Of a stretch of DNA of 44,648 bases, positions 1 to 44,648 are shown piece by piece. Position 1 is the stretch's first letter, and every line of letters begins with the position of its first letter. The stretch is taken from positions 1 through 44,648 of the forward strand of contig CAYSSL010000001.1 of NCBI GenBank assembly GCA_964433715.1. The letters are read 5' to 3'. The notes under the pieces are model-generated. The model did not search any database and was not told the DNA's origin. It was given only the letters and a program-made list of their open reading frames with translations. Both the position numbers and the translations under genes were made by a program. The DNA comes from an uncultured Candidatus Saccharibacteria bacterium (GTDB lineage Bacteria; Patescibacteriota; Minisyncoccia; Phycocordibacterales; XYD1-FULL-46-19).

Positions 1-2
1 TG

Positions 3-74
3 TGCCCCTGGCCGGAATCGAACCAGCATCTATCCCTTAGGACGGGACTGTTCTATCCATTGAACTACGGGGGC
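3..74 (-). tRNA. tRNA-Arg (anticodon CCT)
   Basis: The reverse complement folds as a cloverleaf. Acceptor GCCCCCG/CAGGGGC has one C-A mismatch. The D arm is GTTC..GAAC. The anticodon stem GTCCC/GGGAT carries loop GTCCTAA. The T arm is GCTGG-TTCGATT-CCGGC. Confidence 0.85.
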
Positions 75-79
75 AAACT

Positions 80-102
80 AAAAACGGGCGGAACTTCCGC
101 CC
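80..102 (-). terminator. Rho-independent terminator after the glutaredoxin-like gene
   Basis: Stem gggcgg (86-91) pairs with ccgccc (97-102) around a 5-nt loop. An A-run lies on the + side, giving a U-run on the minus transcript. Confidence 0.7.
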
Positions 103-128
103 ATTTTGGCACATTTGGATGGTTTTAT

Positions 129-365
129 CTATAGACCTAGGAGCTCTTTCAATCGATCTTCATCAAAACCAATAACCATTTCATTGTCCACAAAGATTAC
201 CGGAACACCTCGTTGGCCACTTTTTTCTACCATTTCATTAATCCGTGCTGGATTTTCGCTCAAATTAACATCCTCAAAAGCGACATTATTTTCAGTAAAA
301 AATTCTTTTGCCATATGACAAAAATGACAAGTGGAAGTACTATAAATTACTACTTTTTTATCCAT
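129..365 (-). CDS. small glutaredoxin/NrdH-like thiol-disulfide protein
   Basis: 78-aa ORF with an N-terminal CxxC (STCHFC). Its length and the GVPVIFV...G pattern are typical of glutaredoxin-fold proteins. Confidence 0.8.
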   Translation of the reverse strand: MDKKVVIYSTSTCHFCHMAKEFFTENNVAFEDVNLSENPARINEMVEKSGQRGVPVIFVDNEMVIGFDEDRLKELLGL

Positions 366-395
366 AAGCGAAAGAGGCTTAAAATTTTAATTAAT

Positions 396-692
396 TTATT
401 GTATCACACGTTCTAAATACTCCGAAATGTTATCCATTTGGCTTACTTTGTTCCGTTTTTTATAGCCACAGTCCACACATTTATGAGTAATAATAAATTC
501 ATCACCATTTTTTTCTAACTGTTCTGGCTCCATTAGCCCCCCACATTTGGCCGCTCGATCACCGGGGTTTACATCCACATGTTTACTCCATAAACAATGC
601 GGGCAGTGGTTGGTGTAGCCGTCACCTTTTACCGGCTTGTCACAATAGCCACAAACAAAGTCCTCTTTTAAACGTTTGAAGTTTTGAGCCAT
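396..692 (-). CDS. RNHCP-domain zinc-ribbon protein
   Basis: 98-aa ORF with Cys/His clusters (CGYC, NHCPHC, CVDC). The block YTNHCPHCLWSKHVD matches the RNHCP domain signature as I recall it. No obvious SD precedes the ATG. Confidence 0.7.
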   Translation of the reverse strand: MAQNFKRLKEDFVCGYCDKPVKGDGYTNHCPHCLWSKHVDVNPGDRAAKCGGLMEPEQLEKNGDEFIITHKCVDCGYKKRNKVSQMDNISEYLERVIQ

Positions 693-704
693 AAATTTAA
701 ATAG

Positions 705-913
705 TGCGGGTAGGGAATCTCCCGCGACTCAAAACTTTTTCGCCAAAAAGTTTTGGTCTGGGCACCTGCCCGCTCGTGCCTTGCATGGCAGGCGGGCCGG
801 CTCGCGCCAAAATTTTGCTAAATTTCGACTTCGTGCGCTCCGCCGTTCGATTCCCCCTACCCGACGACAAAAACATAGTCCCCTAAAGCTTTGCTTTTGG
901 CTCCTTGTTTTTG
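705..913 (-). other. structured module downstream of tRNA-Gly: conserved trailer, then a GC-rich core bracketed by inverted and direct copies of the tRNA-Gly 3' end
   Basis: 845-863 (gttcgattccccctacccg) is the exact reverse complement of 916-934 inside the tRNA gene. 705-719 (tgcgggtagggaatc) repeats 914-930 in the same orientation with a 2-nt gap. A perfect 11-bp hairpin lies at 730-755. A homologous module sits at 12649-12827. Confidence 0.6.
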
Positions 914-984
914 TGCGGGTAGGGGGAATCGAACCCCCGTCTCAACCTTGGGAAGGTCGTGTCATACCACTAAACTATACCCGC
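914..984 (-). tRNA. tRNA-Gly (anticodon CCC)
   Basis: Reverse complement GCGGGTATAGTTTAGTGGTATGACACGACCTTCCCAAGGTTGAGACGGGGGTTCGATTCCCCCTACCCGCA. The acceptor is GCGGGTA/TACCCGC. The anticodon stem CGACC/GGTTG carries loop TTCCCAA. The T arm is GGGGG-TTCGATT-CCCCC. CCA is not encoded. Confidence 0.9.
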
Positions 985-995
985 GAGCAAAACTT

Positions 996-1391
996 CTACC
1001 AACTAAACAGCCGCTCCAACGCCCCAACCGCCGCAGTAAACCAATTATTAATATCCTCATCACCCTTTACACCACTTGTAGGCTTTTCGGCATCAACCAC
1101 CATTATTACCTTTTCACCAGGCAACAAAACTGAATAGTTTTGTCTAATAACCTCTTCTTCACCGCGCTCGGTTGCCAACCATTTAACCTTATCCTGCAAT
1201 TCTTTTTTTTGTGTCTCTAGTTCACGCAGTTCACTCTCAGCCTGAGTTCGTCCCACTTCAGCCAAACGATTTTTGGCATAAACACCCCAAACTGCCTTAC
1301 TTAAAAACAAGATAAGAACAGCTAAAACAACAAGTGTAATTTTATAAAAGATAGAGCGTTTAATACGCCGGCGACCTTGAAAATCCTGCAT
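996..1391 (-). CDS. FtsB/DivIC-like septum formation initiator (single TM plus coiled coil)
   Basis: 131-aa ORF with a basic N-terminus, one TM helix and a heptad-like region (ESELRELETQKKELQDKVKWL). This architecture is typical of DivIC/FtsB. The assignment rests on architecture only. Confidence 0.5.
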   Translation of the reverse strand: MQDFQGRRRIKRSIFYKITLVVLAVLILFLSKAVWGVYAKNRLAEVGRTQAESELRELETQKKELQDKVKWLATERGEEEVIRQNYSVLLPGEKVIMVVDAEKPTSGVKGDEDINNWFTAAVGALERLFSW

Positions 1392-1413
1392 TGTAAGCCT
1401 ATACTACTACAGT

Positions 1414-1527
1414 ATGTTATATGGACGCAAACAGCAGAAATACATCAGAATCATCGCGATTATTGTTTCTATCCTCACCATTTTGAGTATGATCGCACTG
1501 TATTCTTTCCCCTTCCTATTCCGCTGA
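1414..1527 (+). CDS. candidate 37-aa small membrane protein (not in the ORF track)
   Basis: ATG at 1414 encodes MLYGRKQQKYIRIIAIIVSILTILSMIALYSFPFLFR, a basic N-terminus followed by one hydrophobic helix. It is preceded by TTGAAA(1377-1382)-17 nt-TATACT(1400-1405). There is no SD, so it would be a leaderless mRNA. Its last 12 nt overlap the lepA 3' end. Confidence 0.3.
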   Translation: MLYGRKQQKYIRIIAIIVSILTILSMIALYSFPFLFR

Positions 1528-3315
1528 TTTCATCATCTTTAGAAAGACTTCTTGCGGGATATTAACCTTGCCTATTTTTTGCATCTTCTTTTTGCCTTTT
1601 TTCTGCTTTTCCCGCAACTTCATTTTGCGCGTAATATCCCCACCATACAAATAATCAGTCACATCTTTGCGTAAAGCAGAGATCGTCCGCGAGGCAATAA
1701 TTCGCCCCAACGCTTTACTCTGAATCTTTATATTAATAAGTTGACGGGGAAGAAGTTTTTTAAGTTTATCAGCCGCCTCTTCAGCCTCAATATCTACCCT
1801 CCGTCTAGCAACAACCCTAGAAAAAGCGGCGACGATTTCTTCATTGACCAAAATATCCAACCGCACCACATCGGCCGGTCGTGACTCCCCTAGAATATAA
1901 GAAAAGCTGGCATAACCAGAAGTTACACTTTTTACCTCATCAAAAAAATTGCGCATCAGTTCACGCAACGGCATATGTAAAGTAAGGCTAGTCCGATTAT
2001 CGCCAAAGTTATCCATATCGGCAACTTCTGCTTCGTGTTCGTACAAAAGAGACATTAAACTATTTAAATATTCTAGCGGTAAAATAAGTTTAACCGTGAC
2101 CCAAGTTTCCTTGACCTCTTTACCCTTTAAATCTTCGGGAAAAAGGTGGGGAGAATATATTTTCTCCACTTCACCAGTCTGAACATCAGTAATCTCATAA
2201 CTAATAGTTGGGGTCGCAATAATAAGGGACAGATTAAATTCTCGCCGTAAACGCTCGGTAATAATTTCCAAGTGAAGCATCCCCAAAAAACCACAACGAA
2301 AACCCCGCCCAAGGGCACCCGAAGATTCTTCTTCAAAAGACAGTGAAGCGTCTTCCAGCGCCAGCCTTTCTAAGGCTTGTCGCAACAAAGCAAAGTCATC
2401 CTGACCCTCTGGATAGACACTAGCCCACACCACCGGCGGAGCTGTCTTATACCCTGGTACAGCCGCCAGAGGGTTGGTAGGAGATACCAAAGTATCGCCC
2501 ACCTTTGCTCCGCCGGCCTGCTTAATACCGGTCACAATATAGCCAATTTCTCCGGCAGACACCGTATCTACCGCTGTTTGTAGTGGCGTAAAAACACCAG
2601 CTTCTAATACTGAAAATTTTTCTCCCGAACCAGCCAAAACCAAAGTGTCTCCTTTTTTTAAACTACCATCCAACATTCGGGCATATACAATAACCCCTCG
2701 GTGGGTAGAATAGGAAAAATCAAAAACTAGACCACGGGGACCTTTGGCTTCATATTCAGACACCGGAGGCGGGACGCGTTCAATAATTGCCGACAAGAGA
2801 TCTGTTACCCCCTCGCCAGTTTTTCCAGACACCGCCACAATAAGTTCCCGCTTACAACCTAAAAGTTTTACTACTTCATCTTTAGTTTCTTCCACTCGAG
2901 CACTAGGTAAATCAATTTTATTTATTACCGGTATAATTACCAGATTTTCCGCCCGCGCCATATCAAGTACCGACAAAGTCTGGGCCTGTACTCCTTGTGT
3001 CGCATCAACTAAAAGTAGCACCCCCTCCACCGCCTTAAGGGCCCGCGACACTTCATAAGAAAAATCAATATGCCCCGGAGTATCAATAAGATTGAGGACA
3101 TAGGGTTCATCCCGATAGGAATATTTCATTCGGACGGGTTGCATTTTGATTGTAATCCCCCGCTCCCTTTCAAGATCCATAGAATCAAGGACTTGCTCCT
3201 TCATTTTACGCTTCTCAATAGTAGCGGTTATTTCTAGCATTCTATCAGCCAAGGTTGATTTGCCGTGGTCAATATGAGCAATTATAGAAAAATTTCGTAT
3301 GGCCTTTTGAGTCAT
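1516..3315 (-). CDS. lepA: elongation factor 4 (LepA)
   Basis: 599 aa with GTPase motifs AHIDHGKST, DTPGH and NKID, plus the LepA-specific C-terminal region. Confidence 0.95.
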   Translation of the reverse strand: MTQKAIRNFSIIAHIDHGKSTLADRMLEITATIEKRKMKEQVLDSMDLERERGITIKMQPVRMKYSYRDEPYVLNLIDTPGHIDFSYEVSRALKAVEGVLLLVDATQGVQAQTLSVLDMARAENLVIIPVINKIDLPSARVEETKDEVVKLLGCKRELIVAVSGKTGEGVTDLLSAIIERVPPPVSEYEAKGPRGLVFDFSYSTHRGVIVYARMLDGSLKKGDTLVLAGSGEKFSVLEAGVFTPLQTAVDTVSAGEIGYIVTGIKQAGGAKVGDTLVSPTNPLAAVPGYKTAPPVVWASVYPEGQDDFALLRQALERLALEDASLSFEEESSGALGRGFRCGFLGMLHLEIITERLRREFNLSLIIATPTISYEITDVQTGEVEKIYSPHLFPEDLKGKEVKETWVTVKLILPLEYLNSLMSLLYEHEAEVADMDNFGDNRTSLTLHMPLRELMRNFFDEVKSVTSGYASFSYILGESRPADVVRLDILVNEEIVAAFSRVVARRRVDIEAEEAADKLKKLLPRQLINIKIQSKALGRIIASRTISALRKDVTDYLYGGDITRKMKLREKQKKGKKKMQKIGKVNIPQEVFLKMMKSAE

Positions 3316-3351
3316 AGGCTTAATACTAACTTAATATAGCCGTAGAGCAAG

Positions 3352-5028
3352 CTAAATTTCCTCTTCCCCCACCCTAATAGGTTCACGCCAAACTCGAGCC
3401 GACAAAGCATTAATAAATTCAGAAAGTTCAACATTTTTAAAGATAAACAACAAAGCGCCAGCAGAAACTAAGCCAAACATCCCAGCGCCAAAACCTTGAA
3501 GAAAAACTCCGGAATAAGTTTCTTGATTTATATATGGCAAAAGAATATTTAATGAATGGTAAGCAGTAAAACCAGCCATTACCGCCGCCGCGAAAGATTG
3601 AAACGCCGAGCGATAAACCAATGGATCAAATGGCGCAAAATCTCGGCCGAAAATTAGCCAATATATAAGAGCATTAACCGTAATACCAAAAGAATAAGCC
3701 AAGGGTAACATTAAAATACTAGTACCCGGAACCATATCTACTCTCAAGAGTATTTCAATAAAATAACGGAATATTAAAATGTGATCAAAAAGATAAGTGA
3801 AAATAAAAGCCGCTAAAATAATAACCGTAGAAGAAAATATATTTACAAACAAAGGCACTTTGGTTCTTCCGCTAGCATAATAAGCACGGACAAACAGCTG
3901 AACAAAACTCTGAGCCACAACCGACACCACAAACAAAGATAGTGCGGCGGCCACCAAACGAGTATCGGACCAGCTAAAATTTCCTGAACCTAAAATAACC
4001 CGCACAATTTGAGCACGCAAAATAATAAACAGGGTCATTGCCGGCAAAGACCAAAACAAAATATGTCTAATGGCTGTCTCAATTTTGCCAACAAATTTTT
4101 TTGTTTCTCCTTTTGAAAACAAGGCGGCTAAAGTAGGAAAAGCGGCCACCGAATAACTCACCCCGATAATAATAAGGGGTACCGACTGCAAATTAAAAGC
4201 AAAATTAAATACCGCAATAGAACCAACAGCCATCAGAGATCCGATCCCAACCAAAACCGTCAACGATATCTGGTGAACAGCCAAGGTTAAAGTTCGAGGC
4301 AAAGAAACAACGACAACCTCTTTAATTTCCTTCCAGTCTATGCCCCAAGTTGGTCGAGGCATCAATCCCAGCCGATAGACACTAGGAATCTGTATCGCTA
4401 GATGAAAGATAGCGCCAATCACCACCCCCCACGCCAATCCCGCCAGACCATATAATGGGTACAACCACAAAATACCAATAATGAGCCCAATGTTGTACAA
4501 CACCGGACTCAAGGTATAAGCCAAAAATTTACGATAACTTTGGGTAATAGCTCCCAAAAAATTTGATAGTCCAAGCAGAAGTGGCGACAACAACAAGATC
4601 CGAGATAAATATACCAAATCAGCCTGTGCGGATGACGAAAAGCCTTTAGCTATAAAAGGAGCCAAAAGGGGCATAAGCCAAAAAGCCAATAGTCCAACCA
4701 ATAAAGTGGCGAGAGAAAATACCGTGGCAATACTTGAAAGAAATTTTTCTACTTGGTGTGTCCCTTCTTTTTCTTTGTACCTTAAAATGAAAGGAATCAA
4801 AACGGTTACCGATACTATTGAGGCAAAAGTAACATAAATAAGATCGGGAATACGAAAAGCAGTATAGTAAATATCCAGTTCAGCCCCAGCCCCAAAAGTA
4901 GAGGCCAGCAGTCTATCTCTAACCAATGCCAAAACCTGAGCCGCCAGAGACGATAGACCCAAAAGAAAAGCAGCCTGATGAAGGCCACTCCATTCTTTAT
5001 AAAGAAGTGAGATTAGTCTGGTGACCAC
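3352..5028 (-). CDS. murJ: lipid II flippase MurJ/MviN family
   Basis: 558-aa polytopic membrane protein. The N-terminal region (AAQVLALVRDRLLASTFGAG..LDIYYTAFRIPDL) is typical of MurJ. Confidence 0.8.
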   Translation of the reverse strand: MVTRLISLLYKEWSGLHQAAFLLGLSSLAAQVLALVRDRLLASTFGAGAELDIYYTAFRIPDLIYVTFASIVSVTVLIPFILRYKEKEGTHQVEKFLSSIATVFSLATLLVGLLAFWLMPLLAPFIAKGFSSSAQADLVYLSRILLLSPLLLGLSNFLGAITQSYRKFLAYTLSPVLYNIGLIIGILWLYPLYGLAGLAWGVVIGAIFHLAIQIPSVYRLGLMPRPTWGIDWKEIKEVVVVSLPRTLTLAVHQISLTVLVGIGSLMAVGSIAVFNFAFNLQSVPLIIIGVSYSVAAFPTLAALFSKGETKKFVGKIETAIRHILFWSLPAMTLFIILRAQIVRVILGSGNFSWSDTRLVAAALSLFVVSVVAQSFVQLFVRAYYASGRTKVPLFVNIFSSTVIILAAFIFTYLFDHILIFRYFIEILLRVDMVPGTSILMLPLAYSFGITVNALIYWLIFGRDFAPFDPLVYRSAFQSFAAAVMAGFTAYHSLNILLPYINQETYSGVFLQGFGAGMFGLVSAGALLFIFKNVELSEFINALSARVWREPIRVGEEEI

Positions 5029-5042
5029 GGTATAATAACCCT

Positions 5043-7508
5043 TTAATTTTCAGTCTGATCAGTTTCCTCTTCACCTGTCTTAGCGGCAGCATCCTCCTCT
5101 GGTGTCTCCGCTTCAGTCGTCTTGGCTGGTCCAATACCAGATAGGGCGTCACGACCAGCACGAAGGTTGCGAACAATCTGAGCCACCTCGGCATTATCGG
5201 GATTAAACTTAGCAATCAACTCAAATTGCTCCAATGCCTTGGCTGTTAAACCCTGAGCATCATAAGCTAAACCTAAAAAGTAAGAAGCGTTGGCATTAAG
5301 CCCATTAGGACTGAGGGTTTGCACTTTTTTCATCGCCTGAATTGACCCCTCATAGTCGCCGGCGCGATAACGCAAGAAACCTAGTTGGAAAAACAAGCTC
5401 GGATCATTTGGCATCGTAGCTACAGCCTTTTCTAGTCGTTCAATCGCAGCCATAGTACCAGACCCCTCAAGATCTAGCTGAGTCAGCAATAAAATAGAAG
5501 AGGTATAATTGGTTTTTATTGCCAAAGCTTGCTCTAGGTAGTTGCGCGCACTATTAAACTTGCTTTGACTAATTTCTAGTCGCGCCAAAGCCAACAAGAT
5601 CTCAGGATTATTAGGGTACTCTTTTAGAGTTGCCTGATAAATACCAAGGGCCTGATCATAAGCTCTAGGAATTTTAAGATTGGACAGATATTCATACACA
5701 CCGCCATGAGTCATGTGGTTAGTATAATCGGCCGGATTAAGACGCACCGCTTCGCCCGCTGCCCCAATTGCGACAGTTACAATATTTTGCAATAAAGGTT
5801 GAGCTGTTTCTTTGTCTACTTCAGACGAAGACAAAAGACCGTTCATTTCCCTAATTTTGTTTTCAGCTAAAGCCCGATAATAAAGAGGGTCGCCAGAATT
5901 TAAGTTTATAGACTTTACTAAAAGATTGTTGGCATTAGTAAAGTTACCAAGAGACAATTCGTTTACCGCCTTTTGATAAGTCACCACTGACCAAAAACGC
6001 TGGATCAACAGATAGCCACCAGCAATAGTAACTATTAGTAGTAACACCAACACCAAGAGGGCGGCAAAATAGTTTCTAGGGTTAGAATGTAATTTTATCT
6101 CTCTAATCGGCACAATTTTACTAGCAGACAAAGTGGCAATAAAAATTCCAGACATAACAAACAACATCGGAAGGCCAATTGAATCAGGAGTATAGATTAT
6201 GGACATTACCCAAAAATAAACCATTCCCACAAACGACAGGGTGATCAAAAACTGACTCAATGGGTCAGTTGACCAAATACGGAAAGCTTTGACAGCAACA
6301 TACAGCAACGAACCAGCCAAAAACAACCAAGCTAATATACCCAATATCCCAGTGGTAACAGCAAAAGTGGGCAATATTCCGACCGCATCTGCAAAATTAA
6401 CATTCCAGTACTGCAATTCGTTAATCAATCTTGGTTTATGCACCGCCCAAGCGTTAGAAAAATTACTTGGACCAATACCAGTGAGAGGGTCTTTCATTAA
6501 AACTTCTTTGGCCACCGCTCCAGTACTAGACCAGCTTGGTCGAGCCTCCAAAAAAGAAATGTTTAAAGTAGAATAAGCACTGTTTAGTTTTTCTGCCAAA
6601 AGTCCACCCTGTCGACCCAAAATCAAAAACAAAAGAGCCACCAAAACTACAAAAAATGATGCTCTAAATACTTTTTGCCCGCCAAGAAACCCTTGAGGAC
6701 TAACTCCATTCCCCCTCAATTCTCGAGAACTTACCGTAATACCATAAACAAAAGTTAAAAGCGCCACCAAGCCAACCACCACCCAGCCGGCGATAAAATT
6801 AGTGAAAGACATCATCAACAAAGACAGAACAAGAGAGGTGATGGAAAGGCGTTTTAAGATAACACTGTCCCCTGTCGCCGATAATTCCAACATTAAAAGC
6901 GAAACAATAGAGGTAAAACCAAAAAACACGCTCATTTCAAACCATTTACCAATCAGACTTTGGGGTAAAAAATTAAATATAGAGGTCGTAATCAAACCAC
7001 CAACTGCAAATATAACAATCTGATAAACCGCCAAAACTATTGAGGACAGAGATATGACAAGATATAAATTAAATATCTTCTTCCGACTATCAAAGAGAGT
7101 GGCAACCAAGAAAAATGAAATGGCTAAAGCAATAATAGAAAAAGCTGTCCCCGATTGATACAAGGGACCAACTAAAGAGTAGTAAGGATTTACCGAAAAT
7201 ATGCCCGAAATAACAAACGACAGTGGAACCAAAGCTAGGGCTAACATCGGCAACGTCCAAGGTATTTTTATTTCACCTTCTTGGAGACGACCGACTAGCC
7301 ACAAGGCAATTGTGACGACCAGCAAACTAAGTAAAAAGAACTTTTTACTTACATCTGGTGCAAGACCTATCATCCAAAAAGAAACGAGGGGAAGGACAAT
7401 AATACTCGCAAACTGGACCCAATAAGCCGCCATGTCGGCCGTAATAAAAGAAGCTCTCTTTTCCGTCAACAACGTTCGACCAGTGGACATATTTTTTACT
7501 ATGGACAT
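5043..7508 (-). CDS. O-antigen ligase (Wzy_C)-like polytopic membrane protein with C-terminal TPR repeats
   Basis: 821 aa. About 500 aa have many TM helices. A soluble tail follows with repeated A/Y/L TPR-like units (e.g. YYRALAENK, ALGIYQATLKEYPNNPE, FFQLGFLRYRAGDYEGS). Confidence 0.65.
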   Translation of the reverse strand: MSIVKNMSTGRTLLTEKRASFITADMAAYWVQFASIIVLPLVSFWMIGLAPDVSKKFFLLSLLVVTIALWLVGRLQEGEIKIPWTLPMLALALVPLSFVISGIFSVNPYYSLVGPLYQSGTAFSIIALAISFFLVATLFDSRKKIFNLYLVISLSSIVLAVYQIVIFAVGGLITTSIFNFLPQSLIGKWFEMSVFFGFTSIVSLLMLELSATGDSVILKRLSITSLVLSLLMMSFTNFIAGWVVVGLVALLTFVYGITVSSRELRGNGVSPQGFLGGQKVFRASFFVVLVALLFLILGRQGGLLAEKLNSAYSTLNISFLEARPSWSSTGAVAKEVLMKDPLTGIGPSNFSNAWAVHKPRLINELQYWNVNFADAVGILPTFAVTTGILGILAWLFLAGSLLYVAVKAFRIWSTDPLSQFLITLSFVGMVYFWVMSIIYTPDSIGLPMLFVMSGIFIATLSASKIVPIREIKLHSNPRNYFAALLVLVLLLIVTIAGGYLLIQRFWSVVTYQKAVNELSLGNFTNANNLLVKSINLNSGDPLYYRALAENKIREMNGLLSSSEVDKETAQPLLQNIVTVAIGAAGEAVRLNPADYTNHMTHGGVYEYLSNLKIPRAYDQALGIYQATLKEYPNNPEILLALARLEISQSKFNSARNYLEQALAIKTNYTSSILLLTQLDLEGSGTMAAIERLEKAVATMPNDPSLFFQLGFLRYRAGDYEGSIQAMKKVQTLSPNGLNANASYFLGLAYDAQGLTAKALEQFELIAKFNPDNAEVAQIVRNLRAGRDALSGIGPAKTTEAETPEEDAAAKTGEEETDQTEN

Positions 7509-7577
7509 AAATATATTAATAGTTAGCTTATTTTCTTACTATAAGTATACTAAATCACAAGATTAAGCACCACTATT

Positions 7578-7796
7578 ATGAAAAAACCTCCTGAGGCCAA
7601 ATTGGGTCATATTTTAGTTAGCGAAGCCGCTTCCCTGTTAGGAGTAAAAGTTTCCACCTTACGCCTATGGGACAAATCGGGGGAATTGAAAGCGGGGCGT
7701 AACCCCCAAACAAACTATCGATTATATAAAATCCGAGACCTAGAGCTGTTTGCTCGCCTCAAAAATCTAAAACCCAAAAGGCAACTTAGACCATAA
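7578..7796 (+). CDS. MerR/excisionase-type helix-turn-helix protein
   Basis: 72 aa. The block VSEAASLLGVKVSTLRLWDKSGEL..R..NYRLY matches the MerR-family HTH pattern. Confidence 0.55.
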   Translation: MKKPPEAKLGHILVSEAASLLGVKVSTLRLWDKSGELKAGRNPQTNYRLYKIRDLELFARLKNLKPKRQLRP

Positions 7797-7811
7797 TAAC
7801 CAAAAAGAGAA

Positions 7812-7840
7812 AAACCTCTCGCTTGCGCGAAAGGTTTTTC
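7812..7840. terminator. bidirectional hairpin between the HTH gene and rnpB
   Basis: cctctcgc / gcgaaagg stem with one mismatch, flanked by an A-run and a T-run. Confidence 0.5.
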
Positions 7841-7848
7841 ATATTTTT

Positions 7849-8272
7849 GTCTCCTGTCTATAAGCCGAATTCTGTATCCACCATAAGTGGACGACGATCA
7901 TTTATCTGGGATAACTGTTACCAGCTACCTCAAGCGGCACAAACCAAACTAAAAGTTTGGAGTACGGCCTTGCACTTAGATAGGTATTTAGCCGTTTCAA
8001 TCTCTAGGTTTCCCTAAAGCTTCACCCCGAAGGGTGCCCTCGTTTCTCAACTTGGGCGTCACTGCTCGCAACCCTCAGATTACTCTGGACGGGTGTTACC
8101 CGCTACCATGCTGCCCTGTGGAATAAAAAATTCAAAATATTACAGACACCAACCGTTGTCCTGAATCTGTTATATCACTAAACTTTAAACTCTTTATTCC
8201 ACAGGGCAAGTGTTCGGACTTTCCTCTATTTACGTAAATCAATACATAAACAGCGACCATCCAACAGGAGAC
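7849..8272 (-). ncRNA. rnpB: RNase P RNA
   Basis: The reverse complement carries GAGGAAAGTCCG (8215-8226, CR-I), ACAGAATTCGGCTTA (7861-7875, CR-V) and GGGTGAAGC..GGGAAAC. The P1 candidate pairs GTCTCCTGT (8264-8272) with ACAGGAGAC (7849-7857). The end coordinates are approximate. Confidence 0.85.
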
Positions 8273-8298
8273 TTCTCAAATTATAACACTTTACCAAC

Positions 8299-8333
8299 AA
8301 AAAAACAACCAAGATAGCCTTGGTTGTTTTTTT
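8299..8333. terminator. bidirectional terminator after nrdJ
   Basis: caaccaag (8306-8313) pairs with cttggttg (8319-8326), extended by A5/T5 runs on both sides. Confidence 0.75.
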
Positions 8334-8341
8334 AGACACCC

Positions 8342-10654
8342 TTAAGCGGAAGCAGATTTTGAAGTAGCATCGGCGGGGATATCTACCTCACATGTTCCCC
8401 CAGCACAAGCTAGTTCCTTCTTAACTTCTGTCTCATCATGTTTTTCGTAGCTCATAATCTTGGAAAAATCCATATCCGAAAATCCTTTGAGCATCTCATT
8501 ATAACGAGTCTCATCAATCTCTTCATATGGTGCAAGTTGATAAACGTGTTCAGAGCGAGGCAAGAAAGACAGACCACCAATCATATCCCAGTTTTCATAC
8601 AACCAATTGGCTACCACTATCCATTCCCCCTCACCAACTGAAATAGTAACAGATGGATTGTGCTCGGTATAAGCAGTTTTAACCATTTTCCAAAATTCCA
8701 ATTGGTCTAAAGCTGATACATCGTCTTTAAAAGTACTATTATCGGGCGCCTTCACCGGAAATTCCAAAACATAAGTTGTGGCATTATCCACCGACTGCCC
8801 CACCTCTGGATAATAAGGCACACCTTGGTCTTTTAACATCTTAAATAGCGAGTCGGTAGCTGAAATACGAATACGTCTAATATAGTAGCCAGAGTGCCGA
8901 GGATGCATACCAGATGAGGCATCAACTGTTTGTGACACTGTCCCAGACGGCTTAATACAAGTAATAGAAGTGGATTCATTTACCCCAAAACGCTTGGCAT
9001 ATTCACGGTTTATTTCAATAGATCTTTCTCTTAGCTTGTTCAACATCTCAGCGTTGCGCACAGCCGGACAATCCCACATTCCAGTAATAGACACCCCGAG
9101 TAAGCGTTCTTCCTCACAGTTTTGGCGCCATTCGTCTGACAAATATTTAAACTTGGTCAAAGTTGACTGATAAGTACCGAGGATTGTTGCAATCCGGATT
9201 TTCCTGAGTAGCGATTCCTCATTGTCGTCCGCCCGAGCTACCACTTCAGACAAGTTACAAAACTGTTTAGAGCGCAAGATAATCTCACCACAAGGATTGG
9301 TCCCAAACTGATCAATATGATTGGAAGATATTTTTTGACGGCGGGCTGGCAAAGTAGTCTTTAGACCCCCTCGGTTAAAGATACCTCGCTCACCTGTGCC
9401 AGCTTGCACCAAAGATGTCCATTCAGTTAAAAATTGGGAAGCGGTTGGTTTTTCGGTATAAACTGCCGAGTTGTTGGCTAGGCTTCTCTGGGGGTCAGTA
9501 ATCCAAAATAAACCTTTTTTAGCATCACGAATATCCTGATCATCTATGTCTGACAAGGAAATAAGGGCACTGCGACGCACTCCACCGGCCACCACAATTT
9601 CCCCAATTTTACAGATAATGTCATGAGCATCTAGGTTGGAAATACGTTTACCTTGGCGCCGCAAAACGCGCTCGCGCGCAAAAGCCAATAATTGACGAAG
9701 AGGCTCAGGACCCGAAGATTTACCTCCCATAGTCTTTAAACGGGCACCGGCTGGGCGCAACTGTGATAAATCAAAGTCTATATCTTTACCTTCATACCAA
9801 GTCTTAAGGCCAAGGGTAAGAGCATTGCACCAACCCTCTTTGGAATCATCAACAATCAAGGTGGGCAATTTCTCTCCCGTCTGGCGCTTAATAATTGGCA
9901 ACTGTTGGATATTCCAACTCTCGGCCGCAAAACCAGCCCCCGTACCGCACATAGATACGTACATAATCTCCGCAAAATCTTCCAACTTGGTTGGAGCAAT
10001 AAATGAACAGTTATAAGCACAAACATTAGTAGAGCGAGCGGCTTTGCCAGCAAATTGCAACAACCTCATAGAAGGCATAGCCTCCTGTTTCAAAATTGCC
10101 TGTCGCACCTCCTCGTATTCACCCTCAGACAATTTCTCGCCAAGATTTTCCTTCATAAAGTCCATATAGCGACCAACGGTCTCAATCCATGTCTCACGCC
10201 GATTTTCTTCTTCTATCCAATTAGCATAAGTCCGATAGTATACAAACTCGCCCAAAGGATTTTTAAAATACTGCTTACTGTTATGGACCAATTCCTTTAC
10301 ATGCTCAGGAATATCACCATGTTCACGTCTTGCTTCAGTCCGTCGTTCCCGATAAAGAATATAAGCTTTGGCGACAGTGGAAAACTGGCTCACAATAAGA
10401 CTTTTTTCAACCGCATCTTGTATCTCCTCAATCCCAGGTATATAGTCTTTTCCCGCCAAAGAAGCCGCCTTGGTACCCAATTCAGTAGACACCATTTCTG
10501 CCACCTTGAGAGAAGACGCTTCATCACCCTCACCTGTTGCCTTCATCGCTTTCCATATGGCATTACTGATTTTAGACAAATCAAACGGTACGATTGTCCC
10601 GTCCCGTTTGATAACATTTGATATCACAAATTTTTTGGGTGACTCTGGTGACAT
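8342..10654 (-). CDS. nrdJ: class II (adenosylcobalamin-dependent) ribonucleotide reductase with N-terminal ATP-cone
   Basis: 770 aa with an ATP-cone start (VIKRDGTIVPFDLSKISNAI), the active-site block TNPCGEI and a C-terminal Cys pair (CAGGTC). It is a single-chain enzyme with no nrdB or nrdG partner in the window. Confidence 0.85.
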   Translation of the reverse strand: MSPESPKKFVISNVIKRDGTIVPFDLSKISNAIWKAMKATGEGDEASSLKVAEMVSTELGTKAASLAGKDYIPGIEEIQDAVEKSLIVSQFSTVAKAYILYRERRTEARREHGDIPEHVKELVHNSKQYFKNPLGEFVYYRTYANWIEEENRRETWIETVGRYMDFMKENLGEKLSEGEYEEVRQAILKQEAMPSMRLLQFAGKAARSTNVCAYNCSFIAPTKLEDFAEIMYVSMCGTGAGFAAESWNIQQLPIIKRQTGEKLPTLIVDDSKEGWCNALTLGLKTWYEGKDIDFDLSQLRPAGARLKTMGGKSSGPEPLRQLLAFARERVLRRQGKRISNLDAHDIICKIGEIVVAGGVRRSALISLSDIDDQDIRDAKKGLFWITDPQRSLANNSAVYTEKPTASQFLTEWTSLVQAGTGERGIFNRGGLKTTLPARRQKISSNHIDQFGTNPCGEIILRSKQFCNLSEVVARADDNEESLLRKIRIATILGTYQSTLTKFKYLSDEWRQNCEEERLLGVSITGMWDCPAVRNAEMLNKLRERSIEINREYAKRFGVNESTSITCIKPSGTVSQTVDASSGMHPRHSGYYIRRIRISATDSLFKMLKDQGVPYYPEVGQSVDNATTYVLEFPVKAPDNSTFKDDVSALDQLEFWKMVKTAYTEHNPSVTISVGEGEWIVVANWLYENWDMIGGLSFLPRSEHVYQLAPYEEIDETRYNEMLKGFSDMDFSKIMSYEKHDETEVKKELACAGGTCEVDIPADATSKSASA

Positions 10655-10792
10655 AATAAATATTGAGGATAAAAATTGTTAATTGGTACTGGCTATTATA
10701 GTCCCCAGCGGCCAACCCGCCTAGATTTTTAGGGGATAAGTCTAGGTTAAAAACTATTTAAAAAACACTATAAAAAAAGTTTCAATAGAGAC

Positions 10793-10837
10793 AAAAAATG
10801 ACCGCTTAACAACAAGACATTTAGCGGTCATTTTTTG
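10793..10837 (-). terminator. terminator after the VKOR/DsbA pair
   Basis: atgaccgct (10798-10806) pairs with agcggtcat (10823-10831). A-run and T-run flank it on either side. Confidence 0.65.
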
Positions 10838-10883
10838 GAAAAAAACCTAAAAGATAAACTAGAAATTAGTAGCCTAAAAAGAT

Positions 10884-11318
10884 TTAGGTTCTACTAGGTA
10901 GGCGGTACACCAGTACGCTGGTGATAAATATAAGCAAGGTATTTAGAGCCGAAATAAGACAATAAGTACAGTAGGCGTCTAGAATAAAAGCCTGAACATA
11001 AAGAAACCACCCCGAGAAAGCAAGACCTAGTCCAGCCCAGACAAGCAAAGAACGCCTAAATTTTAAACTAAAATCCTCAGCCACTAGAAACACTCCAACA
11101 AATAAAGTCGAGTAAAACAACAGGCCAAGTAGGGCGGCTGGAATTACCCCCAAGACCATTGAGTAAGAGCTGGTGATAACCGTGTCACATCCTTCCGCCA
11201 AAATACACTTTACTGTCCCTCCCACATAATGTTTGGCTACCAAATAAGCCGTATCCAAAATCCCCACCAAGCCAAGGGCCAGTAGAGTATAGGACAATCT
11301 TTTCGGATTTGTACTCAT
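10884..11318 (-). CDS. vitamin K epoxide reductase (VKOR) family membrane protein
   Basis: 144 aa with 4 TM helices, a loop Cys pair (KCILAEGC) and a CxxC in the last helix (CTYC). Confidence 0.8.
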   Translation of the reverse strand: MSTNPKRLSYTLLALGLVGILDTAYLVAKHYVGGTVKCILAEGCDTVITSSYSMVLGVIPAALLGLLFYSTLFVGVFLVAEDFSLKFRRSLLVWAGLGLAFSGWFLYVQAFILDAYCTYCLISALNTLLIFITSVLVYRLPSRT

Positions 11319-11319
11319 C

Positions 11320-12069
11320 TTATTGGGTGAAAGTAGTAGTAACCGATGAACTTGTGGCCTGAATAGACACTAGTTCTTTTTCAAACAAAGCCTCAAACTC
11401 TTCGTCGGTATTAGCTTCAACATAGCGACCGTTTAGATAGAAAGTTGGTGTACCTATTACCCCCGCCTGTTTACCAGACAAGAGGTCGCTCTGAATTTTA
11501 TCAATCGTCGCTTTAGCTTCTATATCAGCCACAAATTTTACTAAATCAAGATTTAGAGTTTTGGCGTAATCAGTAAATAAATCAGTAGCATCGGACAAGG
11601 TCATAACCGCCCACTTTTCCTGATTATCAAATATGAGATCGTGCATCTCCCAAAATTTACCTTGGGTACTAGCCGCTTCCGTGACCTTAGCCGCCAAAGT
11701 CGCCTTATTGTGCTGAGCTAGAGGAAAATGACGATAAACCAAAACCAAGCCACGATCAGCATAGGTAGAAACTAATTTGCGAACCGTCGGCTCATAGCCA
11801 GCACAAGCCGGACACTGAAAATCGCTATATTCTACTAAAACTAGCTTGGGACTAGTGGTAGCCCCTTTAACGTGATCCCCCTCGGTAATAGGTGCCACTT
11901 TTCCCAAATTCCCAGCTCCCCCGTCCGAACGCGAACTCACCCAAACCAGCCCAAAAATTAGAGCAATTATTAAAGCTAAAAACACGATAATTCCTAGACT
12001 CTTTCTAATTGACCGCTGGCGAGACTTCCGCTCATCCCGCTCTCTTTTTGATTCTTTTGTAATATCCAT
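11320..12069 (-). CDS. DsbA-family thioredoxin-fold oxidoreductase (membrane anchored)
   Basis: 249 aa with an N-terminal TM helix, the CPAC active site (FQCPACAGY) and a cis-Pro region GTPTFYLNG. It lies 1 nt upstream of the VKOR gene. Confidence 0.8.
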   Translation of the reverse strand: MDITKESKRERDERKSRQRSIRKSLGIIVFLALIIALIFGLVWVSSRSDGGAGNLGKVAPITEGDHVKGATTSPKLVLVEYSDFQCPACAGYEPTVRKLVSTYADRGLVLVYRHFPLAQHNKATLAAKVTEAASTQGKFWEMHDLIFDNQEKWAVMTLSDATDLFTDYAKTLNLDLVKFVADIEAKATIDKIQSDLLSGKQAGVIGTPTFYLNGRYVEANTDEEFEALFEKELVSIQATSSSVTTTFTQ

Positions 12070-12123
12070 ATTTGGTTAGTTTAGCATAAAAAATAATTAA
12101 ATTAAGTTAACAAAAACATTAAT

Positions 12124-12150
12124 CCCCCGAGCGCCTGCGGCGCTCGGGGG
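12124..12150 (-). terminator. GC-rich 12-bp perfect hairpin downstream of the DUF1653 gene
   Basis: cccccgagcgcc - tgc - ggcgctcggggg. The T-run on the minus transcript starts only about 6 nt after the stem. Confidence 0.45.
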
Positions 12151-12197
12151 GAGAAGACTTTGAAGATCTACTGAATTTATGAAATTTTATATCTCAC

Positions 12198-12551
12198 CTA
12201 AGGATACATCTCGCCCCGAACCTTCTCGAGCTCAGCAATGACCGCTGGATCAACGATCTTCTGGAAGCGCGGAAACTTCTTGCCATCTTTCTCAACATCT
12301 TCCATCCACATCTCAAGAGGACGGTTATCGAAGCATGGGATACCAAGATTTTTTGAAGCTTTGTAAACACCTGCTTCGTACAAAGGACGGTAGACAAGAA
12401 AGTGAGCCTCACCGGGACGAGCATCATCCTCCGTATGAAAGCCGACCCCCACCACTTCGTAGGCGTAGTTGTTCACCGGCCCGTTCGGATCATGCTTGTA
12501 ATGATAGTAAAAGCCTGACTCCGGCACTCGTTGTGGTATAGGTAATGACAT
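12198..12551 (-). CDS. DUF1653-like small protein
   Basis: 117 aa. The pattern YYHYKHD....YAYEVVGVGFHTE......VYRPLY resembles the DUF1653 signature. The gene is visibly GC-richer than its surroundings (32/60 G+C at 12201-12260 by hand count). Confidence 0.6.
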   Translation of the reverse strand: MSLPIPQRVPESGFYYHYKHDPNGPVNNYAYEVVGVGFHTEDDARPGEAHFLVYRPLYEAGVYKASKNLGIPCFDNRPLEMWMEDVEKDGKKFPRFQKIVDPAVIAELEKVRGEMYP

Positions 12552-12648
12552 ATGTTTTTCCTTTTGTTTGTTTCTCTGACAATCTTAACTTAAATGCCTG
12601 ATATTGAGAAATTTGAATTCTCAACATGTATCCGACAAAAAAGACTGT

Positions 12649-12827
12649 TGGCGGAGGCGGAGGGATTCGGTCAGGAATATTTTTCTCGCCGTCGCTCGAA
12701 AATTTTCACGACCCTGCCTCGGCAACGACCGCTACTGCGGTCGGCTTCGCGCCTGCGGCTTTCAAATCCCTCCGCCTCATCGCAAAATATAGTCGACCAA
12801 AGGCTTTGCTTTGGTTTCCTTATTTTG
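12649..12827 (-). other. structured module downstream of tRNA-Ser: conserved trailer, then a GC-rich core bracketed by inverted and direct (CCA-bearing) copies of the tRNA-Ser 3' end
   Basis: The reverse complement of 12649-12669 is CGAATCCCTCCGCCTCCGCCA, i.e. the tRNA-Ser 3' end plus discriminator plus CCA. 12761-12778 (ttcaaatccctccgcctc) is a 17/18 inverted copy of the T-loop/acceptor 3' strand. The trailer 12779-12827 is homologous to 864-913. Confidence 0.6.
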
Positions 12828-12914
12828 CGGAGGCGGAGGGATTCGAACCCTCGAAGGGGTTGCCCCCTTACACGCTTTCCAAGCGTGCGCACTAGACCAC
12901 TATGCGACGCCTCC
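12828..12914 (-). tRNA. tRNA-Ser (anticodon GGA)
   Basis: The reverse complement begins GGAGGCGTCGCATAGTGG. The anticodon stem CACGC/GCGTG carries loop TTGGAAA. A long variable arm (GGGGGCAACCCC) is present. The T arm is GAGGG-TTCGAAT-CCCTC and the acceptor 3' strand is CGCCTCC plus G. The gene is followed by CAAAA, so CCA is not encoded. Confidence 0.9.
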
Positions 12915-12993
12915 ATGGTTCACTTTAGATAAAAAGTAACTACGGCTTAATAAGCCAATATCGCCTTTTTATGTTTGCCAGATTAGCACAAAT

Positions 12994-13872
12994 TTAAGAG
13001 TTGGGAAGACCGGGGTCACAACTCTTGGGACTAAAATCTACCAAATTTACAAATATCACCAACAAAACTGTCGCCATAAACAATGACGGGCCAAACATCC
13101 CATCCCAAATAAAAGCAAAGAAAAAGGATATTAGTAGGGGTAAAGTAACCGCATGGAGAGTAAGGCGATAAGCCTCGCCAAAACGCACCCGCCGGCCAAT
13201 GATTTTTTGTGCCAAAAATAGTAGCACCCAAGCCAAAAAGGCGACTACCGCTAGAGGCAACAATAGGAAAAAAAGTAAAAACATAAAAAGAATAAAAATG
13301 GACAACACCAAGACTGGAGCGACCATCACATACCACGGACGTACAGCATTAAAAAATCCAGCTATTTTAGCTTCAGTCAAAGTAAAATCCATATCCTCAT
13401 CATAAGGTAATATTTTTATCGTACCCCGACTATTGTCTGGTCCAACCAAACCATCCTTAGCCAAAAGAACAAAGGCTTTTTTAGCACGATAGACCTCTAA
13501 AGTGGCCGGGCTAGCTGTATCTATTACCACCAAGTGTTCAAATTGGAAATCCCCCATCACCTTATTATCATTAGTCCAGCCTTTGGGAATAGGAATAATC
13601 ACTTCATCCTTAATATTTTTTTGAAGTTCACCAGCTGCCACCCGAAGCTCAAGCGTATCCGGAAAAGACTCCATAATACTGTTTTCCATCTGCCACAAAC
13701 CAGCATTTATTTTAGGAACCACCGCAATCGCAAACAAAACCGAGCTGACCAAAGCAATAACCGCCGCTAATTTAAAATAATAGCTAACAGAATAACCAAA
13801 GGTTTGACTAAAGATGCCTCGGTAAAAGGTTGGGCTATAAATACTATTTCTTAAATCTTGGAAAAAGTTCAT
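12994..13872 (-). CDS. polytopic membrane protein (possibly DUF1189-like)
   Basis: 292 aa with one N-terminal TM helix, a soluble middle part and several C-terminal TM helices. The family name is a weak recollection. The ORF itself looks solid. Confidence 0.55.
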   Translation of the reverse strand: MNFFQDLRNSIYSPTFYRGIFSQTFGYSVSYYFKLAAVIALVSSVLFAIAVVPKINAGLWQMENSIMESFPDTLELRVAAGELQKNIKDEVIIPIPKGWTNDNKVMGDFQFEHLVVIDTASPATLEVYRAKKAFVLLAKDGLVGPDNSRGTIKILPYDEDMDFTLTEAKIAGFFNAVRPWYVMVAPVLVLSIFILFMFLLFFLLLPLAVVAFLAWVLLFLAQKIIGRRVRFGEAYRLTLHAVTLPLLISFFFAFIWDGMFGPSLFMATVLLVIFVNLVDFSPKSCDPGLPNS

Positions 13873-13875
13873 GTT

Positions 13876-14205
13876 TTATTTAATTTTACCTTCAGGATAA
13901 AAAAGATTATTTAAATGGTCAACCATATAACCTCTAAATAACCCTCGCGAAGCATTTTCTTGAGCAAACACTTCGGCGCTATAGTCACGAAACTCAGTCA
14001 AAGTAAGTCCTTCGCCTGTGGCTAAATATTGCTTATATTTTTCCCACATTAAAAGATCGGTCTCGGTTAAATCATTTTCATTTACATTTTTAGAATTAGG
14101 ATTTGGACTTAAGGTAAGTTTTTCTTTTATTTCCTTCCGCAAATACCCCCATTCTGCATCACTATTTTCTAAATCTGACCCATTATAGTTTTCGTTGTTT
14201 GACAT
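13876..14205 (-). CDS. hypothetical acidic protein
   Basis: 109-aa ORF tightly packed between neighbouring genes (3-nt and 6-nt gaps). No recognisable motif. Confidence 0.55.
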   Translation of the reverse strand: MSNNENYNGSDLENSDAEWGYLRKEIKEKLTLSPNPNSKNVNENDLTETDLLMWEKYKQYLATGEGLTLTEFRDYSAEVFAQENASRGLFRGYMVDHLNNLFYPEGKIK

Positions 14206-14211
14206 ATTTTT

Positions 14212-15102
14212 TTATTCTACGCTCATACCCCGCAGGGCCGCAAGGCGTTCCTCTACTGGCGGGTGGGTAAGAAATAATTTGTGTAAAGCACTGGTCTTGC
14301 CCCCAAACGGGTTAGCAATATACAGATGAGCGGTCGCATTGTTGGCGCGAGCCACCGGCACCCCACTTTTAGCTATTTTTTCCAAAGCCAAGGCTAGCCC
14401 CTCTGGGTAGCGAGTGAGTAGCGCCCCCGAGGCATCGGCCAAAAACTCGCGCTTGCGAGAAATTGCCAACTGGATAAGACTAGCCGCGATGGGCGCCAAA
14501 ATCGCGAGCACGATACCAATCACAATCAAAATCGCATTACCTTTACTATCTCTGTCTCCCCCTCCAGAAAAAGAAAAACGTAAAAAGAAGTCTGACAAGA
14601 TCGCCACAAACCCGACCAGTACCACCACGACCGTTGAAAGCAACATATCGCGGTTACCAATATGGGCGAGCTCGTGCGCCACCACACCTTCTAGTTCATT
14701 TTTTTCCAGAATGGCTAGTAGCCCCGTGGTCGCTGCCACCACTGCATGCTCCTTGTCACGACCGGTCGCAAAAGCATTTGGTGATGGGTCGTCTACGACA
14801 TAAAGTTTCGGCATCGGTAATCCGGCGGTAATGGCGAGATTTTCAGTTACAGTGTATAGGTCAAAAAATTCTTCTCTTGTTGCCGGCCGAGCGCCAGCCA
14901 TTTTTAACACAATTTTGTCCGACCACCAGTAGCTCGCCACGTTCATAATAAGACTAAAAGCAACAGCGACAGGCAAAAGCCACGGCAGGTCTAAAGTAAA
15001 ACCAAAGTACCAACCAAGACCGATCACTACCACCAAAAAGCCAGTCATTAAAAGCCAAGTCTTGGTAACATTTTTAGATTGTTCAGTATACAAAGTCGCC
15101 AT
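14212..15102 (-). CDS. htpX: M48 zinc metalloprotease HtpX
   Basis: 296 aa with the HELAHI (HExxH) motif, 4 TM segments and typical HtpX N- and C-terminal blocks. Confidence 0.9.
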   Translation of the reverse strand: MATLYTEQSKNVTKTWLLMTGFLVVVIGLGWYFGFTLDLPWLLPVAVAFSLIMNVASYWWSDKIVLKMAGARPATREEFFDLYTVTENLAITAGLPMPKLYVVDDPSPNAFATGRDKEHAVVAATTGLLAILEKNELEGVVAHELAHIGNRDMLLSTVVVVLVGFVAILSDFFLRFSFSGGGDRDSKGNAILIVIGIVLAILAPIAASLIQLAISRKREFLADASGALLTRYPEGLALALEKIAKSGVPVARANNATAHLYIANPFGGKTSALHKLFLTHPPVEERLAALRGMSVE

Positions 15103-15146
15103 CGTCCCTAAATTAAACCATTTTAAAGGAAAAAGAAAAGGCCAGC

Positions 15147-15181
15147 AAAAACCACCCCCAGTCTTACTGGGGGTGGTTTTT
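15147..15181. terminator. bidirectional terminator after lemA
   Basis: aaaaaccaccccc / gggggtggttttt, a 13-bp stem with a 9-nt loop. Confidence 0.8.
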
Positions 15182-15196
15182 GCTGTTTGTATTTTT

Positions 15197-15760
15197 CTAA
15201 AACTTCACCTCCACTGGTTGGCGAGCTACCTCTTCCCCAGCTTCTAGCTCAAAAAACTCTCGTTTAGCAAATCTAAAAATACCAGCAATAATATTGGACG
15301 GGAAACTTTCAATCTTGGTGTTTAGGTCACGAACATTGCCGTTGTAAAAACGACGAGCGGCTTGAATTTTGTTTTCCGTATCACTTAATTCTCGTTGTAA
15401 TTCCAGAAAATTTGTATTGGCTTTCAAATCGGGATAGCTTTCCGACACCGCAAACAGCGACTTGAGCGCCCCACTAAGCATATTTTCTGCTTGTTCTTGC
15501 TCTTTCACCGAACCAGCATTCATCGCAGCTGTACGTGCCTCGGTTACCTTTTCCAGCGTCCCCGCTTCATGAGCCGCATAACCTTTTACCGTATTAACCA
15601 AATTAGGAATAAGGTCATAGCGCCGCTTTAGCTGAACATCAATATCCGCCCAAGCTTCTTTGGTGCGATTGACCAAAGTGACAAAACCATTATAAGCCAT
15701 CGCTAGCCACAAAACGACAACCACCACCAAACCAATAACGATATAAATAAGGATATCCAT
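15197..15760 (-). CDS. lemA: LemA family protein
   Basis: 187 aa with an N-terminal TM helix and LemA blocks (YNGFV..., RRYDLIPNLV, ESYPDLKAN, RRFYN). Confidence 0.9.
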   Translation of the reverse strand: MDILIYIVIGLVVVVVLWLAMAYNGFVTLVNRTKEAWADIDVQLKRRYDLIPNLVNTVKGYAAHEAGTLEKVTEARTAAMNAGSVKEQEQAENMLSGALKSLFAVSESYPDLKANTNFLELQRELSDTENKIQAARRFYNGNVRDLNTKIESFPSNIIAGIFRFAKREFFELEAGEEVARQPVEVKF

Positions 15761-15830
15761 GGTAAAAATTTAATTATTTAACTACAAAATTAATCTTATA
15801 TATTATACAATCTATAATATAAATATCAAG

Positions 15831-17327
15831 ATGAATTTAGTTAACACTATAATTAAAAAAATTAAGTCTGGTGGGTCTAAAAATCCAATATTATTGCTGT
15901 TTTTATCGACTATTTGTTCTGCTGTAGTCTATGACTTAGAGGGACCTGAAAGTGCTTTGGTCATCTTATTCTTTATCCCGATAATCAGCCTAGTGCTAAA
16001 TTGGAAGGGCTCAAAACTTTCATTGTTTTTTTCTTACTGGCTGGCGGGGACAATCTACCTAATCTATATCCTAAGATGGCATCTAGATACTTGGCCTTTA
16101 GATTCGATAGCCATCTATAATGACAATATCGCTTGGCTTATGATTATCTATAGCTGGCTAACACCCGCAATTATTGCCGGTATCTTGTGGGGCCTATGGT
16201 CTTTGGCTGTATATCAATTTCGTCATAAATCCACTTTTTTTCTAGCTATATTTATTACAGCGAGTTTTTTCGTCATAGAATTTGCCCGCTCTGTATTATT
16301 TTCTATCGTCTGGCTGGGATCAGAATCCTCAATCGGAGACCACCTATCTTACGGAGCATTAGGTTATGCTTTATCTGATGTTAGTATTCTCTCAACCCCA
16401 GCCTTCTTAATCGGGGTCTATGGCCTAAGTTCCCTAGCTATTTTTATAACCTATATCTTATATATCTGTCTTCTACGAGAAAAACCAAACGAATTTAGTA
16501 TCAAAATAGTTTTAGTGGTTTTATTGTCTATACTTATTATTTTGTATTATTACAACCAGAATTTTCGTATACCAAAAAATTATTTAAGTCAGACTAATAT
16601 ATTAGCAGTATCCACCCCCACAAAAACTACCCCCTCCCTCTTACTCCAGAAAGCCATAAGCAATAACCCCAATCTGGATATAATAGTATTACCCGAAGAT
16701 TCATCTCTTTTTGCTAGAGAAAGGAGTTTTAGCGATAAAGAATGGCAAGTTTTCTTTAGAAAAATACCAACTGAAAAAAGCTTATCGATTATTGACTCTG
16801 ATCATCTTATTTTTTCTAAGTCCAACAAACAGGCGAGTGTCGCTTACCAAATATTCAATCATAAACCCTATATTGGATCATTCTCAGAAAAAATGGTTCT
16901 AGCTCCTCATGGAGAATATATTCCTTATTTTACTTCATTTATTCTTAAGCTTGGAGGGCAAAACGAGTTACTAAAAACGTATCGCAAGAGGAGAGAATTA
17001 GTGTCAGGAAGAATAACTAATCCAATGACAATAAATAATAAAGAAATTTTTATAGTACTGTGTTCCGAAATTATGTCCACCAAACGACTACGTCAGACAG
17101 GTAGTAATTCGCTGATAATTAATATGTCCTCATACGACTGGTTCTCAAGTGGGAGCTCTCTATACAGACAAACTAAAAAAGCATCAAAAATTCAAGCTGT
17201 TATTAAAAATAGTTACATTCTACACACCAATGATACAGAACCATCTTATTTAATAAATCCAAAAGGAAAAGACATCTTACATAAAAACACCGATACTATT
17301 AATGGTTATCTATATCAATTACCATAA
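15831..17327 (+). CDS. lnt: apolipoprotein N-acyltransferase-like (CN-hydrolase) membrane protein
   Basis: 498 aa with a multi-TM N-terminal half. The C-terminal half has an Lnt-like E/K/C arrangement: IVLPEDS, SEKMVLAPHGEYIPY and IVLCSEI. The gene is AT-rich. Confidence 0.7.
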   Translation: MNLVNTIIKKIKSGGSKNPILLLFLSTICSAVVYDLEGPESALVILFFIPIISLVLNWKGSKLSLFFSYWLAGTIYLIYILRWHLDTWPLDSIAIYNDNIAWLMIIYSWLTPAIIAGILWGLWSLAVYQFRHKSTFFLAIFITASFFVIEFARSVLFSIVWLGSESSIGDHLSYGALGYALSDVSILSTPAFLIGVYGLSSLAIFITYILYICLLREKPNEFSIKIVLVVLLSILIILYYYNQNFRIPKNYLSQTNILAVSTPTKTTPSLLLQKAISNNPNLDIIVLPEDSSLFARERSFSDKEWQVFFRKIPTEKSLSIIDSDHLIFSKSNKQASVAYQIFNHKPYIGSFSEKMVLAPHGEYIPYFTSFILKLGGQNELLKTYRKRRELVSGRITNPMTINNKEIFIVLCSEIMSTKRLRQTGSNSLIINMSSYDWFSSGSSLYRQTKKASKIQAVIKNSYILHTNDTEPSYLINPKGKDILHKNTDTINGYLYQLP

Positions 17328-17330
17328 ATT

Positions 17331-17355
17331 AAAAGGGTCCAAACTGGACCCTTTT
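17331..17355. terminator. bidirectional terminator between convergent genes
   Basis: aaaagggtcc - aaact - ggaccctttt. Confidence 0.8.
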
Positions 17356-17378
17356 AATTACAACCTAAAAAATGTTTA

Positions 17379-18164
17379 CTAATTTACTATCTGATCAGCC
17401 AACCATTCGTTTATATTAAACCCTGGTTTTAATACTTCAAAATCTTGAAGTAATATTTCTTGACCAGTTTCCATACCGACATTAAATATCGTAGAAACCA
17501 TGCCCGTCTTTCTTGGTCCTTGACCAACCAACCTAGTCTGGCAGTTTACATCTTTTTCATTTGCCAAGGTAAAAAGTATATCTCCTATTCCTTCAACACA
17601 AGCTGCCTTATCTGGACCAGAGGAAGCTGCCACTATACACTTAACAAGATTATTCCTCAAAAGTTTACCGACCTGTTCAGTAATATCTGCGGCAAATATC
17701 TTTGGATTAGATGAAGTGGTTGAAGCTAGTTTTGCCAACTGATACTTACATTTTCTAACTATTTTATTTTTTAGACAGCCTTTACTATCAATACCATTTG
17801 TGTCATCGTAGCCATCAAATACATAAACCTCACCTTCCACAATATTTGAGCCAACCAAACTAGCAACCTCACTTTCCGTCATATTTGTAAAATCAGTATT
17901 TTTAAAGTCCGACTTAAAAGACACGGGTATTTTTACTCTTCGCGCATAGCCATATTTAGGCATTTGAACCGTTGGACAAGTTTTTTCTGCCCCAGCCGTA
18001 GCGGTAGACAACATATATCGCGATTCACCCGATTCCATATCTGTTAAAACAATTTTTCTGTCAGACGTGGAGCCAAATAAATACAAACCAAGACCAAAAA
18101 AACATAAAACGAGTATTAAATTAATCAACAAACACAACCGATGCTTACTTATGTAATCATTCAT
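17379..18164 (-). CDS. hypothetical membrane-anchored, Cys-containing extracytoplasmic protein
   Basis: 261 aa with one N-terminal TM helix and a soluble domain containing several Cys. No recognisable family. Confidence 0.6.
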   Translation of the reverse strand: MNDYISKHRLCLLINLILVLCFFGLGLYLFGSTSDRKIVLTDMESGESRYMLSTATAGAEKTCPTVQMPKYGYARRVKIPVSFKSDFKNTDFTNMTESEVASLVGSNIVEGEVYVFDGYDDTNGIDSKGCLKNKIVRKCKYQLAKLASTTSSNPKIFAADITEQVGKLLRNNLVKCIVAASSGPDKAACVEGIGDILFTLANEKDVNCQTRLVGQGPRKTGMVSTIFNVGMETGQEILLQDFEVLKPGFNINEWLADQIVN

Positions 18165-18246
18165 AATAAATAAAGTCTTCTTATAAATAATCTAATTCAA
18201 GAGTATATTAAATAAAATATTAAAAATAGTTAGTTATCCACCATAA

Positions 18247-18276
18247 ACAAAAATTGCCCCTTGGGGCAATTTTTGT
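18247..18276 (-). terminator. terminator after groEL
   Basis: aaaaattgcc..ggcaattttt hairpin with flanking A and T runs. Confidence 0.7.
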
Positions 18277-18299
18277 TGTTTATAAATTTACTAATTACT

Positions 18300-19952
18300 T
18301 TAATACCCCATCCCCATCTCCCCGCCATGGTTATGCGGTTCTTCTTTTTTTGGTATTTCAGTAATAGCCACGCCAATTGTCAGATAGTTGGCTGCTACCG
18401 ACACCGCATTGGTAAAAGCAGTCTTGGTCACCTTTAGTGGGTCCACAATCCCCGCTTTCTTTAAATCCTCAATTTCATTTTTACTAGCGTTAAAACCAAG
18501 CCAGTTTTTATTGGATTTATCTTTTATCTCCCCTTTTTTATCTTTTAGATCTCCAATAATAGAAACTACCGTCTCACCACTATTTTCAATAATAGCCGAA
18601 AGCGGTGCTTGAGTTACCCGTCGTAATATTTCCCAAGCATGGAGCACTACATCATCGGTGGTCGACTTTTCCGCCATCGCTAAGCTAACATTAAACAAGG
18701 CAATACCGCCTCCGGGCACCACGCCTTGCTCCATCGCCGCCCGCGTGGCTGACACGGCGTCCTCCACCCTCTGTTTCAATTCTTTTTGAGCAGATTCGGT
18801 TGGAGCCCCAACTTTTATTACCGCTACCCCACCCGAGAGTTTACCCAAACGCTCAACCAACTTTTCTTTATCATATTTAGATTCAGTTTTTTCAATCTGG
18901 GCCTTTAGTTGATTGACCCTATTTTCAATCTCATTTTTTTTGCCTTTACCACCAACAATCACGGTTGCATCTTTAGAGGCAATAACCCGTCGGGCGCGAC
19001 CAAGATGTGACAATTCTGCACTCTCTAGCTTAAGACCAAGAGACTCGGTAATCAGCGTCGCTCCGGTAACAATAGCAATGTCCTCCAACATCTCTTTGCG
19101 ACGATCGCCAAACCCAGGGGCTTTAATAGCTAAACTATTAAAAATACCGCGGATTTTGTTTAGCACCAAAGTGGTAAGGGCCTCACCCTCAACATCTTCA
19201 GCAATGATAACCAAATCTTTTTTACCCCCTTGAGCCATTTTCTCAAGCAAAGGCAAAATCTCTTTAATAGAGCCGATCTTTTTATCGGTGACAAGAATAA
19301 ATGGATCACTATATTCAGCTTCCATTTTATCAGGATTGGTGACCATATAAGGTGCAATATAGCCCTTATCAAACTGCAGACCTTCTACCACTTCTGAAGA
19401 ATTAGAAATGGTATTGGAATCTTCAATAGTGATTACCCCTTCTTTACCGACAGTTTTGAAAACACCGGCAATCAACTCTCCAATCTCGGCATCCTTGGCC
19501 GACAAAGTAGCGACTTCTTTTATTTTGCCCGCATCTTTCACGGCTTCGGCCTGATCTTCTAGTGAAGAAATGATTTCTTCACTACCCTTTTTTATTTCAT
19601 CAGCCAAACGAATAACATTGAAACCACGATCGGCAATCGCCTTTTCCCCTTCCTCAATCAGAGCTTGCGCTAAAATAATAGAGGTCGTAGTACCATCACC
19701 CACATTGTCATTGGTTTTGTCGGCCGCCTGCTTCAACAGATTAGCACCAAGATTTTCAAACTTATCTTCCAATTCTATTTCTTTAGCTACCGTCACACCA
19801 TCAAGGGTAACCTGTGGAGCACCATAGCTTTTTTCTATTACCACGGCTCGGCCTCGTGGACCAAGGGTCATTTTTACCGCTTCAGAAAGCTGGTCTATGC
19901 CTCGCTTTAAAGCCTTCCGCGCTTCATCATTAAAATAGATTTTTTTGGCCAT
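18300..19952 (-). CDS. groL: chaperonin GroEL
   Basis: 550 aa with canonical blocks (AVKMTLGPRGR, DGTTTS, GGGIAL) and a GGM-like C-terminal tail. Confidence 0.97.
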   Translation of the reverse strand: MAKKIYFNDEARKALKRGIDQLSEAVKMTLGPRGRAVVIEKSYGAPQVTLDGVTVAKEIELEDKFENLGANLLKQAADKTNDNVGDGTTTSIILAQALIEEGEKAIADRGFNVIRLADEIKKGSEEIISSLEDQAEAVKDAGKIKEVATLSAKDAEIGELIAGVFKTVGKEGVITIEDSNTISNSSEVVEGLQFDKGYIAPYMVTNPDKMEAEYSDPFILVTDKKIGSIKEILPLLEKMAQGGKKDLVIIAEDVEGEALTTLVLNKIRGIFNSLAIKAPGFGDRRKEMLEDIAIVTGATLITESLGLKLESAELSHLGRARRVIASKDATVIVGGKGKKNEIENRVNQLKAQIEKTESKYDKEKLVERLGKLSGGVAVIKVGAPTESAQKELKQRVEDAVSATRAAMEQGVVPGGGIALFNVSLAMAEKSTTDDVVLHAWEILRRVTQAPLSAIIENSGETVVSIIGDLKDKKGEIKDKSNKNWLGFNASKNEIEDLKKAGIVDPLKVTKTAFTNAVSVAANYLTIGVAITEIPKKEEPHNHGGEMGMGY

Positions 19953-19954
19953 AA

Positions 19955-20275
19955 CTATTCTTCAATAATTGCTAATATGTTGGACTCGCTGACGATTAAA
20001 TATTCAGTGCCGTCTACCTTTATTTCATCAGGACCATATTTGGAAAATAGCACCCGCTGACCTTTTTTTACTCGCAAAGGAATAATCTTTCCATTTTCAT
20101 CAAATTTACCCTCACCCACCGCTACCACAATACCCTCTTCTGGGCGTTCTTTATTGACCGTATCGGGAATAATAATCCCCGAAGCACTAGCACTTTCATT
20201 TTTGGTATCCACTGGCTCAATGAGCACCTTGTCGCCCAAAGGGACAATTTTTACTTTACTTTTTGCCTTTTTCAT
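19955..20275 (-). CDS. groS: co-chaperonin GroES
   Basis: 106 aa with the IVPLGDKVLI start pattern. It lies 2 nt upstream of groEL. Confidence 0.95.
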   Translation of the reverse strand: MKKAKSKVKIVPLGDKVLIEPVDTKNESASASGIIIPDTVNKERPEEGIVVAVGEGKFDENGKIIPLRVKKGQRVLFSKYGPDEIKVDGTEYLIVSESNILAIIEE

Positions 20276-20334
20276 AGCGCTTTAGTACGGCTAAAATAGC
20301 CGATTTTAGGATTATATTCTTGTAATGCAAGCGT

Positions 20335-20363
20335 ATTATAGTGAGATCGAACCCGACCGTCAA
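20335..20363 (-). promoter_or_regulatory. sigma-70-type promoter of groES-groEL
   Basis: The minus strand reads TTGACG - 17 nt - TATAAT, about 60 nt upstream of the groES ATG. Confidence 0.6.
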
Positions 20364-20416
20364 CGCTATTTGCTTTTATCTTTGGTTCTGATATACTAGG
20401 TCAAACAAGCTAAGAA

Positions 20417-20647
20417 ATGGAAACTCTCGCTTCGCTACTGCCTTGGATTCAAATCGTCCTGTCAGTTGCCCTCATCGCTCTCATATTATTGCAACAGAAT
20501 GACTCCAGCTTAGGAGATGCTTTTGGTGGTGGTGACTCTGCTACTCACGCTCATCGCAAACGAGGGGTAGAAAAAATGATTTTCAACAGCACTGTTATAG
20601 TGGCCATTTTGTTTGTCTTGTCTACGGTCATCTCTCTTTTAATCTAG
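20417..20647 (+). CDS. secG: preprotein translocase subunit SecG
   Basis: 76 aa with two TM helices flanking a Gly-rich loop (LGDAFGGGDS), the typical SecG layout. Confidence 0.7.
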   Translation: METLASLLPWIQIVLSVALIALILLQQNDSSLGDAFGGGDSATHAHRKRGVEKMIFNSTVIVAILFVLSTVISLLI

Positions 20648-20740
20648 TAATCTAGAAGTTGGATATTTATCCAAAATTGTTTAGTTTTTACCTAAAACAC
20701 GTCTTAAAAAATATTTTAGAATTAATTTACTCGCTAGTTC

Positions 20741-22483
20741 ATGCCGTCTACAACCGAGCTTCATCAGGCAGTACGCTCTCTAACACTGCGTCAAAAACTT
20801 TTTGCTTCGGCTTTTTTCCTTGTCGGTAGTCTTTCTCTACTGATGGCCTTTTGGCTCCTAAATGAGTCCACCTTAGTGGAAGTTCCCGAAGAAGGTGGCT
20901 CTATGGTAGAAGGTGTTATTGGAGCACCACGTTTTATTAACCCACTACTGGCTATTTCTGATACCGATCGCGATCTGGTTGCCCTAATTTATTCAGGGCT
21001 TCTAAGAAAAACCGCCGAAGGAGAATTGATCCCCGATTTGGCTGAACACTACACCATATCTAAAGACGGTCGCGAGTACACCTTTGTTTTGAAAGACAAT
21101 TTAACTTGGCACGACGGCATTGCTTTGTCAGCCGCCGACGTGGCTTATACAGTTAATATTCTTCAAAATCCAATCACCGGCAGTGTTCGTAGTTCAATTT
21201 GGCAAGGAGTGAGCACAAAAGTGGTCAATAAAAAAACCATAATTTTTACCACTCCCGAACCAAGATCATCGTTTCTAAACCAATTAACCACCGGCATAAT
21301 GCCGGCCCATATTTGGAAAGACGTACCAATGGACAGCTTTGCTTTTAGTACTCACAACGAACTACCGGTTGGGTCGGGTGCATATATGATCGCCGACATC
21401 AAAAAAACTAGTACTGGAGTACCCGAATACTACGACTTGGTTCCATTTACCAATTTTTCTCTTGGTCGAGCCCATATTAGCCAAGTTCGATTTTCTTTTT
21501 TTCCTAATGAAAATGATTTATTAGAGGCCTATGATGATGGAAAAATAGACAGTCTATCGGGTATCGCCCCCACCACCGCCATTAGGCTCGCTCGCACCGG
21601 TTCCAACGTAAAAACCGCCGCTCTACCACGAGTCTTTGGCATCTTTTTCAACCAAAATCAAGCTGAATTATTTACACAAAAAGAAGTCCGCGAAGCCCTA
21701 TCTCTAACTCTAGATAAAAAATACATCGTTTCTAATATTCTAAAAGAATACGCTACAGCCATAGATGGACCACTACCACCGGGCGCCTTTGGTTATCAAA
21801 AGGCCGATTTACCATCGACCCCATTAAACAGCCGACTGGCTACGGCTCAAAAAATGTTAGACGGGGCAGGTTGGACAAAAAATAGCGACGGCATTTTGAC
21901 CAAAAAAGGTGCCAAAGCAAATTATATTTTAGAGTTTACTATTACGACCGCCGACACTCCGGAACTAAAGGCGATTGCCGAACTAGCCAAAACCCAATGG
22001 GAAAGACTGGGGGCTAAAGTTGAAATTCGAATATTAGATCAGTCTGCCCTCCAACAAAATGCGATCAGGCCACGCAAATACGATGTTCTTCTCTTTGGTA
22101 TGGCGACCGGCTTAGAGGGTGATTTATATCCATTTTGGCACTCCCATGAACGGCTAGACCCCGGACTAAATGTCGCCATGTATACCAACCCCGCTGCCGA
22201 CAAACTCTTAGAGAAAGCACGCATCGAAACAAACGAAGACCTGAGGAAAAAAGATATTACTGAACTCTATCAAATTATTAAAAAAGACATACCAGCTATT
22301 TTTATTTACAGTCCAAACTTTGTCTACATTGTCCCCAAACAGATAGCGGGGTTTGATTTAGGAAATATTAGCTCCCCTGCCGACCGACTACTTCCTCTCT
22401 ATCAAGCTTATACTGAAACCCAAAAAATATGGCCATTTTTTGTCACCAACCGCCCAGAAAATATTAAGGAATTAAAAGATTAG
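20741..22483 (+). CDS. ABC transporter substrate-binding protein, family 5 (peptide/nickel type)
   Basis: 580 aa with an N-terminal TM/signal anchor and family-5 SBP blocks (LTWHDG, PVGSGAY). No permease or ATPase genes are adjacent. Confidence 0.8.
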   Translation: MPSTTELHQAVRSLTLRQKLFASAFFLVGSLSLLMAFWLLNESTLVEVPEEGGSMVEGVIGAPRFINPLLAISDTDRDLVALIYSGLLRKTAEGELIPDLAEHYTISKDGREYTFVLKDNLTWHDGIALSAADVAYTVNILQNPITGSVRSSIWQGVSTKVVNKKTIIFTTPEPRSSFLNQLTTGIMPAHIWKDVPMDSFAFSTHNELPVGSGAYMIADIKKTSTGVPEYYDLVPFTNFSLGRAHISQVRFSFFPNENDLLEAYDDGKIDSLSGIAPTTAIRLARTGSNVKTAALPRVFGIFFNQNQAELFTQKEVREALSLTLDKKYIVSNILKEYATAIDGPLPPGAFGYQKADLPSTPLNSRLATAQKMLDGAGWTKNSDGILTKKGAKANYILEFTITTADTPELKAIAELAKTQWERLGAKVEIRILDQSALQQNAIRPRKYDVLLFGMATGLEGDLYPFWHSHERLDPGLNVAMYTNPAADKLLEKARIETNEDLRKKDITELYQIIKKDIPAIFIYSPNFVYIVPKQIAGFDLGNISSPADRLLPLYQAYTETQKIWPFFVTNRPENIKELKD

Positions 22484-22517
22484 AAAATTTATTTAAAAAT
22501 TATTTAGAAAGAAATTT

Positions 22518-24422
22518 ATGCCACCGAATTCAAAACCAACTCCCAATAAAAGCCAGCCCCACCGTTCATATGGTCGCCCTCGTCGACCAGCTTTGTCTAC
22601 ACCAAGCGAAAAATCAGCTGGCGGACAACCAAGTAGCCCTAAACCATCTACACCAAAGACTGGAGCCAATCGCAGACCACACCCAAGACGGTCGGGCAGT
22701 GGTGAACGTTATGAAACCGCCCGACCAGCTAAAGCTATTCCGCCAATTAGTGAAGGGGTGATCCGCATTATTCCACTTGGTGGAGTAGAAGAAATCGGTA
22801 AAAATATGACCGCCATTGAAATGGGCAACGACATTATTATTATTGATGCCGGTCTCCAATTTCCTGACGACTCTGCCCCGGGGGTAGACTATATTATTCC
22901 AGACACAACCTACCTAGAAACAAACAAAAGTAAAATAAGAGGTATGGTTGTTACCCATGGCCACCTAGACCACATTGGCGGCATTCCTTATGTTATGCCA
23001 AAAATCGGTAACCCTCCTATCTACACCAGCACCCTGACTGCTGTGATGATAAAAAAACGACAGGAAGAATTTTTACATTTACCTAAACTTATTATCAACA
23101 CCGTTGATCAAAAAGACACCATTAGGTTGGGTAATTTTAAGTTACGCTTTTTTGGTGCCACTCACACTATTCCCGACACCCTAGGTCTCATTATTGAAAC
23201 CCCTTACGGCAATATTATTATGACGGGGGATATAAAAATTGAGACCAAAGACAATATTCCCCTACCCTTTGAGGTTGAAACTTACGAAAAGCTCGGCCGT
23301 GAAAAAAACCTACTTTTAGTAGCCGACTCCACCAATGTTTGGAAAGAAGGTTTTTCTTTTCCCGAGAAAGAAGTGCACGAAAACTTAAAAGCTCTGATTA
23401 GAGATGTTCCGGGGCGAGTCATCGTCTCAACTTTTGCTTCACTTTTTGATCGACTGATTTTTGTTATCCAAGCCGCAGAAGTCCTAGGCAAAAAAGTGGT
23501 CGTGGAAGGCCGCTCTATGAAAACCAATGTTGAGATAGCCAAAGAGCTGGGCATACTTAAGGTCAAAGATTCTACCATGATTGGGTCAGAAAGAATGGAA
23601 GAATATCCCGACAACAAATTGGTTATACTCGCCACAGGCGCTCAGGGAGATGAATTTGCCGCGATGATGCGTATTTCCAACAAAACTCACAAATATGTAA
23701 AGCTACACAAGGGCGATACTGTTCTACTGTCTAGTTCGGTGATCCCTGGTAACGAAAAAAATGTCGAAAAACTCAAAGACAACCTTGCGCGTCAAGGAGC
23801 AAAGATCCTCCACTATGGAGTTGCCAATATTCACTCATCTGGTCACTCTTACCGCGGTGAGATGGAATACATCCACAAAATGATCAAGGCCAAATTCTTT
23901 ATCCCTGTCCACGGCAACCACTATATGCTCCGCGAACACGAAGATTTGGCCGAAAGAATGGGTATGAAAGAAGGAACCATTGTCGTGCCTGACAATGGTA
24001 TGGTTATAGAAATTGGCGACAATGGCAATAAAATAACCACCCTAAAAGAAACTGCTCCTAGCAAGGTGGTAATGATAGACGGCTTAGGAGTGGGCGATGT
24101 TCAAGAAGTGGTCATTCGCGATCGCCAACTATTATCCCAAGACGGTATGTTTGTTATTATTGCCACCATTGATGTTAAAACCGGCAAAGTCCGCAAGTCG
24201 CCCGATATTATTTCTAGAGGTTTTGTCTACCTAAAAGAATCGCAAGATATGCTACACAACGTTCGTGGCTTAATAAAAAAGACTATTGAAGATTCAACCA
24301 GTAAAATGCACCCGATAAATTTTGACTATGTCAAAAACGCGGTCCGTGAAGAAGTGGGACGTTTTCTATTTCAGAAAACCCACAAACGACCAATTATTTT
24401 ACCTGTTTTGATTGAAGTATAG
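22518..24422 (+). CDS. rnj: ribonuclease J with an ~80-aa Pro/Ser/Arg/Lys-rich N-terminal extension
   Basis: 634 aa with the metallo-beta-lactamase motif HGHLDHIGG, beta-CASP-type blocks and a C-terminal domain. The catalytic core starts near IRIIPLGG. Confidence 0.9.
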   Translation: MPPNSKPTPNKSQPHRSYGRPRRPALSTPSEKSAGGQPSSPKPSTPKTGANRRPHPRRSGSGERYETARPAKAIPPISEGVIRIIPLGGVEEIGKNMTAIEMGNDIIIIDAGLQFPDDSAPGVDYIIPDTTYLETNKSKIRGMVVTHGHLDHIGGIPYVMPKIGNPPIYTSTLTAVMIKKRQEEFLHLPKLIINTVDQKDTIRLGNFKLRFFGATHTIPDTLGLIIETPYGNIIMTGDIKIETKDNIPLPFEVETYEKLGREKNLLLVADSTNVWKEGFSFPEKEVHENLKALIRDVPGRVIVSTFASLFDRLIFVIQAAEVLGKKVVVEGRSMKTNVEIAKELGILKVKDSTMIGSERMEEYPDNKLVILATGAQGDEFAAMMRISNKTHKYVKLHKGDTVLLSSSVIPGNEKNVEKLKDNLARQGAKILHYGVANIHSSGHSYRGEMEYIHKMIKAKFFIPVHGNHYMLREHEDLAERMGMKEGTIVVPDNGMVIEIGDNGNKITTLKETAPSKVVMIDGLGVGDVQEVVIRDRQLLSQDGMFVIIATIDVKTGKVRKSPDIISRGFVYLKESQDMLHNVRGLIKKTIEDSTSKMHPINFDYVKNAVREEVGRFLFQKTHKRPIILPVLIEV

Positions 24423-24432
24423 GTTATAATAT

Positions 24433-24465
24433 AGTTCAGCTGGTCTGACCCAGACCAGCTGAACT
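24433..24465 (+). terminator. 15-bp perfect hairpin between rnj and the MFS gene (terminator or processing site)
   Basis: agttcagctggtctg - acc - cagaccagctgaact. No T-run follows, and the MFS ATG lies 3 nt downstream. Confidence 0.4.
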
Positions 24466-24468
24466 AAA

Positions 24469-25665
24469 ATGTCTGCCAACATATCTAGCAACTCAAAAAA
24501 TCTGCGCCGTAGTGTTTATGCGGCCGGACTTTTTTTGACTTTGACCTCCTCCTTGGTCTCTTATATTAACTCTAGCTTTTTAGCGTCCTTAATTAATGAG
24601 AAATGGGTGGGAATAATTTATATTTTAGCTTCGGTTATTACTATTGGAAGTTTTTTTTACTTACCCATATTAATCTCTAAAATAGATTTAAAGAAAATTT
24701 TACTCTGGTTAGCAATTATTACTACCACCAGTATTCTCGTTATCGGCCTAGTGTCCAAGCCGGCTATCATCATCCTTGGTCTATTTATTTTTTATTATGT
24801 CACCGGCGCCCTCTTGCGCTACAGCTTAGATTTATATTTAGAAACCACCTCATCTGACAAATTGACTGGCGGTATTCGCGGCTTGTTTTTAACTGCTATA
24901 AATTTTGCTTGGCTTATTTCTCCATTTTTAGCTGGCTTATTGCTAGACGGTCACGAAAGGTACCAAATTGTTTACCTCGGAGCCGCCATAGCTGGCCTAC
25001 CTTTAATATTTTTAATATTTTACGGCTTAAAACCACAAAAAATCTCCTCCCTAAATCAAACCAGCAAACTAGGGACCACTATCACTGAACTCTGGCAAGC
25101 GAAAACGGGACCCAAATGTGATATTCGCAACATTATCGCCATTGATTTGATTTTAAATTTTTTCTACGCCCTCATGGTGGTTTATACTCCAATCTATCTT
25201 CATTTACATTTAGGTTTTTCTTGGGATGAAATCGGTATTATTTTCACTATTATGCTTTTACCTTTCATTCTTTTAAATTACCCGATTGGATTTTTAGCTG
25301 ACAAAAAAATAGGCGAAAAAGAAATTCTAATAGTGGGGCTTTTGGTTATGGCTGGCGCGACTATTTCCTTATCATTTGTTTGGTCGTCTAGCCTACTGGT
25401 ATGGGCTCTAATTATGTTTTTATCTCGTGTCGGAGCAGCCTCTGTGGAAACAGCCAAAGAAATATACTTATTTAAAAAAATTGATAGTGGTGATACCTCG
25501 GTTTTGTCTCTCTCGCGAATGATGATATCTTTTTCTTATATCATCGGGCCGGCTTTTGCCACTATTTTTTTAACCCTATTTGATTTTCGGTTTATCTTCG
25601 TCGGCTTAGGCTTAATAACCCTGACTGGACTTATTTTTGCCACCGCCTTAACTGACACCAAATAG
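24469..25665 (+). CDS. MFS transporter
   Basis: 398 aa with about 12 TM helices in a 6+6 arrangement and a central loop. Confidence 0.75.
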   Translation: MSANISSNSKNLRRSVYAAGLFLTLTSSLVSYINSSFLASLINEKWVGIIYILASVITIGSFFYLPILISKIDLKKILLWLAIITTTSILVIGLVSKPAIIILGLFIFYYVTGALLRYSLDLYLETTSSDKLTGGIRGLFLTAINFAWLISPFLAGLLLDGHERYQIVYLGAAIAGLPLIFLIFYGLKPQKISSLNQTSKLGTTITELWQAKTGPKCDIRNIIAIDLILNFFYALMVVYTPIYLHLHLGFSWDEIGIIFTIMLLPFILLNYPIGFLADKKIGEKEILIVGLLVMAGATISLSFVWSSSLLVWALIMFLSRVGAASVETAKEIYLFKKIDSGDTSVLSLSRMMISFSYIIGPAFATIFLTLFDFRFIFVGLGLITLTGLIFATALTDTK

Positions 25666-25757
25666 TTGTAGTTGCAAAAAAAAATAAAAAAGATTAAAGT
25701 AGAAAGTTGAACTCGGTCAGTGAGGCCGAGACGAACGAACTTGGAGGAGTTCAGACT

Positions 25758-26060
25758 ATGCACAGACGCAAAAAGGTTATTTGCAAACACCGAATGATGG
25801 TTATCGGGACGCTAGAACTGAAGGCCAGCCAGATCCCGAACATCGGGGGTGGCATCAACATCTCCGGTGCGATTGAGCGCGGTGGTGGTCATTTCAGGGT
25901 CGTCGACCGTCATGGTCATGCTGACCGCGAGACCATTGTCCTGCAGCGGCTGGGCGATGTGGACAAGATCCACACAATCCACCCGCTCACACCTATTCCC
26001 GTTCTGAAGCTGGAACCAGACGCCGCCCAAGAACTGGAACTGGCCGTCGAAGTATCATAG
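25758..26060 (+). CDS. GC-rich orphan protein (100 aa), strand assignment uncertain
   Basis: ATG at 25758 is preceded by GGAGGAG (25743-25749). High third-position G+C and a +-oriented terminator at 26081-26116 support this strand. An antisense ORF (25812-26030, extendable to a GTG at 26066) is also open. Confidence 0.4.
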   Translation: MHRRKKVICKHRMMVIGTLELKASQIPNIGGGINISGAIERGGGHFRVVDRHGHADRETIVLQRLGDVDKIHTIHPLTPIPVLKLEPDAAQELELAVEVS

Positions 26061-26080
26061 GCCACGAACTCCTTATCAGC

Positions 26081-26116
26081 CCCTACTGGAAAACTTTCCG
26101 GTCGGGGTTGGTTTTA
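26081..26116 (+). terminator. terminator after the GC-rich orphan
   Basis: cccctactgg / ccggtcgggg stem followed by ttggtttt on the + strand only. Confidence 0.6.
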
Positions 26117-26131
26117 AATTGGCCACCAAAC

Positions 26132-29083
26132 TTACTTCATCAATCGGCGCAACTGACAATATTCACATTTAGGCTCATCACAAAATTTGTCCCAAAATTT
26201 AAGGGCTAAAATTTCTTCCGCCGTATCCTTAATCACAATTTTCAATTTATCTACCTCGGCAAAAGGAATTTCAAATTTTTCTTTTTTATACTTACCACTA
26301 TCACTCGGCTCTACAAAATCTATCTCGCCAGAAACCATTTGATACTTACCATCCTCAAACAAATCAAGTAAAATTTTATAAAATACCAACTGACGAAAAT
26401 AGTTTCCATCGGCATCTTTAGTCTCACCCAACAGCTGGTTCCGACTCTTTGGTTTACCGGTTTTATAATCCACCACGTTAACAGTGGCGCCATCGCCTAA
26501 AAATTCCACCTTGTCTAAATTACCCACCAATCTAATATTTGGTTCCAGCAATACGCCTTTTATCTTAAATTCAGTCAAAACATTCAAGTTAAAAGTACCC
26601 TGATATTGTTTATACCAACCGCTTAAAGCTTTTTTACCTTTAGCTAAAGTTTCCGCAAGATTGGCTCCAGATATAGGCTGAGCTTGGAGATGAAATTCAA
26701 AACTCGCCAACAAAGAATCTTCACTTATTTCACGATCCTTTGCCCTCATAAACACGTCTTGCAACGCTCCATGAATAGCCAGACCATACAGCTGATGTTT
26801 TTCTGGCACAGCCGGCAACCGAATTAAATTCCGGTAAAAATATTGCCAAGGGCAAGTCAAATAATTGTTTAAAGCGGTCACGGACAAACCTTGGTTTTGA
26901 AACAATTCCCCAATAAACTGGACATCATTTAGGCTACTAGTATTAACTGTTTTTTCCGGCAATAAAAATATCGCACGTTTTTCTTTGCTCTCAATATTCC
27001 AGCTATCTACCTCAAGATATTCAACGAGCTTTGGATCAAGATCGGCAATAAAACGACAGGGTATTTGCTCCTTACCAGTCTCCCCAACTGTGGCATAGGT
27101 TATAGTAACAACTTCTTTAGCCCTAGTTAAAGCCACATAAAACAATCTCCTTTCGTCATCATCGGCCTCAGATTTTAGAGTGTCCAAGCTGTCCTCTGAT
27201 AAATTGTAAACACCCGCAAGCAACTTTAATTTATCGCGATTGTGCCGCCCTCCAAAGTGTCCATCGTAAGCACCAACTATATAAACATGGCCAAATTCCA
27301 ACCCTTTAGCTTTATGAGTAGTTAAGAGGCGAATTTTTCCCTTTTGGGCACCATGTCTTTTCTTTTTGACTAAAACTTTATGTTTTTTAGCAATAGAAAC
27401 AAAAGCTAAAAAATCAACTAGGCGGGCCTCAGGTTTACTCTCAACCACCAAAGCCAGTAAATCAAAAAAGTTTGACAGAGTCTCCAGACGATCGCGAGCT
27501 TTTTGGTCAGTAACAATAAATTCTATCAACCGTGATTCTTTTAAAATATTTTCAGCAAAATCTAGCAAATTACTATTTTCACTCGCTATTTTCCACTGCG
27601 ACAACTTGGCGAAAATCTCTGGGGTCGAGTCATTTAAAACATTAACAATCGGTATTTTTTTCTCACCAGCGGTGCGAATGTAGGTATAAGCCTCAAGCGG
27701 GGCAATACCAAAGAAATCAACATGTAGTAAGCGGGCAATCTTTTCATCATTACCAAAATCGGCCAAGGCCTCAAAAACAACAAGAAGTTTTTGAACATCA
27801 AGGTCGGATAGTAAATCATCGTCAGATTCAACAATGATCGGCAGATCAAATTTACGCAAAACCGAGGCTAAAAAAAAGGCATCACGGTTGTCACGATAGA
27901 GTACGGCGATATCATCGGCGCTGGCCCCTGACAATAATTTAGCTTTTATATCTTCGGCGACATAAAAATATTCCGACAAGACCGAATCAAAACCACCAAC
28001 TTTCACCAAATGGTTGTCGCCAGCCTTCTCAGATTGGAGCGCCTTTTTCCCCGGCAGCAACGCTTCAGCTTGATCCAATATTTTCTGCCCCGAACGATAG
28101 TTGGCAACCAAAGTAACAACCTTGGCTTTGGGGTAAAGACGAGAAAAGTAAAAAAAGTTTTCCAATGACGCTCCCTGAAAACGAAAGATAGCCTGCTTTT
28201 CATCGCCGACCACAAAAAGATTTGGGTTAGAATGAAAGCCCACAATTAACTCTAAAATTTTATTTTGAGCATTATTAGTGTCTTGATGTTCATCTACCAA
28301 AATATACTGGTGCTCCTCTTGAAGCATAGAAAGGAGGGTCGGGTTTGATTTTATTTCACGCAAAACTTCCATGATCATATCGTTAAAATCATAAAGTTTG
28401 CGCTCACTCAAAGCCTTTTCGTATGCTTCATAAATTAGGGCTAGTTCTAGATTTTTCTCAATCTCTCGACGAAGTTTTTCATAAATCTTTTTTATTTTGC
28501 CCTTGTAGGCACCTTTGTCATGATAAAGATCGGGTATTTTAAAATAATTAAGATCAGAATCTTTGCAAATTTTTTGATATTCATCGGCCGTAACACCTTC
28601 ACGTTTTAGCTCACCAATAGTAGAAACGATTGTCTTAATATAGTAAAAAGGGTCACCGAAAGGGCGTAAAACTTTTAGGGTCGCTTCCTCAACAATTTTT
28701 TCCACGATACCAATCTGGTCTATTTCAGTAATACTAGTTGAGCCAATAATTCGCGGGAATTCTTCGGGATAACTTTTAATAACATCATTACAAAAACTAT
28801 GGAAAGTGCTAATAACCACCTGATAGGCCCGACTACCCACCACGGTGGCCAGTCGCTCACGCATATTAGACGCCGCGTTTTCAGTAAAAGTCAGCGCCAA
28901 AATCTGTTCTGGTGCCGTGTCGGTTTGACGCAAAATATTAGCGATCCGCAAAGTAAGAATCTGGGTTTTGCCAGTACCGGGGCCAGCAATAACCATTACC
29001 GGCCCATCAATAGCGTCTACAGCCTCTTTTTGGGCAGGGTTGAGCCTCTTATATTGTTCTTTGAAAACTTCATCGTTTACCAT
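26132..29083 (-). CDS. UvrD/PcrA-type helicase fused to a C-terminal PD-(D/E)XK (Cas4/AddB-like, Cys-cluster) nuclease
   Basis: 983 aa with Walker A AGPGTGKT, DEHQD, and helicase motifs through TTHKAKGLEF..VALTRAK. The C-terminal ~250 aa carry CPWQYF, a VDYKTGK-type nuclease motif and the terminal C..C..C cluster (CDEPKCEYC). Confidence 0.85.
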   Translation of the reverse strand: MVNDEVFKEQYKRLNPAQKEAVDAIDGPVMVIAGPGTGKTQILTLRIANILRQTDTAPEQILALTFTENAASNMRERLATVVGSRAYQVVISTFHSFCNDVIKSYPEEFPRIIGSTSITEIDQIGIVEKIVEEATLKVLRPFGDPFYYIKTIVSTIGELKREGVTADEYQKICKDSDLNYFKIPDLYHDKGAYKGKIKKIYEKLRREIEKNLELALIYEAYEKALSERKLYDFNDMIMEVLREIKSNPTLLSMLQEEHQYILVDEHQDTNNAQNKILELIVGFHSNPNLFVVGDEKQAIFRFQGASLENFFYFSRLYPKAKVVTLVANYRSGQKILDQAEALLPGKKALQSEKAGDNHLVKVGGFDSVLSEYFYVAEDIKAKLLSGASADDIAVLYRDNRDAFFLASVLRKFDLPIIVESDDDLLSDLDVQKLLVVFEALADFGNDEKIARLLHVDFFGIAPLEAYTYIRTAGEKKIPIVNVLNDSTPEIFAKLSQWKIASENSNLLDFAENILKESRLIEFIVTDQKARDRLETLSNFFDLLALVVESKPEARLVDFLAFVSIAKKHKVLVKKKRHGAQKGKIRLLTTHKAKGLEFGHVYIVGAYDGHFGGRHNRDKLKLLAGVYNLSEDSLDTLKSEADDDERRLFYVALTRAKEVVTITYATVGETGKEQIPCRFIADLDPKLVEYLEVDSWNIESKEKRAIFLLPEKTVNTSSLNDVQFIGELFQNQGLSVTALNNYLTCPWQYFYRNLIRLPAVPEKHQLYGLAIHGALQDVFMRAKDREISEDSLLASFEFHLQAQPISGANLAETLAKGKKALSGWYKQYQGTFNLNVLTEFKIKGVLLEPNIRLVGNLDKVEFLGDGATVNVVDYKTGKPKSRNQLLGETKDADGNYFRQLVFYKILLDLFEDGKYQMVSGEIDFVEPSDSGKYKKEKFEIPFAEVDKLKIVIKDTAEEILALKFWDKFCDEPKCEYCQLRRLMK

Positions 29084-29151
29084 GGCGCCAGTATACCACC
29101 TCTTGAAAAGCTTGAGGAATGGTGTTTAATATACAGCAGAAAGGAGGGACT

Positions 29152-29334
29152 ATGAGCCAACATCGCCATAGTAGCCACCAACACCGGCGGACATCACTTC
29201 TAAAGAGAGCCAGAAACGGCGTAGTAAATGCCGTCCTGTTTATTTTTTCTCTCCTCGAAGATTTCTTTCGAGGCAAAGGAGCAAAATCCGCCGACGAGCT
29301 CGACCCCGAGCTCAGTTTTGAGAAAAAGCAATGA
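29152..29334 (+). CDS. hypothetical small basic protein (60 aa)
   Basis: ATG at 29152 is preceded by GGAGGG, and a terminator hairpin follows at 29337-29361. The longer track ORF (from 29119) lacks an SD. Confidence 0.45.
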   Translation: MSQHRHSSHQHRRTSLLKRARNGVVNAVLFIFSLLEDFFRGKGAKSADELDPELSFEKKQ

Positions 29335-29336
29335 CG

Positions 29337-29370
29337 GCCCGGAGACCACCTGTTTCCGGGCTATTTGTTT
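29337..29370 (+). terminator. terminator after the small basic protein
   Basis: gcccgga / tccgggc stem followed by a T-rich tract. Confidence 0.5.
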
Positions 29371-29428
29371 GAGATATTATCCCTAATCTGCTAGATTTAA
29401 ACTAATAAGAAATTAACTTTTTAATAAA

Positions 29429-29878
29429 ATGCTGCACGAAAAAATAAAAGGAGATATGAAGGAGGCGATGAAAGCTAAAGACGCTACTCGCCTATCGGTC
29501 GTTCGTGGTCTATTGTCGGCCTTTACCAATGAAGCAGTTGCCAAAGGCAAGCGCCCCGATGAAATGCTGACCGATGACGAAGTCTTAGCTGTCTTAAAAC
29601 GAAGCGCCAACCAGCGTAAAGACGCCGCCAGCCAATATCGCGACGGTGGGCGCCCCGACCTAGCCGAAAACGAAGAAAGTGAACTTGTCATTATTCAAGC
29701 CTATCTACCAGAGATGATGAGCCGAGCTGAAATAGAAAAAATTGCCACGGCTAAAATTGCCGAACTAGGAGCAGATAAATCTAAAATGGGCCAGCTGATT
29801 GGTTCTATTATTAAAGAAACCGCCGGACGAGCGGACGGCGGTGAAGTTAAAAAAATAGTTGAAGACCTGTTGGGCTAA
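29429..29878 (+). CDS. GatB/YqeY domain protein
   Basis: 149 aa with typical YqeY blocks (LKxDMKEAMKAKD, LRxLxSA, EExxIIxxYLP, MGxxIGxxxK). Confidence 0.8.
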   Translation: MLHEKIKGDMKEAMKAKDATRLSVVRGLLSAFTNEAVAKGKRPDEMLTDDEVLAVLKRSANQRKDAASQYRDGGRPDLAENEESELVIIQAYLPEMMSRAEIEKIATAKIAELGADKSKMGQLIGSIIKETAGRADGGEVKKIVEDLLG

Positions 29879-29893
29879 ATTAAATCAATCTAA

Positions 29894-30646
29894 CTAAGGC
29901 AGGTCGTTCGCGCCCACCGTTTCGCTTTCTAAAGTAGACACACCCCGAACCGCGTCCCGCAAAGCGTGGGCTTGAACTTTTTCTTCATCTTTTTCTTCAA
30001 TTATTTTTTCTTCTTCTTCCTTCCTGAGCGAAGAAAAACCAAACAAGGAAAAAACAATAATGGCGCCAATAACCGTGGCGCAGAGATCTACTAAAAACAA
30101 AGTTAGCGCCCCTGAAACAATCAGCCTATCGGTCATTACCGTCCCAATACCCACCGCACAAAGTGGGGGCAAGAGTGATACGGAAACAGCTACCCCAGGG
30201 AGAGTGGCTGATAAATCTTGTTTAACCCAAGAGTAAGCCACCGCCACCCCCGAAACAAAAGATATAATAAAAAAGATAAGGTCTGGTTGAATACGTGACA
30301 AGATTTCTTCCCCTACTTCATCGCTAGCAAAAACAAAAGCTGTCAGTAGTGATACCAAAAAAACCATCGTCACCGAACGTAAAATAATTTTTATTCCCCG
30401 CCCCATCGCCCGCGGCGAAGATGTTACCACCCCCATCGCCAAAGACAACAGTGGAAATAAAATAGGAGTAATCAAAACACCCCCCACCGTAATACTGGCG
30501 TTGTTGGTTATTAAACCCAATGTTGCAATAAAAGAAGCTAAAGCCAACAAAAAATAATAATCGGCTCGCGCGTGGCTCTCGTGTAACAATTGTGACAATG
30601 TTTTTTGTTGCTCAATAAAACTAGCAACGAAAAAAGTTTTAAACAT
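29894..30646 (-). CDS. DUF389-like hydrophobic membrane protein
   Basis: 250 aa with multiple TM helices and an acidic C-terminal tail. The family call comes from recalled topology and sequence pattern. Confidence 0.6.
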   Translation of the reverse strand: MFKTFFVASFIEQQKTLSQLLHESHARADYYFLLALASFIATLGLITNNASITVGGVLITPILFPLLSLAMGVVTSSPRAMGRGIKIILRSVTMVFLVSLLTAFVFASDEVGEEILSRIQPDLIFFIISFVSGVAVAYSWVKQDLSATLPGVAVSVSLLPPLCAVGIGTVMTDRLIVSGALTLFLVDLCATVIGAIIVFSLFGFSSLRKEEEEKIIEEKDEEKVQAHALRDAVRGVSTLESETVGANDLP

Positions 30647-30793
30647 GACTAGGATCTTATCCAGATATTGTAACAGATTTTTAAATTACAAACGATTTTA
30701 TTTTGTGGAAAGTGTGTTACTAATCTGCTAGACTCAGGTTGTCTGGTCCAATTACTGGCCACACCTCCGATATCTTAAAAAACCAAATTCATT

Positions 30794-31513
30794 ATGATTG
30801 AAAAAAATAAAGACAAACCAGTCCGCTTAAACAAGTATCTAGCCGACCACTACCCCCTCACCCGTAGGGCGGCCGACCTGATTATTGAAAAAGGTAAAGT
30901 TAAGATCAACGGTCGCTTAGCAAAACTAGGCCAATTGGTGCACCCCAATGATAAGGTAAATATTGAAGAAAAAGCGGCTCGCCCCGCCTACCGTTATTTT
31001 GTCTATCACAAACCAGCGGGTATATCCACCCATTCTTCTGGCGACGATAAGGGTATTTTAGATATTCTACATCTACCCATTAAGGCCTTCCCAATTGGCC
31101 GACTTGATAAAGATTCTCGGGGTCTAATAATTTTGTCCGATGACGGCCGACTAGCTGGCGCCCTACTTTCGCCCCAACATAAACACGAAAAAGAATATAT
31201 CGTAACCACCGACCGCACTGTCACTCCAGACATAATGAAGCGCTTGGCCCTTGGGGTGATTATTGAAAATTACCGCACTAAAAAAGCTAAAACAGTAAAA
31301 ACTAAAGATAAAGAATTTTCTATTATCCTCACCGAAGGTAAAAAACACCAAATCCGCCGAATGTGTGCCGCCCTGTCTTTGCAGGTAAAAGATCTGGTGC
31401 GTGTGCGCATTGAAAATATAAAATTAGCTAAACTACCCGAAGGTGAAGCGCGAGAACTGTCTGGAGCAGAACTAGAAGAATTTTTAAAACTAATCGGACT
31501 AGCCAAATCTTAA
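30794..31513 (+). CDS. RsuA/RluB-family pseudouridine synthase (S4 domain plus catalytic domain)
   Basis: 239 aa with an S4-like N-terminus (RLNKYLA...) and the catalytic motif GRLDKDSRGLIILSDDG. Confidence 0.85.
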   Translation: MIEKNKDKPVRLNKYLADHYPLTRRAADLIIEKGKVKINGRLAKLGQLVHPNDKVNIEEKAARPAYRYFVYHKPAGISTHSSGDDKGILDILHLPIKAFPIGRLDKDSRGLIILSDDGRLAGALLSPQHKHEKEYIVTTDRTVTPDIMKRLALGVIIENYRTKKAKTVKTKDKEFSIILTEGKKHQIRRMCAALSLQVKDLVRVRIENIKLAKLPEGEARELSGAELEEFLKLIGLAKS

Positions 31514-31531
31514 TCTATCCACAATTAAATA

Positions 31532-31559
31532 TTGAAAAATAAGCTCTTTTTGCTATAAT
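31532..31559 (+). promoter_or_regulatory. sigma-70-type promoter with no ORF behind it
   Basis: TTGAAA (31532-31537) - 16 nt - TATAAT (31554-31559). Confidence 0.5.
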
Positions 31560-31565
31560 TGCACG

Positions 31566-31730
31566 CAGAACATCGGCTAATACAATAAGAAAACGTGGCT
31601 AGTCCACCTAACAGCCGACAAAAGATCTTTAGCTAGTATAACAGCGCGCTTAGGCGTATTTTTTATTTTTAAAAAGTCCACTTGAGCGCTATTTGAGGCA
31701 AGGAGCCGGCTCGAGAGACGCCGGTTTTTT
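31566..31730 (+). ncRNA. candidate small RNA (unknown family)
   Basis: The unit runs from the promoter at 31532-31559 to a terminator: ccggc (31706-31710) / gccgg (31720-31724) plus T6 (31725-31730). A weaker stop with a long T-run sits near 31645-31670. There is no ATG-initiated ORF. An internal helix pairs tcggct with agccga. Confidence 0.3.
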
Positions 31731-31756
31731 GCACCCAAAGCAAAGTCCAAACTATA

Positions 31757-31785
31757 TTGACAAAATTAGCCATATGGTCTATAAT
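31757..31785 (+). promoter_or_regulatory. consensus sigma-70 promoter
   Basis: TTGACA (31757-31762) - 17 nt - TATAAT (31780-31785), a perfect consensus. Confidence 0.7.
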
Positions 31786-31817
31786 AGATATAGAGTCCAA
31801 AGCTGGAGGGCATAAAA

Positions 31818-32024
31818 ATGGACAAAGGTCTCGAGAGAGAAATATTCACCCACCCAACACATCCTGGCCTCCCCATTACCGGCCGCAGGGTCGCCCAAGA
31901 CGAGATTCTGAGGGCGAGCGACCTCAGACCCAGTGACTGCGGTTGCTGGCGGGAATGCGAGCGCCCGGGCACATTCGCCGGCGAGTCGTACTGGGTCCGC
32001 CCCGCGGACCGTGACCACCACTGA
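31818..32024 (+). CDS. GC-rich orphan 68-aa protein
   Basis: The SD GGAGGG (31805-31810) lies 7 nt before the ATG. G+C is 81/120 at 31861-31980 by hand count, with G/C-rich third positions in this frame. A terminator follows directly. Confidence 0.5.
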   Translation: MDKGLEREIFTHPTHPGLPITGRRVAQDEILRASDLRPSDCGCWRECERPGTFAGESYWVRPADRDHH

Positions 32025-32040
32025 AACTAGAAGGCCCCAA

Positions 32041-32080
32041 AAGGCCGGGACCCACCCTTGGGTTCCGGCCTTAATTTTTT
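32041..32080. terminator. bidirectional terminator (orphan gene / typA)
   Basis: aaggccgggaccc / gggttccggcctt, a 13-bp stem with one G-U pair, followed by aatttttt. Confidence 0.8.
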
Positions 32081-32092
32081 AAATAAACTTGT

Positions 32093-33871
32093 TTACTGCC
32101 TTTTGTGTTTAGCTCTTTCCGCCTCAGTTAAATATTTTTTACGCAGACGAGTACTCTTTGGGGTAATTTCTAAATATTCATCATCAGCCATTATCTCTAG
32201 TCCCCGCTCAATCGTAATGGGAAAAGGTGGAGTAAGATATATTTTGTCATCTGAACCAGATGCCCGCATATTGGTCAATTGTTTACCCTTGGTCGGGTTA
32301 ACCGCCATTTCTTCTCCTTTAGAGGTATTGCCCACAACCATACCCTCATACACATCTTCACTTGGTGCAATATATAAAGTGCCACGAGTCTGTAAATTCG
32401 CCAGAGAAAAACCAAGTGCTTTACCCGAAGCCATAGAGGTCATAGACCCTACAGCTCGCTTTTCTATTTCCCCTGCATAAGGTCGGAAGCCCAACACGCG
32501 ACTAGCAAAAATACCCTCACCCTTGGTATCAATCACAAACTGTCCGCGATAACCCAAGAGACCGCGGGTTGGCCCCTCTAAGGTGAGCCGAACCACATTA
32601 CCATCGGTCTTCATATTGGTCATATGAACACCCCTTTTGCCTAATTTTTCAATAACCGCTCCCTGAACCTCGCTCTGTATTTCAATCGTCACCTCTTCAA
32701 ATGGTTCCGACTTTACGCCGTCTACCTCCTTAATAATAACCTGTGGCTGTGACACCGATAATTCAAAACCTTCTCGGCGCATATTTTCCAAAAGCACTGC
32801 AATATGGAGCTCGCCCCGACCGTAAACTTTCATATCGTCACCAGAAAAATCTACCCTCAAGCCGACATTTACTTCCAATTCTTTTTCTAAACGCTCGCGA
32901 ATCTGTCGACTGGTAACATATTTACCTTCTCGTCCACCAAAAGGCGAGTCATTAACCAGAAAATTCAAAGCAATGGTGGGTTCATCCACATGAATGACCG
33001 GCAAAGCCTCTGTGCTAGGATCATCGGCAATAGTGTCACCAATATATATTTCCGCCAGACCAGCTACCATGGCAATATCCCCCGCTTGCGATTCTTTTAC
33101 TTCTTTACGTGCTAAACCATCAAAGGTAAAAAGTTTAGTAATTTTTCCCTCCTTGGTGGTGCCGTCAGCTTTTTTAATATAAACCTTAGATCCATCTTTC
33201 ATTACGCCTTCATAGACACGGACAACCGCCAAACGACCAAGAAAATTGTCATAAGCCAAATTAAAAGGTTGAGCTTTTAGTGGAACGGCCACTTCGTGAG
33301 GAGCCGGCAAAACATGCTCTAAAATAGTATCAAGCAGTGGCTCTAGATTTTTTCTTTCGTCGTCTAGTTTTTTCATCGCCACCCCATCTTTACCAATGGC
33401 GTAAACTGTCACGAAATCTAATTGTTCGTCACTAGCCCCCAGCTCCATAAAAAGTTCCAATACTTCATCGTGAGCGCGCGCACAATCAGCTGCGGGTTTA
33501 TCAATTTTATTTAAAACCACAATCGGCTTGTGGCCAATCTCTAGAGATTTTTTAAGAACAAAACGAGTCTGAGGCATTGGCCCCTCTTGCGCGTCTACCA
33601 CCAAAAGCACCGAGTCAATTGAGCGCAGCACCCGCTCCACCTCAGAACCAAAATCCGCGTGCCCTGGGGTGTCTACAATATTTATTTTAGTCCCCTTGTA
33701 GTTGACCGAAGTATTTTTAGCATAAATAGTAATACCCCGCTCTCGCTCTAAAGCATTAGAGTCCATAGACACTCCTTCTTCTACCATTCCGGTCTCACGC
33801 ATAATAGCGTCGGTCAGAGTGGTCTTTCCGTGGTCCACGTGGGCAATAATCGCAATATTTCTTGTTTCCAT
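32093..33871 (-). CDS. typA: translational GTPase TypA/BipA
   Basis: Motifs [15 protein letters not shown] and NKID, with BipA-type C-terminal domains. The ORF is open back to 33913, but the ATG at 33871 (METRNIAII) has a GGAAGG SD-like element upstream and matches the usual N-terminus. Confidence 0.93.
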
Positions 33872-33967
33872 AAAAAATTGGCCTTCCGGCCTAGTAACCT
33901 CATAATACATCAAAAAAGGTCTAAAGTCAAAGAAAAAGGCTCCTTAGAAAAAGCTATTTTCCCGCAA

Positions 33968-33997
33968 AAGAAAACCGCCCTCCAACTCGGTTTTCTT
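33968..33997 (-). terminator. terminator after the HAD hydrolase gene
   Basis: aagaaaaccg / cggttttctt stem with a 10-nt loop. Confidence 0.6.
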
Positions 33998-34014
33998 GGT
34001 TGGGAGCGGTTAAG

Positions 34015-34695
34015 TCAAAACAAAAGCCTAAGGAGGTCCATCAGCTCTTCATGATGATGGACGATCGGGTAACCGTAAGCAGCCAGCTGCTGGCGCGAGG
34101 AAAACCCGCTCGTGATAGTAAACACATACTGCACCCCAGCAAGCTCGGCTTCCTCAATATCCCGACCCATGTCAGTAACAAAGAGGATGTTGGCGGGAGC
34201 AATCTTCATCTCTTCGGCGATTTGCAGAAAGGCAGCCGCCTTTCTTTCCCCGCCGTAAGTAGCAGAAACAAAATCTGCCAGTCCAGCGTGACGCCCGATT
34301 TTCTCAATCGTCAGGGCGCGGTTGCAAGCGCTAGCGAAATGAATCGGCAACCCTCGCTCGGAGAAGTAGCTCAACACTTGCCTCGCCCCCGGCCGCTCGG
34401 GATATTCGGCGAGACAAAAGAAGTCGTCAAGAGCAAGAAGCAGTTCCTCACACTTCTCTGCTGGCACCCCGCGCGCTACCAGCATGTCACAAAAAGAACC
34501 GAGGTGGTTTTGTTGGTACCAATCAAGGCTGATCGGCTCTCCACCAAAAAGAGTAAGGGCTTGGTTGGTCGCCCAAATACTCCCCGCCTCCGAGTCTAGT
34601 ATCACCCCGTCAACATCAAACACCGCCACCCTGATCGCAATGTCTTGGGCTAGACGCCGAAACTCTCTCACCAAAGCCTCATTTTCAATAGTCAC
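34015..34695 (-). CDS. HAD-superfamily hydrolase (phosphatase type)
   Basis: 226 aa with motif I FDVDGVILDS and a distal acidic motif (VTDMGRDIEEA). The gene is visibly GC-richer than its neighbours. Confidence 0.75.
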   Translation of the reverse strand: MTIENEALVREFRRLAQDIAIRVAVFDVDGVILDSEAGSIWATNQALTLFGGEPISLDWYQQNHLGSFCDMLVARGVPAEKCEELLLALDDFFCLAEYPERPGARQVLSYFSERGLPIHFASACNRALTIEKIGRHAGLADFVSATYGGERKAAAFLQIAEEMKIAPANILFVTDMGRDIEEAELAGVQYVFTITSGFSSRQQLAAYGYPIVHHHEELMDLLRLLF

Positions 34696-34766
34696 TTTCC
34701 GGTCCTCCTTTTTTCTACCAAAATAACTAACACGTATTTATTAAAATGTAAAGTATACCGTTTACC

Positions 34767-35582
34767 CTACTTTAAGCTTTCACAAACATATCCATCATTA
34801 TCACTATCTAGCTTGTGGGGATCAGAGACAGGACCACCGCAAGTCTCAAAAACTTCTTGCGCCTTAATCTGGGTTGAAAAATCAGTACAATTATAGACAT
34901 TACGATCACAAACATAATTTTCCCCACCCCCTGCCACGCTCCGCGTGGCAGGGGGTGGGCTCTCTTTTGTTATTATCTTATTGTTTTCGCACACCCCAGT
35001 GGCCCACAAACCTTTTTTCAGTTCACGAGCTTCCCTTTCCGCCAACTTAAATTGCGCCTGATATTGGTAAGGTAGGTGATAAGTGTACTCGTAAGCAAAT
35101 CCTTCACCTATCATTAGTTTATTAAAATTAGTCCCGTCAGCTAAAAAAATATAGCGCAGCAGCCGGCCATATTTATCACGTTCACCTTGGCTTGGGTCGG
35201 CTTCTAGTTGTACCACTTTCCCAGTCAACACCGCTTTGGCTTTATTAGAAGCCTCTTTACCAAAACATTCCACCGCCTTCCTCGGGTCTACTGTCTCAGG
35301 TGTATTTATCCCGATCAAACGCAAAGTTTCTACTTTGCCATTTATATTTACCACCACCGTATCTCCATCTACCACTTTTACCACCTGATAGTTATTTAAT
35401 ACTTTTGACCCTAAAGACGTAGGACTGGTCAATATCGCTTCCACCGCCGTTTTCACGGTACTAGTCGCCACCGTCGCCGGTGTCTCAGATTGAACTCTCG
35501 TCTCCAGCCCCGCCGGCAAAACAACAGAAAAAAATATGATCAGTAAAATCAAACCAGCACCGACCAACAAAGTATTTCTCAT
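34767..35582 (-). CDS. secreted thermonuclease (SNase-like) with C-terminal excalibur Ca-binding motif
   Basis: 271 aa with an N-terminal signal/TM helix, SNase blocks ([24 protein letters not shown]) and a C-terminal [10 protein letters not shown]. Confidence 0.8.
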
Positions 35583-36082
35583 CCCCCAATCCGGTTGTTA
35601 AATAATCCCACTCGAGATTGATTGGAAAAAAACCTATTAAGTACTAAAAATAGCAGGCCGATGGAAAAAATAATCCCTGCTGGTATCGCGGCCAATCCAA
35701 AAACAATAGCTTCTCCTATCCCTTCCCCACCACAGCTGATGCGAGTAAGACAGCCCAAGAAAGGAATGGAACCTATGAGCAGAATTATTGTGGATGAAAA
35801 ATGCAACCACAAAGCGATATTTTGCATTTTAGTAACCACGCTCTTCTCTATTGACTTGCGTAAATAAAAAATTCCGACTGGAAAAACCAGAAGCAAAATA
35901 GCCAACGAAGGCAAAATTCCTGAAACCAACCAGCGGTTAGCTATTTCGCCCGATGTCGTTCCTGACTGAAAGCTAAGATTCATGACACCCTGGCGAGTGT
36001 CCATCATGAACCCCGATACAACGAAAAGTGATATAACAATAATGAATACCCCCACTAATAGCATTAGTACTGACTTTTTCAT
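35579..36082 (-). CDS. hypothetical 4-5 TM membrane protein, translationally coupled to the nuclease gene
   Basis: 167-aa hydrophobic ORF. Its stop overlaps the nuclease ATG by 4 nt (35579-35582). Confidence 0.6.
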
Positions 36083-36138
36083 AAATTTAGTAAGTTATTA
36101 ATCTATCTGCTTTTAATTATACTATTTAAAACCAAAAC

Positions 36139-36189
36139 AAAAAACGCGGGCTAGATTTGAAGGCGTATACACCTTCAAATCTAGCCCGC
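36139..36189 (-). terminator. strong terminator after the 32-aa ORF
   Basis: gcgggctagatttgaagg (36146-36163) pairs with ccttcaaatctagcccgc (36172-36189), an 18-bp stem. It is followed on the minus transcript by U6. Confidence 0.8.
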
Positions 36190-36193
36190 CTCA

Positions 36194-36292
36194 TCACCAT
36201 TCTTTATTCCGGCCACAAAAGGCAATCACTCCTGCCAAAAACACCGACCCCCACAACAGGAGGTTCACAATCATCGCTCCTTTGTCCATCAT
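36194..36292 (-). CDS. 32-aa hydrophobic peptide (not in the ORF track)
   Basis: Encodes MMDKGAMIVNLLLWGSVFLAGVIAFCGRNKEW. The SD AAGGAGG lies 8 nt upstream. The promoter reads TTGTAT-17-TACTAT on the minus strand (36324-36352). A strong terminator follows immediately. Confidence 0.55.
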   Translation of the reverse strand: MMDKGAMIVNLLLWGSVFLAGVIAFCGRNKEW

Positions 36293-36424
36293 GAGATTTT
36301 CCTCCTTTTTCTATCCTGTGACCATAGTACAAAAATTAGTGTTAAGATACAATCATGAATCTAAAAAGGCTTGGACTAATAATTTTAGTTATCACAACTG
36401 AGAAAATTATATAAGTCCACAAAA

Positions 36425-36727
36425 TCATTGACCCCCACAATTTTTAGTAATCAATCTACTGTTTTGAAATTGAAAACTAATCCCCGCTTCTGTTTGTATG
36501 CCTCCGGCAAGGTAAAGTAATTTTATCGTGTTATCCTCCCGCCTTTCAGAAGCTGGCTTACCCATTATTTTTACAACTTCATCATAAGTCATTTTGATCT
36601 GCACTAAATCACAATTTTTATATACCTGTCGATTGGGTTCTGAAAAAAGGTAAGGATTAATCACAACCATCACAATAATTATTAAGAGTGATATGGTTAA
36701 AATAAATAACAAAAATATTTTTTTCAT
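36425..36727 (-). CDS. small membrane-anchored protein, candidate immunity partner of the RHS toxin
   Basis: 100 aa with an N-terminal TM/signal anchor and a BamE/SmpA-like block (MTYDEVVKIMGKP). It begins 23 nt downstream of the RHS stop on the same strand and is very AT-rich. The immunity role is inferred from position only. Confidence 0.6.
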   Translation of the reverse strand: MKKIFLLFILTISLLIIIVMVVINPYLFSEPNRQVYKNCDLVQIKMTYDEVVKIMGKPASERREDNTIKLLYLAGGIQTEAGISFQFQNSRLITKNCGGQ

Positions 36728-36750
36728 ATTAGGTTTAAAAAAATTATATT

Positions 36751-39700
36751 TTATCTACTTTTTAATGTATTTAGTGCTTTTGAAAATTTAGCAAAAACGC
36801 CCCGAAAAGCATGCGATGTACTTTGAAGTTTTCCTAAAAATGCCTGGTGTCCCTGTTGTCCAGCATAACTACTGATTGTACTATACCCAATCGAAACAGC
36901 TTGGCCGTCTGCTTTGATGTAATTATTAGGGATCGGTTTACCATATCCGGGATCAACCCCTCTTGCGTTGCCATTCCAAGGAAGTCGTGCTCCAGAGTTA
37001 ATAATAAGACTACTAACAAAATTATTTGAATTGTAACCTTTTCTGGCAAAGGCATCATATTTTGCATTATCTCCATACCTATCATACTGATCCATAATAT
37101 TATTTATAAACGCCGTGTCTGAAAGCCCATCCGGTCTTTGTATTTCAGACCTTTGTTTTAAATATCCAATCTGCGGGGAAACAGAATACCCATTATCAAC
37201 CACAGAACGGTCAGACGGAGCATCAATTGCTCTTTCTAAATTTCCATTATTTCCCGAGTAAGCACCAACTGTCCAATTACTTGGCATTGTTTTAAAATTA
37301 GAAAGATCATCTGGTGTCACCAACAGAAAGACGTGCGTCCCGATCGATTTTTTTTCTATGGCTTTTGAAAATATTTCCACCTTCTCTCCAGTTGGATCAA
37401 ATAAAATCAGCGGATTATTCCTCCCATAACTGTAAAAATTAAACTGCTGTGGGTCCTTAAGGAATTGTTCGGGATTATCTCTTGACGCAGGATCTTGAGA
37501 TATCCATCTTCCAACATCTTGATTATAATATCTAGCTCCAGCATACGTTAGATTAGACCCTCGATCAAATTCATGTCCGGTAAATTTGTGAATTTCGTCA
37601 TTAATTAATGATTGATCAATTTTTAGTGAACCATATGGGTAATAGTCCAAAGTTTGAACTACTGATCCACTACCGTTCGTGACTAGATTTGTAGAATTAA
37701 GATGGTCAGTATGAACATAATAAGGAGTGGTAGTGCTGTTTTGGGTGTGGAGGGTGGCGACCAGCCGATCATCAGCGTAGATATGTTTATCAATTGTGGT
37801 ACCACCAGTCAGATCGTAATAGGGCGAGATATAGAGTGTTTTGGGACCACCAATACTTTGCTGAGAAATACGTGTCCCTTCGTTGTCATATTCATAAGTG
37901 GTAGTAGTGGCACCGGTCACACTTTTTATTAACCGATTATTATAATCCCAAGTATAAGTAGCACTAGGAGCGGTCAACATATTGCCGTTTTTGTCGTATG
38001 TGTAAGTAGAAGAAGCAATAGAGGTTGCCGCTTGGGGAGAAGTATAATCGACAGCACTATAACCATAGACACCAGCTGGCCCCTTTAAAATATTACCAGT
38101 TGGGCCATAAATAAAATCTTGAGAATATAAAGTTGAGCTGGCGCTCACCGCCACAGCTTTGGTCAAACGATAAAGGTCGTCATAAGTGTAGGAAACAGTC
38201 TTGGCTAATAGATTAGGAGAGGTATCAATGATTTTAGTAATATTACCAACTGGATCATATTCATAATTAACTAATTGATAATTGACATTATCTTTTTTGG
38301 TCATTTTCGTCTGCAGCCGATAACTTTTAGCTTGATCAAAGATAAACATATTTTTTATACCGTCAGCATTTTGTTGATAAACTGAAAGGCCGTGTGGTCC
38401 ATAATCAAAATTAGACACAATTGGTATAATTGCGGAACTATTAAACACATCGCGACGTGATACTTTTTCTACTTTTCCCGCTCTATTATATTTATATAAA
38501 ATTTCACTATTATCAGGTAAACGAAGCGATATTATATTACCAGCCAAATCGTAGGCATTTACCGTAGTATAGGAAGAAAGGTTATAAATTTTCTTGTCCA
38601 CCCGCACTTCACCTCGTGGAGTATATTCATAATATTTTGACAGACCAACAATTGCCACCTTACACAACCGCCCGACGCCATTGATACAATTATCATAAGT
38701 ATATCTTACTTCTGGATTAGTTTGACCAGTGTAATCTTCTATCAATGGTCGATTTAAACCATCATAGAAATAATTTACCGTCTGACCAAGCGGGTCTTTT
38801 CGCGACACCAAATTACTATTATCATCGTAAGAGTAAGACCAAATACCAAAAGTCGTATCGGCAGCTTGATGTAAGTCTTGAGCCGACAAACGCCGACCAA
38901 GATTGTCATAAGTAAAATCACGAAGATTATTTAAGGCATCAATTATCCTGATTAAATTTCCACTAGAATTGTAATAATATCTAGTGTGGTAAAAACCATT
39001 GCCATATTTTTCATCAACCAAAATCAGTCGACCATAAGCATCGCGTCCATATTTTTTTATTTTACCCAGAGGGTCAGTAACAGTTGTCACCCAATCGGTA
39101 TAATCATAATTAGTTGATCCAAAAATATTAGTGCTTGATTTAGGTCGACCTAGAGCATCATATGTATACTCAGTCTGAAGACTAGTCGGAATAGACTCCT
39201 GTAGATAGTTAGATCCCCCACTAGGATATGGCAATGAATTAGAACTAATCTGGCCTTGGCTATTATAAGAAATCACAGATACTGCATATTCATTAGCATT
39301 TTCCATGCTGTGTCGTTCTTGTATTGGGCGACCAAGCCCATCAAAATAACTGTAGATCTCGGTAAATAAATCGGGGAGTAAAAATTTCTTGACCCGTACC
39401 AATCGGGGCATAATGTCGTCCCGATAAGATGTTTCTTCCGTCACCACCGCGGGGGCCGAACCAGCCTGCTCCTTTTCAGTCAAAACCCGCCCTAAACCAT
39501 CATAAATTTTTATTTTAGAAAAATTATTAGGATCAGTTTCTTTAGTTGGTTGCCCAATAACATAGTTATATTCAAACAAATTTGTTTGACCGAGAGGATT
39601 AATAATTTTGATGGGGTATAAATAAAATTCATCATATAAATAAGTGCTGGCGTAACCACGCCCATCGGCGGTTTTTTCTACTAATCCCAAATTGTTGTAA

Positions 39701-42700
39701 ATATTAGTATTGGTTATCCATTTGTTGCTACCAACCCAGCTTTCAATTTTTGTTAGATTACCTTTTTGGACCGATCCGATAGCTTGATTGTCATAATAAT
39801 ATTTTTTGACAGCGACGTTGGCATTGTTATTATTTCTAAACTCCTCCATCCGCACCAAACCCAAGATATTAGCTGACATATTAAAAGCATAACTTAAAAT
39901 TTTAGTGGTCTTGTCGGAGCCAATATCGTTAAAATTTCCATCATCACTAGCCACAACTTCACCATAGTTTTCAGTGCGCGTTATATTACCAAAATTATCA
40001 TAAGTATAGGCCTCGGCCACATCGCGGTGACCAGCGTCACCGTCATAAGTCATTGTTAGACTATTTAATAATGGGACGAAAGACCTCTCATAACTCGCCT
40101 CAGCTGGCAAAACTACTCGATCCCAGCGATTAATGGTTTTTTCATACAGTAAACCGTTATTGCCATATTTTTCTATCCGATACAATCGCCCAATCTTCGC
40201 CTCATGATCAACATACTCCCCCAAGGTAGACGCAGAATCATTGCCCTGATGATAATAATTATTAGTAATATTACCAACCGAATCTTTTTTAACAACTTTT
40301 CCAAAACCAGCAAATTTTCTATTAAAAGAATCTCCAAAATAGTAATCGCCATCTTCATAAAAATACTCGTTAACAGCTTCATTGCCCAAACCGTCATCTT
40401 GGATAATTTTAAAAACAGTGTCAACAATCAACGGCAAAGATGGGTTAGCCAACTTTCCGTTTATCCAATACTGTGTGCTCGGTTTATATTTTATCTCTAT
40501 CCGAGCGCCGTCACTAGTCTTTACCTCAGATAAAAAATCAGATTTCTGGCCGTCTCTAATTTGAGCGACATGATATATGTCTCCACCAGAAGTATAACTA
40601 GCAATCAGATCATCTAGACCATCGCCGTTTAAATTTACTACCCGCAAACCAGAGTCGGAAAAATCATTATAACTAAAGCGTTCTGGTATATCCCACCCTT
40701 CGCTTTGTACCCAACCAGAACCAGTATTTAAAAAAACACTGGTGCCTCGATAAACACCTTCACCGGCAACAGATTTCAGTAAGTCAATCAGACCGTCGCC
40801 GTTTAAGTCCAGAAACCTAGCTCCATAATCGGCATAATTTAAATCACCATAATCAGGGTGGTTAGTAAAAGGGATTACTGGCTCCCAATTTCTATTTTCA
40901 GTCCACCTTAAACCACTATTTAACAAAATTTTACTTCTTATTTCATCATAGAAACGAGATGAGCTAATAAAATCAGACAAACCGTCACTATTGAGGTCAA
41001 CCAATCTTGTTCCGGTGTCGCGACCATAAGATATAAAAGGTGTAGCGGCAGATGCAGCCGAGGCAATACTCCAATTCCCTCCTGTATTCAAATGAATACT
41101 AGAAGAATACGGTTCTTTTCCTCTCACAATATCAACCAAGCCATCGCCATTCATATCTGCCCACCTCACCCCATAATCTGTGCCAATATCAAAAGAAGAC
41201 AATATTCCAGTCATCGTCACCGGCAAGCTCGGTTCAGCCATAGAGTTAAACGAGCCTTGGTTATTAACAAATTGACCCGCTTCTATTTTACTTCCACCAT
41301 TAATTGGACCACGTTTATAAAACAAATCACTCAATAAATCACCATTGAAATCCACCGGCTTTAGACCCACATCTATACCATTCTGTACAAAACCCTCAGG
41401 CATAAACATATATCGACCCCGTTCCGGCCAACCAGTGCCAGTATTTGAATAAGCAAAATAATTACCGTCAATTTTATTGCCACCAGCATACAAATCATCA
41501 TAACCGTCGCCGTTTAAATCAAAAAACCTAACACCAACATCGGCGCTATTTGCCGGATCAATCATACTAACTACTGGCCACCAGTTTTTATCTTCATGCC
41601 AAGTTTTTGTAGTGCTGGTATAGGAAAATGTTGTTGGGACTTTTTCTGTCCACAAACCAGTATCAGATAAACCTCTTTCGTGTATAGAATACAACAGAGA
41701 ACGTACCCCATTATCGCCGGAAATATAATCAAATAAATATTCTTTTACAAATATATTATTATCTAAAATTTTAATTGATTTAAGGCGCTTAATCGTCTTA
41801 ATTTCAAAAGCACTAGCATAGCTAGTGTAATGATCCGGCCGATCTTCCCAAATGAATACAACTTTAAATCGAGCGGGAGCATCTTGATGAATTGTATATA
41901 TTATTTCTTTGGGATAAATTTGTCCGCCGTCTTTTTCATAAGAAAAAGATATTGTATTGCCGTTTAAATCTTTAATTTCCTCTAAATACCAGCGATAAAC
42001 CTGAGCACTATCATCTATATTTTCCTGACGACTTGATAGAGTTTGGCCAAAAAAATAACGTCGACCCAGCTTATCAAACATAATCCAACCTTCATCACCT
42101 TTAATATATTTCCTAAATTCTCCCCCTTCTATTTTTGCTTGATATTCATTGTCTGAAACTCTAACCAACTCATCATCATAAGAAGAATTAAATATCTTAT
42201 CTTGATACATTCTCTCCACCCCCTTTTTATTTAATACGCCAATATAAGGAACAGACAACGACCAACCATAACCAGCCCAGTTGGCATTATCTCGATCATT
42301 ACTATTATAAGAAATCAGCAAACTAGGAGTGAGACCACTGCGACCAGCTGGTACAGCAAGATTATATTCATAATTAAGAGATCCCATAGATTCATTTACC
42401 TTTAACTGCCCAAGCGGCGGCGTAACTTCTTTAGTGGCAGTATTAATTCTCAGCAAATCATTACTGTTAGATTTTAACTCATCCTTAATATCCTCATTTT
42501 GGGTTTCTGACTCAAAAACAGATTGATCTTCCGTATCCAGCGGTACATCATTATCACTTTTTTGATCATTTATATCAGTATTAGGTACATCTCCTTCTGC
42601 TAAGTCAGTATCGCTGATTTCTTCAGCCAAAACCAAAGCTAGCGGTAAACCAAAGCCCAAACAAAAAGCCAGCAATACTAATGCTAGCTTTCGGAAAATT

Positions 42701-42744
42701 GGTCCCGAGAGACCCATATTTTGTATATTCACCCAATAAGTCAT
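36751..42744 (-). CDS. SpvB / FG-GAP(VCBS) / RHS-repeat polymorphic toxin (Tc-toxin BC-like) with unrecognised C-terminal domain
   Basis: 1997 aa with a signal/TM helix and an SpvB-like block (GSLNYEYNLAVPAGRSGLTPSLLISYNS). At least six xDxNGDGxxDx FG-GAP-type repeats and many YD repeats (YxYDxxGRL) are present. The RHS core (HTDHLNST..YYPYGS) ends in LFDPTGE, followed by a 209-aa tail. Confidence 0.9.
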   Translation of the reverse strand: MTYWVNIQNMGLSGPIFRKLALVLLAFCLGFGLPLALVLAEEISDTDLAEGDVPNTDINDQKSDNDVPLDTEDQSVFESETQNEDIKDELKSNSNDLLRINTATKEVTPPLGQLKVNESMGSLNYEYNLAVPAGRSGLTPSLLISYNSNDRDNANWAGYGWSLSVPYIGVLNKKGVERMYQDKIFNSSYDDELVRVSDNEYQAKIEGGEFRKYIKGDEGWIMFDKLGRRYFFGQTLSSRQENIDDSAQVYRWYLEEIKDLNGNTISFSYEKDGGQIYPKEIIYTIHQDAPARFKVVFIWEDRPDHYTSYASAFEIKTIKRLKSIKILDNNIFVKEYLFDYISGDNGVRSLLYSIHERGLSDTGLWTEKVPTTFSYTSTTKTWHEDKNWWPVVSMIDPANSADVGVRFFDLNGDGYDDLYAGGNKIDGNYFAYSNTGTGWPERGRYMFMPEGFVQNGIDVGLKPVDFNGDLLSDLFYKRGPINGGSKIEAGQFVNNQGSFNSMAEPSLPVTMTGILSSFDIGTDYGVRWADMNGDGLVDIVRGKEPYSSSIHLNTGGNWSIASAASAATPFISYGRDTGTRLVDLNSDGLSDFISSSRFYDEIRSKILLNSGLRWTENRNWEPVIPFTNHPDYGDLNYADYGARFLDLNGDGLIDLLKSVAGEGVYRGTSVFLNTGSGWVQSEGWDIPERFSYNDFSDSGLRVVNLNGDGLDDLIASYTSGGDIYHVAQIRDGQKSDFLSEVKTSDGARIEIKYKPSTQYWINGKLANPSLPLIVDTVFKIIQDDGLGNEAVNEYFYEDGDYYFGDSFNRKFAGFGKVVKKDSVGNITNNYYHQGNDSASTLGEYVDHEAKIGRLYRIEKYGNNGLLYEKTINRWDRVVLPAEASYERSFVPLLNSLTMTYDGDAGHRDVAEAYTYDNFGNITRTENYGEVVASDDGNFNDIGSDKTTKILSYAFNMSANILGLVRMEEFRNNNNANVAVKKYYYDNQAIGSVQKGNLTKIESWVGSNKWITNTNIYNNLGLVEKTADGRGYASTYLYDEFYLYPIKIINPLGQTNLFEYNYVIGQPTKETDPNNFSKIKIYDGLGRVLTEKEQAGSAPAVVTEETSYRDDIMPRLVRVKKFLLPDLFTEIYSYFDGLGRPIQERHSMENANEYAVSVISYNSQGQISSNSLPYPSGGSNYLQESIPTSLQTEYTYDALGRPKSSTNIFGSTNYDYTDWVTTVTDPLGKIKKYGRDAYGRLILVDEKYGNGFYHTRYYYNSSGNLIRIIDALNNLRDFTYDNLGRRLSAQDLHQAADTTFGIWSYSYDDNSNLVSRKDPLGQTVNYFYDGLNRPLIEDYTGQTNPEVRYTYDNCINGVGRLCKVAIVGLSKYYEYTPRGEVRVDKKIYNLSSYTTVNAYDLAGNIISLRLPDNSEILYKYNRAGKVEKVSRRDVFNSSAIIPIVSNFDYGPHGLSVYQQNADGIKNMFIFDQAKSYRLQTKMTKKDNVNYQLVNYEYDPVGNITKIIDTSPNLLAKTVSYTYDDLYRLTKAVAVSASSTLYSQDFIYGPTGNILKGPAGVYGYSAVDYTSPQAATSIASSTYTYDKNGNMLTAPSATYTWDYNNRLIKSVTGATTTTYEYDNEGTRISQQSIGGPKTLYISPYYDLTGGTTIDKHIYADDRLVATLHTQNSTTTPYYVHTDHLNSTNLVTNGSGSVVQTLDYYPYGSLKIDQSLINDEIHKFTGHEFDRGSNLTYAGARYYNQDVGRWISQDPASRDNPEQFLKDPQQFNFYSYGRNNPLILFDPTGEKVEIFSKAIEKKSIGTHVFLLVTPDDLSNFKTMPSNWTVGAYSGNNGNLERAIDAPSDRSVVDNGYSVSPQIGYLKQRSEIQRPDGLSDTAFINNIMDQYDRYGDNAKYDAFARKGYNSNNFVSSLIINSGARLPWNGNARGVDPGYGKPIPNNYIKADGQAVSIGYSTISSYAGQQGHQAFLGKLQSTSHAFRGVFAKFSKALNTLKSR

Positions 42745-42894
42745 ACTTAATAACCTTTATACATTACCTCAAGAAAAAGGCAACTACTAAGACACCTGCA
42801 CCCCAAAAGGGTTAGATAATATTACCAATCAAACCTATCTTTAAAAATCGACAGATACGACTCACTAGATTATAAAAATTATCAGATTTTAAAT

Positions 42895-43899
42895 TTATTT
42901 TTTCCGTCCGATCACTTTTTTTACTGCGCCCACAATATCTTTTACCCCTAGGCCATAATGCTCCAAAAGTTCAGTCGGATCTCCCGACTGACCGTACTTG
43001 TCTTGGACGCCTAAAAACTCGATCGGTACGGGAAAGTTTTTGGCGAGGGTTTCCGCTACCGCACCTCCCATCCCACCGGACACTTGGTGCTCTTCCACTG
43101 TCACCACCGCGCCCGAGTTGGCGGCCACGCGGTGAATAGTTTCCGCGTCGAGCGGTTTGATCGTATGCAAATTGGTCACCGATACTTTTATTCCCTCGGC
43201 CTCTAGCTGGCGCGCCGCCATGAGAGCATAGTAGACCATCTGCCCACAAGCAATAACCGCCACCTCGGCCTGGTCGGGGTCTACCAACACATTGGCTTTG
43301 CCAATCTCAAACGGCGAATTGGCGGTCGTCACCACCGCCGACTTGTTGCGCGCCAGCCGTATATAACTAGGCTTGCCATTGTCCGCTATGATGAGCGTCG
43401 CCTTTTTCGCTTCCACACTGTCGCACGGCACCACCACGACCATGTTGGGTAAAACCCGCATCAGCGCGATGTCTTCAAGCATTTGGTGGGTGCCACCGTC
43501 GGGCCCGACCGAGATACCAGCGTGCGCCCCCACAATTTTTACCGGCATATCATTGTAAGTAATAGTGGTGCGAATCTGTTCCCAATTGCGCCCCGGTGAA
43601 AAACAGGCGTACGAGGCAGTGAAAGGAATTTTACCCATCGCGGCAAGGCCCGACGCCACCGTGACCAAGTTTTGCTCGGCCACCCCCATTTCCACAAATC
43701 TTTCGGGAAATTGTTTGGCAAATTTTTCAATGCGGGTGGACTCTATCAAATCGGCACACAAAGCCACCACTTGGTCATTTTTCTCCCCCGCTTCCACGAG
43801 CCCCTGCCCAAAGCCATCACGAATAGGGACCTGCTCCACATTGAGGTCAAAAAGTTTGGGGTTTAGTTTTTGTTGAATATTTAACATTTTTATTCCCAA
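42895..43899 (-). CDS. transketolase, C-terminal (pyrimidine-binding plus C-terminal domain) subunit
   Basis: 334 aa with typical blocks (RDGFGQGL, ERFVEMGVAEQN, GPDGGTHQ). Confidence 0.9.
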   Translation of the reverse strand: MGIKMLNIQQKLNPKLFDLNVEQVPIRDGFGQGLVEAGEKNDQVVALCADLIESTRIEKFAKQFPERFVEMGVAEQNLVTVASGLAAMGKIPFTASYACFSPGRNWEQIRTTITYNDMPVKIVGAHAGISVGPDGGTHQMLEDIALMRVLPNMVVVVPCDSVEAKKATLIIADNGKPSYIRLARNKSAVVTTANSPFEIGKANVLVDPDQAEVAVIACGQMVYYALMAARQLEAEGIKVSVTNLHTIKPLDAETIHRVAANSGAVVTVEEHQVSGGMGGAVAETLAKNFPVPIEFLGVQDKYGQSGDPTELLEHYGLGVKDIVGAVKKVIGRKK

Positions 43900-44205
43900 T
43901 TACCCGTGAAATCCGACATACCCGTATATAAGCAGAAATAGAAACGCAGCGATAGCTAGTAATGTACCGAGTAGAAAAGTAAGCAATATTGCTTTTAAAT
44001 GACTTCCTCCTTCTTTTAGTATTCCCTTATATATAAAAGATAACATAAAAAGGTAAATAACTATCCCAATAAGCCAATCCATTGAAAACCAATAACTATT
44101 ACTCCCGCTCAAAAAGATATATTGGAATATATAAATTGAAACAAAGATAATAAAAAACTTGAATGGGGTTGAAGTATTAGCTAACCAATTTTTAAAAGAC
44201 GACAT
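43900..44205 (-). CDS. AT-rich 3-TM membrane protein inserted between the transketolase halves
   Basis: 101-aa hydrophobic ORF. Its stop abuts the tkt-C ATG with no gap, and its start is 9 nt after the tkt-N stop. G+C is 16/60 at 43981-44040 versus 33/60 at 43441-43500 by hand count. Confidence 0.55.
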   Translation of the reverse strand: MSSFKNWLANTSTPFKFFIIFVSIYIFQYIFLSGSNSYWFSMDWLIGIVIYLFMLSFIYKGILKEGGSHLKAILLTFLLGTLLAIAAFLFLLIYGYVGFHG

Positions 44206-44214
44206 ACTTTATTA

Positions 44215-44648
44215 TTAATCCTCACTTTTAATTTTTCCATTCAAGGTCCGCAGTTCTTTCAGCGCCATCTCGCCCTCCTCTTTTGTCGGTGGTTTGCCAT
44301 GCCACTCGTATTTTTTCTCAAAAGCGGGTACCCCCTTGCCCGGCGTAGTGTGGGCGATGATAACTACCGGTCGGCCGAAAACCGCTTGGGCCTCGCCCAC
44401 CGCCGACACAATGTCGTCAACGTTGTGACCATCTATCTCAATGACATGCCAATTGAAATCAGCAAATTTTTCCGCCAAGGGTTCCAGCGGCATAATATCT
44501 TCGGTAAAACCGTCGATCTGAATATTGTTGCGGTCAATAATCGCTATTAGGTTAGAAAACTTTTGTTTACCCGCAAACAGCACCGCTTCCCACGTGTTGC
44601 CCTCTTGCAACTCACCGTCGGACATTAGGCAATAGATATATTTGTTGG
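44215..44648 (-). CDS. transketolase, N-terminal (TPP-binding) subunit, 5'-truncated by the window edge
   Basis: The frame stays open upstream of the listed Met to the window end (..NKYIYCLMSDGELQEGNTWEA), which is the GDG-x-EG TPP motif region. Confidence 0.85.
   Translation of the reverse strand, partial: NKYIYCLMSDGELQEGNTWEAVLFAGKQKFSNLIAIIDRNNIQIDGFTEDIMPLEPLAEKFADFNWHVIEIDGHNVDDIVSAVGEAQAVFGRPVVIIAHTTPGKGVPAFEKKYEWHGKPPTKEEGEMALKELRTLNGKIKSED

Follow-up and report, generated by a model that had tools for sequence, protein, structure and literature searches.

A family of structured, possibly mobile non-coding modules that copy the tail of the neighbouring tRNA gene in Patescibacteria

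Downstream of a tRNA-Gly(CCC) gene in the window (the whole 44,648-nucleotide stretch of DNA analysed here) lies a segment, 705-913, that we interpret, with a probability of about one half, as a copy of a non-coding and probably structure-dependent mobile element family, of which a second copy occupies 12649-12827. The modules form a large family behind many different tRNA genes of Patescibacteria (CPR bacteria), and this family specialises on tRNA-gene tails in Parcubacteria-type Patescibacteria. We could not place it in any known class, and limited literature searches revealed no earlier description of such elements.

Results

The module behind tRNA-Gly is 209 bp long, non-coding and located between N73 of the tRNA (A73, 914) and the native flank. 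The features of this locus are as follows.

913/914-984, minus strand: tRNA-Gly(CCC), no encoded CCA (ARAGORN; Rfam, 67.4 bits)
933-914, minus strand: tail A1, tRNA-Gly positions 54-73 (sequence)
868-913, minus strand: trailer hairpin, beginning with the first base after N73, CAAAAACAAGGAG..GGGGACTATGTTTTTG (fold and family alignment)
864-867, minus strand: linker TCGT, its T opposite A73 and the remainder a small bulge
845-863, minus strand: inner arm A', CGGGTAGGGGGAATCGAAC, 19/19 complement of tRNA positions 53/54-72
720-844, minus strand: GC-rich core with three hairpins, including a perfect 11-bp hairpin at 730-755 (fold, z = -5.2)
705-719, minus strand: A2, GATTCCCTACCCGCA, distal direct copy of the tail (positions 57-73; sequence)
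693-704, minus strand: native downstream flank of tRNA-Gly, ctatttaaattt, leading to the RNHCP start codon at 692 (comparison with locus L001)

The predicted fold of the trailer comprises an 8-bp basal stem, a bulged A, tandem G.A pairs and an apical stem-loop, and A', A1 and the trailer together make up one interrupted palindrome of ~40 bp. A first-pass annotation of this DNA had reported an inverted copy of the tRNA-Gly tail at 845-863, a second copy in the orientation of the gene at 705-719 with a 2-nt gap, the perfect hairpin at 730-755 and a distance of 12 nt to the ATG of the RNHCP gene. We confirmed each of these, the first as a 19/19 reverse complement and the gap as a 2-nt deletion within a C run of A2. 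The extent of the module needs correction, in that the trailer starts at 913, right after N73. All three tRNA genes of the window, for Arg (2-74), Gly(CCC) and Ser(GGA), are encoded on the minus strand, and the same holds for the RNase P RNA.

The second module of the window follows tRNA-Ser(GGA) and has the following parts.

12827/12828-12914, minus strand: tRNA-Ser(GGA) (ARAGORN, Rfam)
12783-12827, minus strand: trailer hairpin (fold and family alignment)
12761-12778, minus strand: inner arm A', GAGGCGGAGGGATTTGAA (sequence comparison)
12670-12760, minus strand: type-1a core with two hairpins and conserved GCGACGGCG and GGGUCG motifs (15-sequence alignment, covarying stems)
12652-12669, minus strand: A2, 18-19 nt identical to the tRNA tail (sequence)

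CCA (12649-12651) comes directly after this A2. The inner arm is complementary at 18/18 positions to the allele that strain L011 has for this tRNA; against the allele of the window, whose tail it matches as 14 exact positions, a G.T and 3 more, it shows one G.U. The annotation had taken the segment 12649-12827 for a homologue of the Gly module with arms that follow the adjacent tRNA and with a shared trailer and core. Module, tail-tracking arms and trailer stood up to comparison (the two trailers are 80% identical, with compensatory changes in the basal stem), but the shared core did not: the cores belong to different types and have only their first ~20 nt and the general design in common. Both modules fold far above shuffled sequences (z of -5 to -10), and in their predicted full-length folds the tRNA tail is paired with the inner arm.

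An independent assembly (GCA_030916795.1, loci L011 and L109) has the same Ser module; it is 99% identical to the window and then diverges inside the Ser A2, at 12662, where the identity switches between 99% and 74%. Short repeats could in principle confuse assemblers, and the mosaic boundary between L109 and the window does fall into A2, so that a chimera or a local duplication artefact of this metagenome-assembled genome had to be considered, as the first reading of the DNA had cautioned. With the same modules in independent assemblies and at 76 loci (see below), and with a junction microhomology of only 7 nt, we regard the chance of such an artefact as negligible.

The RNHCP protein places the organism of the window among Vogelbacteria-like Patescibacteria. 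Syntenic loci from three relatives, with the order LepA, small gene, tRNA-Gly(CCC), RNHCP, glutaredoxin and tRNA-Arg, provided the comparison for the Gly module. First, in L001-L006 tRNA-Gly(CCC) has no module and is directly followed by the RNHCP gene, within 2-10 nt: the sequence downstream reads tRNA|cccttaatttATG in L001-L005, and in L006 ctATG stands directly 3' of the tRNA. Likewise, L007 has no module, and another ORF lies between tRNA-Gly(CCC) and RNHCP. Second, the flank of the window after the distal copy, ctatttaaatttATG, is of the same kind as the flank of the tRNA in L001-L005. As the tRNA of these relatives directly joins a flank resembling that which follows A2 in the window, 913-705 constitutes extra DNA exactly after N73. 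Third, both arms of the Gly module carry the acceptor allele of the window's own tRNA (TA; ..CCCTACCCG), while the tRNA of L001 has CG (..CCCTGCCCG). Judged from these alignments, 705-913 is an insertion between N73 of tRNA-Gly and its native flank.

We then turned to metagenome loci from JGI, ENA and NCBI samples; L044/L046 derive from Hainich samples, L033 from Rifle and L011 from WHONDRS. A strict trailer pattern proved too narrow, as its scan of GTDB representatives returned only the near-identical L011 along with 11 chance matches. A looser pattern fixed the T-loop, its spacing from the end of the tRNA and three short motifs in the trailer, with the acceptor, arm and core left free; it gave 2 matches in the window and 0 in the shuffled window. 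In the metagenomes it retrieved 78 loci, of which 76 are true (~5 expected by a rough estimate): 2 are chance matches in coding DNA, 2 are internal array units and the rest consist of a tRNA gene and a trailer. The 76 true loci reduce to 64 unique modules with 57 arm sequences and 27 anticodon classes, and the trailer family serves tRNAs for Ala, Arg, Asp, Gln, Glu, Gly, Ile, Leu, Ser, Trp, Tyr and Val. In 59/64 modules the inner arm can be aligned with the complement of the adjacent tail across 15-20 positions, of which 0-5 are mismatched.

Among the 185 tRNAs in the fetched loci, 70 are followed by the trailer and 79 by no module at all; of the 115 without the trailer, 17 have inverted and direct tail copies at other spacers and 19 have one copy. 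Families with variant trailers extend the range to His, Pro, Lys, Cys, Phe, Met and Thr, and in these a small CUGS-loop hairpin splits the anti-arm where acceptor and T-stem meet. The hosts of the modules are named Vogelbacteria, Kaiserbacteria and Patescibacteria; the ClpB of L077, for example, is 83-86% identical to proteins of named Kaiserbacteria. Module size is steady at 150-210 bp across the ~75 loci.

Tandem arrays, remnants and exchanges all occur among these loci. Identical units are repeated in L075/L102 (2.2 units) and in L091 (at least 3 units), while L041, L031 and L040 are mixed arrays; in L041 a unit with variant trailer and type-2 core precedes one with standard trailer and type-3 core. 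Decay is more advanced in distal units and distal tail copies than in proximal ones, which suggests that new units enter next to the tRNA. Internally deleted, truncated or trailer-only remnants are present in L035, L042, L044, L048 and L092. Related tRNA loci can share trailer and arm and differ in core type (L033 versus L106, L040 versus L078), and the tRNA-Ser(GGA) of the relative L110, orthologous to that of the window, has a module of a different family, namely a split-arm variant with a different core. The distal copy of L057 shows 1 difference to the tail of another tRNA-Arg and 3 to its own. The mixed arrays, the truncated copies and the differing families at orthologous tRNAs show that insertion has occurred repeatedly.

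Could the modules simply be scars of integrase-mediated integration, with the tail duplicated by a prophage or island inserted in the T-loop and the cargo deleted later? An 18-nt direct repeat from the T-loop to the 3' end is a textbook att layout, a distal tail repeat with restored tRNA is present, accretion takes place at the same tRNA, the strain-mosaic breakpoint lies inside A2, and L111 has a serine recombinase element at tRNA-Ser. We nevertheless judge this origin improbable: the ~75 loci have a constant size and a conserved, covarying interior on which random deletions would not converge, neither an integrase nor cargo remains between the repeats at any locus, and the inverted arm has no counterpart in att scars.

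Comparison of the modules revealed a fixed design, in the order 45-nt hairpin trailer, inverted arm, variable multi-hairpin core and direct tail copy. The trailer consists of an 8-bp basal stem, a bulged A, two pairs, a tandem G.A (AGGAG/CGACU) and a variable apical stem-loop. In an alignment of 61 trailers 94% of the cells are paired, with 164 double-sided changes; none of 500 shuffles did as well and slid controls reached 34-54% pairing. The G.U bias within the trailer helices is weak (17 versus 12). In most members the linker is the complement of N73 plus one bulged A. The boundaries are likewise fixed, with the start of the element at N73|+1, the end of the arm at the complement of T54 and the start of the distal copy at C56; across the family, tRNA positions 54-73 are represented in the inner arm by their Watson-Crick complement, and positions 56-73 recur in the direct copy.

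Informative sites are those at which the two strands of the tRNA's own stem do not form a Watson-Crick pair; at 27 of 32 such sites the arm matches the 3' strand of the tRNA as its Watson-Crick complement. The arm therefore complements the tail and does not copy the 5' strand of the tRNA, a possibility that these sites exclude. Mismatches between A1 and A' comprise 32 of the G.U type, 13 C.A, 0 A.C and 23 others. Wobble is thus tolerated on the tRNA-sense strand only, which points to a single-stranded sense form. The distal copy is identical to the tail in 32 of 48 alignable modules and has diverged or been truncated after the T-stem part in the other 16. Where A2 differs from the tRNA, A' stays with the tRNA at ~27/32 positions and follows A2 at 3. 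A helix of A' with A2 closing the core, as proposed in the annotation, can form, but it is not the pairing that is conserved; changes in the decaying A2 are not compensated in A', which rejects selection on this helix and, together with the nature of A' as a 3'-strand complement, removes the basis for an acceptor/T-stem minihelix built from the two arms as functional core of the module. The annotation had also noted that the inner arm could pair with the upstream tRNA, and this pairing of tail with arm is, to judge from the alignments, the one that is conserved.

The cores fall into at least three types, one of which is found behind many different tRNAs at 76-89% identity, and core motifs are common to Vogelbacteria and Kaiserbacteria. 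C(GNA)G triloops are strongly enriched (5.3 kb of cores contain GCGNAGC 23 times versus 2.9 expected), whereas tetraloops of the GNRA type are fewer. The sequence d(GCGAAGC) is a classic ultra-stable DNA mini-hairpin, and the enrichment is a weak hint that the cores fold as DNA.

These constraints bear on two further explanations. Because A' is a pure Watson-Crick copy of the tail and is continuous with the hairpin stem, the module might be a by-product of replication or repair, in which a hairpin behind the tRNA was extended by intrastrand template switching with no dedicated mobility. This seems still less probable than an integration scar, as the arm ends at T54 in nearly all copies, the bulge in the linker is conserved, the cores are conserved and accompanied by a terminal direct copy, and the whole block is missing from the empty sites.

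The main rival of the mobile-element reading, though in our view less likely, is a tRNA-linked structured RNA used by the host and co-transcribed with the tRNA, which would pair with the tail or form a top-half-like molecule cut by RNase Z/RNase P, and for which roles in tRNA maturation, quality control, repair templating or decoying can be proposed. The module is always on the tRNA strand and immediately downstream, with no terminator between tRNA and module, no convincing internal promoter, and a terminator located after A2 in several loci. Strong covariation, the wobble tolerance of the sense strand, the maintenance of core motifs across tRNAs and across both host groups, and the frequency of modules in very small genomes would also suit such an RNA, as would the split-arm variants, which put a hairpin where the 5' strand of the tRNA leaves the acceptor/T stack. 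A host function is harder to reconcile with the absence of the module from the orthologous tRNA in close relatives and from 79/185 tRNAs, with different families at the same tRNA, and with arrays, truncations and decaying A2 copies being common. Moreover, the A':A2 minihelix is not maintained, identity pairs of the G3.U70 type are reproduced by A' inconsistently (copied in only 3/6 Ala modules), and the module has no relative in Rfam.

Indeed, searches of Rfam with both window modules and 12 further loci, at gathering and E-value thresholds, gave only tRNA and RNase P RNA; matches over the module regions had E > 0.001 and were well below gathering. The impression that no known RNA family is involved was thereby upheld. 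Covariance models for T-box, tmRNA, tRNA-like, HDV-like, hatchet, hammerhead, HEARO, ROOL and GOLLD RNAs gave no match either. Without a T-box or other Rfam match and without a terminator, the tRNA-sensing leader or terminator suggested earlier loses its footing. Hammerhead, HDV-like and K-turn readings of the trailer were rejected since the motifs misfit in a hand alignment; a Shine-Dalgarno sequence (AAGGAG) with a mini-ORF in the trailer was discarded as well, because the ATG does not lie at a conserved position and AAGGAG takes part in the tandem G.A pairing.

Mobility genes were equally absent. A Pfam search of 30 ORFs of the window revealed no transposase, integrase, HUH protein or reverse transcriptase, and a Y1 HUH transposase (TnpA) was found neither in the 44.6 kb of the window nor in ~600 kb of loci. 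Clustering of 565 ORFs near the ~75 loci and inspection of the ORFs behind truncated modules revealed no recurrent mobility enzyme; the recurrent neighbours reflect housekeeping synteny only (LepA, CCA-adding enzyme, XerC/D-like). No autonomous or cargo-bearing copy was detected, the repeat-to-repeat distance being 130-200 nt in all loci; in L042 and L077, which appeared to carry cargo, the distant repeats proved to be second tRNA genes or duplications. Neither module matched a phage genome by BLAST, and viral contigs, scanned with the strict trailer, two tails and tRNA-linked and tRNA-free patterns, yielded only chance coding matches and ordinary tRNA-Ser tails.

Discussion

Of the origins suggested for the module in the first-pass annotation, the one with the strongest support, from the empty sites, mixed arrays, decayed copies and exchange of families, is the product of a tRNA-targeting miniature element. 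The mobile-element reading further draws on the arms that carry the allele of their own tRNA, the size of the family, the single-strand constraint and the fixed boundaries. We imagine that the element is, or was, mobile as a single strand with the polarity of the tRNA sense, with DNA slightly favoured over RNA. The inner arm would pair with the tail of the tRNA gene and so fix the insertion point after N73, and through this pairing the tail would be incorporated into a long palindrome. The terminal copy may be the element's own end or an att-type duplicate that becomes dispensable after insertion and decays. The element would be non-autonomous, with the enzyme for its movement acting in trans, and new copies would enter beside the tRNA and push older ones outward, giving rise to arrays.

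Several observations argue against mobility. No transposase, integrase, HUH protein or reverse transcriptase was found in the window or recurrently near the loci, no autonomous or cargo copies were detected, and no module was found on a viral contig. The identity of cores on different tRNAs does not exceed 89%; a recent burst is therefore not visible, and their conservation could reflect RNA function. The mobile-element reading gives no account of how a 20-nt arm was re-specified for 57 tails; the variant arm split at the acceptor/T-stem junction resembles tRNA mimicry at the RNA level, and the weak G.U bias in the trailer helices also counts against it. On the other hand, mobility and a function as RNA are compatible and not exclusive, in that a selfish element that has to be harmless in the tRNA transcript would show both sets of features.

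Known systems resemble the modules in part. The tRNA-gene-targeting integrative elements that Williams is said to have described in 2002 (tyrosine-integrase prophages, islands and CIMEs) are like them in inserting at the 3' part of the tRNA and leaving it intact, in the repeat from T-loop to discriminator and in tandem accretion. Unlike integrative elements, the modules are only 150-210 bp long and have no integrase and no cargo, they contain a conserved hairpin and a full inverted copy of the att segment, and one family serves at least 27 tRNA species. Elements of the IS200/IS605 type, reportedly treated by Barabas in 2008 and Guynet in 2009, are said to move by single-strand "peel and paste" with the target paired by a short guide beside a subterminal hairpin. 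With these and with PATE elements the modules share insertion immediately 3' of a specific sequence, an imperfect subterminal hairpin with a bulged base, strand-specific constraints, precise empty sites, non-coding miniatures and an end that resembles the target. Unlike in IS200/IS605, the guide would have 20 nt instead of 4 and lies 3' and not 5' of the hairpin, the hairpin abuts the cleavage point, and no TnpA was found. Of the features of PATE, hairpin, exact insertion point and sense-strand bias are present, the geometry is different, and the terminal tail copy fits either interpretation.

The attP(+) of phage CTX and integron attC sites are folded single-strand recombination sites. Like the modules, they are imperfect palindromes (60-140 nt) with structure conserved over sequence and with extrahelical bases, they occur in arrays of units, and their hairpin reproduces a duplex target. 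Unlike in attC and attP(+), no RYYYAAC/GTTRRRY boxes and no IntI are found here (by eye, the T-loop GTTCGAA/TTCGAAC matches at only 5-6/7 positions), the target is the tRNA tail and not attI or dif, and the palindrome is partly built from the chromosomal tRNA. IS200/IS605 elements and folded att sites are the nearest working analogies, but we assign the modules to neither family.

REP/REPIN sequences mobilised by RAYT are likewise small, GC-rich, intergenic and non-autonomous hairpin repeats with single-strand hairpins, but have no link to tRNAs and do not contain copies of a neighbouring gene. RNAs that resemble or adjoin tRNAs include plant mitochondrial t-elements, mascRNA, tmRNA and the HDV-like theta ribozymes behind phage tRNAs. 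The modules are like them in imitating or abutting the acceptor/T part and may be cut by tRNA-processing enzymes, but differ in the lack of an Rfam match, in helices identical in sequence to the neighbouring tRNA and in a base-paired T-loop. The primer-binding site of LTR elements also has 18-20 nt complementary to the 3' end of a specific tRNA; here, by contrast, CCA is excluded (there is no TGG), the arm sits next to the tRNA gene, and no reverse transcriptase was found. A classical MITE was dismissed because the ends (CAAAA.../...GTGACC plus A2) are not inverted repeats and the repeat has 18 nt, not 2-10 bp. Casposons, which use a Cas1 integrase, reportedly share the preference for the 3' end of a tRNA gene and a long target duplication (14-15 bp; PMC5137440); their large size, terminal inverted repeats and Cas1 and polymerase genes are missing here. 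TIGR arrays and IS110 bridge RNAs are characterised by two guides of 8-12 nt, box C/D flanks and an associated Nop-domain or DEDD protein. Compared with the description in PMC12045711, a TIGR array or bridge RNA is ruled out by the units of 150-210 nt with one 20-nt arm and by the absence of such a gene nearby.

More tentatively than the copy itself, we put forward two possibilities for the family as a whole. It may constitute a new class of guide-bearing single-stranded (DNA or RNA) elements with no protein in cis, whose 20-nt inner arm is written from, or selected against, the tail of the tRNA gene entered, and would then be a natural insertion system that is specific for tRNA tails and can be re-programmed; or it may be a new class of tRNA-linked RNA that governs the biology of tRNA 3' ends in CPR bacteria. 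If the modules are mobile, they would represent a site-specific element that finds its target by base pairing along an extended arm and has diversified across virtually the complete set of tRNAs. This would amount to natural programmable insertion without an adjacent protein gene and would offer a lead to a recombinase or nuclease of CPR bacteria. If they are functional RNAs, they would add a further level to the maturation or protection of tRNAs in the bacteria with the most reduced genomes. The modules make up a considerable share of the GC-rich intergenic DNA downstream of the tRNA genes of CPR bacteria and mark junctions of recombination between strains, and their at least 57 arm variants form a comparative data set for structure and mechanism.

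Identity breakpoint at the tRNA-Ser module

The contig of a near-identical strain (locus L011/L109, JAUPVZ010000019.1) aligns to the window with 98.99% identity across 7.4 kb, and this alignment ends within the module behind tRNA-Ser(GGA), at the following position:

window from 12662 downstream, L109 from 7439 on: identity breakpoint, within the Ser module's distal copy of the tRNA tail

Beyond it lies ~1 kb with differing gene content (a TehB-like methyltransferase and an 80-aa ORF versus DUF1653 in the window/L109 comparison), past which the DsbA-VKOR-RNR-RNase P-TPR order is syntenic at an identity of just 65-74%. The microhomology at the junction amounts to only 7 nt. The switch is either a mosaic or horizontal-transfer boundary at the Ser module, or else a chimera of the metagenome-assembled genome.

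Genes near tRNAs and modules

The start codon of the RNHCP gene lies 10-12 nt behind the tRNA in L001 (2994-3003), a relative without the Gly module, and behind the module in the window (690-704); at neither site is it preceded by a Shine-Dalgarno sequence, and the gene is probably leaderless or expressed from the tRNA transcript. Several genes lie repeatedly near modules, at distances of no more than a few kb (raw counts of loci):

loci L068, L100 and others: CCA-adding-enzyme-like gene (6 loci), LepA (7 loci), XerC/D-like recombinase (4 loci)

This recurrence probably reflects conserved synteny around tRNA genes. Elsewhere in the window, an RNase P RNA (7845-8272) scores 103.6 bits, barely over the Rfam gathering threshold of 100 bits, which suggests a divergent class A RNA. 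A near-perfect palindrome of 44 nt (36146-36189; 22-nt arms, 95% complementary, without a spacer) is unrelated to the modules.

Other elements at tRNA genes and in related loci

In the Kaiserbacteria-like locus L077, a 2.2-kb block with HicA/HicB-like genes (+270 to +2450, oriented from the tRNA-Tyr T-loop) lies between direct repeats of ~270 bp, each comprising the entire tRNA-Tyr module together with 70 nt of flanking sequence, and a foreign tRNA-tail-like 27-mer stands just before the right copy. In the relative L006 (1286-1500), a 13-bp hairpin built with the acceptor 3' strand of tRNA-Arg(CCT) stands behind this tRNA, and after it comes a structured, GC-rich stretch of ~200 nt that has no direct repeat; this stretch, absent from L001 and L007, may represent a further module family.

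At locus L111, a large serine recombinase (Resolvase, Recombinase and Zn_ribbon; 3807-5287) directly follows tRNA-Ser(GGA), behind which AATTCCCGCCA is present three times; the 3807-5287 block is missing from L112/L113. The Vogelbacteria-like contig of L007 carries a Group I intron match (5807-6050; 56 bits, above the gathering threshold). Finally, L006 (1-580) contains a GIY-YIG ORF (105-377) between 13-bp inverted repeats (cccacacactaac / gttagtgtgtggg), all of which lies in the D-loop of a tRNA-Gly copy that has decayed. Next comes another fragment of tRNA-Gly, from its 5' part and accompanied by a solo repeat, and then the intact tRNA-Gly. The GIY-YIG unit is a second type of element that targets tRNAs in these genomes, unrelated to the modules.

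Follow-up and report, generated by a model that had tools for sequence, protein, structure and literature searches.

Tyrosine-integrase elements are classically recognized by direct repeats of the 3' end of a tRNA gene that start within the T-loop. The integrative elements of tRNA ends, which comprise tyrosine-integrase prophages, ICEs, islands and the integrase-less CIMEs, insert into the segment between the T-loop and the 3' end, supply a replacement 3' end and displace the original one, which persists as a direct repeat; among relatives, some sites are occupied and others empty, and elements may accrete in tandem at the same tRNA. The modules analyzed here resemble them in all these respects but are only ~160-190 nt long, have neither an ORF nor an integrase, contain an internal inverted copy of the target, and occur with closely related cores at four tRNA species, always with precisely matched arms. 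In CTXphi, two opposed target-like sites about 90 bp apart fold into a hairpin of ~150 nt that is integrated through a single strand exchange (PMC3089051). This XerCD/dif-dependent IMEX shares with the modules the presence of opposed target-like sites ~90-100 nt apart, the ability to fold into a hairpin of ~135-150 nt replicating the duplex target, the integrated order of direct site, element segment, inverted site, loop and direct site, and a recombinase that is not encoded by the element. The modules differ from it in that their target is a tRNA gene and not dif, no Xer-binding motif is evident, only a hairpin of 24-50 nt would represent the "genome" between the sites, and the arms vary with the target. 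Likewise, the attC sites of integron cassettes are imperfect palindromes in which unpaired features are conserved and the terminal hairpin varies; the cassette lies between direct core sites and contains an inverse one, and arrays arise by repeated insertion, all of which has a counterpart in the modules. However, the module stem consists of 17-21 bp of tRNA sequence instead of 7-bp R boxes, and attI, IntI and a cassette ORF are missing. The attC consensus RYYYAAC / GTTRRRY is not matched either, as the T-loop sequence GTTCGAW does not fit GTTRRRY: the module arms end in ATCGAAC / GTTCGAT, with position 4 in violation, and the stems are unbulged, with no obvious extrahelical bases.

We analyzed a stretch of 44,648 nucleotides (44.6 kb; hereafter the window), in which the tRNA genes and module parts described below lie on the minus strand. 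An intact tRNA-Ser(GGA) gene occupies 12828..12914 (ARAGORN; Rfam RF00005, 58 bits), and its 3' segment, tRNA positions 54-73 (12828-12847), constitutes the proximal direct arm A. Past the discriminator G73 the minus strand reads CAAAATAAGG (C, then AAAATAAGG), so that CCA is not encoded by this gene, as an earlier note on this DNA had pointed out. The linker hairpin (12779..12827) starts at C74 and is made up of an outer A/T stem (CAAAAUA / UAUUUUG), an internal loop that is conserved (AAGGA...GACUAU) and an inner hairpin that varies (CCAAAG-CAAAGC-CUUUGG); its motif occurs twice in the window against 0 expected occurrences. It is followed by the inverted arm A' (GAGGCGGAGGGAUUUGAA, 12761..12778), which complements tRNA positions 54-71, and by two core hairpins: H2 (12714..12760), with the sequence GCCG-CAG-GCGCGAAGCC-[GACCGC AGUA GCGGUC]-GUUGCCGAGGC, which includes the GACCGC-AGTA-GCGGTC hairpin already recognized in that note, and H3 (12670..12713; GGGUCGUG...UUUUCGAGCGACGGCGAGAAAA...CCUGACC). 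The distal direct arm (12649..12669) reads CGAATCCCTCCGCCTCCGCCA as reverse complement, that is, tRNA positions 56-73 plus CCA, as originally noticed. The exact direct repeat comprises 19 nt (C56-C74) with a start-to-start spacing of 176 nt, and its distal copy continues with CA, giving ...G-CCA; the inserted unit amounts to ~160 nt (window 12670-12827). A T6 run had also been reported beyond the CCA and is indeed present (12637..12642), starting 6 and not 7 nt after it; it is possibly the remnant of an ancestral tRNA terminator, by analogy with the tRNA-Phe module of the related lineage L180, where a canonical terminator lies 3' of the distal arm.

Placed between the two direct copies, the Ser A' is complementary to the tRNA 3' end at 17 of 18 positions, in agreement with the earlier observation, to the distal arm at 14/14, and to the tRNA of a near-identical copy in contig JAUPVZ010000019.1 (hereafter JAUPVZ) at 18/18. 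It can pair with either copy, since the folds support both a 14-bp perfect stem with the distal A, 97 nt away, and a stem of 17-18 bp with the proximal A, 51 nt away; the latter, together with the linker, yields a predicted hairpin of ~90 nt (H1). Both Ser direct copies carry G57, and A' retains the complement of A57, a sequence pattern that suggests ongoing conversion between the repeats in the window.

A second module (702..913) adjoins the tRNA-Gly(CCC) gene at 914..984 (ARAGORN, Rfam). It consists of C74 plus linker (864-913), an A' matching the local tRNA at 19/19 (845-863), H2 (797-845), an extra hairpin plus H3 (720-796) and a distal arm, GATTCCC--TACCCGCA-CTA. The CTA following this Gly copy had been correctly described, but the arm spans 702-719 with a 2-nt deletion relative to tRNA-Gly, and not 705-719. 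When searched against the whole 44.6-kb window with blastn-short, the direct Ser copy, the inverted Ser copy and the Gly inverted arm gave E values of 4e-5, 0.011 and 9e-6, respectively, and the occurrence of both arms within 210 nt downstream at two tRNAs is far beyond chance.

The same arrangement is found in relatives, and nine modules are known in total, distributed over five lineages and over tRNA genes for Ser, Gly, Arg and Phe: the Ser and Gly modules of the window, the Ser modules of JAUPVZ and L157, the Gly, Arg (two, in tandem) and Phe modules of L180, and the Gly module of L185. The order is A, linker hairpin (24-50 nt), A', H2 and H3 (together ~70-125 nt) and displaced A, the inserted unit measures ~160-190 nt without any ORF, and the tRNAs bearing it score as normal tRNAs in ARAGORN and Rfam. 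A' repeats A in inverted orientation and takes in the T-loop as well as the 3' strands of the T stem and acceptor stem (tRNA positions 53/54-73), and it fits the local tRNA in all nine modules, following even single-nucleotide differences among orthologous tRNAs. The complementarity is perfect and uninterrupted over 17-21 nt in six of them (17/17, 18/18, 19/19, 20/20, 21/21 and, in the JAUPVZ Ser module, 18/18), it consists of two separate, perfect halves in L157 and L185, and only 11 nt are left in the second L180 Arg module. The direct repeat of the tRNA 3' segment is exact over 12-19 nt in eight modules and over 8 nt in the truncated JAUPVZ arm; the distal arm is partly deleted or truncated in five (window Gly, JAUPVZ Ser, L180 Gly, first L180 Arg and L180 Phe).

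Linkers homologous to the Ser linker, with compensatory stem changes, are present in the window Gly, L180 Gly and L180 Arg modules and next to tRNA-Ser of L182, and the AAGGAG-type modules (n=5) share the same linker length, their A' starting 48-49 nt past the tRNA. The L180 Phe linker is a canonical terminator with A-tract, GC hairpin and T-tract, giving a palindrome of ~33 bp. Two cases call for additional events, for instance a tandem insertion with a later deletion, namely L185, with a 49-nt direct repeat that takes in the linker and half of A', and L182 Ser, where the linker was kept and the arms are gone. Core identity is 0.86 between the window Gly and L180 Arg modules and 0.63 between the window Gly and L180 Gly modules, which indicates that a single subtype can occupy several tRNAs, and that one orthologous tRNA can carry more than one subtype. 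Besides, lineages carrying modules (LepA identity to the window of 100, 75 and 71%) are interleaved with lineages devoid of them (83, 81, 76 and 74%). Exact-protein look-ups for the neighbours in the window returned almost no match, and the search for DUF1189 homologues led to three relatives only.

The Ser module of JAUPVZ is identical almost base for base up to the start of the distal arm, and related modules are present in independent ENA, JGI and NCBI contigs; because it is found in independent assemblies, the Ser module is no assembly artefact. The block of 99% identity between the window and JAUPVZ stops within the Ser distal arm, at tRNA position 63/64, beyond which identity drops to ~74% and gene content differs. 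To judge from the sequence comparison, this breakpoint would reflect recombination at the distal arm. The genes past the distal arm vary, with DUF1653 in the window and a methyltransferase plus an 80-aa ORF in JAUPVZ.

Module-free orthologues of tRNA-Gly and tRNA-Arg in L176, L178/L179, L182 and L183 lack linker, A' and distal arm altogether. Three of these empty sites encode CCA (L183 Gly, ...ACCCGCA-CCA-TGGCTC; L183 Arg; L176 Arg), and the L178 Gly site has CCC at this place. In the window Gly module, what comes after the distal arm (CTA-TTTAAATTTATGGCTC) shows homology to the stretch immediately behind the empty-site tRNA in L178 (CCC-TTAATTTATGGCTG), and the distal arm plus trailer aligns with the empty-site tRNA end plus trailer of L178 and L183 up to the RNHCP start codon. 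By virtue of this trailer homology the Gly distal arm represents the ancestral 3' end in its displaced position, which supports one of the two readings offered in the earlier note, that of a former end of a CCA-encoding tRNA gene pushed away by an insertion. Module-free orthologues with an encoded CCA, which the note had named among the findings that would refute its other reading, exist for Gly and Arg; no empty tRNA-Ser(GGA) site was recovered in relatives, and an ancestral CCA at tRNA-Ser is therefore assumed by analogy. On these grounds, and given the CCG found in L157, the Ser distal CCA most plausibly goes back to the CCA that the gene encoded at the now displaced tRNA end, and it is evidence for neither reverse transcription nor tRNA mimicry. 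CCA follows the distal arm in only one of the nine modules; in the remaining eight, CTA, CCG, TAA, CTG or a decayed end is found instead, and these non-CCA ends track the local ancestral trailer.

The second of those readings held that the arm derives from mature tRNA or is selected to mimic or pair with it, with the plus-strand 21-mer in the format of a retroelement primer-binding site (PBS). The 21-mer is, as stated, a perfect complement of the CCA-tailed tRNA-Ser, like the PBS of retroviruses and LTR retrotransposons. In contrast to these, however, the family shows no conservation of the CCA, there is no LTR and no RT gene in the window, and the arm is tRNA-sense, stands directly downstream of its own tRNA gene and begins at position 56/57, A58 included, and not at position 59 as an 18-nt PBS does; we rejected a PBS or retroelement for the lack of CCA conservation and of an RT. 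The modules could also be viewed as a functional co-transcribed RNA, A'-core-A(CCA), a tRNA-like minihelix that mimics or pairs with mature tRNA and serves as substrate or decoy for RNase P, the CCA-adding enzyme or SerRS, if not as a PBS. The 14-bp helix of A' and distal A followed by G-CCA in the window Ser module would suit this role, as would the conserved folding of the core. H2 has conserved flanks, an AGYA loop and a stem that covaries across four modules; in its alignment 87.9% of the cells are paired, seven pairs show double changes, and the observed score was reached by 0/500 shuffles, while the H2 covariance model, run on 214 kb, matched the tRNA-adjacent modules only. H3 is supported by single folds and by an alignment fold with compensatory pairs, its closing GGUCG..GUGACC being common to the L180 Gly and L185 Gly modules. 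The folds of the window Ser and Gly modules greatly exceed those of shuffled controls in stability (z = -6.7 and -6.1), and the tRNA-sense strand folds somewhat better in five of eight modules.

Nevertheless, folding energies and G:U counts of the sense and antisense strands reveal no consistent asymmetry, so that they do not discriminate between folding as RNA, as single-stranded DNA or as a cruciform. Rfam, even at E <= 5, returned no ribozyme, riboswitch, tmRNA or tRNA-like family for the modules, the non-tRNA matches being generic hairpins far below gathering scores; ARAGORN detected tRNAs only, and promoter and terminator scans stayed at chance level. A functional RNA is further weakened by the distal arms, deleted or truncated in five modules whereas A' fits the local tRNA in all nine, by modules that come and go among close relatives and also occur in tandem, and by the empty sites with an encoded CCA. 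We consequently regard a functional RNA as highly improbable, and derivation from, or mimicry of, mature tRNA found no support.

The resemblance to tyrosine-integrase elements raises the question of whether each module could be the attL-attR remnant of a larger integrase-bearing prophage or island whose interior was deleted, and not a small element that moves by itself. The direct repeats starting in the T-loop fit this signature, the cargo past the distal arm is variable, and in L152 a large serine recombinase gene adjoins tRNA-Ser(GGA). Yet one compact plan of ~160-190 nt with covarying hairpins is common to all nine modules, across four tRNA species and five lineages, and independent deletions would not converge on a shared plan, linker length (five AAGGAG-type modules) and hairpins. 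Furthermore, ordinary attP, attL and attR sites have no inverted arm, no further copy of the arm was found that bounds the variable genes past the distal arm, and a displaced 5' tRNA-Ser fragment, the mark of a large island, is absent elsewhere in the window. A remnant of this kind is thus unlikely in our opinion.

A different origin of A', by replication template switching at a quasi-palindromic terminator hairpin downstream of the tRNA, whose 3' end would thereby be copied in reverse, with the rest of the module being a local duplication and no mobile element involved, deserves mention for three reasons. First, A' always perfectly complements the adjacent tRNA. Second, A' and linker form a near-continuous long palindrome, as in the L180 Phe module with its terminator-type linker. 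Third, the G57 of both direct copies, facing the complement of A57 in A', suggests repeat conversion. Against this, both the linker and the H2/H3 core have homologues at other tRNA genes and in other genomes, as evidenced by the identity of 0.86 quoted above, and both are missing from the empty sites, which implies that the non-arm sequence came from elsewhere. Template switching could be a step that tailors A' during or after insertion; as an account of the whole module we find it very unlikely.

Some other known systems were compared and set aside. MITEs and the casposon-type elements that target tRNA genes are similarly small or non-autonomous, lie at tRNA 3' ends and produce direct target duplications. 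In the modules, however, the termini are not inverted repeats of each other, as by inspection the core end (..TTCCTGACC) does not mirror the start of the linker (CAAAATAAGG..), and the inverted repeat pairs an internal segment with the flanking target; an ordinary MITE was rejected for this reason. A casposon was discarded because of a duplication of 17-19 nt (49 nt in L185) versus 14-15 bp and because neither Cas1 nor a transposase is present. A tmRNA or tRNA-like gene was dismissed for want of any ARAGORN or Rfam match, and split or permuted tRNAs, the guide pairing of group I/II introns, IS110 bridge RNA and the hairpin ends of IS200/IS605 were rejected on module features.

The earlier note rightly flagged that neither of its readings accounts for the inverted arm, which is the genuinely unusual feature of these modules. 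Taken together, the results favour a miniature element without ORFs that entered the tRNA-Ser gene at its 3' end, displaced the old end and would be mobilised in trans, an explanation that we consider probable as a whole. In this scenario, a non-coding module of ~160 nt would enter the segment of the tRNA-Ser gene between T-loop and 3' end, by a crossover in the T-loop at about position 56/57, so that the gene would now end in a replacement copy of positions 56/57-74, with its old end ~180 bases downstream. Mobilisation would depend on a site-specific recombinase encoded elsewhere, and if that enzyme takes Ser, Gly, Arg and Phe arms it would have to read mainly the conserved T-loop. By pairing with a copy of A, A' would allow the folded single strand to imitate the duplex target, much as attP(+) of CTXphi and attC of integron cassettes do as hairpins; the topology of these two after integration is also the one seen here. 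Four parts of this scenario are inferred, namely the enzyme itself, a hairpin intermediate of single-stranded DNA, the precise position of the crossover and the way in which the arms are re-tailored. In this view the modules of the window and its relatives belong to one family of miniature elements, which occupy the 3' ends of tRNA genes in Vogelbacteria-like bacteria of the Candidate Phyla Radiation (CPR).

A bolder proposal, to which we give some credit while deeming it rather doubtful, is that the modules are programmable, nucleic-acid-guided homing elements, with A' acting as a guide or being copied from the target at each insertion. As a guide, the ~20-nt A', in the form of RNA or folded single-stranded DNA, would pair with the T-loop/acceptor strand of a tRNA gene and set the insertion site of the enzyme; as a copy, it would result from snap-back or template-switch synthesis with the linker hairpin as primer. 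Both routes would account for the finding of one core subtype at Gly, Arg and Ser with nucleotide-matched arms.

No integrase gene lies within the module, whose ~160 nt are free of ORFs. Several negative results weigh against our explanation. Among the 30 ORFs of the window scanned with Pfam (a set that excludes the 1997-aa ORF at 36751-42744 and short ORFs) there was no recombinase, RT, transposase or Xer protein, nor could any such gene be tied to the modules. A scan of the genome collection with a loose linker pattern had JAUPVZ010000019.1 as the sole true match among the matches listed, a metagenome scan with a stricter pattern retrieved 18 matches, all of them unrelated CCAAAG..CTTTGG hairpins, and viral scans with the linker and the H2 motif had no true match, meaning that no phage-borne or autonomous relative was seen there. 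No free or circular form or autonomous relative appeared in the genome (among the matches listed), metagenome or viral scans. A full-text search of the literature found no description of non-coding modules of ~170 nt at CPR tRNA gene ends, and we know of none ourselves.

If the modules are moved in trans as folded hairpins, they would extend single-strand recombination of the CTXphi/integron type to tRNA targets and would be the smallest element of this kind so far. If, instead, the arms are guides or copies of the target, this would be a new targeting principle, and a new means by which a non-coding element of ~170 nt selects its target and rewrites it in the ultra-small genomes of CPR bacteria. 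In either case, the modules bring a replacement tRNA end together with its mirror image, both tailored to the local tRNA. They shift the tRNA genes that bear them from an encoded CCA to reliance on the CCA-adding enzyme, and they make long palindromes that overlap essential single-copy tRNA genes. Finally, they mark recombination breakpoints between otherwise divergent genomes, which is of relevance to the assembly of MAGs and to the comparative genomics of CPR bacteria.

The CCA-ending copy of the tRNA-Ser 3' end and its inverted arm, which the earlier note had described, were borne out by sequence, repeat and blastn-short checks. On the minus strand, the tRNA-Ser(GGA) gene (12828-12914; found, like tRNA-Gly(CCC) at 914-984 and tRNA-Arg(CCT) at 2-74, by ARAGORN and Rfam) ends in ...GGTTCGAATCCCTCCGCCTCCG, followed by CAAAATAAGG, and the distal arm downstream (12649-12669) reads CGAATCCCTCCGCCTCCGCCA as its reverse complement. 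The direct repeat is exact over 19 nt, from C56 to C74, and the inverted arm (A', 12761-12778) is complementary to the tRNA at 17 of 18 positions and to the distal arm at 14 of 14. Searched against the whole window with blastn-short, the direct copy gave E = 4e-5, the inverted copy E = 0.011, and the inverted arm at tRNA-Gly (19/19) E = 9e-6. The T6 run reported 3' of the CCA is present, at a distance of 6 nt and not 7 nt. The tRNA-Arg(CCT) gene (window 1-74) abuts the contig edge; only CA is visible after its discriminator, the same two bases that open the linker in other modules.

Judged by their sequences, the Ser and Gly modules of the window are homologous to each other. A linker of about 48 nt directly follows both tRNAs (CAAAAUAAGGAAACCAAAGCAAAGCCUUUGGUCGACUAUAUUUUGCG for Ser and CAAAAACAAGGAGCCAAAAGCAAAGCUUUAGGGGACUAUGUUUUUGUCG for Gly), with compensatory changes in its outer stem, and in both it leads into the inverted arm, after which come a structured, GC-rich core and the direct arm. 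The linker motif has two sites in the window, those of these two modules, where none is expected, and both modules fold far more stably than shuffled controls (z = -6.7 and -6.1).

Nine further distinct loci were obtained through homologues of the flanking proteins DUF1189 and LepA and their contigs, and the 450 nt downstream of each tRNA were scored for copies of its last 22 nt in either orientation. Besides those at tRNA-Ser and tRNA-Gly in the window, modules were found at tRNA-Ser in JAUPVZ010000019.1 (L151) and L157, at tRNA-Gly in L185, and at tRNA-Gly, tRNA-Arg (two in tandem) and tRNA-Phe in L180/L181, which come from two independent samples. They were absent from both tRNAs in each of L176, L178/L179 and L183, from all seven in JAIOOX010000002.1 (L182) and from the single one in L152. 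Ordered by LepA identity to the window, lineages with modules (100, 75 and 71%) and lineages without them (83, 81, 76 and 74%) are intermingled. At L182 tRNA-Ser(GGA), a linker homologue (721-765, CAAATTAAGGAGCCCGCTCTAGGCGGGCGACTATAATTTGCG) with a compensated inner hairpin persists with no recognisable inverted or distal arm beside it, and may be a decayed or partly deleted module. The tRNA-Gly and tRNA-Phe of the same contig (12373-12400 and 13470-13500) share the trailer CACTTCGACAAGCTYAAT, perhaps a scar, perhaps another family of elements at tRNA ends. In L152 (4212-5605), a more distant relative (DUF1189 38% identical), ATTCCCGCCA occurs three times after the module-free tRNA-Ser(GGA). 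Beyond these copies, on the opposite strand, lies a large serine recombinase gene with Resolvase, Recombinase and Zn_ribbon domains that seems to be broken into two ORFs; another kind of element may here be making use of this tRNA.

A consensus fold built from four modules has three predicted parts, H1, H2 and H3, in that order. H1 would be a hairpin of about 90 nt, made by pairing of A' with tRNA positions 53/54-73 and closed off by the linker. The linker combines an A/T-rich stem, an internal loop that is conserved (AAGGAG / GACUAU) and an inner hairpin whose variable sequence covaries. H2 has the form GCCGGAGCGCACGAAGUC-[stem, AGYA loop, stem]-GGCGCGAGGC. Pairing is kept through double changes in 33 of the 63 predicted pairs. 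For H2 alone, 87.9% of cells are paired, with double changes in seven pairs; none of 500 shuffles reached the observed score, and slid controls fell to 33-47% paired. An H2 covariance model matched only tRNA-adjacent modules in 214 kb of related DNA, and Rfam held nothing comparable. A' is complementary to the local tRNA in all nine modules, with an uninterrupted perfect match of 17-21 nt in six; it is split by an inserted hairpin in L157 and L185, and only 11 nt of it are left in the second Arg module of L180. Since A' stops at the complement of T54 or G53 in every module and the distal arm always starts at G57 or C56, the left duplication junction lies inside the T-loop. In five of the nine modules the distal arm has suffered deletion or truncation.

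Empty sites bear on the origin of the distal arm. The Gly site of L183 reads ...ACCCGCA-CCA-TGGCTCAAAA, and its encoded CCA shares bases with the ATG that starts RNHCP, the next gene downstream (CCATGG; 12393-12400), so that an insertion there must also preserve the RNHCP start; the Arg sites of L183 and L176 read ...GGGGCA-CCA and ...GGGGGCA-CCA, and the Gly site of L178 ...CCCGCA-CCC-TTAATTTATGGCTG. The window Gly distal arm, GATTCCC--TACCCGCA-CTA-TTTAAATTTATGGCTC, thus lines up in order with what stands at the empty sites: tRNA end, trailer and start of the next gene. Because of this collinearity we conclude that the module is an insertion and the distal arm the displaced original tRNA 3' end, and that the ancestral state in the clade was an encoded CCA or a decayed CCN. 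The earlier proposal of a displaced ancestral end is thereby supported at Gly and Arg. No empty tRNA-Ser(GGA) site was recovered among the related loci compared, so an ancestral CCA at Ser(GGA) is something we infer, the CCG of L157 being in its support. Across the family, the distal arm is followed by CCA (window Ser), CTA, CCG, TAA, CTG or decayed sequence; the modules thus do not conserve CCA. Taken alone, the CCA is ordinary. The competing proposal, that the arm derives from, mimics or pairs with mature tRNA, is not supported: the Gly and Arg loci offer module-free sites, several encoding CCA, the kind of outcome that the earlier note, writing of tRNA-Ser, itself took to tell against it. 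That the module is a tRNA-mimic RNA or a primer-binding site is extremely improbable, given also that distal arms decay, that the insertion is polymorphic and that Pfam found no reverse transcriptase in 30 window ORFs.

The cores point to modules having moved from one tRNA species to another. Window Gly shares a core identity of 0.86 with L180 Arg but of only 0.63 with the orthologous L180 Gly, and the core closest to window Ser is that of L180 Gly (0.72); one subtype thus occurs at different tRNA species, and different subtypes at one orthologous tRNA, while in every case compared the two arms are matched to the local tRNA base for base. Purely local template switching is a very unlikely source, as it cannot account for cores common to different tRNAs and genomes. 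The two different tandem modules at L180 Arg, the partial second copies retained at L180 Gly and L185 Gly, and a 49-nt direct repeat in L185 comprising the proximal arm, linker and half of A' indicate repeated insertion at one site. Deletion scars of a large element are an unlikely alternative origin: they cannot account for nine convergent compact modules and leave the inverted arm unaccounted for.

Large DNA-pattern scans, mostly unproductive, yielded JAUPVZ010000019.1 with its Ser module among the matches listed. Over its positions 1-7439 it shares 99% identity with window 20100-12662; this block, at least 7.4 kb long, contains GroES/EL, LemA, an M48 peptidase, DUF1189, tRNA-Ser and the module. 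Identity collapses within the distal arm, past tRNA position 63 (63/64), 7 nt further on than the T-loop junction. Beyond it, identity is about 65-74% (second segment compared: window 7899-10688 against L151 9838-12637) and gene content differs, a methyltransferase and an 80-aa ORF in JAUPVZ standing where the window has DUF1653. The two contigs form a mosaic, which points either to a recent exchange of DNA between divergent Vogelbacteria-like genomes that broke at the arm or to a MAG contig that is chimeric. The T-loop of JAUPVZ tRNA-Ser is TTCAAAT, to which its A' is complementary (18/18); the window has G57 in both direct copies, yet its A' still complements A57; the two direct copies have changed in concert. 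The JAUPVZ distal arm (L151 7432-7465) is rearranged as CAAATCCC-ATTTG-AATCCCTCTCTCATTAG, with a small hairpin (CAAAT / ATTTG) and a second AATCCC copy, and resembles a scar left in the T-loop region by strand switching or recombination.

The window carries ordinary housekeeping genes (LepA, MurJ, class II RNR, DsbA/VKOR, GroEL/ES, RNase J, a UvrD-like helicase, BipA and transketolase), and the named LepA proteins nearest to its own belong to Candidatus Vogelbacteria (Paceibacterota, CPR; 75-81% identity). Pfam detected no integrase or transposase, and no mobilising recombinase, in the 30 window ORFs, a set that excludes a 1997-aa ORF at 36751-42744 (-) in a lower-GC stretch (~37%). A bacterial class A RNase P RNA at 7845-8272 (-) is 428 nt long against a 367-position model and scores 103.6 bits, barely above the gathering threshold of 100, which suggests lineage-specific insertions.

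Taken together, these loci establish a family of small non-coding insertions, specific for the T-loop-to-3'-end segment of tRNA genes, that rebuild the tRNA end and leave the old end downstream. Their parts run direct site, short segment, inverted site, ~100-nt loop, direct site. Integron attC cassettes integrate as folded single strands. In CTXphi, two oppositely oriented sites about 90 bp apart, attP1 and attP2, give rise to a forked hairpin of 150 nt, and a single strand is exchanged by XerC (PMC3089051). The module has the order of parts that would result from CTXphi-type integration of a target-replicating single-stranded hairpin by a single strand exchange, and this likeness leads us to favour a miniature integrative element mobilised in trans. 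Such an element would fold as a single-stranded hairpin replicating the duplex target, A' supplying the second strand of the attachment site, and would be integrated by one strand exchange under a recombinase encoded outside the module, which would recognise mainly the universally conserved T-loop. No free form was seen in metagenome and viral pattern scans or, among the matches listed, in a genome scan, and the two strands showed no consistent asymmetry in folding. It is possible, if doubtful, that A' acts like a guide, or that snap-back synthesis at the terminator-like linker copied it from the target. We know of no such tRNA-end module family, and to our knowledge and in the literature searched it appears undescribed. 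What sets it apart would be tRNA-targeting integrative DNA with an unusual arm that mirrors its target.
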